Part shown: positions 1 through 64,000 of the stretch, one piece after another
Layout: each line of letters begins with the position of its first letter
How positions within the stretch are numbered: the first letter of the stretch is position 1
Assembly: GCA_030704615.1 (NCBI GenBank)
Contig: CM060733.1
Span: forward strand, 32,984,001-33,048,000
DNA length: 64,000 nucleotides
Reading direction: 5' to 3'
From: Takakia lepidozioides
Taxonomy: Eukaryota > Plantae > Bryophyta
Position numbers and translations under genes: made by a program
Notes under the pieces: generated by a model
What the model was told of the DNA's origin: nothing
Seen by the model: only the letters and a program-made list of their open reading frames with translations
Database searches by the model: none

Positions 1-518
1 AGGCTTACTCTCTCACAAGCGAAACAGGAAAATGCCAATCCCCTAGGATCTCACAAAGCTCCATGTGGAGACAGCATAACATTTCTTTCTCTCCCACCTA
101 CTAAGAGATTAGAGGGAACTATTGCCTCTTTAGACATTCCCAATCTTGGGCAGATTTGGGACCCAGTAGTGGTTGGCAGCTTACCTCTGAATTCTGTTTG
201 GGGTTTTAATGTGTTCCATCTTGGTTTGTCTCGTAGTCTACTTTGGACTACGCCCTCTTGAAAACTTAAATGGTCGTCAACCAGCTCAAAGTTCCCCAGA
301 GTAATTGCTCTGCTTCACCTCAGGCAGAAGGGGAAAGACAAGGGTAGACTTATAAAGCTCATTTGGTAACAACTTGTAAGGAAAAAAAGAAATTACAGAG
401 AAGTACACATCTTCAAATACAGACTGGCAGGTGCGGTATATGTACATAACCCATTCTGCAACAACCATCTAACCCCTCCCCAACTAATTAATACAGGAGA
501 GGAAAGTCTATCACTGAC

Positions 519-2199
519 CTGTGTAGTAGAGTTGAGCTCCAATGCCAGAATATCTCTATCCACTATGGATAGTACTGCCTGCAACATCTTTGCCGCACAT
601 TTACGATGCTGCCAAGAGGTGCCGGCGGATTGTAAAATTTCCCCACCTGAGCGGAGCAAGCTTAAGCCATAAATGCTCAAAGAGTCAGGATTTAAAGTGG
701 CTAGTGACCTTGCCAGCTGCATATGGGCCACCGTGCGTGTGGATTTCTCTCCTAAAGCAAGTGTAGTGCGATGGCATACTTCAATAACTAAGTCCTCGGA
801 TGCATACTTCCATTTCTCAGACTCAACCAGTGCTTGCATACATGCTGCTGCCCCTGCTGCTATAGGCTCCAACTTCCCTGCAGTGGTGGAAAAACTTCAG
901 TTTACAATTTGAAACTGGAACAAGCACCGGACCAATCTTAAGAATTTAAAAAACACAAGATCTCATACCTGCAATCATGTCAATCAAAGGTTGAGAAAGA
1001 TCCCGGAGAATTTCTTCAGCTTCTTCTGTGGCAGTTACTGAGTCAATTGAAAACCGAGCCACTGCAGTGACCACCTTGGCACAAGCGAGGTGCAGCTGCG
1101 GTGAGCTCCCACTTGCTGACAGAGATCGTGTAAGTGTGACCATCACTCGTGTGATGTGGGGTACAATGAGTTTTCCATGTACCCGTGCAACTTCTTCATA
1201 CAGGAGTATAGCATATGACCGAGACCCACCTGCCTCTCGAGACTCCGATACCTGCACCAGAGGTAATTACATTTCAGCGCAGACCAAACCGAAATTGCCA
1301 AATTGACCCTCATCCGGCTTGAGTCCAACAGGCCATAACCCAGTGAAATTCACTCTCTTATGAAATTAGGAAGCTACCCATCAACCTGAAAGCCTCATTC
1401 AGGAGTCGCAAAGTCCCCCAAATGCATTCCACAGTTGGTTCCTTTCCGGGAACATAGTTTGCCATCTTAACACTGGAGGCAAAACGTGAAAATAGACTGG
1501 CAAAATATAGAATGGATAGGCTGAGGGCTAGTGCTCCGCTCTCAACTTTAAGTTCACACTCTCTCAAAAACACAGCCCCTCAGAAGAATCGGGACAGTCA
1601 ACCCTTCACTGCCAAGATTTCATAGGCAGAATATGATTACCAGGGAATCTGCTATGCAGCACCCATTGCTCCCATCCAACACAGAATCCAGTAATTCAGG
1701 AGGTTATGGAGTGAAGTCCCTCCCCAGTGCATGAGACTTTCAACACTGAAAACAGGTGCGCCTCGTGAGGGTGGATAAACAAGCATTAAGTCGCAAAGAC
1801 TACAGGAGAGCACACCTATTTGGAGGAGGCGGGAGGTAACCAAGGGACAAGAGGACCCAGAGCCCGGCTTGGGTTCCCCTTGGCGGAAGAAGGAACAGAA
1901 TGCTTCGGTTCGACAGCTCAAATTTGCGCACCAATACCATATGGCAAGCCCTATCCTCTGTCGTCTATAAAATTAATTAGCCACTGACAAGTATTCCATG
2001 GCGCGTGCCAATCACCATTACTGGTCACCCGACTCACCTGGGCCAGAAACCGGGGCATGGAGACCTGGTCGAGATGCTCCACAAACTGCTTGAGTGAATT
2101 CATTGCAATGCGCCGGCTCTCTCCATCCTTGTCGAGCTTCGCTAGGTCTTGTTTCACAAGGGGGCTCATGTAGCGCATACCCGCCTCTTCCTCCCTCAT
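519..2199 (-). CDS. SINE1: SINE1/SINE2-like (SUN-interacting nuclear envelope, ARM/HEAT repeat) protein; 5' exons only, gene continues leftwards, probably beyond the window
   Basis: Exons 2199-2038, 1251-969 and 877-519 with GT-AG junctions splice in frame: MSPLVKQDLAKLDKDGESRRIAMNSLKQFVEHLD..FLAQ|VSESRE..YAILLYEEVARVHGKLIVPHI..LHLACAKVVTAVARF..|GKLEPIAAGAAACMQALVESEKWKYASED. This matches the plant SINE1 N-terminus as I recall it (LRQELANLDKD.ESRK.AM..LK; LYE.LARVHG; GAALCLKALVDSDNW.FASD). Downstream exons were not located in 1-518. Confidence 0.85.
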
Positions 2200-5100
2200 T
2201 TCCGCCTTCCCTTTCCCTCTCCCCTTCTATTCAAGAGTTGTAGGAAAAGCGGATATTACTTGGAAGCGCAAGTGAGCCCCATTCAGAGAAATGTGTCTGA
2301 ACGCCCAAATTGAGTATAAGCCACGAAGGTGGCAGCCAACCACTCGACGAGTCAGATAGATGTAGCCTTCCGCATTAGAGCCTATAGACCACCATACACC
2401 TGCAAGGAGAAGGTGCAACACGGTAAGACTCCGCTCTTCAGCATTGAAAGAAAATGGTCGTAAGTGAAATTTAAAAAACGAATCACTTCTCATTACCATT
2501 CTCCTTTAGATTCTCAATCTGCTTTCGGCTTCTCCTACTGGAAACCGTGCATACAACGCACAGAGAAAAACACAGGAGCCCTTGCCAAGACAAGAGACAG
2601 AAAGGGCAGGGACTATACGAACTCACAAACGAAGAACCGGCAGCGGCTCCAAACAAACAAGAACACTCATAGCGATAGACTGAAAAGGAACTGTAGATGA
2701 TTTTGTAAAAACATGTCTAAGAAGGGCATAAATGCAAGAATTCTGCAAAGAAGTACAGAAATCACTGCAAGTGAAGAATAGAAGAGAAGGGTGGGGCACA
2801 GAACTCCAGGTACCTGCGTGCGCGAGGAGGAAATGGGGACGGGGGAAGAGGGAAGAGGGAGGGCGATTGTCCGTTAAGCTCTGGAAAGGAAGCGCGAGGG
2901 ATACAAAGAGGGAAGCCGAGGAACCGGCGAGACCGCGCGGCGGAGACAACCGCGCGCCGCGCGGTATCCCCCGCACCGTATTATCGTACCGTATTCGTTC
3001 TCCGTATGTAGCTGCGCGTACCCTCACGGGAGCCGCGCGGCGCGCCTGACCAGGAAACAACCGTGGATGGTAAGCCGCGGGTGGCCGCCGTTCACAAACT
3101 GGGCGCCGCGCGGTCAACCGTAACCGTGGTTGGCTGCACGATGAACTACGTCGCGAAACGGAAATACGACACGCGGATCGACACCTCGATACCTGCCAGC
3201 AGGTTCGGCTGTAACTTGCGGGTAACGACACCTGCGGGCAGGTTCGTCAGAGGTTCGGCTGAGCTGTTAATGAGGTTCAGCTGAACCGGGCCTGTTAGGG
3301 TCGGGTGATTGGCAGTTAACAAGGAGCTGAACCGTGCTTAGCACTTGGATGAATTTTGATCGCCAATTATCATTCAGCTTTTGTTATGTGCCCGGACAGC
3401 ATTCATCATGCACAAGCACATGGGTGATGGATTCGATTTCATGGATGAACGCTCTCTATTGTAAGAATCATCGAGTCCAACCGACGGAAGGAATATGCAC
3501 AACCATCACGTTTACAACATGTTTACCGTCCTTTGTCACGATATGCGGCCTCCAAGGTAAATCATTCGAATCGAAGGTGGACTTGAGGGAGTTTTGATTG
3601 AACCACCGTCGGATCCGAGCAATTGTTATACCGTTACCAAATCACAAATTACTGGAATTTTAGTGGGTTGACAAATTGGATCTCCAAAGTGGTGATGTAG
3701 CACAATTAAGGTATATAAACATAATGTCTAATTAAACTTTTCATCCATATCCAATTTTACTTTCTTCACATTTCAAATTCTTGGCTTTCCTTTATTTTGT
3801 AGTTTGCTTTTAGTTCTTAACTGGACCGTGTCTAACATTTGCTCAGTTCAATGCTTCTTTGTGATCAAACGTACATAACTCCATTGAGTGAACACCCCAA
3901 GTGGTTTCTTTTGTAGTTGTGATTGCACCCTAAATGAATGTTAGAAGACACAAGTAGAAGTATTGTAACATATGTTTGTAAAATTTACAACAAAAAGATA
4001 ACGAGCATATTTCAACCAATTGCGACCACTAATTTTAGCTTGCGACCACATTATTGATGTCATTAGAAAGCCCTCAATAACTATGGTTTCATACTTGTCA
4101 TTATTGTAAGTTATTTTCATCACTTTTAGTTAAGTTGCTTTTTACTCTTGATTAGGTTGAACTTCTCAAGGTAAAATTTCAAACTAATTTTTTCTTTTTT
4201 CTTTTTTCTTAAAAATTATGAACAGGGGACAGAGGCCCTGGTAGAACTTTATTAAGATTACTAAGCACTTACAGTGGAATTTTTTTCAATGGGATATTGG
4301 TACATGTCCTCAACGACACATGCTACATTTAGTTTTGAATCTAGACTGCGAAATGACTTTAAGCAATATCACCGCGGGAACTTCAAACCATAATATTATA
4401 TTGTATGATTGATATTTTGTTTGGCCCTTGCTTTTGAATTTTCTCAAAATTAGAACTAACATAAACATTTCCCTTAGACTTCTAGAAACATAAATTGATA
4501 ATATCATATGATCTGAAGGCCGTTCCAAGCCTTGATTAAAGCAACGAAATTCTTGATGTGAATCTCACCGTCTGAACTGACAACAACATACATATTTGTG
4601 TATCAAAAACAGAAACGAAGAGAAAGATAATGCAATGATCAAAATAAGCATATTTTTGTCCGCTGTGATCGCTAGGAGATATGCCAAGATGCCAATTGCA
4701 TTTGTAGTAGCCATCCTAACCCTAGTTGCACACACCATGTCACGTCCATTTTGTTTGGATAATAATAAAAAGATATGGGGATAAAAATAATTGTCAAATC
4801 AGCATGGAAACTAAAATCTTGATTCGCAGTTTATATTAGGCTGCCAATCCAAGCAAGGCTGGTTCCGATTGCGATGTCGGCAATTACGACGAGTGTCCCT
4901 ATGTCTCAGCAGCAGATGTACGATTGCCAAACTCCGACATTTTTGGGGAATCATATTTTACCATAAATTGGTGATACCGCTATTAAGTCTTGCGGTCGCA
5001 TGTAGTTATTTATTTATTTTACTAGATATGAATGCCAGAATTGGCAATCGGACCTATTCTTGAAGAATTTTTTTATAAAAAAATCTTAATTTGTTTTTAG

Positions 5101-7216
5101 TCATAAATTGATGTGTAATATTTTATTTCTTTAATAGCTACGACTGCCAGAATTGGCTGACATCTAATTACAATATGTTGTTGATATTCCATCAATACTA
5201 CTAAGAAATCAAATGCGTGATATGAATATTCATTATCGTCAGTGAATTATCACTTTGCGAGCCCATAATCACAGCATGAAGCGGACAAAGACGTCCATCC
5301 ACCTACATATTCATCAACAAAATGCTTTACCTACCTTCCTACCAGCATTAATGATGAAGAAGGACAAAATGTTGCATTTTCTTCAAGCCAATCGTTCCGG
5401 TATCATACACAGGCTTGCAACAGTAATACAAACAAAGCTTAAAGCCATTACCACAAAAAAATTAGAAATTTGCATATTGAATATTCATTCATCAACCATT
5501 ACGAACCCATATTGAAGGTCATCTCAGTGACCTCGTCCGACTGCTTCCAACATATCGGCGGGGATGTCGCATTAAGGATGCGTTACGAGCCACTGAATTA
5601 CGTGAATACTACCATATTCCAAGTCGAGGAAATCTTGTCGCGGTTGTGTAGAGTGAACATTGTCTGTAGCACACAAATTACAGACTATAGTTGGACGAGT
5701 CAGTCATAAATTGATAACATCATATGATTTGAGAGAGGCAATGAGTGGGTCGTCTTCTTTAAAATGCCACTAGAAATCTGTCTACGATTTTCTCGTAGAC
5801 GTGCAGCACCTGTCAAAGAACGTCTACCTAAAGCATAAAGCTCTTTATCGTTTCTCCTCTCTCGCACTTTGCTCTCCTGCCCCACTCCAGGTATCTCCCC
5901 CCCTCCCCCCCCTCCCTCCCTCCCTCCCTCCCTCCCTCCTCCCCCCATCTTTCTATCTATCTTTGAGTCATTTCTTCTTATTTGGTTTTGTTGGGGTTAT
6001 TGAGCCTCTTTTGGCGTCTGCTGTGGCAGGTCACGCGCGAGAGGGAGCGTCTGATAGGCGACTTTATGTGGCAGGAGAATTGCGGAAGAATGACAAGAGC
6101 TAGCTGATGGTTATGGTCCATGATATGGATCAAGGAACCTGGAAGTGGTTGCCCTCAGGTCCCACTTCACGATGCAGTTCTATCTATTTTTCCTTTCAAC
6201 CCAATTTACGCACTGTCAGCTAGGTTTTAGCCATGTATTGTTGGCAAAGACCCCCACCCAACCTCAAGAATGAGATGAATCTCTTTATCTGCCTGCGTTA
6301 ACCATCTTTTCAATCATGATATCATTTGTTGGGCTCTGTAATGTTTCTCCTCCTCTACTGATGCATGTGTGTCTCCGCTCGTAGGACGACTTTCCTCCAC
6401 TCGCTGGATCATCATCGAAGTCCTCAGCAAAACCACCCAAAGTAAGTTTATCATTCAAACTTCCTGCGATGGAAGGGCACATATTGGGCTTGCAAGTGCA
6501 AATGGCCGATTTGAGGAGCATATCAAGTCGTCAATGCAAAAAGAACCTCGTCACATATGCGGATGAAGTCCTTAAGTGGACAGTGAGGAGGCAGGGCCAC
6601 CAAGCGGGGGATGCTTCCGCGTGAGCGCAGCCAGGCTCACACCACGTCAGCAGTTATTGCCAGGTTGGCTCACAGGTCTGACGCCATGTCAGCAGACCTT
6701 GCCAGTGTGGTTGACGCCACGTCACGTGAAGCCACATCATTTCCATAGGCGCGAACCTATAATCGTGGACTGAATAGGCAAAAGAGGGCCTATAGCCGCG
6801 GACTTGCGCATTCGGCACATAGGGAACCATATGTGGGCGATGAGGCGAAGTGCATAAGAGAGTTTATACTGAATGTTGCTGAATGATTGTGTTTGCAGAA
6901 ACCGAATATATAAGAATGGTTGTGGATGAATTAATGAGGATGAAGGAGAGTCAGCACGCTCCGAATATGGATGAATGTGGATGAATGGGAGTGGATGAAT
7001 GTTGAATGAGGATGTCATTCTAACATTTATTTGAACCAAGCACAACAATCAATGTCATTTGCACAAACATCCCAAATTGGAGAAAATCCCTCATGAAGCA
7101 CATGATAAGATTTAATCCATGATGTCTGCCATTTGGGGAAAGGTAGACTGATGAAAGCAATGTAGAATAAGACAACATAGCAGATGTGAGACAGATCTTT
7201 GATTTTTTTATTTTCT

Positions 7217-7671
7217 CCCACTGGTTACTACAACATTCCACTGTGCAACACGCTCCACTTTCGCTTTCATCTTCAGTGTCGACACATTGTGAGCCATTTC
7301 AGCACCATACTTCCTGCAACACACCACATCACCACCCTAAACTGGCACTGGACTGAAAATGCGACCTAATCGCCTTACTAGTGAGGTACAATCTGCTCAT
7401 TTTTCCTGAGAGAGCACTGAAATTTTCAAGCTTATTCATTAGTTGTATACCCATTAGTTGTAACAACATATTAGAAGATGAATTTGGCTATCGGTTGTGC
7501 ATGAGGAGGAGTTCTAGGTCTTTCACATTGTGCACCAAAAATTTGACGAAACCACTAGGCAGCACATGCTTTGTCTTCTTGTTTGACCCGTGACCAATGT
7601 TTAGATATTCGTGTGGTGCCCTTGAAAATATGAGGCTAAGCATGCATGTTAACTTTGCTCATGCAGCTTTC
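7217..7671 (-). pseudogene. RPL32: Captured fragment of 60S ribosomal protein L32 (eL32), two partial exons with intron
   Basis: Minus-strand translation [45 protein letters not shown] (to 7492), then after acceptor ttgcag (7313) KYGAEMAHNVSTLKMKAKVERVAQWNVVVTSG. This matches the eL32 C-terminal half. It has a frameshift, a stop and a donor mutated to AT at 7491. Confidence 0.9.
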
Positions 7672-8111
7672 TAGAATGATGTGAAATCCATACTGTAATG
7701 AACAACTGCTTGGAGTACATTGTTGTCAATGCATACAAGCCAACACACTCAATTTTGGAGGGCCACAAGTGAAAAATTTAAATAAAAAATAAATGTTTGT
7801 TTTTTTTTTTTTTTTTTTTTGGGTTTTCCCTCCTTTCCTGCCTAGAACTGAGTGCGTCAACGTACCCAATTTCTTCACTCATAACAGTGCTCCGTAAACG
7901 CATTCATTTTTTGAAGTTTGAAAGACGTCTCTCACTACTCAGACTTCCCAGACTTTTCTTCATAGATTAGATAAAGCAGAGACCAAAGGATGAGAAAAGG
8001 GCATTGAAAGAACCTCAGAGGGCCACCAACGCAGCTGTGGTTCGTCCCCCTTGAGTCATGCTTATGATTGGACGTCGTAGCTTCGGTACCACTAGTCCCA
8101 CTAGTCCCATT

Positions 8112-8600
8112 CCTCAGTACAGATTATCGTTTTTATGACTGCAAATATCACTACATTTGCAGTGATAAGTGCGATTATGACTACATCACTCTGCAGTGAC
8201 AAACATGAAGTCAGTTCTACCGTCACTGCGGAGTGATAAGTGCGAAGTGATGGTCGTCACTGTAGACGTGGCACCTGCCAACGACTCAGAGTGACGTGGC
8301 GTGTAGTGTTGTAGTCATAAGTATACGACTACAAGGCTACGTGTCATGACTACACTTACGACTACGTCACTACAGATAAGCGCCAACATGAAGAGGTCTC
8401 TCCATGACACGCGTGACCCCCGGATGTAACTAATCGAATAAGGACACGTGTTAGATGACCTACCAGAAGCAGTACAAACCTATAGTGATGGAGTCGTATT
8501 TGTAGTCATGAAATATGCCACATGCTACCCTCACTGATGTAGTGAGTAGTGATATAGTCATAAGTGTAGTCATAAGGTACAGTCGTGTATGTCGATGCCT
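8112..8600. mobile_element. CACTA-family terminal/subterminal fragment nested inside the MULE
   Basis: 8112-8215 (cagtacagattatcgtttttatgactgcaaatatcactac...atgactacatcactctgcagtga) aligns colinearly with the CACTA left end at 51091-51200. It is followed by many ATGACTAC/GTAGTCAT motifs. Confidence 0.7.
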
Positions 8601-9279
8601 GTGCAAGACAGTTTTGGTATATCTAGTTGATTTCAACCCAGTAGGTGAGAACCCCACAGCTAAGGGGTTACATCAGACACAGATATGTCCCAGCTGTAAG
8701 GTCCAAAAGAATACACAATTATTACCTCTTGCTGTCTTTTTTATATGGATACATTTTCTTCTCTTTGATACCTCAAAGTACATTTTGACTCGTCTTTTCA
8801 CTTGGGTTGGTACAGGCACATAACTGCTTAACAACTGTTTTTGGAAGACTCTTTAACGATATGTCAGCTTTTCAAATATCTGGGTTTAGGCTCAACCTTC
8901 CATATTAACGGTTTGGGACATAGAAGACGATGACAGGATGGCATCGTTAGTATCGGTGCGAACTCTAACGGTGTAGAAATGTAATCCCCACTGTCGTTTG
9001 TAACAAGAATCCACACACAAGTCGTGGGACTATGCACTTTGAGGCTTCCAGTGGCTCAGAATTTCTCGTGCACCAGCATGGGTTCCTCTGAAGCGGAGTT
9101 TTACTCTGTCGAGAAACCTGTCCATTTCTTGAATGATGCCGATGACAATGGTTTTGCAATTGCGGAGGAACATCTCCTAGCAACATGTTTTGAGTACCAG
9201 ATTGGCATTGTCTTCCTCGAAAAAGAGGTTTACGGTATCGACGGGAAGTTGATCAAATACTAGCTCTACAACAACACAC

Positions 9280-10640
9280 GAGATACCGGGAGTTCTTGCG
9301 GGGTGGCGTTGGTGGTAATGGTCTCGACAAGTCTAAGTTGATGTTGCAAGCTACAAGAAGATCGGGGGATCCCAACAAGATAGCCAGGGCTGTCAGCATG
9401 TGTGCGGAGGGAACTCCTCTGGTGTCCAGAGTTCCGCATCTGGAGGGCGAGGAGAGATTCGGCTCTTGTAAACGAAAATTGAACACCCCTCCTGGTTCGG
9501 ATGCAGACTCGCACAGGCCGGACAGGGACAACTTCTCCACTCCGCGTGTTCCATTGCATCAGAGATTCGTTTCCGGAATGTCCAGTGCGCAGGAACCTTT
9601 CTTACAAAGCCAGACCCAGGCATCTCCCACTGTCAGTGCAATGGGGTGCAGGAGTCGAACGTCCTCCCCAATGTGGTGGAGTCCATGTGCCCTGACGAAG
9701 TATGGCACATAGAACGCACTAGTGTTGGGTCTCGAGTGAAGTGCACAGCAATCAGAGCCACCAATCGTGAGAAGTGCAAGTCCTCCATATCCAGAGGCAA
9801 GGTCCGCACTCCAGCTCCGACCTTCACTAGTTTGTTCCAGCCTTACGGGCAAGCAGAGGCGAAGAACCACAAATTTTGGTCCTGCCCTCACGAATGTGGT
9901 AGGTGCGTGCGTGGGACTGTGCGACCATTGGTGGTCATGAAGCCTCCTCCACCAAGCGTTTGGCCTGTGAAGGTGGGGACACATCTCACAACTCAGGAGA
10001 TTGTCATGTTGGAGGAGGCAGGCTTCCCCCTTCAGCGAGCCCCCTCTGTACATGCAGGTGCTTCTACTTTAGCAAGTTCGAGTGCCACCACCCAACGCTG
10101 ATGCATGGCCAACAAAACGAAATGGGAAGCTGGTTCGTCGTTTCCCTTCGACTGCCGAACACTTTGGCAAGGTGGAATCTCGAATGCCACCACCCAACGC
10201 TGATGCATGGCCAACAAAACGAAATGGGAAGCTGGTTCGTCGTTTCCCTCCGACTGCCGAACACTTCGGCAAGGTGGAATATCCGCTCGAATGCTTCAAG
10301 GTCGTGTTACAGGCACTACGGAAGTTCCACATCCCAGATATGGACGAATCTACACTATGATGACCTCCACATCCGCTATGCATAACCGATTGTACGACAT
10401 CACAGTTTCAAATTTCCCCAACTGCACCTATCCTGATTTTGTTGACATGCTTACAACAAGTTTGGGAAAGACAAGAAAATTTATACCCTGCAAGCATCTG
10501 CATTTTATCGTCTTGAACAGAATGGTTTGTGACGCGACATCTTCATTCACCAGGCCACCATGAGTTTCAACGAGGTGAATACACTTATGTAGCGGGATAG
10601 GAGCACATAGCATCCTCTTCACTTTGGTCATCTGCAAATT
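9280..10640 (+). pseudogene. Degenerate SWIM zinc-finger transposon protein (C-terminal part of the MULE gene)
   Basis: Frameshifted ORFs 9296-9712, 9646-10101, 10082-10360 and 10207-10563. They end in YDITVSNFPNCTYPDF...FIPCKHLHFIV, a SWIM CxC..CxH motif with one Cys mutated to Tyr. No MULE DDE core was seen. Confidence 0.65.
10078..10280 (+). repeat. 102-bp in-frame tandem duplication (2 near-identical copies)
   Basis: Units start at 10078 and 10180 and encode (V/M)PPPNADAWPTKRNGKLVRRFP(S/P)TAEHFGKVE twice. Confidence 0.95.
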
Positions 10641-11229
10641 CCATTACTGGATTTCACAAGAGTTGAAACTTGAACTTGATGTCCCTTCGTATATTTGATG
10701 CCAATGCAGCCTCCAATTATGTTGTGCAATGTGTGCCATTTCTTTCTTGTGTGTAGTCGTTCGAAAATAAATGGAATGGATGCGAATGCTTTCACAAGTC
10801 GTTCCCGTATTTTAATTTTTGGTGTTTTGGATGAATGAATGCCACAGCTATAGGCCCCTCGGCTATAAGTGCTATATGTTTATGATGACATGGCATCTGG
10901 CAAGTTGTCCAGATGCCACGTCAGCCGGATATCGACTTGTCAGCAGGCCCTCGCCACGTCAGCCTCACGCTCATCATGATCACGCCACGTCAGCGTGACC
11001 CTACGCTCATGCCACATCAGCTGGTGTGAGCTTGCGCTCACGCCACGTCACCATCGCGTGAGTGTACATTCTCACGCTCACGCTCACGCGGAAGTCACGT
11101 CCCCACCAGGCAGGGGATGACAAGCTATTGTACCATCTTATCTTCAAGCAAGATGTCGAGGTAACCTTCTTTTCTTTCTTTTCCTTCTCTCCATCTTTGG
11201 TTTTAGTATTTGTTTTTTTCTAAAGTCAA

Positions 11230-11289
11230 GAGATTCGTATTGAGTTGGCCACTGACACGCCAATCTTTCAAAGACCCTATAGATACAGT
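11230..11289 (+). mobile_element. 60-bp isolated Ty3/Gypsy RT fragment in an intron
   Basis: Encodes EIRIELATDTPIFQRPYRYS. By manual count it is 50/60 nt identical to the reverse complement of 33818-33877 (EIRIDLASDTPIFRRPYQYS). Confidence 0.85.
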
Positions 11290-11905
11290 TGTCTTGCAGG
11301 TGGGGGCCGAGATATTGAGCTAGCCTCCTCGGAAGTACAAAAAAATGTCAAGAGACTGGTTCTTAGCACGAGATTCAACGCCCCATTTCCAAACGCTCAA
11401 GGCGTTGGATCAGGCCGTCAAAGATTGTGCTGGTGCGTTGAGGGTCCTCCCCGACTTACAGGCTACACTTCCGGATCAAGCAAGGGTCATTTTTGCCTAC
11501 AACATCTTCAAGGAGCGGTTTTCCTGCTCATCCAGTATTGAGGATGTATGGTAAGAATAGGGTTGAGGATATCACGGTCATAGGGGGAGAAGGACCTCCC
11601 GATGAAGGAGGTTCGGCAATGTTTTTTAAAATTACATATTGAAAGGCAATGTTTTGCGAATGGTAGGGTGGTACTACTCTGTACAATGGGGGCCCATTAC
11701 AGCCTACCAGCCACTTGCAAAATCCACCCCCACCCCCAATCCCAAACGAAATGAGGAATGATGCATTCTGGGAACGATTGATACAGAATAGAACAAAAAA
11801 GAGGGCACAATGGGGTTTTATTGATCCACATGAATTGTATTTGAAGCACGTCTATTGTGTTGATGGTGCAAACAAATCTATAGCCCTATGCCTTCTAAAT
11901 ACAAG

Positions 11906-13008
11906 TCATGTTGTCAATGGAACTTCGACTGCTCTGAAAACTAGCTCATGAGTCATCGGGCTCCTCCAGATAAACTGGATTGCAGCCATTGTACCGCCCC
12001 TGTTGATGTTCACCACGATGTCGTGCCCTTCAATCATACCACCATCGAATATGGAAAGCTTCACTTTTTCGTTCTCCACACCAATGCGAATGTCCCCATA
12101 CAATGGAGAAGAGGAGTGCACTCCTTCAGGAGTATACGTCTCTCCGATGGATTCCACCCACGTCCACTGGCAGCAGTTCCACCGAGGTTCCACCGCAACA
12201 GCATAACAGTGCGCATTCTTCTGCATGGGTGCCCGTTGTAGCTGGGAAAATCGGAATCAATGATGCGCAGGAGCCACGGACTCCTTAGACCAAGATCGTC
12301 AACCCACTCGAAGGCGTAGTAGCCTGGGATATACTCAAAAGCTGACAATGTTTCCACATTCGCCCCACTATCTTCTATGGAAACTGTGTGCCAGATAACG
12401 ATGTCTCCCGATGTGGCCGAATACATTGCATAATCGAAGCCTCCATAAGGGCAGTCGTCATGGTTCCGCAAGCACGACATCCTTGCAAAGGAGGTCCTGA
12501 GGACGTGTTTGATATCGATGACAATGACCTTTCAGACAGCAACGAAGCCATTTGATTTTCGAAATGATGAGAAGCGGAAGAGCAGTGCGGGCTCCAATAA
12601 TAGAGCATCTGGGTCCCACCTACCCACCAATTATCGTGGAACATGTTCATCACGCCAGTGGCGGATGAACCGCTTACTCTTTCTCATCCAAGGGGAATAG
12701 TCGGCCATCTGCCACCGAAGTCCATCCCCCGGATGGAAATTCAGCGCCGCATTTACATCGAAGGGGAGATGGATGAAGTCATCTCGAATGGCTATAGGCC
12801 CACCTGGCACTTCCAGCCCATAGTTTGCATGGCACGGAAGGAAACTGAAACGGCTACATTCACAGAGCAGCCAATCTTCATCCGTGCAGGTTCTTGTAGG
12901 GGGGAAATTTAAATGTGCCCTGGAGTGTAAGTGAGGAATTGCACCATTTGCAAATACATTGTCATGTCCTTGAACTACTTCTAGCCACCGCGCTGCTGCC
13001 TCCTCCAT
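11906..13008 (-). pseudogene. Intronless pseudogene of an unrecognised family (RWNCCQW / YGDIR / DGGxIxGHDIV motifs), copy A
   Basis: ORF pieces 13008-12631, 12480-12061 and 12226-11906 join across in-frame stops and an 11-bp micro-duplication frameshift (gttccaccg x2, 12176-12195). Homologous to copy B. Confidence 0.65.
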
Positions 13009-13040
13009 CCGGGAGCTGCTGTCATTGAGCGTACTCTGCT

Positions 13041-13618
13041 AATCTTTTGCAAGGATGTCGTGCCGCCGCAATCCTGCTAACTGCCCTTATTATGGCCGCG
13101 ATCAGGAGACATCATTGTGTGGCTCTTTGTTTTCATGACGCTTCTGGGTCAAGCGGGAGTCATTGCGCGCAATGGAGTATTTGGAGGGCTATTACCGCTT
13201 TGAGCGAGGTGAGGGCGAGGGTCAATGCGGTCCGTGGGTGCTGCAAATTGTTGACCTCAATATACCAAGCTGGAATGGGATGCCGGACAGATCACGCACG
13301 GCCTCGCTTTGGCGCTGGAACTGCTGCCAGTGGACTAGGGAGGACGGCACCTGGGCAAACTATATTCGTGGAGTTCAGTCCGCTCTTCCAGTGTATGGAG
13401 ACATTCGGCTGAGTTGCGAAGACGAATCGCACGGGCACATGAGGCCCACAGTGACCTTGTCAATGTATGATGGTGGTATCATTGATGGGCATGACATTGT
13501 CATCAGCTCCACCAAGGGCACCAGAACGACCGCAATGCAGTTTACCTGGAGGTGTCGCGTCAGTAATGAGCTTGTTTTGAGGGCTATCGAAGTGCTTGCC
13601 AAAATGCCTATCGCATAA
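13041..13618 (+). pseudogene. Inverted, 5'-truncated paralog of the same family, copy B
   Basis: SFARMSCRRNPANCPY..GDIIVW..EYLEGYYRFE..WRWNCCQWT..GVQSALPVYGDIRL..LSMYDGGIIDGHDIVI..MQFTWR..ELVLRAIEV aligns with copy A (SFARMSCLRNHDDCPY..GDIVIW..EYIPGYYAFE..LRWNCCQWT..GVHSSSPLYGDIRI..LSIFDGGMIEGHDIVV..IQFIWR..ELVFRAVEV). Confidence 0.7.
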
Positions 13619-15048
13619 TTTGTCGTGACTAACCCTCCCTTGCAACAAAAAGAAATTAGGTTTGGTGATAATTCAATCAACTATGTCGTTGACAACTAAT
13701 GACAATACATAGTTATACTGCATCAACACTATCAAAAAATCAAATGCATTATAGATTATTAACTATCGCCAGCGATAACTTATAAGCCTCCAATGGAGGT
13801 AGATTAAGTTGCAAGAAAGTGCTTGAGCATTTAGAGGTCGATGTCAAATTTGACATATTCTGGTTTTCGTTATGCCTCCAAAACCATTGTACATTGATAA
13901 CATCATCAAACAATCTGAAGCATGTTATTACACTCTATAAAATATAAAGGTAAATTTAGAAAGTTCAAGTGCAGCCAACCTTGTATAAATGTTACATGTT
14001 TTTTTGTTATATCATCATCAATGTTATGACTTTCGTACTCTGTAAAAATATAGACTATGAATGACAAAAAGAGTGTTATTTGTTATTTGTTATTGAATTC
14101 CTACCCTCCTCCGTGTTAAAGTACCTCTCTAATTTTTACATTCAATATACACCTCTAAACTAGTTGGATCAAATAAGGAGTAATATATTCTGGCCACTAA
14201 CAAATCATCTCCATGAATAAGAGCCATCATTTGTATCTTGCACAAGAGGCTTACGATACTGATGTTGCTCTTTCAGAATGTTTATCCATGGAGAAAGAGT
14301 TGCATCTTTGCTAAGAAGATGGATTGTCGGCAAACAGACATACCGTCATATTTTCTAACATCTCATTAAATGTTATCTGCGTCTGATTGACCTCATTTCA
14401 TGTTATATATATAGAGAGAGAGGGGATAGTACTAAGTAGCACTCGAATTTTATATTTCTAATTGTTATGTTCTAGGATTTCAGCCTGTTTTACTGTTATT
14501 TGATATAACTGCCTAAATGTTATACATTCTATATTCTTGGAGCATAACAATTATCCAGGTTTGACTGTAATATATTTGTTTGATATTCATTGTTTTATTT
14601 AAACTTTGGCAGGGTTATTGCATATCTCAAGGGAATATCCTCTCCCACTTTCAGTGTAGCGAAACCCAATGGATTGAATTCTAGTTAATCTCTTATAAAT
14701 GTAACAACCGTTCCAACACTAAATCCTATTACTATTGACCGTATTTCTATCGGAGATGGTTTATCCATTTACGAAGGTCACAAAAAATAACTACGGATGA
14801 TTATCGTCTATCGTTGATATATTTTGTACAGTAAGAGATTGGTGGATTCTACAATAATGTGGACATCAATGATGCCTCCTCCAAATGCATATTTTAGGTC
14901 ATAGTTTTCACATCATATCCTTTTTATTCACGATGTCCTATACAATAACTCAATTACATGTGTTTGATGTATCAAATGTGTATGTACTTACTCTATTCTG
15001 TATATGACCTTAACATTTTGTGTTTTTCCAAATATATTTGGAATAATG

Positions 15049-15420
15049 ATATATATATATATATATATATAAGGACACCCGGAGCGACTACTCACAATTT
15101 AGGCCCTTGTGACAGGGAAAATTTAACGGGGATGTTCCCCCGCAGTTGGCCTTCACGGCCTCCCTCAGTGGTTATTTTTTCCACTGCTTTTAAACAATTG
15201 TTTCATCTAATTTGATTAAAAGGGCCTCCGTCCCCTTAAAAATAAAAACAAAAACAAAAACAAAAAAAACCTCTATAAGCCATTGGGCACACAACAAGGA
15301 AACATCATACCAACCCCCCACATCAACCGGTCAGTAAACAAACCATACACGGAGGACATACTGGTAGCAAGATTTGAACCCCGAACCACAAATATTTGCA
15401 ACAAATATTCTTCACATCAT
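15049..15420 (-). mobile_element. Degenerate tRNA-derived SINE with (TA)n tail, probably interrupted
   Basis: B-box-like GGGGTTCAAATCTTGCTAC (reverse complement of 15364-15382). The body cacccggagcgactactcacaatttaggccc resembles 49817-49848. (TA)n run at 15049-15071. Confidence 0.5.
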
Positions 15421-18298
15421 CGGAAATGGATGGATAGATGGATGGAGAAACTTTTCATCCGTCAGGGTTGTTTTAAGGACAGGAAAAAGTAAAAAGCAGT
15501 GAACGGTAGGTGTACACGCGGGCAGCTTGGTTAGGGCGCAGTTAGTGATCCGAGAGTAGTGACTAGAGCGCGTTGCGACCACTCGCAGCTCAGTTAGCGA
15601 TGTTTAATGGAATCTTGTCCCACACGGCGCATTTGCGGGCTGCCACATGCGCATCTGTGTTGCGGGTGTGTCGACGTGGCCCCTTTATATTACCACCGAT
15701 TTTTTAGGACCTGCGTGGAGTCATTTGTCCCATAACATTTGGCCCGGGGCCTGCGGAAAAATGTGTATGTATATCCACACTGTGCGGCTACCGCGCAGAT
15801 ACTCCGTGAAATATGAACGTTTGCGTACGCCTCCACGCAAGTGTGGATGAAAAGAGATTGTGAAGCTGAAGACGTGATTTCATCCACCTTGGATCTTGTG
15901 TCCATTTTGTCTTTTCTAATTGGTGATGTCATATGTTAGAAAGCAATAAAAGCTGCATCCCAGATAATCTAATATTCAAAGAAATATATATATCTAAATT
16001 TTGAGACACAAGAGCCGCACTACAGTGTATGTTACATAGTCCATCCGACTATCAAGCGAGTAGCGGTTGTTAAATGGAGGGAATATGGGGGAAAAGGCAT
16101 CAACCGTAGCTTCTAATTTCCGTGCATCAATCAATAGTAGTTCCAATGAATGAAACAATGAGCCACCCGAGCCGCTAACACCGTCGCAAAAATTGGTTCA
16201 TTGTACATGACATACATATGCAATTCGAAAACTCCACCCCTAACTACTAATACTTCCTCCTACCAAACTATTGTAGTTGTAGTCTTTGAGTTTTATTGGT
16301 TATGGGCGGATGTCGCCTGTTCTGATTTGCTTTGATTGAAACTTGGGTTTACATATTTGCCTTCACAAGCTGTCGCCGCAGGGCTAATGCTTTTTCAATG
16401 CACTCAAGGGCTCGTCTCCTTTTTCAAAAAAACAAATGATCCCCACTAAGAAAGTATTTGGGCTGAGTTGTCCCTTAGAAATAAAAAATAAAATAAATTA
16501 TACATATAATTTCTTAAAAACAAATTGGGGCAGTAAAAGGAGAGTAGAGCAATAGTGACAAAATGACAAAGAGAGCTGCGGCTTATCTAAGCAGCCATGC
16601 TTTGTGGGCCCTTCCTTCAATAATTTGGGTCCTGTAGTAATGGCTATATGGGACCCAACAGATTATAGCAAGCATTCATCAAACAATAAAGCTAAATGCT
16701 TTATGCATGACATCCATTCATCCATCCATTGTCGGTGCATCAGTCCGATCAATTTCAATCATCCCTCAGATGCAAATGATTGACATGAGCTTAGTTCCTA
16801 AAATATTCATTGCATTTTCCACATTTTTCTGAAGGAGGCCCCCAATTGCAGGATGCATAAAAATAGAAGGGTGTTGAGCCAATGAGCCCTGGCAGATCAG
16901 ACGTGTGAGGGTCATTCCAATTCAACGGGAATCTATCCACCCTTTGACCGTGTCTAGACTGACAGCAGCAAGTGCTTGGAAGCTCTGCACAGGGGCGAAC
17001 TTGGTCGTCTGCCATCATCTCCATGTTGTTCTTCTGTGGGCCCGCCATCTCTGCATGTTGTCTTACTTCGTTATTTGATAGATTCCTTGATTGGAGCTGG
17101 ATTGAATGTCAGATCAGGGTGCCCAATGTGACATTGTACTCGTCACTAGGGTAGGCTACACTACCCATTTAGTTGAGACCTGGACGCAGATCACATTCTC
17201 CAAGCATGGATGCTAATTGCCCAGCCCATCGATAGTGTGGATGCCAGCCCCATTGCACTTAATGAGACGACGGGCTGCTGATCTTTCTTTGGTCCAGGTA
17301 GCTCTAGATGAAGCGTAAGTGATCAGGCGTACCTAGTCTATTACAGATCTCCCCCCTACCCCGTCACTGATTGAGTCTCGATGTTGTATATGTGGATTTG
17401 AGGGTGGGAGGTAAGTCAGCGAGTACCTCTGTCACGCATCCTAGATTCCCAATGACCGAACTCGCCCAGGTGGAAAACAGGAAAGAGAGAGGGGACTTGT
17501 TGGTATCCCAGGTACCGCATTTGAGCTGCAAGCCCATAACTGTCGTACTTTCTTTGTCGTCAGTGCTTACAAGTCCTACCCTTTTATTAGATCACTTTTG
17601 TTGTCCACCTTTGCGGAAGCCTGCACTGCAACCATTGGCTCAACTGCGGACTTTGGCAAGGTGATGGATAGTAGGTGCCCACGAGTCTCTCTCCCCGCTA
17701 CAAGGATTCGGCCACAAACCTCGCCCACATGTTATCAGAGGGTTTAGCCAACTCTCACATACCTCACTTTTAGAGGACCTCCTCCGCTGGCTGGTTTGCT
17801 AGTAGCCTAGTCACACGAGTTCCGCTCCCAAAATGGGAAGATATACACCAGTACTCCCTCCATGGACACTGTGAGGAGATACTTAATTCATCCAATCGGT
17901 ACCCACAATGTGAATGAATTTCAAGTACTCCTTTTGCCTTTCCAAGTTCTTCTACCCGTTCGTATTAACTCTTGGCGATTCTTTTGTGCTTTTCAGGAAT
18001 CTTTTCATATCTCTAAAACACAGTGTGGAGTACCTTTTGTTGGACTGCATACGCAGGCCCAAGTCTCTTCGCATGGGTTGCCATCCTTTCGTGTGTCTTT
18101 ACAAATCTGATCTTGCACTAGCGATCCGTGTGAGTTGACAGATTCGAGGAGTCCTCCCTCTCCAGATCCATACACTTCTTCACCGTCCTCTTCAAAGGCC
18201 TTTGGATTGTTGCTTCCTCCCTCTCCTCTCCTCTCTCTCTCTCTCTCTAGTATAGATATTTCTTTTCTTCTTTGGAGTCTTGTTGTTGGGTTGTGAGC

Positions 18299-19084
18299 AT
18301 GGCTGCGATTGTGGGGGAGACCTCACATGCAGCTGAGAACAATGCCAACAACAACAACGACACAAACAATGTGAATAACTTGGAGAATATGGACAAGCTG
18401 AAGACCAAGACCAACAGTTTGAGTAACTTGAACAAGAACATAAACCCCTCGGACGTGAAGAAGAAAAGAAAGAATAGCAAGACATACGCACATCTTATCC
18501 ACGACACCATAATTAGTCTAAAAGCTCGAAAGGGCTGCAGTGCAAGTGCGATTAGGAAAACCATTGAGAAGACTTACGCCTCCAGTTTGGGACCGAACTA
18601 CAAAAAAGTTGTTGGCTCCACTTTGAAGAAACTCGCGGCCGAAGGTAAGCTCATCAGAAATGGCCACAGCTTTCGTCTCGCTCCCAGTTTCAAAAAATCG
18701 TTCGCTCCCCCGACTACGAGTTTGCGTAGGCATCATCGTAGACATCGTAGACAAGGCCGACGGCGACGAAGACGCCGTAGGCGTGTCGGTCGAAAGAAGC
18801 GGCGGAGGAGGAGGAGGAGGAGGAGGAAGAGGTCAAGTCGAAGACATAAGAAAGGAAGGAGGAGGAGGAGAAGGAAAAGGAGGAGGAGGAGGAGTAGACG
18901 GAGACGTCGTAGTCGAAAAGGTCGAAGAAGGAAATGGATCAGAGATGGAATGCCACGACGTCGGCCGAGGAGAAGATCGAATGCCGAGGAAGCAGACGAC
19001 ACGAGTTTCAGCTTGAGTCGATCGGCGTCAGCTTCCCAACGCTCGGGTCGGGCTGGCAGACGCTCTGGAGCTACCTCCCAGTAA
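18299..19084 (+). CDS. PRM: Histone H1-derived protamine-like sperm nuclear basic protein (H15 winged-helix domain plus Arg-rich tail), intronless, 261 aa from the ATG at 18299
   Basis: Linker-histone globular domain KTYAHLIHDTIISLKARKGCSASAIRKTIEKTY..KKVVGSTLKKLAAEGKLIRNGHSFRL, followed by ~85 aa of poly-Arg clusters (RRHHRRHRRQGRRRRRRRRR...). A CT-rich leader lies at 18214-18248. The architecture resembles liverwort MpPRM. Confidence 0.9.
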   Translation: MAAIVGETSHAAENNANNNNDTNNVNNLENMDKLKTKTNSLSNLNKNINPSDVKKKRKNSKTYAHLIHDTIISLKARKGCSASAIRKTIEKTYASSLGPNYKKVVGSTLKKLAAEGKLIRNGHSFRLAPSFKKSFAPPTTSLRRHHRRHRRQGRRRRRRRRRVGRKKRRRRRRRRRKRSSRRHKKGRRRRRRKRRRRRSRRRRRSRKGRRRKWIRDGMPRRRPRRRSNAEEADDTSFSLSRSASASQRSGRAGRRSGATSQ

Positions 19085-21985
19085 AAAGCCCCTTACTCAA
19101 ATCTGATGGCTGTTGATGTGTGTTTTGATCATGCATGCCACCCAAAGATCTAGTTTTGCACATTACTGTTGACACAAATTCTGTGTCAACCTTTGTCTCA
19201 TCGCCCACACCAGGCTCTCTCATCTCTCTCTCTCATTCTTGAGGTGATATGGAATGTCAAGTAGACACAGAAGAAAACCAAGTGCAGTTGGCATTCTCTC
19301 TCCCTCTCGCACAGAATCAAACAGTATAGTTCGATGAGTAATCTTGTTCTACCTCATCTGAATCTTGATGAATCCTGTTTGTCACTCAGGGTTCTCCCTG
19401 CCAACGAGGAAGCCAACGTGCCGCAGGCTTGCTGTGAGATCCCAGAGGCGCAAACCATGGGTGACCCTGGGAGCCCACCAGCAATGCCTGAGCCAACTCC
19501 TGAGTGGATGCCATACGTACAGTAACAACAGTTTTCCAAGCTCTTGATTGTTAAACGAATACATATATACACTTTGTGAACATAGAAGCATGAAATGCAG
19601 TATAGCAGGTATGATGATGCAACTCTGTTCAGCTTCTACATTCTCACACTTCTGCAAATTATACATGTACCCTTCTCAGAACTACCTCAGCTGGGAGTCG
19701 ATGGTGACAAGGCTCCGATCTAACCCCAGGATGAAAGGATCAAATACCCGGCAACCAAGTATCAGACACTGTTTGATGTACCCAATGGGCTGTTTTCAAT
19801 TAAAAAACAACTATTTCTACAGATGTTTTCTGCAAATTGCCTGTTGAATCTCATCTCTCAACTCCATAATTTGATCAATGCAATGCACACTCTAGTGAAT
19901 CCAGGGTACTCTCTACTAAACCTACAGATTTAGCAGTCCAACTCGCAATAGTAGCAGAAAGTATAGCAACTAAAGGAAGCCAACAGAGCTTGTGGAACAA
20001 GAATCCATAATGCGTTCAAAGAAAGTACTTAACAACCAGGACATGAGTCTGCAGGAGGGGAGTCTAACCATTTAATCTGTGTGTACTTTGCTTGTCCTCC
20101 CTCCTCCCTGTGGACAATGAAAGGGACCAAGACAAGAAACAAAACTTTCCACACCCTCAAATTCTTTATAAGGCATTGTTCCATGAGAATAGCCAAATTA
20201 CAAATTTGCTGAGCAAATTCATAAAGACAAAGCAACTTACACATAGGTGCAAACACAAAATGTCGCTGGACGTGAGTCACAGGGAACATGACGCGACTAT
20301 CAAGGCCCTTGCAAAGGGCTCGCAATACTCCACTTATTATCTGCACATATCTGGCTTAGCTGCCACCGTAACTATTGCTAGAAACAGATAAACTATGCCG
20401 GGTATTGCTAGCCAGTAGTGAGCCCACACTCCTGTCCCACCAACAGAGAGTTCATCAAGAGTAGGCTGCCTTCCGCAACAGTGGCCTCTGGAGTCTAAAA
20501 TGGAGCAAAAGGTCATCTACTCTAGACTCCCTCAAGCAAAAGCTGCCTCTCAAGTCTGCCCAAAAGTCTGTCATCATTTATCTTGCTCCTGATCATTGCT
20601 TCCACTACAGTCCAAATCACCCAACCACCCATCAGACATATTTAGTGGCACACTTCTCAAATCTGAAGAAAAACCAAGAATGAGGGGGAATGTGGCAGCG
20701 AAGAGCACAGATGAAAAGAAGCCGGGCAAGCTGCACTTGTCTTGGTCATACGAACATGGCCTTTTCACCAGCGCGCCGAGATCCCAACAGCCAGTCCCTT
20801 CCTCCACAATTTGTTCCAAGGCCGCCTACACTGGCCTCCCAAATACCACCATGGCATGATCTCTCTATGATAATATCCAGGTCAAGCTATGTCAGGCTAC
20901 ACGCCCGCTTCAGCAATTGACCTGCCATCCACAAGTCCATATCCATAGCAGAAAGAGGGAGGGCTCAGGTGGTGCCACACTTCGGATAGCATTGAAAGAG
21001 CTTTGAGCCCACATCTGCCATACTTTCCTTAAGAGTACTTTGTTTACTTTTAAATTCCTGACGTGCCAACAGCACAGTGGCTTGTATGGAGCTAGTACTT
21101 CTTTAGCTTTCCCGCGAGTCCATATTTTGTTGTTTCAATGGGAGCCCTCCCTGCACTCTTCAACCCTTGGTTGAGATCTGCGCAACTGCTGACTTCTGCA
21201 AACTGAAAACAGGCCAGTGGTTCGTAGATGCACATGTTGTATTCCAAACCAATTACAGTTGCTGCCTTTCCTTTCCACAAGAAAGGATTTTGCCTGGTGA
21301 CATGCAGTACTGCTTACTCATCACAGTTACCGTCCAAATGCCGTCCACATTAGTGTGATCTCCATCTTGTCCTGCATCCCATGAATGCCTGCAGTCAATA
21401 GATAGGAGAAAGCAGGCAAGGATTCTTAGTGAGCAAATATTCCACATGTGTGCAAGATCTGTTTTTGTTAAGTCTTAGCATGGTAGATGAAAATGCAGGG
21501 CTTCCACATGACTTGCAGCCATTCAATTGTTTCACTCACTCACCCAAAGACATGTGGCCGCCCTGTCACCTGATCTCTCGCCCCAACCTCCAGACTTCAT
21601 CTGAAGGATGCCCACCTTCTGCAAGGACCTGACAGCCCTTGTGCGAAGAAACAGGTTGAGCATAGCTCTGGGAGTTGCAAGAACCCATGACAAGTGCAGC
21701 AGATGGCACATGCCTAGAACAGAAGGCACACAACCCATACACCTTCCTTACCACCGTCTCCAATACTAATGCATTCCGTCATGTGACTGCCCGTTGTGTG
21801 ATTGCATTCGACTAAAAGGATTTATTGAGTAAAAGGATTTATTGTTACCCCATACAGGTAGAATAATCACTTTGAGTAGAAATTTGGTAAAGGATAAACC
21901 AATATTCAAAGTCAGATGGCCAACTCTTCTCATACTAATTACTTGTAGGGTGAGACGGATCTGCTTACCAGCTGTTTACAACATA

Positions 21986-24900
21986 TTATGGGCCCGTCAC
22001 TGACTTCTGAACAGCAACCCACACTTGCTTCTGTAACAACACCAACAACTGCAGCTCAGTACTTCCACAAAATGCAGCCAGAAACTGATACAAGTTACAA
22101 GCTTGCAAACTCATCTCTTTTGAAGAGTTACCAAGTGCTAAGGATTCATAAACTAGAAATCACTCAAACTCAGCTTCCCCTCAGCCACTTGTAGCTTAAA
22201 AGATGCTTTTACATACTTCATTGCTTCCAAGTGCTAGAGGACCTCCGCCTCTTTTGGCTGGTTTGCTAGCAAGGTCGATCACAGTGCCACCACCCTCACT
22301 ATCTTTGAGGCCTTGCTGACCATTTCGGTCACGTCGGGAACCTGGCTTGTAACTGCCACCTGCTTTTCAAGCAAGACAGTTGTTCAACATCTGACTCAAT
22401 TCATACAAATGCATTTACTCAATATATAAGTCAGATTTAATAGCACTTCTCTCCACGTCCTGACCAGCCATTTCTTACAGTAAAACATGATACTGCTGCA
22501 GGCATCTGAGAAATCAGACTATCCAAGCTGAACACTGGTACTTCTCATGCCTGGAACTGTTTCTGTGCACCCCTAATGAGCTTCCTAGCACAGAATTTCT
22601 AACTCCACAAATAGGTAGACCCAGAAACAAGTTACCTGGAACCTCATTCCAAAAGGACGATGCCTCTTGTTTCTTTCTGTCCTTCTCTACCGCTGAAGGG
22701 GTCACCTGCCGTTGGACTTCCCCATTCTCACTGGTTAGTCTCTCACCTTGGACTTTGACATCATTAATCACCCCATCCTTTTTGATGTCCCCATGATGCA
22801 CCACCTGCCGCTCCGGGACTGAAAGAACCCCCAAGGTTGAGCCCCTTACTCCACGAGAGGATCTGCTCCCTGCTTCACCAGATCGAGCTCTTCCAGCTGT
22901 AGTGCTGCTGAGCCCAGCTCCACTCCCAGTTCCTGCATAGTTAAGAGAGGTAGCTCAAATTCACTTGTACTTCTCCACATCTCCACATCTCTTCCCTCAG
23001 CTCAAGAAAACTGTGACTATCCTTGAGTCTGAAGTCTGAACCATACGGCCGTTATTGCCCCAAATGCATGTTATGGTGAGGCTTGTGGCTTTTTGAGATA
23101 ACAAATTCGAATTATAGAATATCACCATCTATTGACCAACTAAAGAAAACACCCATGCTGACCTGACCCGTGAGGAGACTCTGCACCCTGACTATCAGAT
23201 CCTGATCTCCCTCCATGTCTCTGATGGCTTCCCCTGTCCCCTTTGTCGGTCTTTGAAGCCACCTCCACTTCTGGCTGCAAGCTTGTTGGTGGCACAAGTT
23301 CGGACGATGTCACAGGCGCTGTTGTGGGCACCATGGCAATAGAAGATGGCACTACATCTGATCCTACAACACTGTCAGAGCGACGTCGTGGGGTCCAAAC
23401 AGGACGGTCGGGCCTGTCCTTGTTCCTCACACGCCTGGAGTCCTGGCGGTCTGATAGAGACCCAGTCGGAAATCCATCACTAGCAGACAAAGTGCTAGAC
23501 TTCTCCTCCGCATGAACTGGTGCACCACTCACATTGCTCTGTAAGAGCCCAGAATCAGCTTCTGACAGGGAGGGTGCCGGCAACAAGAGTGACAAAGGCT
23601 GGTCTTTGCTGGCCAAGCGAATAGACTGTGGCCGTGGGGGTCGCCTTCCTCCCCTTTCTGACTGGATCAGTGATTGCTGTGTTTGCATTGGTAGTTCCAC
23701 TTTGGCAGAGGCTGGTGCTGTGAGCTGCTGAGAGGCAGGTTGGGAATGGTGGTCCTTTGGTGAAGACCCACCCCGGGGTGATGGCCTTCCTCCAGACTCT
23801 CGGCGATGGTTCTGCTTGCCAGTGGAAGTGATCGACTCTGTTTCCCCTGGTGATGTGGCACGATATGACACCACTACCTGTTGTGGCTGCACAGTACCAG
23901 ATGTTACCTTTGAAGATGCTGGGGACCGGTGACGCTGGTTAGATCCCCCCACACTGCTGACGCTGCTATTTGACACAGGGGAAATTAGTTGTCCAACTTC
24001 CTGAACAAAAGACACAAGATGCAGAAAATTCTTTAGAAGTGAGACAACTAGTAAAAAATAAAGTATGACACCTCTCGGAAGAGTAAATTGTGGTGTCTCT
24101 TGACCCCAAAGGGCTACTGCCTTCCGGTGGGAAGGTGGACACCTTTGTGACACCATTCGGTGGATTGAACCCATAACACTTCCGAGGTGGTATGTGCCCA
24201 TTACCACTGGGCTACAACTTGGTTGTCGACAACTAGTAACTTCAATACAAAGCCAATGGAAAACCGCAAAATTCAAGAATGTCCAAATATGTGAAGAATA
24301 AATGTGAAAGATGAGGACATTAGAACCCCTACCCACAATCACTCATCCAACAGTGTCTATATATCAATGTGAGAGCCTAGTGAACTATGAACTCACATTA
24401 AGAGGTAGCCAAAGATTAAACAGTGTCTACTTCAAAGGTAATAACACACAGACAACAAGAAGGTAAAATCGAGAGTAAACTCTCGGGGCCATTATCTAAT
24501 AATATTTGCACACATCATTTACAAATCAGCAGTCATCAAAATGTCAATTATTTCACTTACAGCAAAAGATTCCTTATTTTTGTCCTTGGCAATTGACACT
24601 TGTTTCCGTCTAGACTCCCGCTTGCTTGCCTCCCTTGCATCTCCAATGCTGACAGTGTCCCCTGAACCTGCTGCAGCAGAAGGACCCTTACCAGATAGCA
24701 GCACCCTGGACCCAGACTGCTCTGTATCTGCTGTGACAATTTGCAGAGTTCCCCCTTCCGAGCCTGCAACAATGTAGTTGATCTACGAGAATAAAACACT
24801 TTGCAATAAAATGTCCCAAGGAAAATGCCAGTCACAGATGATAATGGTTCCCTGCTATCACAAAAAGTAAAATTATGTGTGACCAGGGCCTGCTTATAAG

Positions 24901-27900
24901 AATGATAGAGACATCAGGCAAACAACACATACCGATTGATGTTTCTATCGAATCCTTGGATGAGATCATGGTACGATCCTTGCTGAGCTCAACCGGGGGG
25001 TGGCCTGGATTTCCCTTGACGGATGAGACCGCAGCCACCACAGCCTGACGTACCAGCTTCTTTTCCTTGCCTTCAATTGATTCCTTTCTCTTCCGCTCAA
25101 TCAGCATCTCCCTTTCTCTGCGCTGTTGTTCTTCTCGAGGAGGGCCCGAACCATGTGTTGATGCCTCTTTGTTCAACATTGCTTTGTCGGACACAAACTG
25201 CACATTCGGGAGATGTTGAATGACATATGCATAGTACATTTACAACAGATATACAGCAATTATCTCAATCATCACCTCATACACAGAAAAAACTGACCAG
25301 TCTACCATCTAACTCAAGAGACAATTGGACTTACTGTCACGGTACCAGCCCGGGTTTTATCTGAGCTCCGTTTCTGGGATAGGTTGAATGTGGATGCAAC
25401 ACCTCCAGCTCGCGCAGCTAGCTTGGCACCAGTTGCCATCGACCTCTGGTTGAACAAAACAAATACAGTTTAATCAGCAGTGTCGACCAGTTGAGAGCTA
25501 CATTTTGACTCATTAGCCGTCATCCTGTTGAGAACACCAAATACTGATATCTGGAAAGAGAAGAAGATTACACTTCAGCGACAATATTACTTTCACCTCA
25601 TTGTCTGCTCCAACTCCTGCCCAAATACAAATATAGGACAGAGAGAACAGAAGCTACGACTGTTCAACCCACAAGTGCTTGTACTTCGGTCTCCAGATGC
25701 AACTATGCACATCTTAATTCTTCTACTCCTACCGTATGCTGTCTGTTAGTGTGTACATGTAGACAGGTGCAGTCAACTGCTATCCTTATCAATATCCTTA
25801 TCAAAAGTGCTTGCCTTTATTACCAACTGACATTGAGGGTATTGTATTAGTACTTCTTTGTCACAGCAAAGTGAGTCCTGTGCAGCTGAACCTTAGATAC
25901 TTTGACAGGGAGAGTGGTGCTAGCAGCAAGCCAGAAGAAACCTGAGGAGCAGATTTGGCTGCTCTTCGTTGACGTATAAATTCCATCAATGGGGTCACAA
26001 TCACCAAATCCTTGGTTCCCCCTGCAGCTGCAGATTCCCAGACAACATAAGGGAGGGAAACTTAACGCAAGCCCAACTAGCAAGAATGAAAACAGCCTAG
26101 ATATTCCCATCAGTACTCTTTCAACTCTCCTGAGGTCGACACGACCACAACCATGCTCCAGGTCCAGTAATGGAAGAGATCATGACAGAATCGCCAGAAA
26201 ACAAGACTCCTCGGTTAGATGCATGGAGCATACATAAACCAGCTCACAAACAACATAATTAGATGTAGACAAGCAAGATAGAAAATAGCTTAACCCTTCC
26301 TAGAGAGGGACGATCCTTCAAAAATGTCAACGTGTACCAAAATCTTCGAGGCAACTAGGATGACCCTTGAACTACAGCTAATTAAAGGTTATTTTCTTGT
26401 CTTTAAATAAAGGGGACTCATGCCACATGGATCACTGGCAATAAAAAGGTTGACTGCAATAGGGATGGTCGAAGAGTTGAGACGCATATCTTGTGCGAAA
26501 AATATCATGCAACAATGTGGAAGTGCAGGCTTTAACATACCTAGAGAAGCTGCCTTTTCAGCTTCTCTACGCTCCAGCTGCACCTCCGCACTGGGTAAGA
26601 ACTCTGTGGGTTTCCCCGACTGCTCCAAGAATGCCAAGTAGTCTGGATCTGTAACAAACCAGATTCCACCAGTGTTACCGTAGACCTACAGGGCCACACG
26701 ACCTAATAGGTAAGACAATACCTCGCAATCATGACCCCCTCCCCCACTTCCCAGCTATCCAAACGAAGCCTTCAAAGAACAAATACAGAACAGGAGAACA
26801 AATGAATCTCCCTCTGGGACTTGCCCTTTGCGATGGTTCCCTCCCGGATATCCTTTTTGGATCGAGGTTTTGGCACACGCTGATATGGGGCATATTCCAC
26901 AACTGCTTTGTACTGGGTCCCTGCGGCCAACAAAATTATCTATTCAAAAGACTAGCTGATAGTTGCCGAAGTGAAAAATCTTTGCTACTGCATTACTCAA
27001 AAAGAGATCCCAAACCCTAAGAGTGCAACATACCGAAAGCGAGCACCTTCCATTTTGGCCACAACCGACCATCTGTTCTTGCATGGTAAATCCAGGGGAT
27101 GATCTAGCATGCAATGGACAGTGACTTGAGATGCTGATCTACACAAACAGGAAAGGACATGGAAGCACACCTCTTTCGTTGACAAAAACATGGCCATCAA
27201 AATCATCATAGAAGTCGAGTACATCCTCAGGCTTCTTGAAGTTGATATATGCCCGTGCATGCACCTGCCGCTTATGGCTGCAGAGCAATCATAGAGGCCA
27301 ATGCACAACCCTAGTCAGCGCACAACCGATTGACCTGAACAAATCTCCTCCACCAGAAGGGCCTGAAATCTTCCTTAGAATCAGCTACATACATGTCATA
27401 ACACACTGTCACTTAGGTGTATAGTGTCTATTACGTGGAAGAATCCAACCACTCTAGCAACCCTCCTAAGAGCTTTCAAACTGTCTGCCCTGGGCTGACA
27501 TCCTTTTGAAACATAAGGGAGTTATACAACGCCTCCCATACTGTTCAAGCTCATTTACTACAAGTTGCTGTCATCAGCTCATACTGCTCACAAGGATCTG
27601 AACGTAGTCCCAAATGATAAGAGTGTGTATACATCCTTCCGGTTCGCCTGAACCACCCCTTCCTTTGAGCAGGTGCATGTGTGTGGGTAAAATATGACAG
27701 GTTCAGTGAAATAATCAACACTGAGATCAGGCAATCAAATAACGCACAAGCAGTCTTACAGTCACTCAGATATTGTGGAAAGTCAAATTTACAATATCCA
27801 CATAAAAATTCATGTGTGATTGCTGACAGCACCATGATTGTTTGGAGGGTGGGAACCATTTGTGGTTGCTGGGAAAAAATGAAATTCCGCAGCAATGGTG

Positions 27901-28654
27901 AGCTTCAATTGCGACTAGAACTTGAGGAACTGAGTGTCATAATATAGAAGCAAGTCACAGAGCCACCTTCCTAGACAATCCCATCGACAGTAATGTTGAA
28001 CTCTAGTTGCCAGTTAACAGCTATGGCTGTGGAAAGTTGTTCAGCTCTCATTTTTCAAAATATAATTCTCAGTGACAGAAGCTCACACCATTTCACTGAA
28101 GGCCATGAAGAAGAGCCCTCGAAATTCAAAGCATAATCATGTCCCCTAGTTGACATATCTTCATGAAACCCGAACCGAAATCCCTAGTGAAAGGCAAATT
28201 ATAGATGCAATCACAAGAGAAGGTGATGCGCGTTGATGATCGGCGAGAGTAGCCTCAGAACCAGACAATGTGTTGACCGCTGCCTTGACCATCCAGTATG
28301 CCATGAAATACACACTCTTCCGTCTTAGCAATTCACATTCTAACTGAGTAAACCTTCGTCCATTCTTCTCCCAGGCATAACACCCCAGAAATCAGTCCAA
28401 CATGACGGAGCTGCTCTCCACTGCAGCCTTCTACGTTCTGACACATAAGACAGAGCAAAAATCCAAACATCATTCTGCGAATATATGCATGGGAAAGGAA
28501 AGAGACGTTAATACCTGGATTTTCCTTGATGGAAAGCAATCCAGGTGTACGAACCGGCATACTTGGATGCAATTTGCTCTTGAAAAGCTGCAGGTGACAA
28601 TGTAGGGGGGAGATGGCGCAACACCACCTTGGTGCGCGCCTGCGTATCCTTCAT
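21986..28654 (-). CDS. UPF3: Nonsense-mediated decay factor UPF3 (Smg4/UPF3), 12 exons, 812 aa
   Basis: Exons 28654-28515, 27277-27171, 26920-26825, 26648-26541, 26027-25942, 25445-25335, 25197-24933, 24763-24561, 24000-23163, 22932-22636, 22359-22217 and 22030-21986 total 2439 nt with consistent phases. Motifs: RTKVVLRHLPP, RAYINFKKPEDV.DF...FDGHVFVNERGTQYKAVVEYAPYQRVPK, EGTIAKDPDYLAFLE, IVTPLMEFIRQRR, RRVRNKDRPDRPVW, EKQVWV..KS. An alternative in-frame ATG lies at 28717. Confidence 0.93.
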
Positions 28655-29199
28655 GGTGCTCTCCAGACACCGCCGCCTGCCGCTACTCCCTTTCCACTCC
28701 TGTGCCATGCGCACCATGTCGTCTCCACCTCCATATCCTCCTTCTCCCTCCCTTCCCCCTTCCTATCTCTTCTCCCTTCTCTCCTCTCTCCCCTCCTCCA
28801 TCGCTGTCACCATAGCCACGTTCCCCTTTTCCCCGAGCCTAGTCCCAGACCTAACCCCAAGTCAGCAGGCCCTGGATGTATGAAATCTGTTATCATCCGC
28901 CGACTACATTACCCTGGAGGCATATGGATGGAAACAATCCAGCTTCAAAGTCATTGAGTGGACAGAAGACATCCAACGTCCCCACCCTTACTTGACTTCG
29001 TCTTGATAGGCATTTCTTTCTCTCTGTTCGTAGTTTAAAAATACTGTTTAGTACGGTATTGTGAGCTGTCCGACGTCTTTACTATAATATAAGATATAAA
29101 TAAATAAACTTTGGATTTAGAAAAAAAAACAATTTGGACTGCCAAAAAGGAAAGGGGGGTGTCCGGAAGGAGCGATAGTAAGTTCACCACCTTTTTGCA

Positions 29200-30340
29200 A
29201 CCTTTCTGCTCTTTGGAGCATTCTGGTAAGCATTAACGCGCGCCCCTCCTCTTCTCCGTTGTGGCCTCCCTCCTTGAAATAGGTAGTGCAAGGAGGTTAT
29301 TCGAACAAATCCCCTTTGGTGGGCTCGGAAGCATGGAAATCTATCTGGGAGGCTTGGGTCAAAATGCGAGCTCATCTCTTTCAAAGAAGGCCGATCATTT
29401 TCGAGGAGGCTTCCAGGCAACCCCTCTTTGGAAACAACAACAGGAACTCGGAAGTTTTCCAAAAATGCTCGAAACGATGGGCTCCATGGAATGTAGCCAA
29501 TGTTAGCCACTTCTCTCACCTATGGGAAAATGGAGCGCTCCTCAACAGATCCATAGCATAGCCACCCCCAGCCTCTCATCCAAAAGATCCGTTGCAGGCT
29601 GGGACTCGCTCGTTCAAGATCTATCTTCAGACTGGATTTCCCTAGGTTCCTTTCCTGTCAACATCAGATCCCTGCCAGCTTGGATGGGACGCAAAGTGCA
29701 GTCAGGGTTGATTGCCCTTTATGCTACTTCAAGATCTGGAGACCTCCCCCACGGATGGAGCTTCCAGGTTATGGAATCGGGCACTCTTTTCTCCCCTGTG
29801 CAATGTCATCTTCAAGAGAATCTTTGTTATGCCATTCGGGTTATTTGCATGGCGACAGGAGAGGCCAACCCTTCGTTGGATCAGGACAGACACACTAACC
29901 CGTTTCTTAATTGGTTCCTTCGTGCTCCAATTTCTCGCATGCAATTCGATCCAGGCGAATGGTCCTGGAAGGACAAAAAGCATACCCCTTTTTTCAAATA
30001 CACGGTGAAACTTGGGGCTTCCCTTCTCAAGCCCTCCTCTCCTTTGGATTCCAAATGGACCCTGAAATGGTCTCACCTCACTGATTGCCCTTCTTCCTGG
30101 TATTGTGTTTGGAAGGATGTTTGGAGAAAAGACATGGCTTCTAAAATCAGTGGCTTCTTATGGAAATTGGTCAATAGAATCCTTCCTGTGAAGGCCCACT
30201 TCTCCGATGGCTCCTTGATTAGTGAATCTTGTAGGTTGCAGGCTTCGGAATCCATAGAGCATTGTCTCTTCGAATGCCCTATAGCGGCAGCTGTTTGGTG
30301 CAAATTTTGGCTTTCTATAATCAATGGAAATAGATTCCCA
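29200..30340 (+). mobile_element. L1-type LINE ORF2 3' fragment (post-RT region and zf-RVT), degenerate
   Basis: WKDVWRKDMASKISGFLWKLVNRILPV...C....ESIEHCLFECPIAAAVW is the plant L1 zf-RVT signature. Frameshifted upstream pieces (WKSIWEAW, RQPLFGN). Truncated at the Gypsy 3' end. Confidence 0.8.
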
Positions 30341-30937
30341 TGCCTTGCCCATCGCTATGGCGGCGAGAGAGGCCTCGGGAGGCTCGACTAGAAGAAGACG
30401 AGCCTGCCTACGTCTCACGTGGAGATAACCTCCCCACGTCCCAAGTGAGATTCGCCACCTCACTTGGCACATGGAACCAAATGAAGTCCCAATGCCAACA
30501 AAATACAAATATAAATGTATAATGTCCTCATTAGTTAGAAATAACTATTTCTAACTAATCACAAACAAAACCATGATAGCTGTTGTGCACCTAAGCATCA
30601 TGCCACAACATACATCGTTGTCCAACCACACTTCATAGCATATAGTCCTAGAAAGTCACGCCACAATCGCCCCCCTAGTTGGTGATTAGGTCCCTCTAAC
30701 ACCGGATAGCTTGCAAGTATCCACCCCAATAAGATCATCGCTTGGTCTTCAATCGCACAAGTCCCAACACCTAAAGTTGATAGATCAAGAGGTCGGGTGC
30801 AAACGTAGCCCCATCGTTAGTTGTCTTCATGCAATCCATGATCTTCAGCTGAGTATCCATGGCATTGAAGCCCCACTAGCTAGACCTTGGATCACTTGTC
30901 CGCCTCACCATTGTCATGTCCATTACCTCTGTCCAAG

Positions 30938-31072
30938 GCATCGTGGACACAACCATTCTCCGATAGGAACCTCCTCAAGTGGCGGTGTCAAGCATCTTGT
31001 GTGCCACCCCCTTGAGCATTTGTCACACACCAACATGGTTGCGGCGCCACCAGCATGCCCACATAGCATGCA
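30938..31072 (-). other. PHD finger at the integrase C-terminus
   Basis: CMLC...MLVCDKCSRGWHTRCLTPPLEEVPIGEWLCPRC is a complete C4-H-C3 PHD pattern with the typical PPL..VP.GEW.CP.C ending. Confidence 0.92.
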
Positions 31073-34000
31073 ACTCAACCCTGCAGGTACCACTGCAAGG
31101 TTAGGATCTATCCTCCCATCCACATGTGGAAGGTGACATGGCGTACAATTGCACACATGATCCTTATATACCATGTCATCTCGACCTTCCAGAATCAACA
31201 CTCCTGAAGGCAACACCTCCCTGACCCTTAAAATCACACGTCCTGCGGTGACATCCAAGGTCGTAGGTGCTGTATGCTGCAGATACATATAGTCCCCAGG
31301 GTAGAAATGCCGAACACTTGGCCAATATCCCCCTCCACGTATAGTGGCGTACTTCAATGTGTCTCGGTGTTGGGCAATAGCAAGGTTTTCAAAAGCCATA
31401 GGCGTGACTCTCTTGAACAACTCTGCCCGTTGGGTACATGTTTGTGTCCACACATCTGGATCATCAAGGTTGAGAACTATTACAGCCTCCCTGCGAATAA
31501 ATGCAAGCAAATCCGGCTCTCGGTCGAAGAGAAGAAAGTAAGATGAGAAGGAGGCAAGTGAAGCTTGTTTGCTGAACCTATAGCCCATAGCTAGCCAAGG
31601 CAGTTGAAGGTCCCAATCTCCTAGGTGTCCCTTCTGCAAACCGTACTTGCGCAAACCTTTCTTGACTATCTGAACAACTCTCTCCGCCAAGCCATCAGCC
31701 TCAGGATGATCCCGAGAAGTAGTGCGGTGATCTATCAAGGCTTGCTCACACAAAGCCTGAAACTCCCCCAAGAACTCTCTTCCCTGGTCCGTGAGTACCT
31801 CGGCTGGAGCACCAAAATGGCTAAGCACTCGATCTAAGAATGCATACGCAACCCCCTCACTTGCCTTGTCAGGCAATGCCACCAGTTCAATCCATTTGGA
31901 GAAGTGTTCCACCATCACCAGCACATACTTGTTGTGGCGAATCGTCAATGACAATGGGCCTGCGAAGTCAAGACTCCAACGATAGCCCAAACCCATAATG
32001 GGTAAAGGATGCAATTGTGGAGTAGGGGCGTTGAGAGAAGCCCGCACTCTATCACACACCATGCACCTTGCCACTAACTGTTGCACATCCGTGTGCATGC
32101 CCCGCCACCAATACTGCCCTTGCAGCAATCTATGAGTGCGCCGCACCCCAAAATGTCTCCACTCCTCATGGGCATGGCGTACCAATCGTGCTCGTTGTGT
32201 TGGATGAGGCACAATCCTCACTCGTCCATCCTCCCATACCCGGAGTAGGTGAGTCCCCTCCCACTTGAACATCTTAGCTCGTTGTAGGACCTGATCCCTC
32301 TCCTTAGCAGTCACACTGGCTGCTGTCTCTCCGGTACGAAGGTATGCCAACACTGTTGCATCTTCATGCACATCCTTAGCACCACCAAACTCCTCACTAG
32401 TTTCTGGATCATCATGCACGCTATCTATATGACCAATCGCATAGGATGGACCAGCTTGAGCTCCCATTGCTAGAATACACAAAAAGGCCGATGCATGCCA
32501 TCCTGGCACCATCTCCTCATCCGTCTCACCATGCCACCGAGCTCCAGTATCATCATGCTCGCTCGTGCATGGATTAAGACTCAATCCATCTGCATCCCGA
32601 TTGACAATACCGGCTCGATGCACCACCTGGAAATTGTACTCTTGAAGCATAAGTGCCCACCGTGCAAGCTTCCCTGTAAGCTTGTCTGACTCCATCAACC
32701 ACTTCAATGGCTAGTGATTTGTGACAAGGATGAAGAGATTGCCATAGAGGTAGCATCTGAAATGTGTCACTGCCCATACCGCAGCTAGACACTCCCCTTC
32801 ATAGGAACTATACTTCGCCTCGGCATCATTGTTCGAGCGGCTAGCATATGCCACTACAAACTCTCTTCCCTCATCATCTACATGTGTGAGCACTGCTCCA
32901 ATCCCCAGCATACTCTAATCCGTATGTAGCTGGAAAGGCCGCCCCCGAATAGGCCGCCTCAGAATAGGTGCAGAAGTCAATCGAGCCTTGAGTTCCTCAA
33001 AGGCTTCCTCCTGCTCCTCCTCCCACTGCCACTCCTAACCCACCTTGGTCAACTTGGTAAGAGCCTTTGCAATGCTGCTAAATCCCTCGACAAACCGTCG
33101 ATAGTAGTTTGCCAATCCCATGAAAGCACGAACTCTGCTCACATCCATGGGGCGTGGAATGCATGCAATGGCCTCCACCTTTGTCTGTTGAACACCCAAT
33201 CCTCCAGGGTATATCATGTGTCCCAGATACTCAATCTGATTGTGGAAGAACTTGTACTTTCCGAGGTGTAGTTTCAACCCGTGCACTCTCAAGCGCTCAA
33301 ACACCACCTGAAGGTGTCTCTCATGCTCCTCAACCGTAGTACTAAAGACGATGATGTCATCAATATAACACCGGGCGAAGTCTAGCCCCGCGAGAATCCT
33401 ATCCATGACCCTCTGAAACTCTACAGGAGCATTCTTCAACCCAAACGGTAAGAACCGCCATTGGTACAAACAATCCTTCCCATGTTGGTCAATCCCCCAG
33501 AATGCCGTCTTTTGCTTGTCAGCCTCTTTGATTGGCAACTGGTGGTAACCGGATCGCAAGTCCAATGTGCTAAACACCTTTGCATGCCCAATGGCATCAA
33601 AGATCTTCTCTGGAGTTGGCATGGCATATCTATCGGACTTAGTCTGACAGTTCATAGGATGATAGTCCCCACACATCCTTCTTTCTGTCCAATTGCCATA
33701 GATATCTTTCTTAGCTGGCATCACCGTTGTCGAGGCATACTCCCCGCCTGACAACTCCACCAATCCAGCTTCGAACAACTCCATAGTCCGTAACTGGATC
33801 AATGACCTCTCCATGTCACTATACTGGTAGGGCCTTCGAAAGATTGGCGTGTCACTTGCCAAATCAATACGAATCTCCTAACCCTTCAAACTCCCCAAAT
33901 CCTTCAATCCGAAGGCAAAGCAATTCCTATAAGCCCTTAGAAATCTCTGGATCCTCCATCTCTCTTCTCCGGTGACTGTAGGTCCAACATCTGGTTCCCA

Positions 34001-34444
34001 ATTGTCCTCAGTGACTGCAACCTTGGGTACACCATGCTTGGAGGTAGGAGACGAATCCTTTGGTTGCTAGATAGCAACCTTTTGGGCCTTGTCCGCCCAA
34101 TCTGACTGTGGCGTAGCCTCCACTTCCTCCGCCATAGCCACCTTGAGAACATCATCTGAGCAAGAAACATTCTCAACCTCTTTAAAAACCTTGGCCACCT
34201 TGGCCTCCAGCTGATCCTCAGTCCATGGCTCTCCCCACTCCTCATACTGCTGCTTGAGAGATCCAATGACTCTCTCTTTGCGTATCTCATCCCACATCTG
34301 CCATGGGTGTTTGCAACCCACAATCCTATGCTCGCCCCCACTCACTGCCTCAACCGTCCCGGTTGGCAGGGAGGATGCACTATCTAATGGGAGTGCAGAA
34401 GTAGCCATCAATGATTGCAATCTCCATTGCTCAGCCATGCAAAA

Positions 34445-35390
34445 GCTAATCACCCATGTCAAGCAATTTAGATCCATTGCCTGACCCAACACTTGGCGGC
34501 GTGATGCCTTCGAGAGAGCTGACACATTTGTAATGCCGGTGGCAAATCCCATTGCCCGCTCTCATCCACATTGGGCTCCACCTATTGCTGTAGCACACTG
34601 TCCCAAATCAACCCAGGACCATTGTCTCGGAAAGCATGAGATGAGGGAAAGCTCATGAGCGTAGGCAAGGCCGCACGTGGCTGCCCCACTCGATTGACCA
34701 CTGCTAGAGGTGGACGATCATCATGTCGCACTCTCTGTGGTTGCCTCCCTTGGTCCAAAATGCCCTCAACCGTGAGATTGGGTGGCCGATGAATGGAATC
34801 ATATGCTCTCTTGAGCAGCTCTGGTGGTGCAAGATTGGTCCACCACAATCGAGGTCGATGCGCGCGTGATCCCACCGCTGCTGCATCCAATAGCACCGCC
34901 AATCCAATCCAAGACCGTACCCGATGCACACTGGCCATTACCCTGGTTCGAGAATCCCCCATAAGAGGAACATTCTCCAAGATATAGCCTAGAGGTTGCA
35001 CTTGCCTCGTCTGCAAGTCCCGCAACACTCGCAACATCTCCCAAAACAAATGCGATCGTGCATCATGCAAGCCATTCCCATGACCTGCGGGAGAGTGTCA
35101 TTGGCAAGGCCATCCGGCTATCACCAAGTCAATGGGACCATGCCGCTGCAAATCATCCGCCCCCATCAAGGTAATGTCTGCTAGCAAGGCCTTTTAATAC
35201 CCTTGAACTGTTGATAGAGGCAACAACTCAGGATACCGGTGTGTGAGCAAGGCAATGTGGCGCATGGAAATACGTCGAGCAATCTCATACTTCTCCACAT
35301 ACAAGTACTTGCGTACTTTAATCCCTGCTTGCAACACTTCTGCAAGCCCAGTGCTCATGCCTCCAAACAGGTCTAGCAAACAAATCCCTG
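34445..35390 (-). pseudogene. C5-cytosine DNA methyltransferase domain (DNMT3-like) within the Gypsy pol
   Basis: Motif I LLDLFGGMSTG, II YLYVEK, IV DLVIAGWPCQ (35101-35130), VI YILENV, VIII LDAAAVGSRAHRPRLWWTNL, IX/X (E)RAMGFATG..RRQVLGQAMDL. Interrupted by stops at ~35194, ~35100 and ~34582 and by a frameshift. Confidence 0.9.
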
Positions 35391-38111
35391 AGTCAGATGG
35401 TTGCCAGGTAATGGGCACTGTGTCTAAAGGAGCTAATTCAGGAGGTCCAAGTGATGTCACTAAACTCCCCTCACTCACCAATGGAAAGGCCTCCCGCCAT
35501 GCTTGGTGCACACACTCGCCTTCTACTCGATGCAAATTCCCAACCGTACCCCACAATGGAATTTGCACAGGCACATGAGAAAGCAAATCAGCCTTGTATG
35601 CCAATTGTTTGTCCCATCAGGTGATGGCATATCATCTACATGGCTATTGCCCTCCAAGAGCTCACCACCCCAAACCACCACCCCTGAGAATGCAGCCAAT
35701 GTGGGCATCATGTTCCTATGATCCATCGCTACATTCCCAATAAACCGCACTGGGAGCAGTGCACATCGGCCATCTCCTGACTGCCATTCCAGCCTATATG
35801 ATGTCGTTTCCTCCCAAAAGTCCAAATAAAGCCCATGGGGTATAAACACAGCCCCACCAACAAGCACATCATAAGACATCGCGTCCGTAACAATGGCTTT
35901 AGCTCTCATGACTGAGCCGTCCATAGGATGATCCGGCTGCAATCGAATGAAGAGCTCATGACGTGTAATCCCTCGTGCCTTCTCTGAACCGCCCAAAGAT
36001 GTTTGAATTTGGAAAGGGCAATGCTCCAAATCCGCCTCTGTAAGGCCCAAGCCTGCAATTGCTGCTCTTCCCAACATCAATGGCTGTGCTCCCGAGTCCA
36101 ACAATACCCGTAGTGGCCTATACCTCCTCCCGGCTGGGCCACCCAACTGAAACACACCATCCTGATTGTCCACCAGGACTACCCCAGGAGTCACCATATT
36201 ACGCTCAATGGCTGGTCTAGCTGACAACTCCTGCAACCTTGCAGCTGCCGCTTGCCATGGTGCAGCTGTGGTTGTCTTCACCCTTGAGTCCATGACATCC
36301 ATGCACTGCACATTATCCGCTATCCCCGCAGACAATGCCGATGCATCACCACTCTCACAGAGTCTAGCTGCTAGTCTGAACATAGCAGCTGGCCGAATCC
36401 CCGCCATTGCAATGGTCATCGCAGAAAACAATGGAGCTTGGCAAACCACCGTAGCCGCCCCCAATAATGTACTGGCTGCACCCTGCTTTGCAACATCACC
36501 TACTGGCATTTCCCGAGCCACACCAACTCTCCTCACTGGTACTCGTGGCTCTACCTCTGACACACTTAGGTGAACGGGTACCATCGATGGCGTAGTTGGC
36601 ACTGTCTCAGCCAATGTGAAAGACTGTGGAAGCCTTGTATGTCGACTTGATTCCCCTCTTTGTGGATCAAAATCCACATCTGCTCCTCTTGGCTCAGGAG
36701 CACGCGTTGTTGCTCGAGTGACAGCAGCTACAGAGTCCACATGCAATGGTCTAGCAAGTGCAGCTCCACACATGAAGCCCATACCAATCTGGTCTTCCCT
36801 AGGCATAGGAGGCTGTGCAGGTGGGGCTTGAACCTCAGGCCTTGGAGCTGACGCCACATTAGTAGTGGCCATGGCAGCAAGACGTTGCTCTAGCTGGGCA
36901 AGCCTATCCACCATGCCTTGGTCATGACCTTGACCTTTGACCTTGTGCTCCTTGGTTTTGGTTACGACCTCCACCTCCTCTACCTCTCTGGGCTACATTG
37001 CCTCGTCCTCGGCCACCATTGTTCCCTTGGAGCTGGCCTGGACGTAGCTCAGGATGCAAGTCATAACAATGGGCCTCTTCATGCCCATACTTGCCACAAT
37101 GCCCACACTGTAGTTGTGTAGGCTGTGCCTGTGCCGACCCTTTGCCCCTCTCCGGGCAATCTCTCTTAACATGGGGTCCTCCACAATCCCAACATGACAC
37201 ACCCGACTGTTGTTGGCCTGAGAATGAAGGAAGTGACCTTTGCAATTGAGATCCTCTCTGTCATTCCCTGGGCTTTGCCCGAGCCCCCTTGTTGCCTTGA
37301 GCACGTTGGGGTAGTGGTTGTTGTTGGCCAGGAGCCCTACTTCGTTGTGTCTCCTTACCAAACCCCACCATGACCACTGGCTCCTCCACCATATTGAGCT
37401 CTATCATAGTTTGCAATTTTAAGGATTATGCAATTATTGAACCTTGCGCAATAGCGCGAATTTGACTTCTTCGTTTCAATCTTATTCTAAATATAAATAA
37501 AAACGACTTCCAGTTAGATAATCCTCAATGTTCTCAATGTACTTTAATAGTCCTTCCGCTAGACTTCTCGCAGTGGGATGAAATTAGTTCATCTGTGTGG
37601 TGTCCTCAATTCAATAACGCGCGATCGCGCGTGGTTCTGATGTTGCTACCGCTCAGAAGAATTTTCTTGGGATAATAGATGTCAGGATACTCTTATATGA
37701 TTGAAAGAACAAAGTCATGTATATGGATTCTGTTTGTCATGCTTAGCAACATCGTTGTTGCTTATAATCGGATTTTACGTTATTGGAGGGAAAATTGTGA
37801 AAAATTGTGGAAAATTGAAAATTGTCGATCGCGCGTTCTTTGAGTGTATCTTTCTGTACATTCTGTATCTGAGCACGAGTTCTTGATGATTCTTCCAGTG
37901 TGGTGGATTCGTGTTCGATGAAGGAGGAGAAGGAGATGGGACATACCGGACACAAGGCAACGCTTTCACCCTCCTCACAAGGTGAATGCGGAGCTGCGGT
38001 TATTATGACGAGACCTTCCGAAGGAGTTCGTGTTATATCATCTCCAGTTTCTACAATTACATCCACAGAGGAGCCTGACACCTACTCCCTGAATCAAACG
38101 ATCAGGACAGT

Positions 38112-38519
38112 TATTCACCAATAGGATATTTTTGCGACGTTCCTCCCGGGTCAGCAGCTTTAAGTTCTTTTCTAGAACAATACTGTGGAGGGTCTTCCGA
38201 AGATCCTGTAGCTGAAGTATCGGCGGAATCAAATGATTTCTGCACTATGTACCCTGCGTATACGCCAGATACCCAAGCTTATACACCCGGATCCCCAGAG
38301 TATACTCCCGTATCACCAGAGTACACTCCGGCATCCCCAAAGTATACACCCTCATCGCCAGGGTATACTCCGGGATCCCCAGAATACTCACCAATAGAAT
38401 ACTTTAGCCACCTAAGACCCGGGTTGGCTGCATTGGCCTCATTTTTGGCACAATACACACCTACGTCAACTGTATGTTCCGACCATTTGGAATCATCAGG
38501 CTCTCAGGAGTGTACTTGA
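38112..38519 (+). CDS. Ser/Pro/Tyr-rich ORF with RNA polymerase II CTD-like heptad repeats (probably part of a frameshifted ORF from ~37900)
   Basis: 21-bp repeats at 38259-38405 encode YTPDTQA YTPGSPE YTPVSPE YTPASPK YTPSSPG YTPGSPE YSPIEYF. The frame is open from 38112 (YSPIGYFCDVPPGSAALSSFLEQY). Confidence 0.7.
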   Translation, partial: YSPIGYFCDVPPGSAALSSFLEQYCGGSSEDPVAEVSAESNDFCTMYPAYTPDTQAYTPGSPEYTPVSPEYTPASPKYTPSSPGYTPGSPEYSPIEYFSHLRPGLAALASFLAQYTPTSTVCSDHLESSGSQECT

Positions 38520-39003
38520 ACCAGTTCAGAATTTCAACGTGGTTCCATCGAATACCCACAATAATCAGTAGGATCACCTTCTGGGGGTGTCCTGAATCAC
38601 CATAATATAGTCCTTCATCTCAGTTTTAGGCAGACATATATGATTGTACATTTAAACGTCAACGATGTCTCCGTTTTCGTTCTTCACTGTTGAATAATAA
38701 AGTATTCTTCACGATTTTTGAAACCAATTTAATGATCTTCAGCTTTTGAGATTTCCAGTTTAATTGTGACATTGATTTAATCCATTCCATTTATTCCATA
38801 TTGCAGTCACAGTTGAATGTCCCCCTGTTCCAGCTTAATTGTATGTTAGTTTCTTTCAATTCCATATCTTCCCAGTGGGATTCCCATATGTATATTGGCC
38901 TGACATCCGTAACATTATGATTTGTCTCAATCTTCGACCTTTACTCTCAATCCTGAAATAATGCCATGAGATATCTAATCCAGATAACATAATGTTGTGA
39001 TCC

Positions 39004-42000
39004 ATGTTCAGTCGTCAGTCAAACATACCGGCGGATTGCCTGGTTGGTGTATGCAAGGAGATATGTGGGGAGTTCATCTCACCAAAATCGCCAAACTTCA
39101 GCATAGACCACGTAACTTTGTATACTCTTAACCAGGCGATATCCGAGTGGGGAATAAATCCTGTGGGTGTACCTCCTGACCACCAACTGAAGTTTTCCTT
39201 CAAGATTGGAGCGGAGGTGAAGGAGCTTAATTATGGCTACGTTAAAGATGTTGAGATGGAGTCTGACGTGGAGAATCCAATGATGGTGGTTTTCATATTG
39301 GAGGATGGTAGAGCGAAGAAGACATCAACAGAAAACAACGGAGACGATGAGGCAGCGAAGGGGGCAAAGGGTAAAAGGAAACGGAAGTCCACGGCGGGAT
39401 CCTCTCAGACTGACAATGAAGAGGAGCAGCCAGCCGGCAAAAAGAAAAAGAAAGAAGAGCTCGATATTGTATTTATGAATAACAACAAGAAGCCAAAACC
39501 TAGCAAAAATTTTGACAAGAAGAAATGCGAGGCGATGAATCAAAGTCTGCAGAATGACTACAAAGACATGTTCCCTTTTGGGTTCAACCACATAATATCA
39601 ATTGACATCTCAAGGATGGAACTTGTTCCAAGAAGCATGGTGTATCGTCCGCTGAATATTAATCACAAAGATGAAGTCAAAGCCCGTCTGTACCAGTTGC
39701 GGGTTCTAGATACAAAACATCTCGTCTATCTGGCGCCGAGGAACAAACAGGTGCCAACCCAGGTGTCTGCGATGAAACCAAGGCATCAGAAGGATATTAA
39801 CAATTCAAAATTCTTCGTCATTGGAGGCCAGCACACAATTATGGCTGCAAAGGTATAGTACATCAACGTTTACCTCGCGCAATCGCGCGTTCTTATATAT
39901 TCTTCTCTGCTTCTATGAGAATCATCTTTCGGATATTTCTTTGCGTTTCCTCATTATCCTTCTCGCGCGATCGCGCGTACTTCTACTAGATGATTATATC
40001 AGATGCATCGACGACTTGTTTTGTAGAAATGCATAGCATGATAAGCAAGCACGCGTGATCGCGCATGCTCTTTTATAGTTCAATTCCATGCCGATGTAAC
40101 ATTTTCCAAATCAGGAACTCGTGGAGGAGATTACTGACCGGAGCAAAGGGACTACTACACCGAATGGCCATCAATTATTCTCTTGTCAGATAGCGATAAT
40201 CAATTGCTAAAGATTTCCAAGCTCCTGAACGACCCAAATAAAGCCCAAAAATTCGACACAACATTCCCGGAGAAAGTTGCTCACGCCAGGATGTACTATG
40301 AGTTGAGGGGGGAGCCCAGGAAACTCAACGATAACGTTTCCAAATCTGAAACCGTTCAGTGGAAGGTAATTATTCGGACTTCCTTTATTGTTTAATGTTT
40401 TGTTGTTCATTCACTAGAACTATGTGTCCCTGTTGTGTGTTGGCCTGACATGTTGTTTCTGTTGACCAGGAATTTTTGCAACCTACCACTTATATTGAAG
40501 TGCTTAGCGTTAAGGAGGCCATGAACCTTGGTCCTTTTGCGATGACAATGTTTGGTAGAAGTGGCAACAAGTGGTTCAGAGAGTGGTAGAAGGAAACCTC
40601 TTAGACATTAACGGAAGAAGCACAAGGGTGTACAATTGCAACTCACAAAATCTGCAGTCTGCAACTCCAGGGATTGAATGCCTTCAAGATGAAGAAGTTG
40701 CGCCAAAGAGTTTGGACTTGAAGATCTGCGTTCTGGTCCTTACAAAGGAAAAGCCCAAGATTCTCTGCCTGTCCATTACATCGCTTCGAATAAAGGACAA
40801 GCGTTTATTATCGATGATGTTATGGTGGTATTGGGATATGATGCCAGACAGCAACATCCAGAGCCATACACAAAAGCAGATGGCTCGAAGTGAAGAAAGG
40901 TACAAGTTCAACAAGTCGGAGTTTTTAGACATCATCCGATCGAAACTGGGCCAAATACAAGAAAAAGCAAGTAACATGAACATGAAGACCGAGAAAGTGA
41001 GTGACGCTTCATCAAATACTTGCTTTCATGCAAGAAAAGGTTGAAGACATGGAGAAGGAAATGGGCAACCTCAAGGATACATTCAGTCACATTACCAGTG
41101 CATTGGAGGGAAGCGGAGGTTCACGGATGCCAAAACACAGTTGAAAATTGTGAGAAGAGGGATTTCGATAACATCGCAATGGTGTTCGTCAACAACAGTC
41201 TGTGACGATGACTCAACTTTTTCATGCAAAGAAATTACAAGAATATTTTCGATGCTTCTTCGACAGCAAGCTGAGCCCCTATTATTGGTTTTTCTTCGCG
41301 ACGCAGGAGGTCCTCTTCCAATCTCGCTCGTACATAAGGTTGGCGAGGGGCGGACAAGTATATTCTCTTCAGGGTTGTATATTCCTGGAGAGTTCGACAT
41401 CCTTAAAAAAGACGAGGCGCCAAATCAGTTTCAATGCCTCGCAGTGCCTTATTACGTATTTCCGGCTATAGTTGCCCAGATTGAGAACCACGAGGAGCAC
41501 CTGCAGGGAGTGCTGATGTTCAGCCCCAGTAAACCAGTGATTTAGGCTCCGAAACCCTGAGCTCACGGAACACGAGAAAGACTGTGCCGCTTATGAACAC
41601 GAATTGCGGGCAGAGTCGAGCGACTACATTGCGTCCTTGTTCTGTGGTGAAGGGGATGGCGGCTGTGAACGTTTTTGGAGGCGTAATGTTAACATCGCTC
41701 TCCACGTAAGCATTGATTTCCATTTCCATTCCTATTCTATTTCCATTTCCATTTCGAAACAAATTTTGGAACCTCGCGCGATCACGCGTTCATCCTTTTA
41801 CCCACTGGTTTGGCATCTTTGCAGGCTAGGAAGTCCGTGTCCCCGATATAAACACAACCTGAAAATTATGCGCGAAATAATTGCCGCTAACTACACACGA
41901 CTCCCCTACACAGAATGAGGACAGAACTAGGTTGGTGATGACACATTGGAGGGTAGGAGACCCAACAGGCACAATGCGAAGGAAATGACGACTAAATGAC

Positions 42001-42201
42001 GATACCATGACGATGAAGACGACGGACAAAGAGTTCTGGAACAGAGCAAAACCAGAGAAGGTGACGGAAACAAACGTTGGAGAAAATGATGGACATGAGG
42101 GAGGTGAGGATGGCAAGGCTACTATCAACACGATGATGGCTGTCAACAATTTCTTGGAAGATGCACAGAAAAAATTGAGCAAGGCAGAAATCCCCAGCTG
42201 A
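39004..42201 (+). pseudogene. Spliced TE-type gene with a ParB/Srx-like domain and a possible degenerate N4/N6 DNA-MTase-like C-terminal motif
   Basis: Exons 39004-39852, 40115-40365, 40470-41705 and 41825-42201 have GT-AG borders. Basic NLS-like tract, then MVYRPLN...FFVIGGQHTIMAAK (ParB-like xxGxH motif). Near 41640 LFCGEGD/AAVNVFGG..|ARKSV resembles MTase PGDxVLDPFxG..GR. Multiple frameshifts. Confidence 0.5.
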
Positions 42202-43949
42202 ACAAGCAGGAGGGTAGTACCAAAAACGCCACCATCCACAAGCCCCGACAAATACCCAGAAGAGACAACCCGAGACATGGTTGTCTTCCTCCACTGAAGA
42301 AGTGGGGGGAGACAATGTAAGGATAACGCTGATTCTAGAGACTTCTTTCAATAAGAGATTTCAGAATTAGACTCAGGGGTGGGATTCAGTCCTGTAGGGG
42401 GATATGCCATTAGGATGTCACCATATCAAGATTAAGCCAACGAGTTAGAGAACATCGTTGATGGTCAGGCTTCTAGGGCATTGGTCGGCGATCAAAACTC
42501 TGTTGAAGTGAGTATTGCAGATTATGAGCTGTACTGACCTTGAACGCCCAATTTTATTACAAACTTGATATAACATCAGAATCTTTTTACCAATGGAACT
42601 ATTAACCTGATTGCACAGTGATAGTCTCGTAAATGAATCGAAGTTTATACGGCAGTCTAATCATCCGCATTTTCTGTAGATCCGTGAGTCCATACGGAGG
42701 AAGTGACACATACCAGAACAAACAACCCAACAACATACAATGAAGAAACAATCGACTTCAGAGTGAGGATATCGTCGCCCAAGGTGGCAGCTTCAGAACC
42801 GCGGGCGATCGCGCGAGGTTACTTATGGGAGGGTCGACAAAAACCTTTCGGACGGCAAAAACCCATCGACGTGGAATTGACGGCGAAACCTCATCCGACT
42901 TGGAGCAAGTGCCGCCAAAGCTGGTTTTCATTCTCCGCCTTCTGCTTTCCTTTCTGCATTCCATTGCGAAACAATTCCAATGAATTAATAATTATTTCCT
43001 AATGGGCAGGATGATATGATCTATCCACCACACGACTATCCCAAGCTGTCCAACCCGCGGATTCCTTGCTCTTCCAATGGGTCCAAATGGATGTCAGCCC
43101 GGATATTATGTCCTGGTTCTGGACGTCGGGTCCTATATGAGGTCTTCTCCTAGAATGGGCAAAAACCCCTCCCGCAACTTAGCCTTGTATCTCTGCTGAG
43201 ATTTAAGTTAACAATGTGACATGGCTGGGAGACTTCCTCAAATGGGTCGTCAGAAGTTTTGGGTCATCTTATGAACACTGGCAAAGAAAGACTGTCGTGG
43301 ATTTCAAATCAGCCTTTTTGGAGAAACGCCCACAAGTCATGCATTACAGTTCCCGACCAATGTGTGGAACATAGACTTACTTTCAACACATACTGGCCTA
43401 CGCTACCTAAGGCCCAATCTACTTCAAACGACTTTACGACTTGTTCGTAGACCCCGACTCTAAAGCCTACAGGTCTAACACCCTGCTTATCGACGTCGTT
43501 GGGAACATGTACAAGTCTTTCCTCAATCCCTGAGCCTGGTCATCTTCCTACCTACAATACGAAGCACTTGTAGATCCATACAAGATGATGTTTTGATGGG
43601 TCATCTGAAGCCCCACCTGGAGAAGTTGAAGCATTGAAAAAGGACACTTGGGCCTTCAATGAGCAGAACCCTTTTGGAATACCTAAGGATATCTACTTTA
43701 GGATGCTAGAGTGAAATTCATTAATCGCTAGGACTTTCCATGGCCTAAGAACAAGGAGGAATGGATGCACATCTAAAGTACCTAAAGGCCCTGGAAGTAG
43801 ACATGGATATTAAAGTGACTAGTTTTGAGAATGTATTGGGATTCTGAGTCATTGAGGTCCTTATTGTTCACGATAGTCTTCTTTTGTTGATTTACTTAAT
43901 TGTCTTTATCACTCCTTCACAGATCCGACAGCCTAGATCTCCACCTTTG

Positions 43950-44600
43950 AGGGGACCTCGCTGATAATTTTTGACGTTAATGGAGTGCTATGCAAAATAA
44001 CGAAGCGCCAGAGCCCAGGGACCTGCTCCACGTTTTTTCGGAATCTGATTACACATTCTTCTATTGTTGGGTATCGGCAAATCTTTAGACGGAAGATGTA
44101 CCGGGAAGTTTGGCAAGAGTTACACAAGCACTTCGTTTTAGGTATCTGGAGCTGCATGGTGATTAAAAACAAATGTCGTTCTGGATTTGCTCCTACGTGG
44201 TCTTCCACGGCCAGCGTTCATCATGTCGCAGGAGGATTGTATCATTTGCCCAAGCAATTTGCACCCAAATTACCGAATGAGACAAGATCAACCTCCTGTG
44301 TTCTTGAAACCACTCCTTAAAGTATGGCAGAGTTTTGAAGGTTTTTACAATCAGAGTAACACTCTGCTGATTGATGATACGGCTTTGAAGTGTTTGCTGA
44401 ACCCTCCTGAATCTGTCTTCTTCTTCTCAAGTCTTTTGAGAACATCGACGTCGACGATTTCTTCCTTCTCAAACTTAGATTTCTTGCTTAGCTTCTTGAA
44501 TTTGAGAACGTCTCAAGCTTCTTGAAAGCAACGAGAATAGGATTTCACCTTTCAAAGTTAACGATCCACAGTTCAAGCCTCTTCTTGACTATATTGACAA
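43950..44600 (+). pseudogene. FCP1/SCP (NIF, HAD-family) phosphatase-like domain, degenerate copy 1
   Basis: LIIFDVNGVLC (43961-43993)...HFVLGIWSCM../..FIMSQEDC..PVFLKPLLKVWQSF..YNQSNTLLIDDTALKCLLNPPES; one frameshift near 44170. Confidence 0.8.
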
Positions 44601-45989
44601 TTCACAATATCGTGATTTTTGAGTAAATGATATGTAAATATTCGCGTCCTACTGTGGACACAGTTTACTATTTAAAATTGATTGTGAAGACCATGGAATT
44701 TCAGTATTCTTCTGATATTCTTTTGCTTTGCATAGAAATTGTTATATGCCAAACCATATGTATGGTCAATGGATTCGTTGTTGGCTTTATGTCCGTCGAT
44801 TTCTTTCGGAACCACGCGTGGTTCCAACTCAACTTTGTTGACATATATTTCATTTGCAGTATGCCCATATCAATATGTTCTCCATGCCACAAATGCATCT
44901 CAAATGGGCGAAACAATATCGTCTGGTATTGTTGACGATGTAGAAATGATCAGGCCAGAAGCTTTCCAAGGACCTGACAACTTGTTGTCTACTCAGGCAT
45001 CCATTGCTGTTATCCAGGACTGGGCCTTTCTCCCAACACTTTCCATCATCCACCAGAACGCCGCACGGGGGTCTACATGAGTCTACGTCCCTCCGAACAA
45101 TTGGGTGCAACTATCGCTCAACTGCCTCCTCATCATGTCGTAATTCCAAGCGGGTCACCGGATCACGAGGGCTGGCACCTCAGCTGCTGAGAAGTCAGGT
45201 GATTTATTTCTATTTCATCCATGCGTTTTATTGTTACCGTGTTTCTGTTCATCCTCCTGATTTTCTCTCTTTTACTCCAGCCAAAAAAGCTGCAACGTAT
45301 GACCTTCCTGTGAAGCGGCAACTTCTGCTTCTGGGTTTATTCTAAGGTAATCCATTTTTTTCCGTTTGAATTCGGTTCAGGATGTGCAAAAGAAAAAACC
45401 GAATTCCATTGCCAACCGTCAGCGAGAAGGTTATTGAACTCACTCATTCGCCGACTGAGGTCAGCACACGACAAGACCGGCAAATATTTCTGCACATCCC
45501 CAACCCCCAGAATTCCGATGGTCCTGTGTCAAGGAAACGTCGCAGATCACAGCAGTCAGCGGCGGTCGTGTCCGACGATGAAAAACAACATCTGACGTTC
45601 TGTTATCCCTTCAACATTCACCTGCCTCCAGTGGTAACCCGCCTCAGAATCGAGGGGTAAATCTAGCAAAGGTAATAAGTAATCCTTCACTTGGTCCTCT
45701 GTCTTATTGGTTATGGGCTTTTAGTAATCATTACATATATCATTTACATTGTCGACACCACTTTCACAAAGTAACCTCGCGCGATCGCGTGTGTTGCAGG
45801 AAACTCAGAGACTCCCGATTTGGTTTTTTGTCTCAAGTCTCAATTGGATGTCGTAATGCATTTTTTTTGAGTTGAAAATGTATTTGGAAATACCTAAAGT
45901 TTTTTGGGTCAATCACATAAACTATGGGCTCTTTTGGATGGTCAGACGTTGTTATCTTTCTCAAAAAAGTGTGGTGTCCTGACACACAA

Positions 45990-46540
45990 ACACATGTTGC
46001 TGTTACTGAGTGTCAATGGACTTTCTTTCTTTGCTACGGCCACCTCCTATCGGAGGTGAGTTGTTTAAACAGAGTTCCTTAAGGAAGTAACAATTCAGGT
46101 GCCGCAAACCATTTGTAGTTCCAAGACCTGGATTGCTGGAGTTTCTGTCTTCGACTTGCCATTGACTCCGTTTCATGTAGCGATTGGTCTTGCTCTGAGA
46201 GGGATACTGTATTCAAGATGTTAGAGTGTTCGTTCCTCCGGAAATTATGACACAATTTCGTTTCATATGGTCTGCCGAGCAGTGCCACAGATACAGCTGC
46301 ATATTAAGCTGGACTGAATAGGGTCTTATTAAGATATTAAGAGTATTCTCGTAAAATTTAGTGAAGAATTTGCTAGGCAGGGCAAAATTCTACTGGTAAC
46401 GATGACCCTTCCAAGGCACTCCGAAACCCAGTGAATATTGGGTCTTCCCCATCACTCAAGGAACAATCATTTGGAGGATTTTGTTGACCTCACCAAAGCT
46501 TTGTGGCTTTTTCTCTCTGGCTGATTGGAGCCCAGTCTGT
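45990..46540 (+). pseudogene. FCP1/SCP phosphatase-like domain, degenerate copy 2
   Basis: Read across frameshifts: MLLLLSVNGL...FVVPRPGLLEFLSS..FHVAI/WSCSERDTV..FRFIWSAEQC..KDIKSI..KILLV/DDPSKALRNPVN../VFP. Confidence 0.65.
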
Positions 46541-48359
46541 TGTTGATTACGTCGGCAAGAACTCCTGCAATCTTTTCCTGCCCTCCCGATAGGTCGAAAT
46601 CACGTCTACTGGTCTGGTTTGGAAGATTTATTGATGCTTCTGTTTGGCAGCCCCACTAAAAAAGATCCCGATTATCTGGGTACGTAGTTTATCATTGCTC
46701 TATTTGGGTGTAGTCCATCAACTTTACTTCAACTTGCATTTGTACTTTTTTCGTTTGTTGACTTCACATGACTTTTGTGAGATCAATGATATTTCAATGA
46801 TCTTTGTCTTTTCTTTAACAATTCCCTTCTGTTCTGCCTCCACACAGTTATATTCCAGTGTCCCACAATCAAATTCGACAGGAGAAGAAAGAGGAACGGC
46901 AGCGTAAGGCTGAGCGGCGGGACCGCGAGGCTTTACATTTGTCAAGGTCATCAAGTACAGCTACCGGTGAGGTGTCTGGTCATATCTTACATCAATCTCC
47001 CATTGTATCCATCTCCTCGGGTGCACAGAATTCCGCCATCAGTGGTAACCGACGGCGATCTCGAACATATGCGTTGAGTGTGAGCCGTTTGGGAAGCAAC
47101 TCTGTGTTATTGATGAATTAAACTATGGCCGGCCTGTTCATTACACACATACGTTATTTAACTCTGTCAATGTTATGCCAGATCCTTTCGGCTGTAATGT
47201 TAGTCATCGAAGTTTGAGAGAAATCACGCGTGATCACGCGTGGTTCTTTCATATATCCTCTTGTGGAGCTATCATGGATCAGTAGTGCCATCAGATGTAT
47301 CAAAACAAGTTGACTTCATTGTCAGTTTAAGCAATAACAGATCAGGCTGGAGGCTGGAGGTTGGAGGAGAAGAAATTTTCCGATGTTTTTCATATTACGA
47401 TGGGGAACAACTGACACGATCATCGTCTATGACTGAATTCGGGTTCCTATCTCATAATTCAAGCTCCCACGATGGTCATCTCATTTATTCCTGAGCGGAT
47501 TGTGAAGCTCTGTTAAAATCTCTCTTCAAATGGATTGAAGTAATTTTGGCGGCTTCGAAATTCCTTCCCTGACCAACTGATGGCCACCTTGTGGTTGATT
47601 GAAATCTGGATGCACTCGGCTCGTTGTGGTTCTCACTGGTGGTAGAGGCAGAGATCTGTCGCGTGATCACTCGTGGTTCGAAAAGCGGACTTCAGCATCG
47701 TCCTGGTTCTCCAGCCGACTGCCAAAGTGTTATATTACCTCAACAGTGCAACATGTGATTGGTCGGAGTGATGTTTTTCTATGCTCACGAATTCAACAAC
47801 GAAAATGCTGTCATTTGAAGATGTGATGATACTGCAGGCATAGGGAGTTACTTCATGTCAGTTACAGCGAGGGAACTCAAGGTATTTGGATAATCCGTCC
47901 CGGAATATTCCACACCATCATCCTGGATGATTCATTGATGTGTTTTAGAACACGCACTCAAATCATCGAGGCTGATGGTGTCACTTGTTCCCTGGCGGAT
48001 TGTTCAAGTATCTTATAATCCTAGTCTTTAAGTTGTTTGAAGTCATTCTCCCTGCTTGCATAATCCGATCTCCAACAATTGACAACATCCTCGTGGTGTT
48101 TTATTTGGTTCCTATATCCTTCGTTTGGAGATCCATTATTCTTTTGAGGAACACCAACGATTAACATCGCGCGATCACGCGTGCTTTTCTAAGAGCTAAC
48201 ATGTTCTGATGTCCATCATTGCACACCAAAATGGTGTTACGAGGAGGCAGAATGTCAGCAATTGAACGTCAATCTCCAGCGACATTCTCGTCGTTTTCAT
48301 GTGGACTGGACGCCAAAGGAGGAACACCGTCTCTAACAATCTGTGCAAACAATCTCAAC

Positions 48360-48821
48360 AATCATATGTACTTCAAGGTGCTTGATACTGCGTATGTTCA
48401 TGTAGCTGATTTCTATAGGAGTTTTTTTGCTATTCCCATTCCAACAACATCAGGTCCACTGAGACTGCCATATTCCGAAATCGGAATCAGGCACCACCTA
48501 CATGAAACCATCAGCTAAGAATGAAATCTCCAATTCATTCAATCACAGCCCGGAGAAATATCTCAAGCTGTTGGGCAACTACTTGTGGGCTAGGGTGTTT
48601 CTCTGGAGTCGCATACAATGAATCAAAGATCTAGTTGTGAGCTGACATGCAGCTGATGGTTTTATATTGGTCAATGATGGTGGGCCGTGGCTGATACGGG
48701 AGTCTGAATATGACAGTCTCTGGGGACCTGATACTGTTCGCATGGGAATAGCAAAACGACTACTATACAATTCAGATACAGGAACAACAATAGCATCAAA
48801 CACCTAGCAGTAAATATGATT
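48360..48821. repeat. Diverged inverted duplication (~140-bp arms at 48360-48500 and 48680-48821)
   Basis: The arms encode VLDTAYVHVADFYRSFFAIPIPTTSGPLRLPYSEIGI (+) and VFDAIVVPVSELYSSRFAIPMRTVSGPQRLSYSDSRI (-). DNA starts aatcatatgtac vs aatcatatttac. Confidence 0.8.
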
Positions 48822-49784
48822 TTTGACATTGCTTGTGACAGCTCCAATCAGTTAGTTGGTGGTTAGTCAGTTGGAGATTATTTAATTGGTGATCAGTTTA
48901 CGAGTGCTTTACAGTAAATCGTCAGAAGTACCATAGCCCGTCACAGATGAACCTCGACTGGTCACCCGACACTATTTCCTTGAAGATTTTGCAGAAAACG
49001 TCACTCTCTCCATCAACGTACTCGCCACCAAGCCACTCTCCAGAAGCATACGAGCAGCATACTTATTCCCCAATTGGATACTTTCAGCATCTTACTCCAG
49101 GGTCAGTTACTTGGACATTATGTTTTGAAGAACATACGAGTAATTCATCATCTTCGCGATTCACTGAAAGTATGCAAGACCACCAATTCTTCGAGAAGTA
49201 CAGCTGAACTTCGGTCGCACAAAACATTGTTGGTTGGCGTAATATTGGAGGATATTTTTTGTGAGATCATCACCATATCAACGATTCTCGAGACAACATT
49301 TCATGTACTTCTTCCATCAACCTTCGGAACAACGGAAGAATACAGATTTGAAAATGGTCCCTCCAACCTTGTCAAAATATCGTGATTTTGGGAAATGACT
49401 TTCCTCAAAATATTCTCATCATAAGTACGTCGGCCGACATCGTCTTATGCTAACGGAGTTCAGCCTCCTTTTAGAAGTTGATACTCTCATTGACATGGTT
49501 TACGTTACTTGTATTGGTCCATGCCGCATGGGGCGAGACTTACTCAAATTGACATGGTTCTGAAATAAAACAAGGTTGTTTACCATCAATGTCTCCCCAT
49601 TGTCTTTCATTTCATTTCATGGTATTGTGTCATTGTGCCATGTTTTGCTTACATATTTGATTGATTTGTCTTGTACGTTACATAGTAACGGCCTTCGTAA
49701 TCTCAGTCGCGGTTACGAATATGACTGGTGCTCCAATCATCCATCAGGGCGCGGATCATGAGACGAGTTATCACCCGACACCCA

Positions 49785-49976
49785 TTTTATTTATTTATTT
49801 ATTAATGTAATGGAAACACCTGGGAGCCACAGCTCACAAATCAGGCCCTCTTAACCCCGCCATGTGGCGTTGGCATGGGACACCACCCAGGAACATACCA
49901 CACTTGTCAGTAGCAAGATTTGTCCCCATCATCATCTTGGTGGCACTCAGTGCACTTCACCAATTGAGCTACTGAC
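49785..49976 (-). mobile_element. tRNA-derived SINE
   Basis: Minus-strand head GTCAGTAGCTCAATTGGTG...GGGACAAATCTTGCTACTGAC has an A-box, a degenerate B-box and a 7-bp GTCAGTA/TACTGAC terminal stem. (AATA)n tail at 49785-49803. Related to the copy at ~15050-15420. Confidence 0.7.
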
Positions 49977-51302
49977 TGTTGGTATCTCATTCAACTCTTA
50001 CTAAACGTCGAGTGAACAGTGGAATTTGCTTTATGAGCCAAATAGAAACTGCTTTTTCTCCTGAAGTTTATACATAATGTTTCTTTATTGTTCATATTAT
50101 ATTTTAATAGACAAACAATTATTTATATCTTTACATTTATATTTAAAATGATATATTTAAATTCATTTAAATGATTTAAAAAATACATATTCAGATATTT
50201 CTCCTTATTTCTGGACCAAACTTTAGTCCAAATTTACTTAAAATTGTGTTTAACATTACTCTCCTCCCTCCAGTTTATTGTCATGTGGTCAAGTGCAATC
50301 ACACTAAAGCTCAGATAATCCAACCTGGACTGCTGCTTCTGCTGTGGAAGCAGCAGTGATTCAACTGAAAGATCTCTGCTTAAGATGATGTAATCATCAA
50401 GTCCATGGAGAGCAGGGTAACAAAACACACTAGCCCTATTACTATTGACAATCGATGGTTTGTACAAAGCCCAAATGTTTCATGACAATCTTTGCCACCG
50501 CCACTGCAGGGAATCCAGATGCCTTACTATGTCTAGAGGTGATACAAGAGGAAACTTACGGTCACTTCAACTGAATATCCATTAATAATACGCTGTATGA
50601 TGGCAGCATGTCTGACAGACTTACAAGAGCCCCCAGCAGAACAGAGGCAGTCGATATTCGGGGTTGATGTGGCTTAAACACGACTTCACGGCGGTGCTTC
50701 GGATCACCGATTCAAATTCGTTTTCATGAGGTGCATGGTCGCGTACGATTATCCACTATCAACAGGCTGCACTCTAGCCAGTAGTATGACTTGAAACCAA
50801 TCTGCCCGCGCTCGCCTCAGTTCTGCTGAGAAGTCAAAGCGAGTCTGAGTCCGCCTTAGCGAGTAACCTCCTTCTTTTCACCATTCTTGACCTTTTGTAC
50901 ACAGGGCAGATCTCAGACTATGGTCTGATGGAGATGGTGATAGACAACTAGTTGAGCAATTTCTTTGCTTTCAGTCTGAATCTGCCCTGTCTTTTGTCAG
51001 TCTGCCTTGTCTACCCTGCTCATTTGCTAACTCCTTTGGTGTGGAGGCAAGCCACGGCCACAGAATTAATTTTTTTTTCTAGTTTACTTTCACTACAACA
51101 GATGAGCGTTTTTATGACTTCACATATGACTATTTTTTCAGTCTTATATGCGTTCATGACTACATCACTCTGTAGTGAAAAAAGCCCTGTCATAGCGACT
51201 AGTCTTTAGGACTGCGTTTTGCAAGTCATATCCATGACTGCTTGCGTGACAACCTGGAGTCCTGCTGCAGAGAGGGTTGCAGTCACAACTATATGACTAA
51301 TA

Positions 51303-51700
51303 TATGACTACATTGTCTGTTGAGCACTGCCTACATGGAGAGGCTTCAGCGGGACACGTGCGCCACTGCGCAAGCGACACGTCATGCATTCGTCAGGGGA
51401 TCATATGACTATATGTCTGCAAAGTGATGCCTACATGGAGAGGCGACGGATGGACACGTGCGCCACTGCGAATTTGACATGTCACGACTTCTTGCCATGA
51501 TCATATGACTACATGTCTGCACAGTGATGCCTACATGGAGAGGCGCTAGCGAGACACGTGTGCTATGGCAGATTTCACACGTGGTGACTACATGACTCGC
51601 TCATATGACTACAGGGATGTCTACATGGAGAGTTGTTAGCGGGACACCTGTTGCACTTGAGATGTGACATGTGGCACACAGACAAAATATATGACTAGCA
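51303..51700 (+). repeat. Four ~100-bp subterminal tandem repeats of the CACTA element
   Basis: Units start atatgacta..tg(c/t)ctacatggagag..gacac(g/c)tg at about 51303, 51403, 51503 and 51603. Confidence 0.9.
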
Positions 51701-52268
51701 TATATGACTACGGATCTTTACACGTGGTGAAAATATGGATAAAGAATGTCGTGTCATATACTGCCACGTGTTCTGGTTTGAGCAAGAGTGATGTCACGTG
51801 TCATCAAGATTGTTTTCCGAAATAGTTTATATTTTTAATGTTCATATTTTAATTTTTAGTTTTCATTTAATATTTAAAAGAACAGGGAGATTGCAGCCTT
51901 GGATTTTTTTTTAATGGTATTATTTTTAATATTATTATTTAAAATGAAAGTGAATTAAATGATTTAAAATCTTCATTACATGGTGAAATTCCAACATGAA
52001 AACAGAATGGATCCCTCCTGCATACTATCAACCACAAGGAGAATGAAAATAGTCAACTACAGGGCAATACAAGCCCTATAAATCACATTACAAAAATCCA
52101 AATGAGACCAATATCCCAATGGACACCTCAAAAGCCACAAGGTCAAAAAATCCATGCCTCAAAAGGCCCAGCCAAAAACAAGCAAGCCCACACATGGGCT
52201 GAATTGTTGTAGCTAGTATGTTCTAGTGCTATTAGAATCAAGAACTCTGTTAAACAGTGCAATACTGA

Positions 52269-55200
52269 CTATCCCTTCCGCAGCTCCATAAGTTTCAGTA
52301 ACTTTAGACTCCAAAGTGTTGTCTGGCCAACCACCTGCCCCAACTCGGTCTGTTTCCTAACACCATTCACATATGGTAGAGGGGTGTTACTGACACATGC
52401 CTCTTTGATGTACACACAGGCATAATCAAGGGGCACAGCAGGGTACCCGTAACCCACCACAGCACCTTGAAGAGCAACAATCAGCCCTACTCCACATTTC
52501 TTGCGTTTGGAGTTCACATCCAACAGCCGAACCTCGTCACCCACCCTGAACTGTGATCCCAACTCCACACAAAAAAGAACACGATGTGAAAACCCATGAC
52601 ATACACACGACTAGGACACTCAACATTTGCGAGTTAAAGAGAGCCCCAAGGTTGGAAAAAATATAACAGACAAGACAACGGCCTGGACTTACTCCATTTG
52701 CAGTCTCCAGTGGTGGTGAGACCTCTTTTGGGGGGCTACTCGCCGGGTCGACACTCTTGCCCCTCGTCTGTACCGGCTTGTCGACAATATCACCTTTGTT
52801 TGTCACAAGTTCCTGTGTCACAGACCAGAGATCAACCAGGAAAGCAATGAGCAAACAGGAATAGTGAATAGAAACAAAATCCAAGTATGAATCAAACAAA
52901 AAAAGCCAACATGAAAAGCTGCAAAGAAAACCTAGCATTAATCAAGCAACCGAGGAGAAGCATCCAGGAAAGCAATGCAATGAATGAACCCACAAAAATG
53001 TAGCCTCTGGAGCACTGTCAGAATGTTTGTACCTTCACAGTAGCAGTGTTGTATGGTTGTTGTCCGAAAACAGGCTGAGACTCCAAAAACTTGGGAATAC
53101 TGGCAGCTTTCGATGCCTTCCACAAGAAAGGCCACAACACCTCTGTTAGATACTCATCAGTTGGTGAATCTGGTTGCACCTTCCATGGCTCTGGAAAAAT
53201 CCCACTGAAGGGAGGATTGTTTGCCGCCTTTCTTGGTGTGTCGTCAACAAGAACAGTGTCCTCATAAGTCCATTCTGGCCAGTCTGCCCACACTGTAGAC
53301 AAGTTCTTGAAATATAATGGCTTTGAATCAGACCCCTTACGGCATGGGAGGACTGGATCCTCGTCACAGTGAAGGGCATCCCACTGGAAAACCAGGTTAG
53401 TGTGGGCTGCAAAAATATAGTCCACCATTGGGAAGAAGTTGCGAGCTTGGCAACAAGACCACACCGCCACCTCAAAGTGTTCAAAACACTTTTGCAAAAA
53501 GTCATAACAGCGTGGTCTCAAAACTACCATCTTCTTGCCACACATCTTCCCCACAAAACCTTTGGGAAGGGATGCAGGCCCATTAGCAGAATGAAAAGAT
53601 TCACATAACAGACCATTTAAGTCCAGAATTAGTAAATGCTTCCTCGTTGGTCCAGGAAGTAAACTGACATTTGGCTTCAACATGTGAGCAGGAGAAATTA
53701 AAGCAACCTGCTTGTTTGTTTTGTCCCCGTCTGCATCTTCCTCCCCATCTAAACTCCCACATACCTGCATACCAGAATCCGGTGTGCCCGGCGGCTCTGT
53801 CACCATTGCCCCTGGACTGCTACTGCCTTTGTACGTGGCAAGGGCTGAATTTCCACGTGTACCTCACAGCTGGCCTTCCCTGTATCCTGCTGCTGCTCGG
53901 TCAAATTCAAAAGATCATCAGTGACAGGAAGACATAAGGGCTTAGAGTGAGCACCAGTTACCGTCTGAAATTGGGATTCCAAACATTTTGATACTGTCAC
54001 AGCAGACGTATCCATCGTAGATGTCACTGGTCCTGCGCCTGGTAGATTAATCCCCAATCTGGTCACAATGGCTTTCTGGTACTCAATCATACTCTGCATC
54101 TGTAATTTTAATTCTGCCATGTCACGTCCTTGTGATTCCACCAGTTTGTCCAAGCCATCCATCCTGCCAACTACTGTAGAATATGCGAGACTTCCCTCCT
54201 GCCAATCCATGAAAACTTGCCCAAGTATGAATCAAACCAAAAAAACCTAGCATGAACAACCATTGGAAAGAAAACCCAGGCCAAAAGCCGTGAAAAAAAC
54301 CCTAGCAACCTATGATGCAGCAACCACTCTAGCAAACGTGGAAAACACACTTACCCGCCTGTCACTCCCAGCTGACAACCGTGACACTGAACCCTCTTGA
54401 ATTTCATATAATGTAGGAGGGCACCCTGATAGTGTTTCCTACAAATTAATCCATGCCACAAACAAACCCATGCCACAAGTCAGTAAGCAATGTGAGGGCT
54501 GACTATATACACATAGCAATTCAATGAGGAACAAAATACAGAGTCGTGATGATGCCACTTACCAAGCGTGCTTCCACCATTGCCTTCCCACCACGGCCAG
54601 TCTTGGTAGGATTCAGAATTGCACCATTTGCCTTCTTCATGTTGCCCGACACTTTGTGGAACACCTCTGTCTGCCAGTAACTTACAAGCTTGTTCCATAC
54701 CTCGTCAGATACAGTAATGGGTTTCCCCTTACCACCCAACCACGCAGTGTGTGCTTCATAACGCTGGCTCTTCATTATTCTGCCAATTGTTTGTTTTAGG
54801 TGGAAGTCTTTTAACTCGTGTGGCGTATATGAAAATAGCTTAGCCAGGTGATCTCTGATTTCGTATACAACTTCATCAGGTTGGTTGTTGATGGCAAGGG
54901 AACAATCTAGCTTGCGATAAGCCTGTCCTTTAAGGGCAGCGTGCCATACATTCCGGGTCTGACCATACGGGGCTCCTTTGAGGTTCGTCAAAATCACCGT
55001 GGGAGGAAGACCTGCAGCTATTCTCTCTTCCTTGACCTTGGCAGCTTCAATTTTGGCTGAGCTATTAGCCCTCCTTAAAGCATTGGTTCTATCATTCTTT
55101 GAAACGGCACCCTCCCCTCCTTCAGAGACCTCCGTGCGCTCAGGAGAATTCAAAGCAGGATCCTGCCAAGTAGGGACTGGTGGCCATGGCTGTTGGCCAG

Positions 55201-56478
55201 AAGGCCGAGGACCATACTGGCCATACTGTCCATAAGCAGGAGGATATTCCGGTGGCCTGCCACCCCCATAGCTATTAGGGGGTGGCAAATATGGTGGAGG
55301 AGGATACTGGCCATACTGCCCATATGGAGGAGCACCATATTGACCCTGACCATACTGAGTGCCAGACTGTGGGTACTGAGGCATACCATAATAAGGTGGG
55401 GGTACTGGTGGCACAGAACCCACAACGTTGGGAGAGTTAGGGCCACCTCCTGCGTTCTTGTGGGCGCCATCTCCATTGCTAGCAGCAGGGATCGTGGATC
55501 CAGTGCGCTTGTGCTTGCCCTGAAAAGAAATTCCCCCAGTACAATGTGGGTGATTACACATACATATAGGCAGCAAGCAGCAAATCCTTGAATTCAGGCA
55601 AAACAAACTGGAAGCACATATCATTTGTAAAGACAAGATTACCCAAAACTCAGTATGATCTTGGGCAGTAAATCTCCCAAATTTGATTGGCCCCAATGAT
55701 GTCCTCCCAGTACATTTTTGAGCCCTCTTAGGTATGGGGTGTTCCTGAAATCCATAGCAAGAATTCAAATGGACAAACCTGATGGGTCCATGAGAAGTAT
55801 CCCTCCAAGTTTTACTGATATTCTGGGTGCATAAGTAACCCAAGTATCTCTATAAGTAGCCATTGTAGCTTAGTACCAGGACGTTGGTTTCATGGGGCAA
55901 AGAATTTGAACACACCTGAAGTCTACATTGGCCTGACATCATGCCTTTGGCACTTCAACTTGTCTAGTGGAAATCATTTGTGATTGTGCCTTGGCTGACC
56001 CCTGCATTGTCCAACTTCCCTGTCTTGACAGACATACCCTATCTCTTCGTGATTTTACCAAAAACATACATAATTAGAATCATGGTCATTGTGAAGAACT
56101 ATAACTCACAGACGGAGAAGGTGTTCGTAGTGTAGATGATGGGCGTTTTTGTCCTGCGACATGAGCATGGGCATGTTCTCCTCGGCTTGCCGTGGCATCC
56201 GCCGACGACGCACTCGCCTCGCACTGGCGTGGGAGGAGTGGATCGTCCTCATCGTCCTCAGAAGAGCCCTCATGCAGAATCGTAGTCTTCATCGTCTTCA
56301 GTCTGGCACTTTGCCTTGCAGGACCTTGATCCCTACCTTTTTCCTTCGGAGCGCGTGGCTTGCGAGGGCGATTCGCTCCCGCAAGCCTGCACAAACACCT
56401 CCATGACCTCCCTCTCAAACAATCACAAACAAATGTAAGCATACATACCCTAATACTCTTAAGCCTACGCTGAACCAC
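52269..56478 (-). CDS. CACTA TnpA-like accessory gene containing an FCP1-like phosphatase domain (spliced; probable frameshift near 53810-53880)
   Basis: Pieces: basic/acidic N-terminus (56478-56090); Pro/Gly/Tyr-rich region plus Ptta/En-Spm-like WNKLVSYWQTE..NMKKAN..TKTGRGGKAMVEARL (55520-54560); coiled coil (54210-54060); FCP1-like LLILDLNGLLC..LRPRCYDFL..FEVAVWS..KPLYFKNLSTVW..TVLVDDTPRKAANNP (53640-53060); TnpA-type C-terminus VGDEVRLLD..PLPY..ELGQVVGQTTLW (52565-52269). Confidence 0.75.
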
Positions 56479-56978
56479 AGCCGCACCCTACCAGGACGTA
56501 ATGCCTGCCCACGAATGACGGCGGACATCTCCCGCCTAATGACACACCCTCCTCAAACCTAATCGTCACTCACTGCATGTTGTTTGCCTCTCTGTTTGTA
56601 CAAGTCGCAGCTACTCGCCCCCATTTGTGCTATGAAGCTTATGATCGCTGTAGGAAGGTTAGAGGATAAGGCAAATCGCAAGTTTAGTGGGTGGGTATCC
56701 AAAGTCAGGAACTAAACTCACCCATCTATCGACTGCTTGAACGTTGCTTCCACCTCCTTTATGGCAGCAATCCGGCGCTCTCGGAACTTCTCGTACTCAG
56801 TGAGAGGGACTGTCACTTCGAAGACCTTCCGCTTCACCATGGACACTCAGAAACGATACTTATAGTATACTATAGATATAGAAATAGCACATTGGCAGCT
56901 GGTGCAAAACTAGAGACAATGCACTGTGCGTAGCATGCAAAGAGGGAAGGGGTGACGTTCAAAGCATGTAGCGAACGG

Positions 56979-59900
56979 ATGCGTAGGCGTAGAATAGATG
57001 ACCGTCTATGGCGAATGGAAGAAGCTTATGCCACAAGGAATGGGCATACAAAAATGCTATGCAACTGCGATGAGTGTCATGGAGGAAAAGTACTCTTGTT
57101 GGAAACAGTGAGGAATCATTACATGATACACGGGAGGGATCCTCTTCTCCAACGCTGTTCTCTTCCGGTAAGATCGCCACTTTCCCTTCAGCACTTTAGT
57201 TTGAATTTTGAATGCAACGATCCTCTTCTCCACATGTCGACATTTCGTTGGGTGATTGTAGTCAAGAAGTCATAAGATACAGACGTGAGTATGACTACGC
57301 CACTTCCGTTATCACTTTAATTAATGCACATGTCGTGTTTTCATTGGTCATGTGTAGTCATGTAGTCATATATGACTAAGTAAGTGACTGCAACTATGAC
57401 TTCAATGGTTACAAATGTCGTGTTTTGATTGGGTGTATATTCATAAGATACATACGTAAATATGACTGCATCACTGCAACGTCACCGTGCCTCCTATGTC
57501 ATAATATGAACAAGTGTCACATCGTTGTTGGTCCACTCACAAGATGACTATTGGGATGCAGGGATGTGAATATTCAGATGATGAAGACGAAGGCCCTGCG
57601 GCACAGCGGGAGCCCAATGTCACAGAGAACGCAGATGAGAGTGGTGGATTGGAGGTAGAAATGCAGCGTGCATTGCAGGAAGCGTTTCTCTTTGCAGATG
57701 CAAACAGAGAGGACCCCATTCATGGTGGAACCGATCACACATTTGCCGATCATGACGATGATCTCGACGATTCCGGAGACAATGAATTTGATGAGAATGC
57801 TCACCTGCACGTTGATCCCGAGTATGATAAACTCTTCCGAGCGTCGCAATGTCCACTTTTTGAAGGGTGCTCCATCAGCCGGCTGCAAGCAACTTTGACG
57901 TTGCTGAACGCATGCACTACCCACAAGTGCACCAATGCATTTGTGGATGAGCTTCTGGGATTGTTGCGTAAGAGTTTTTTGCCTAAAGAGAATTCATTGC
58001 CGAAAACTCACTATGAAGCAAAAACCATGATTGCCAAGATGGGATTGCAGTACACGATGATTCATGCCTGTGAGCGTGGTTGTGTACTCTTCCGTGGGGA
58101 GTATGAGAATGTAGACATTTGCCCAGTGTGCCGCAGTTCCCGTTACATTCCAGGTCGTGGAAGTGTGCCCAAGAAAGTATTGCGACACTTCCCTGTCATT
58201 CCAAGGTTGAAACGTATGTACCGATGTAAATCGATCGCTAACCTCATGACATGGCACGACAGACATAAGAGCCAGGATGGGTTGGTTCGACATCCAGCTG
58301 ATAGCAAAGCATGGAGACACATTGACACCACATTTGCGGATTTTGCTGCAGAGCCACGATCTCTGCGATTTGGATTGGCCTTAGACGGTGTAAATCCCTA
58401 CGGAGCTCAATCCACAAGTTGGAGCACATGGCCCGTTCTCTTGGTCAATTACAATCTGCCTCCGTGGTTAATGACCAAAAAGTTCTTTGTCATGTTAGCG
58501 CTACTGATTCCTGGTAAGGAGTCTGTTACCTCGGACAACGTAGATGTTTACCTGATGCCCCTAGTGGAAGAGCTATTGGAACTATGGAGAGGGATTGCAG
58601 CTCATGATGTTTCCCGTCCTCGTGGTCAACGCGAATTCACACTGAGGGCAGTGTTGATGTGGTCAATCCATGACTACCCTGCATATGGCTTGCTCTCAGG
58701 TCAAGTGACGAAAGGTTATGCTGGTTGTCCAGCTTGTGGACCCGGGGTGACTTCACAGCAGTTACACACATGTGGAAAAATTGTTTTCCTAGGCCACCGA
58801 AGATTTTTGGCCCGCAATCATCCATATAGAAGGTCAAGAATGTTCAATGGCGCTACTGAGCATGGAACTCCTCCAAAAACGCAGACTGGAACACAAATCA
58901 AGGACCTTGCAACAGCTCGCACTGCATGGGTGGAAAACGGAGGGACGCCAGATAGCAGGACAGACCCAGCAAAAACTCATGGAGTTAAGCGATTGTCAAT
59001 TTTATATGTCTTACCTTATTGGGAGGTAATTCCTTCATGGCCTTTAAATTGGCTGTGTACATTTTTGCGTTTTCTGTTTAAATTGTGATGAGTAAATGCT
59101 CAATTGCTTATGTGTTCATTTTGTAGGGTCTCCTCATCCGCCACACGTTTGACGCAATGCATTGCGAGAAGAACTTGGCTGAAAATATTATTAAAACTAT
59201 CTTTGGTGAGAAAGACACATTGAAAGTTCGCCGTGATTTGGAGCTACTTGGGATGCGCCCGGAATTGTGGCTACAACGTGATCCTGACAGAGCAGATACG
59301 TTAATTATGCCTCCTGCCCCTTATGTCCTCACTGAGGCTGAGTTACAAGTCTTTCTGGAGATTGTGCAGAACTTGAAAGTGCCAACAGGCTACGCATCAG
59401 CTTTCAAAAAGCATGTGGTGAAGAAGAAGTTGTCAGGCATGAAATCACATGACTATCATGTGCTCATGCAGCAAATTATACCGCTTGCTATCCGTGGGCT
59501 CATGCCAAGTGGTCCTCGAAGGGCCATTTTGCGAGTATGTCGTGTATTTAAGAAGTTGTGTGCAAAAGTGGTGAATCCTGTAGAGTATGAGGAATTGAGA
59601 ACTGAAGCAGTTCTCACTCTGTGTCTTATAGAGAAGGAGTTCCCACCATCATTTTTTGATGTGATGACACATCTGGTTGTTCACCTAGTGGATGAGTTGT
59701 ACTTATGCGGGCCCGTAGCATCTCGTTGGATGTACCCCATGGAGCGGGCAATGAAAGATATGAAGGGCTACGTAAGAAACATGGCAAGGCCCGAGGGGAG
59801 CATGGCAGAAGGATACCAATTTGAAGAAGCATTGGGTTTTTGCACAGAGTATATCAGGATTTGATGGAAGTGTACGAAGGGTGTGGGATGCAGATGAGGC

Positions 59901-61095
59901 AGAATCTGTGGAACGTGAAGTTGTGGAAGGAAGTTCTAAAGCCTGAAAATTGAATGACCTGTGTGATATTGTACATGAGTACATCATTCAGAACCATCCT
60001 CGTCTATCAGTCATGTTGGGGTAAGAAATCTACTTCATTGACATTCAGATTTCCAAGTTTTAGTCATTTATCATTAGTTGGCATATGGCGTCTTTTCAAA
60101 TCTCCCACGCCACCTCTGTCAATCTCCTGGCTGACCCTCGGATTGTGACAGGATATATGAAGAAAGGTCCACACGGATAGAAGCCAGACGACGCTTGTTT
60201 CGTGAGGAGCAAGGGCTGGAAGGCATGAGCAATCCCACGGCAATTCAGTACCCTCCTGATTTGCATCCTTGTCCTCCATTTGCTGTTTGGCTCCCTCAAG
60301 GTGTACGGGATCATCTCTCAATTCAATCAGATGGGCTTGATCCTACAACACGTGAGGAATTACTGGATCTTTCAAGGCCTCCATCATTTACTGCCCTGTC
60401 ATTCAAGAGTATGACAACGTATGGTAACCATTACAGGGTTACATCCCCCGGCATGAACACAACAAGTATGGTGTCTTTTGATTGTGGAGTCTCATCTGTT
60501 TTCCAGCACCAGCCCATTACCAACAATTCAGGCAATGACATGGAGGAACCTACAAGATATGTGGGTCTTATAAGGGAGATTTTGCAAATTGACTATGGCC
60601 ATAGTGTTTTTGTGTTCGTGGGTACGGGCGAGTCGCGTGGGTCGTCAACCTATGTCAATGAAGCAGGATGATGCTGGCTTCACACTTGTCAATTTTAACC
60701 GTATGCTTCCACCTTCTGAGCAACCTTTTGTGTTTCCTGGCCAGGTTGATCAAGTGTTTTTTTCTGATTGTGTGAAGGAGCCGGGGTGGAAAGTCGTCCT
60801 GGAGAAGAGCCCCCGAGCACGTAGAGTGGTCTGCGACATATCAATTGATAATGATGATGTGGCGGAAGTGGAAGGATTGTTAGCCCCACAAAGACTAGAG
60901 GAGACTGTGGTTACTGATGGCCCAACATGCAGCCGAGCGGTACCGGTTACTCCAGAGCAGATGGCCTCTTTGTACCTCCGAGCACCCCGTATACGTGGTG
61001 ATGATGTTCAGCCAACCCTTGGAGAAGATGAAGTCTGTGATGAAGACAGTGATACATGTAGTGACCCAGACATAGATGAGGATGATGAAGATTAG
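56979..61095 (+). pseudogene. CACTA TnpD-type transposase (Transpos_assoc, Transposase_21, DUF4218, DUF4216), frameshifted
   Basis: Exons ~56979-57167, 57562-59025, 59127-60020 and 60152-61095. Motifs LCNCDEC, IHACERGC, RHPADSKAW, FGLALDGVNPYG, WSIHDYPAYG, DAMHCEKN, MKSHDYH, WMYPMER and QPFVFPGQVDQVFF. Frameshifts near 59860 and 60604. Confidence 0.93.
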
Positions 61096-61464
61096 ATATG
61101 CGCGATTTGTGCACTCCAGTTATAGACCATGCATGATAGTTTAAGGTGGTAACACTCCCTTCGCATTCCCATTAAGATATCATGCTTGGACACTAGATTT
61201 TATGATCAATTATGGAGTGCTTTCCTTTCAGCACCCTTTATTCATTTGTTGTTGCAATTGGATTTGGACCAACCCGTGCTGGTACCATTGCCATGGGTTC
61301 TGCCTGCAATGTTTTCTTGCCATGGATTCGGCACACGCCACGAAAGGCCATCCAGACCATCCTCTGGAAATGCTCCAATGTTGTTTCAAACATCTCCACA
61401 TTGCAATGGATACAACACTGACATTAGATGAGTGAAAGTGAGACTAGACCTCCAGCCAGCCGGC

Positions 61465-62445
61465 TTTCCCACATCAAATTGAAGGGGATCTGTAGATTAT
61501 AGATAACGGATGTTGCCTTCTCAATGTCTTTTCCAATGACCTCTGCAATGAACTGGGGTATAAGATCCTTCAAATCACAAGTTTGAGCATCACGCACAAG
61601 CCACTTACGGGGATAGAGTTTCCAATGCGAACCATTGGTCTTTTATTGATAGCATTGTTGTAAAATACATGGACCAACATGGTCAATTTCGGGAATGACA
61701 TATAGTACGCTTTCATGTACTATGTAAGCATGCAACTATGTACCAGTGACGTGGCTTGTTCGCCACTTAACCTGTTTGCCCATTCAGCCAGCTCCACATT
61801 GTCATGGATTTTGCATACTGGATTGTGAGGCCATCCACACCGTCCTCTCGAAATGCTATCATGGGGTTTCAGCTATGTCCACATTTCCCTGGATTATGCC
61901 TGCACGAAGCAAGGCCAACTGCATTCAGCACCCTCCACTTTATTATAGTATTGCAGCAACATTCAAAGCACTTCAATTTGTATCCATCGAAAACATCTAG
62001 GCTGGAAAAATACATTGTTGCAGCAAAACTTAGGAAAGTACTTCTCCCCTTCCACTACACACGTGAAATGAAAGAAGCCAACCAACAGCATACCAGCCAA
62101 GAAAATATGAAACCAGCCACGAAAAGAGCCAATATATGCAGTGAAGGTCGACACTAAATGAAACTTATCCAACACTTACATTAGAGGAGGGAAGCTAAGT
62201 CTTACCTCCATAAGCTTGCCCACATCAAATTTGGGAGCTTTTAGAATTTCTCCTTTCCGGTTGAATGAACTTGGCTACAAGATCCTTCAAATCGCAAGTT
62301 TGAGCTTCACACACAATGAACTTGCAGGGATTGAGCTTCCAATGCGAACCATGAGTCTTATATTGATAGCATTGTTGTAAAACACATGGACCAACAATGA
62401 CAGTCTCTGGAATGACATATAGTACAGTAATGACATATAGTACAG
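61465..62445 (-). repeat. Diverged direct duplication (61465-61710 and 62216-62445) of a degenerate coding module in the CACTA 3' region
   Basis: Minus-strand YYMSFPKLTMLVHVFYNNAINKRPMVRIG..AQTCDLKDL vs YYMSFQRLSLLVHVFYNNAINIRLMVRIG..AQTCDLKDL. Confidence 0.75.
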
Positions 62446-64000
62446 CATGCCGCTTCTAGTTGACCATCTACCCATGTAGGTTTCTTGTACCTATCCTTCC
62501 ACAGGGAATCATAGGTAATGTGGAGCTTGAAATCCAGCCCTCTTGGATGAATCTGGACCCACACTCTATCCCTGCTCCTTCAGCTATCCATGCCTCTGAC
62601 AACCTACAATTCTACCAGCAAACACCCCAACCATACTGGTGTGGAGTTCTTCCCCAAAACACCCCAACCCTACTTATCACAATCTGAAATGCATCTGCTT
62701 CTCTCTGTAGTCCAACAGGCATTCGCCTTTTTGTCTCCATTGTCCCACCATTGGGGTCGGAAAGTGTTCACTCCAAAGCTTCTCCTCACCTCTATCATAT
62801 GTTTTTGGATACTTCCCTGCTGCCACACTAGCAGTAACTTGCCAAAGTCACTCCAAACCACCACAGATGTACCCAACGACCTAACTTACAAAATTCAATA
62901 TGCATCTTGCGGCCGAGTCTGATGAGAGGGCAACACAGGCTGAAATAGGTTGAAGAAGAAGGTGCCCTACCACATTGTCCTTGACTTGTCCTGACCCATG
63001 GAGGATTTGACCGATGACCTCTTGTGTGTGCTGCTTGTGTCTGTAGTCAGGTAATGTCGGATTGGTCTGTCAGATCGAACCACTATGGCGTAGATGAGTA
63101 GTCAGAGATTGAAACACGCTTGCTAAGACCAAGCTGACTCTCCCAAGAACGGCGAGCTCGCTTGTCCTCGTCTCGTCTCCTCCTCCTCTTCTCCTTCGTG
63201 CATCATTTGCTCAACGCCTCCATCCCACGCCCCTGCATATCCTGCTATCATCGTGTTCCATCCCTCAGCTATGTGGTGTGGCACAGGAGACAAAAAGACG
63301 CCAAGTCCCAGCCCTCCTTTCTGTTCACGATTACACTAATGGGCAACCTTATTAGCAAAAAAATTTAACTTTTTTAAACCTAATGGGCAACCTTATTTGC
63401 ATTATATGTGCCTTCAAAATGACACGTGTAGTGATGTCGTCGTATAAATAGAGCTCTGAAACCATCTTCAGTCATGGAGTCATAAGATTCCATGAAACGT
63501 CGTCCACGTGTAGTCAAACATATCGCACTAGTCATATAAACCATCCCTGTCATCATGGTCAACAATGTTTGACCAATGCTCCCTAACTTTCCGGAGTCAT
63601 GTAGTGATATCCATTACTACAAAGTCATAAAACTAAAACTGTAATGCATTTCAGCGCTCCGATGTCCATGTCATGCACAATGGTCTCCGTGGCAGTCTCC
63701 TCCCCTTCCCTTCTTCCCTCCATTTTAGGCTGGCCCGCCTCTGGGATCTGTTCTGATTCGTGGGTTGACGTATCCTGTGCAACCTGCTCATCAGCGTTTT
63801 GCAGATTGCGCAACTTTCTCATTTTGACTCGCGCGTTTTTCCTCTCTCTCGCACTCGTGAAGTAAAGGGACTGCCTTCTACGTCTTCTTACTATGTCTTC
63901 TCTCTCACTCCCGCAGCTCTCCAGCTTGACTAACAACAATAGAGAAAGTAAGGAACCCTCTAAAGCCGTCAGTTATGCATGTGGTTAAGGACGTGCGTGT

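Follow-up and report, generated by a model that had tools for sequence, protein, structure and literature searches.

The window analysed in this study is a stretch of 64,000 nucleotides of Takakia lepidozioides (GCA_030704615.1, contig CM060733.1, positions 32,984,001 to 33,048,000), and it contains a decayed Ty3/Gypsy copy on the minus strand, from 37422 to 30354. The first-pass annotation had put the element at 30923..37390, which holds for its place, but the remnant extends further at the 3' end, to 30354. The features, in the 5' to 3' direction of the element, are as follows:

37036..37422, minus strand: gag, 3' half only, containing two CCHC zinc knuckles (tblastn, residues 226-354 of Marchantia P0004)
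35739..36131, minus strand: aspartic protease, DSG at 36098 (Asp_protease_2, E 0.014, below the cut-off)
34430..35388, minus strand: DNMT3-like C5 cytosine methyltransferase, motifs I-X unpermuted (PF00145, 47.7 bits)
34061..34069, minus strand: in-frame TAG followed by CAA CCA, the end of ORF1 (position conserved among relatives)
33038..33877, minus strand: reverse transcriptase (RT), YIDD at 33367 (RVT_1, E 8.6e-31)
32714..33025, minus strand: RNase H, interrupted by a stop (RT_RNaseH_2, E 6.2e-33)
31511..32215, minus strand: integrase in an open frame, combining an HHCC zinc domain with a D,D(35)E core (Integrase_H2C2 at E 1.5e-13, rve at E 2.4e-14)
30929..31081, minus strand: PHD finger at the integrase C-terminus (PF00628, E 5.3e-10)
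30670..30676, minus strand: polypurine tract (same G-run before repeat B in relatives)
30581..30667, minus strand: terminal repeat segment B, first copy (begins after the polypurine tract, as in relatives)
30572..30587, minus strand: slightly decayed internal att-att palindrome, CA of the right end, 2-base spacer, TG of the left end (matches the B1/A2 junction of 13 relatives)
30354..30578, minus strand: truncated second copy of terminal repeat segment A (limit set by a depth edge and loose ends at 30354)

The order protease, RT, RNase H and integrase is of the Ty3/Gypsy type, both in the window and in the relatives, and RVT_1, RNase H, rve, Integrase_H2C2 and PHD all score above their Pfam cut-offs, while the protease, a region matching its Marchantia counterpart at 57%, scores below. 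Pfam scans of the element found no chromo family, and the PHD finger is present instead. This copy has neither the left repeat nor the 5' half of gag: residues 1-225 of Marchantia P0004 had no match in the window by tblastn, a contig depth edge at about 37420 coincides with the 5' limit of the gag remnant, and no repeat pair was found within the window. At the other end, segment A holds a 30-base hairpin (30530-30559), and at 30581, the limit of segment B, the match to 32 contigs of run X1 breaks off, and these continue into unlike flanks (agreement 0.37). Stops interrupt the DNMT at 35196, 35100 and 34584, further stops lie at 33880, 33037, 32917 and 32713, and three frame changes occur near 37000, 35600 and 34570, one of them in the DNMT. 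With these seven stops and three frame changes the copy is dead, as had been claimed, and it is doubly truncated. The stop at 34069 does not belong to this damage; its position is conserved in the two-ORF subfamilies.

All the C5 methyltransferase motifs named in the first-pass annotation lie where it had placed them, on the minus strand, namely motif I LFGG (35370-35359), motif II YVE (near 35300), motif IV GWPCQ (35115-35101), motif VI ENV (34977-34969), motif VIII HRPRLWWTNL (34860-34831), motif IX ERAMGF (34561-34544) and motif X QVLGQAMD (34495-34472). When the segment was translated straight through, with X written at stops, PF00145 recognised it well above its cut-off of 22 bits (E 1.8e-12), so that the Pfam check proposed for the repaired pol came out positive for this family as well as for RVT_1 and rve. 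The best relative among solved structures (PDB) is DNMT3A (E 4.7e-13), and the family profile gives 73.6 bits for DNMT3A, 33.9 for HaeIII and 21.4 for DRM2. The structure model of a natural domain from a relative (L018, pLDDT 97) superimposes on DNMT3B with Z 29.4 (rmsd 2.5 over 268 residues), compared with Z 18.1 for MET1 and 18.0 for ZMET2; the closest folds are the DNA-specific DNMT3 and M.MpeI, ahead of DNMT2 (Z 21-22). Ranked against solved structures, the DNMT3 family appears nearest in sequence and in modelled fold, in agreement with the original description of a Gypsy element with a DNMT3-like domain. DUF3444, which host DNMT3 carries, is absent from the retrotransposon domain.

Fifty-one longer homologues were found, with best identities of 63-69% in Marchantia and Calypogeia and 55% in Sphagnum, and 189 of 400 metagenome stretches were confirmed as family members, the best 80 of which were fetched. 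Summed contig depth was about 90,000-113,000 over the DNMT vs. 63-111 in the flank, which is not a copy number, and two runs presumed to be RNA have contigs that hold parts of the protease and DNMT at about 87-90% identity, which does not imply transcription. Among 177 full DNMT domains, the catalytic C is kept in 175, the E in all 177, and the motif VIII arginines in 174 and 175. The DNMT dN/dS was 0.12 for the pair L062/L059, where dS is unsaturated, and 0.09-0.25 for the between-subfamily pairs free of saturation (17 of 36 pairs were saturated), while young dead copies gave a weaker signal (0.53 and 0.34). These values indicate that the family's DNMT domain has evolved under purifying selection. 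Its presence in many relatives, including Marchantia, Calypogeia and Sphagnum, indicates a family trait shared with the liverwort elements. The suggestion made from this one copy, that the lineage occurs in a land plant, is supported.

The DNMT tree (FastTree, 85 rows, two thirds of type B dropped) and the RT tree (a quick version, 96 rows, with roughly half of the unnamed rows of type B or without DNMT removed) have the same branching order around the window, and in the latter the outgroup branch (98) leaves all DNMT-bearing RTs together, with inner support unstarred. The previously suggested kinship with charophyte elements is supported by the ORF2 relatives and the RT tree, and the family may share one origin with the Klebsormidium element. 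Most of the best 120 ORF2 relatives are unnamed; the named ones include no vascular plant, which is therefore weak evidence. A scan of IMG/VR returned 17 phage-type methyltransferases at 27-44%, and a scan with the family profile returned none. A recent horizontal move out of liverworts or peat moss is not supported, as synonymous sites are near saturation between the window and all relatives tested; an older transfer would be possible.

Gag, protease and DNMT form ORF1, and RT, RNase H, integrase and PHD finger follow in the same frame past one stop. The DNMT had been described as lying inside pol; it does sit between protease and RT, but in the subfamily of the window it closes the gag-protease frame before the conserved stop. 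In the two-ORF subfamilies, 36 of the 37 linkers that stay in frame carry the stop at this site (L050 being the one without it); 15 of the 63 loci, with frameshifted linkers, were left out of the count. In L062 this single stop divides open frames of 1369 and 1047 codons. Its context is an exact CAR-YYA, like that of the window, in 6 of the 36, CAA followed by C-Y-Y in 29, which depart from CAR-YYA at the last base, and another one in the remaining case. CAR YYA is the readthrough signal of TMV (PMC2754532), and the context UAG-CAR-YYA is very probably that of a leaky stop, with RT and integrase produced via readthrough. A second subfamily (L075-L097) has no stop in 11 of 11 in-frame linkers, its DNMT being in the RT frame, and Klebsormidium P0271 is likewise without it. 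Because the conserved stop separates DNMT from RT, the DNMT is likely made at Gag level; since the second subfamily and P0271 lack the stop, such a supply would not be essential.

Paired LTRs had been expected in intact members, but the full-length relatives end in split repeats, arranged as A-coding-B-A-B or A-coding-B, and two whole LTRs flanking the coding region were not found, the arrangement being a permuted form of two LTRs. A-coding-B-A-B is complete in 6 relatives, and the window keeps the polypurine tract, B and part of A, but has lost its copy's own ends. The ends read TG...CA, and a 4-base target duplication is present in five of the six complete copies. None of the 21 left ends (18 distinct insertions) has B upstream, while the first B copy runs into the palindrome and A in 13 of 19 cases and ends straight in the flank in 5 of 19, which fits either another route or later recombination. 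Inserts of 18 bases resembling nearby sequence occur at 2 of 11 A/B joints. A putative self-primer, 11-16 bases complementary to the sequence after A, is present in 11 of 17 copies (control 0/2125) and absent from the expected place in the other 6; the complement begins about 27-33 bases after a TATA box and its sequence differs between two subfamilies. It should be noted that the end structures come mostly from two subfamilies, apparently of a few related peat metagenomes. In IMG/VR the att palindrome had 8 exact matches, all without element domains, so that the scan gave no circular form. The split repeats, the 4-bp duplications and the internal palindrome together suggest integration by an internal cut and end joining.

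The whole reading to which we lean, and which we hold to be moderately probable, is that the DNMT ending ORF1 is packed in the particle and methylates the element's new DNA. Ribosomes would pass UAG-CAR-YYA at a low rate, with a high probability that this leaves DNMT at Gag level and RT and integrase scarcer, and many DNMT copies would likely be packed into the particle alongside Gag. Tf1-like self-primed reverse transcription, a step taken from the relatives and not from the window copy, would together with the polypurine tract quite probably give a linear BA-coding-BA, the ends of which have no integrase signal. It seems likely that the integrase would then cut the CA-GC-TG palindrome of the left repeat in a staggered manner, that the new ends would be inserted with a 4-base duplication, and that the host would join the original ends, before insertion (as a circle) or after it, with A-coding-B-A-B as the product; cutting of junction palindromes by integrase is described for foamy virus and HIV-1 in the accessible text of PMC1180852 and PMC4372172. 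While extrachromosomal, the element DNA would, as we tend to believe, be methylated by the DNMT, and the methylation would most likely shield this DNA or let it pass for host chromatin while the extra joining takes place. PHD fingers have a chromatin-targeting property, and the one in this family likely steers the integrase to chromatin.

Other roles of the DNMT were weighed against this. It is possible, though unlikely, that it serves a switch resembling restriction-modification, marking one of two identical att palindromes and thereby confining the integrase to the left one; the CG of att would be methylated, and 5-methyl-C would mimic the T of the partner end, because CGACA at the right att corresponds to TGACA at the left att when the latter is reversed. 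This holds for the two well-sampled subfamilies and for L062. If so, methylation would be a required integration step and not camouflage. The left junction is always the opened one, CG is otherwise depleted in the elements (observed/expected 0.27-0.55), and DNMT and split repeats co-occur from Klebsormidium to bryophytes, all in favour of such a switch. However, timing alone could explain the left bias, because the left repeat turns double-stranded first in the established reverse-transcription scheme; in addition, the att CG decays after insertion at background, with 21 of 28 B ends still having it against a CG background of 0.14-0.17 per site, and spacer decay is not clearly faster than at other CHG sites.

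That the DNMT acts on host DNA, either at the insertion site or on other host sequences, which it would reach with the integration complex or by leaking out, is in our opinion rather improbable. A PHD-bearing integrase implies chromatin contact, the DNMT lies directly ahead of the integrase in chlorophyte relatives, and in mosses the host DNMT3 is a de novo methylase of heterochromatin (PMC6453930, accessible text), but in the subfamily of the window the stop leaves the DNMT with Gag, where it would be in excess over integrase, and the Klebsormidium methylome is described as plant-like, not reshaped (PMC5890265, accessible text). A non-catalytic or RNA-directed job, e.g., nucleic-acid binding in the particle, would suit Gag-level amounts, and the same text reports that the Klebsormidium domain gave no methylation in yeast, although its authors call the result inconclusive and human DNMT3B likewise gave none in that test; with C, E and R nearly invariant in 177 domains, and the fold nearest to DNA-specific DNMT3 and M.MpeI, above DNMT2, we regard this as very doubtful. 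The dead and truncated state of the window copy could suggest a one-off capture of a host DNMT3 cDNA, or an assembly artefact, but the chance of this is negligible: such a capture is excluded by the homologues, dozens of loci along with named proteins of several genera having the DNMT in this position, the DNMT and RT trees agree around the window, and DUF3444 is missing.

Methylation of the element's own DNA by a packaged DNMT is thus the reading we prefer. Why a transposon carries the silencing enzyme of its hosts has been an open question since 2018, with examples only from algae that are hard to work with; it becomes testable because close relatives exist in Marchantia polymorpha, a genetic model, where they are annotated as hypothetical proteins. 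The ends point to an element with a DDE integrase which does not use the ends of linear DNA. The lineage may have gone unnoticed because LTR finders that demand paired LTRs (the REXdb filter) would miss split repeats, and DNMT domains of elements can inflate DNMT3 counts in bryophyte genomes.

In the literature searched, with subscription journals mostly outside reach, no report of a DNMT-bearing retrotransposon from land plants was found, nor in the accessible text of PMC12344493, PMC11982613, PMC8566409, PMC6453930 and PMC7466625. The closest known element is KnitGypsy-Dnmt3 of Klebsormidium nitens (de Mendoza et al. 2018, PMC5890265, accessible text), which likewise joins a DNMT3-type domain to Gypsy domains, placing it between protease and RT, and has the DIRS-like order A-coding-B-A-B and a DNMT under purifying selection; its DNMT is in one frame with RT, whereas that of the window's subfamily lies on the Gag side of a leaky-type stop, and that text makes no mention of readthrough, self-priming, target duplications or an internal att palindrome. 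In K. nitens, KFL_009030040 (P0271) matches the window family in the order protease, DNMT, RT, RNase H, integrase. The hosts differ, Klebsormidium in one case and a land plant in the other, and the RTs of the two are not sisters in the quick tree.

Split direct repeats are also a property of PAT/TOC1-type DIRS elements; DIRS, however, have a tyrosine recombinase and no target duplication, whereas in the window family the integrase is of the DDE type, the ends are TG...CA and the target duplications measure 4 bases. SymbioDIRS-Dnmt3 combines split direct repeats with a DNMT3 domain, as here, and the SymbioDIRS domain was shown to methylate CG de novo (PMC5890265, accessible text). In Tf1/Sushi and the Tcn1 chromoviruses of mosses and club mosses, predicted self-priming replaces the tRNA primer within the Gypsy order, as in this family (PMC6317226, accessible text), which differs from Tf1/Tcn1 in having a PHD finger and not a chromodomain, a DNMT and split repeats; the RT tree is without Tcn1. 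In 2-LTR circles of foamy virus and HIV-1, integrase opens a palindrome of two att ends, as proposed here, but the viral palindrome arises from ligated ends as a side path (PMC1180852, PMC4372172, accessible text), while in this family it is encoded inside the repeat and is apparently the only att. Finally, host DNMT3 of mosses and liverworts has the same unpermuted DNMT3-type catalytic domain, followed by a C-terminal DUF3444 (PMC6453930, accessible text), whereas the window domain is intronless, without DUF3444, and part of a polyprotein.

Between about 37422 and 30923, on the minus strand, the window copy codes first for the 3' half of gag, which includes two CCHC knuckles, and then for an aspartic protease, a C5 cytosine methyltransferase, RT, RNase H, integrase and a PHD finger. 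Motif coordinates confirm the C5-MTase motifs that the first-pass annotation had placed between protease and RT, numbered by the usual scheme (I-X), and its description of the copy as dead agrees with our count of 7 premature stops and 3 frame changes. The copy lacks its left repeat and half of gag, and the right repeats end abruptly at 30354. Where the 5' part would stand, a different repeat (37424-39858, depth about 2,000 in run X1, a sequencing run of the same organism) holds two ORFs, one whose YTPxSP repeats resemble the tail of RNA polymerase II (E 0.0025) and one of 285 codons that matches no family; a LINE remnant (29507-30391, zf-RVT, E 4.6e-08) adjoins the truncated 3' end. On the plus strand, 11225-11295 holds a fragment of 55-70 bases from this family's RT start, 87-90% identical to 33828-33882. 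The surroundings include the following features:

516-878, host gene, TORTIFOLIA1-like exon
18251-19084, host gene, ORF with a linker-histone domain
23140-28762, host gene, UPF3
51314-51674, tandem repeat, 3-4 copies of a 100-base unit, 68-74% alike

The TORTIFOLIA1-like exon points to a moss as the likely host: across 13 matches, its identity is 71% with Physcomitrium, against 60-65% with Calypogeia and 58-59% with Riccia. A CACTA (En/Spm) transposon occupies 53018-61095 (Transposase_21, DUF4218, DUF4216), and on its opposite strand an ORF with an NIF/FCP1-like phosphatase domain (E 8e-17) lies beside a Transposase_24-like ORF. In run X1 the summed contig depth, which does not equal copy number, rises from 63-111 in the left flank to about 90,000-113,000 across the DNMT and reaches 246,000-632,000 across RT and integrase, changing abruptly near 30354 and 37420; this shows that the element is an abundant repeat, DNMT included.

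Read through with its stops set to X, the DNMT segment scored 47.7 bits against PF00145 (cut-off 22), so the lack of a PF00145 hit that the first-pass annotation had named as refuting did not arise. The closest solved structures are DNMT3A (E 4.7e-13) and DNMT3B/C, followed by bacterial enzymes and DRM2, and the family profile gives DNMT3A 73.6 bits, HaeIII 33.9 and DRM2 21.4. A structure was modelled from the naturally stop-free DNMT domain of the relative L018 (65% identity to the window's; pLDDT 97), and this predicted structure matched DNMT3B best, with Z 29.4 and an rmsd of 2.5 over 268 residues, followed by M.MpeI (Z 25.8), DNMT2 (21-22) and DNMT1, MET1 and ZMET2 (18-19). The catalytic C and E and two motif VIII arginines are retained in 174-177 of 177 full DNMT domains. 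The dN/dS of the DNMT was 0.12 in the single well-resolved pair of intact copies, 0.09-0.25 between subfamilies (non-saturated pairs), and 0.34 and 0.53 in pairs of young damaged copies.

Protein searches returned 51 longer homologues, many being Marchantia polymorpha "hypothetical proteins", with best identities up to 63-69% in Marchantia polymorpha and Calypogeia fissa and 55% in Sphagnum, as well as 164 clusters with E < 1e-30 among 1.84 billion representatives. Homologues in several genera carry the DNMT, which disposes of the earlier concern that other copies might lack it. The RT and DNMT trees agree near the window, where both give the order L062, L066 (two relatives), the window, and then L018 with Calypogeia, Marchantia and peat-moss-like copies. 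The DNMT stands between protease and RT in bryophytes, Klebsormidium, Closterium and Tetraselmis, and between RNase H and integrase in Scenedesmus and many further rows; proteins of the latter layout, from green-algal relatives (P0039, P0044, P0064 and some 60 more), cluster together in both trees. In two other Gypsy polyproteins (P0321, P0327) the domain between protease and RT is instead a Dam-type N6-adenine methyltransferase (PF05869, above cut-off), and a PHD precedes integrase; this is a parallel capture of another methylase at the DNMT's position. Three relatives with internal deletions (L041, L050, L086) keep gag-protease-DNMT and both ends, having lost most of RT, integrase and the polypurine tract, and are possible non-autonomous DNMT carriers.

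The first-pass annotation had the DNMT within one polyprotein; its place between protease and RT stands, but in the window-like subfamilies a conserved stop parts it from the RT frame. Among the best 80 of 189 confirmed metagenome loci, 63 span the DNMT end and RT start, and 15 frameshifted linkers were excluded; the stop lies 58-65 codons ahead of RT in 36 of the 37 in-frame linkers of these subfamilies. It is followed by an exact CAR-YYA in 6 and by CAA plus three pyrimidines in 29, the window stop (34069) reads TAG CAA CCA, and in L062 this stop alone parts open frames of 1369 and 1047 codons. UAG followed by CAR YYA is the readthrough signal of tobacco mosaic virus, working at about 6-10% in stable plants and higher in transient tests (PMC2754532). 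The DNMT is therefore probably carried together with Gag and protease, outnumbering RT and integrase. The stop is absent from all 11 in-frame linkers of the second subfamily (L075-L097) and from the Klebsormidium protein, and the stop is therefore a lineage variant.

Complete relatives are ordered A-coding-polypurine tract-B-A-B (A and B being segments of the split terminal repeat), start with TGTCATG, finish with CACGACA and show a 4-base target duplication in 5 of 6 copies. At their B|A junction CACGACA, 2 bases and TGTCATG adjoin, both integrase ends meeting around a CAGCTG palindrome; the same junction lies at 30587-30572 in the window, and 32 run X1 contigs part from the window sequence precisely where B ends, continuing into dissimilar flanks. 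B was found upstream of the left end in 0 of 21 cases (18 distinct insertions). The first B copy (n = 19) continues into A in 13 instances, reaches the contig end in 1 and stops in flank in 5, including L031 with its 4-base duplication. Two of 11 A|B joints carry 18-base inserts resembling nearby sequence, such as end joining can produce. No tRNA site was found downstream of left A at the relatives' left ends; in 11 of 17 copies the 11-16 bases after left A instead complement a segment lying about 27-33 bases past the TATA box. The complementary sequences of two subfamilies are unrelated to each other, and the control gave 0 matches in 2125 words. Self-priming is known in Tf1/Sushi and predicted in moss Tcn1 (PMC6317226).

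To hypothesize, primer site and polypurine tract would set a linear BA-coding-BA DNA whose termini lack TG and CA, and a staggered integrase cut at the left repeat's palindrome, with joining of the original ends, would yield the integrated form. This joining may occur earlier (in a circle) or later, in the chromosome, as the data fit both orders; junction palindromes are cleavable by retroviral integrases (PMC1180852, PMC4372172). We lean towards the putative enzyme methylating the element's own DNA in or near the particle. A bolder reading, that methylation picks which junction integrase cuts, seems rather unlikely. In its favour, the right end has CG where the reversed left end has TG in three subfamilies, though CG is depleted element-wide; against it, reverse transcription timing could give the same left-junction bias, and after insertion the att site (the integrase-recognised end) decays at the background rate.

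In the literature searched (most subscription journals lay outside its scope), no land-plant description of such an element was found. KnitGypsy-Dnmt3, with DIRS-like repeats, was described as a Klebsormidium-lineage acquisition by de Mendoza et al. 2018, where the isolated DNMT was inactive in yeast, an inconclusive result (PMC5890265), and the available text of a 2025 follow-up gives the range only as "streptophytes and dinoflagellates" (PMC12344493). The idea of a DNMT in Gypsy is already in print and the window copy is dead; the family, however, has members in a model plant, and the way it appears to integrate is out of the ordinary. Compared with KnitGypsy-Dnmt3, as far as the available text describes it, the moss and liverwort family adds a land-plant range, a Gag-side DNMT by putative readthrough, candidate self-priming and internal att sites.
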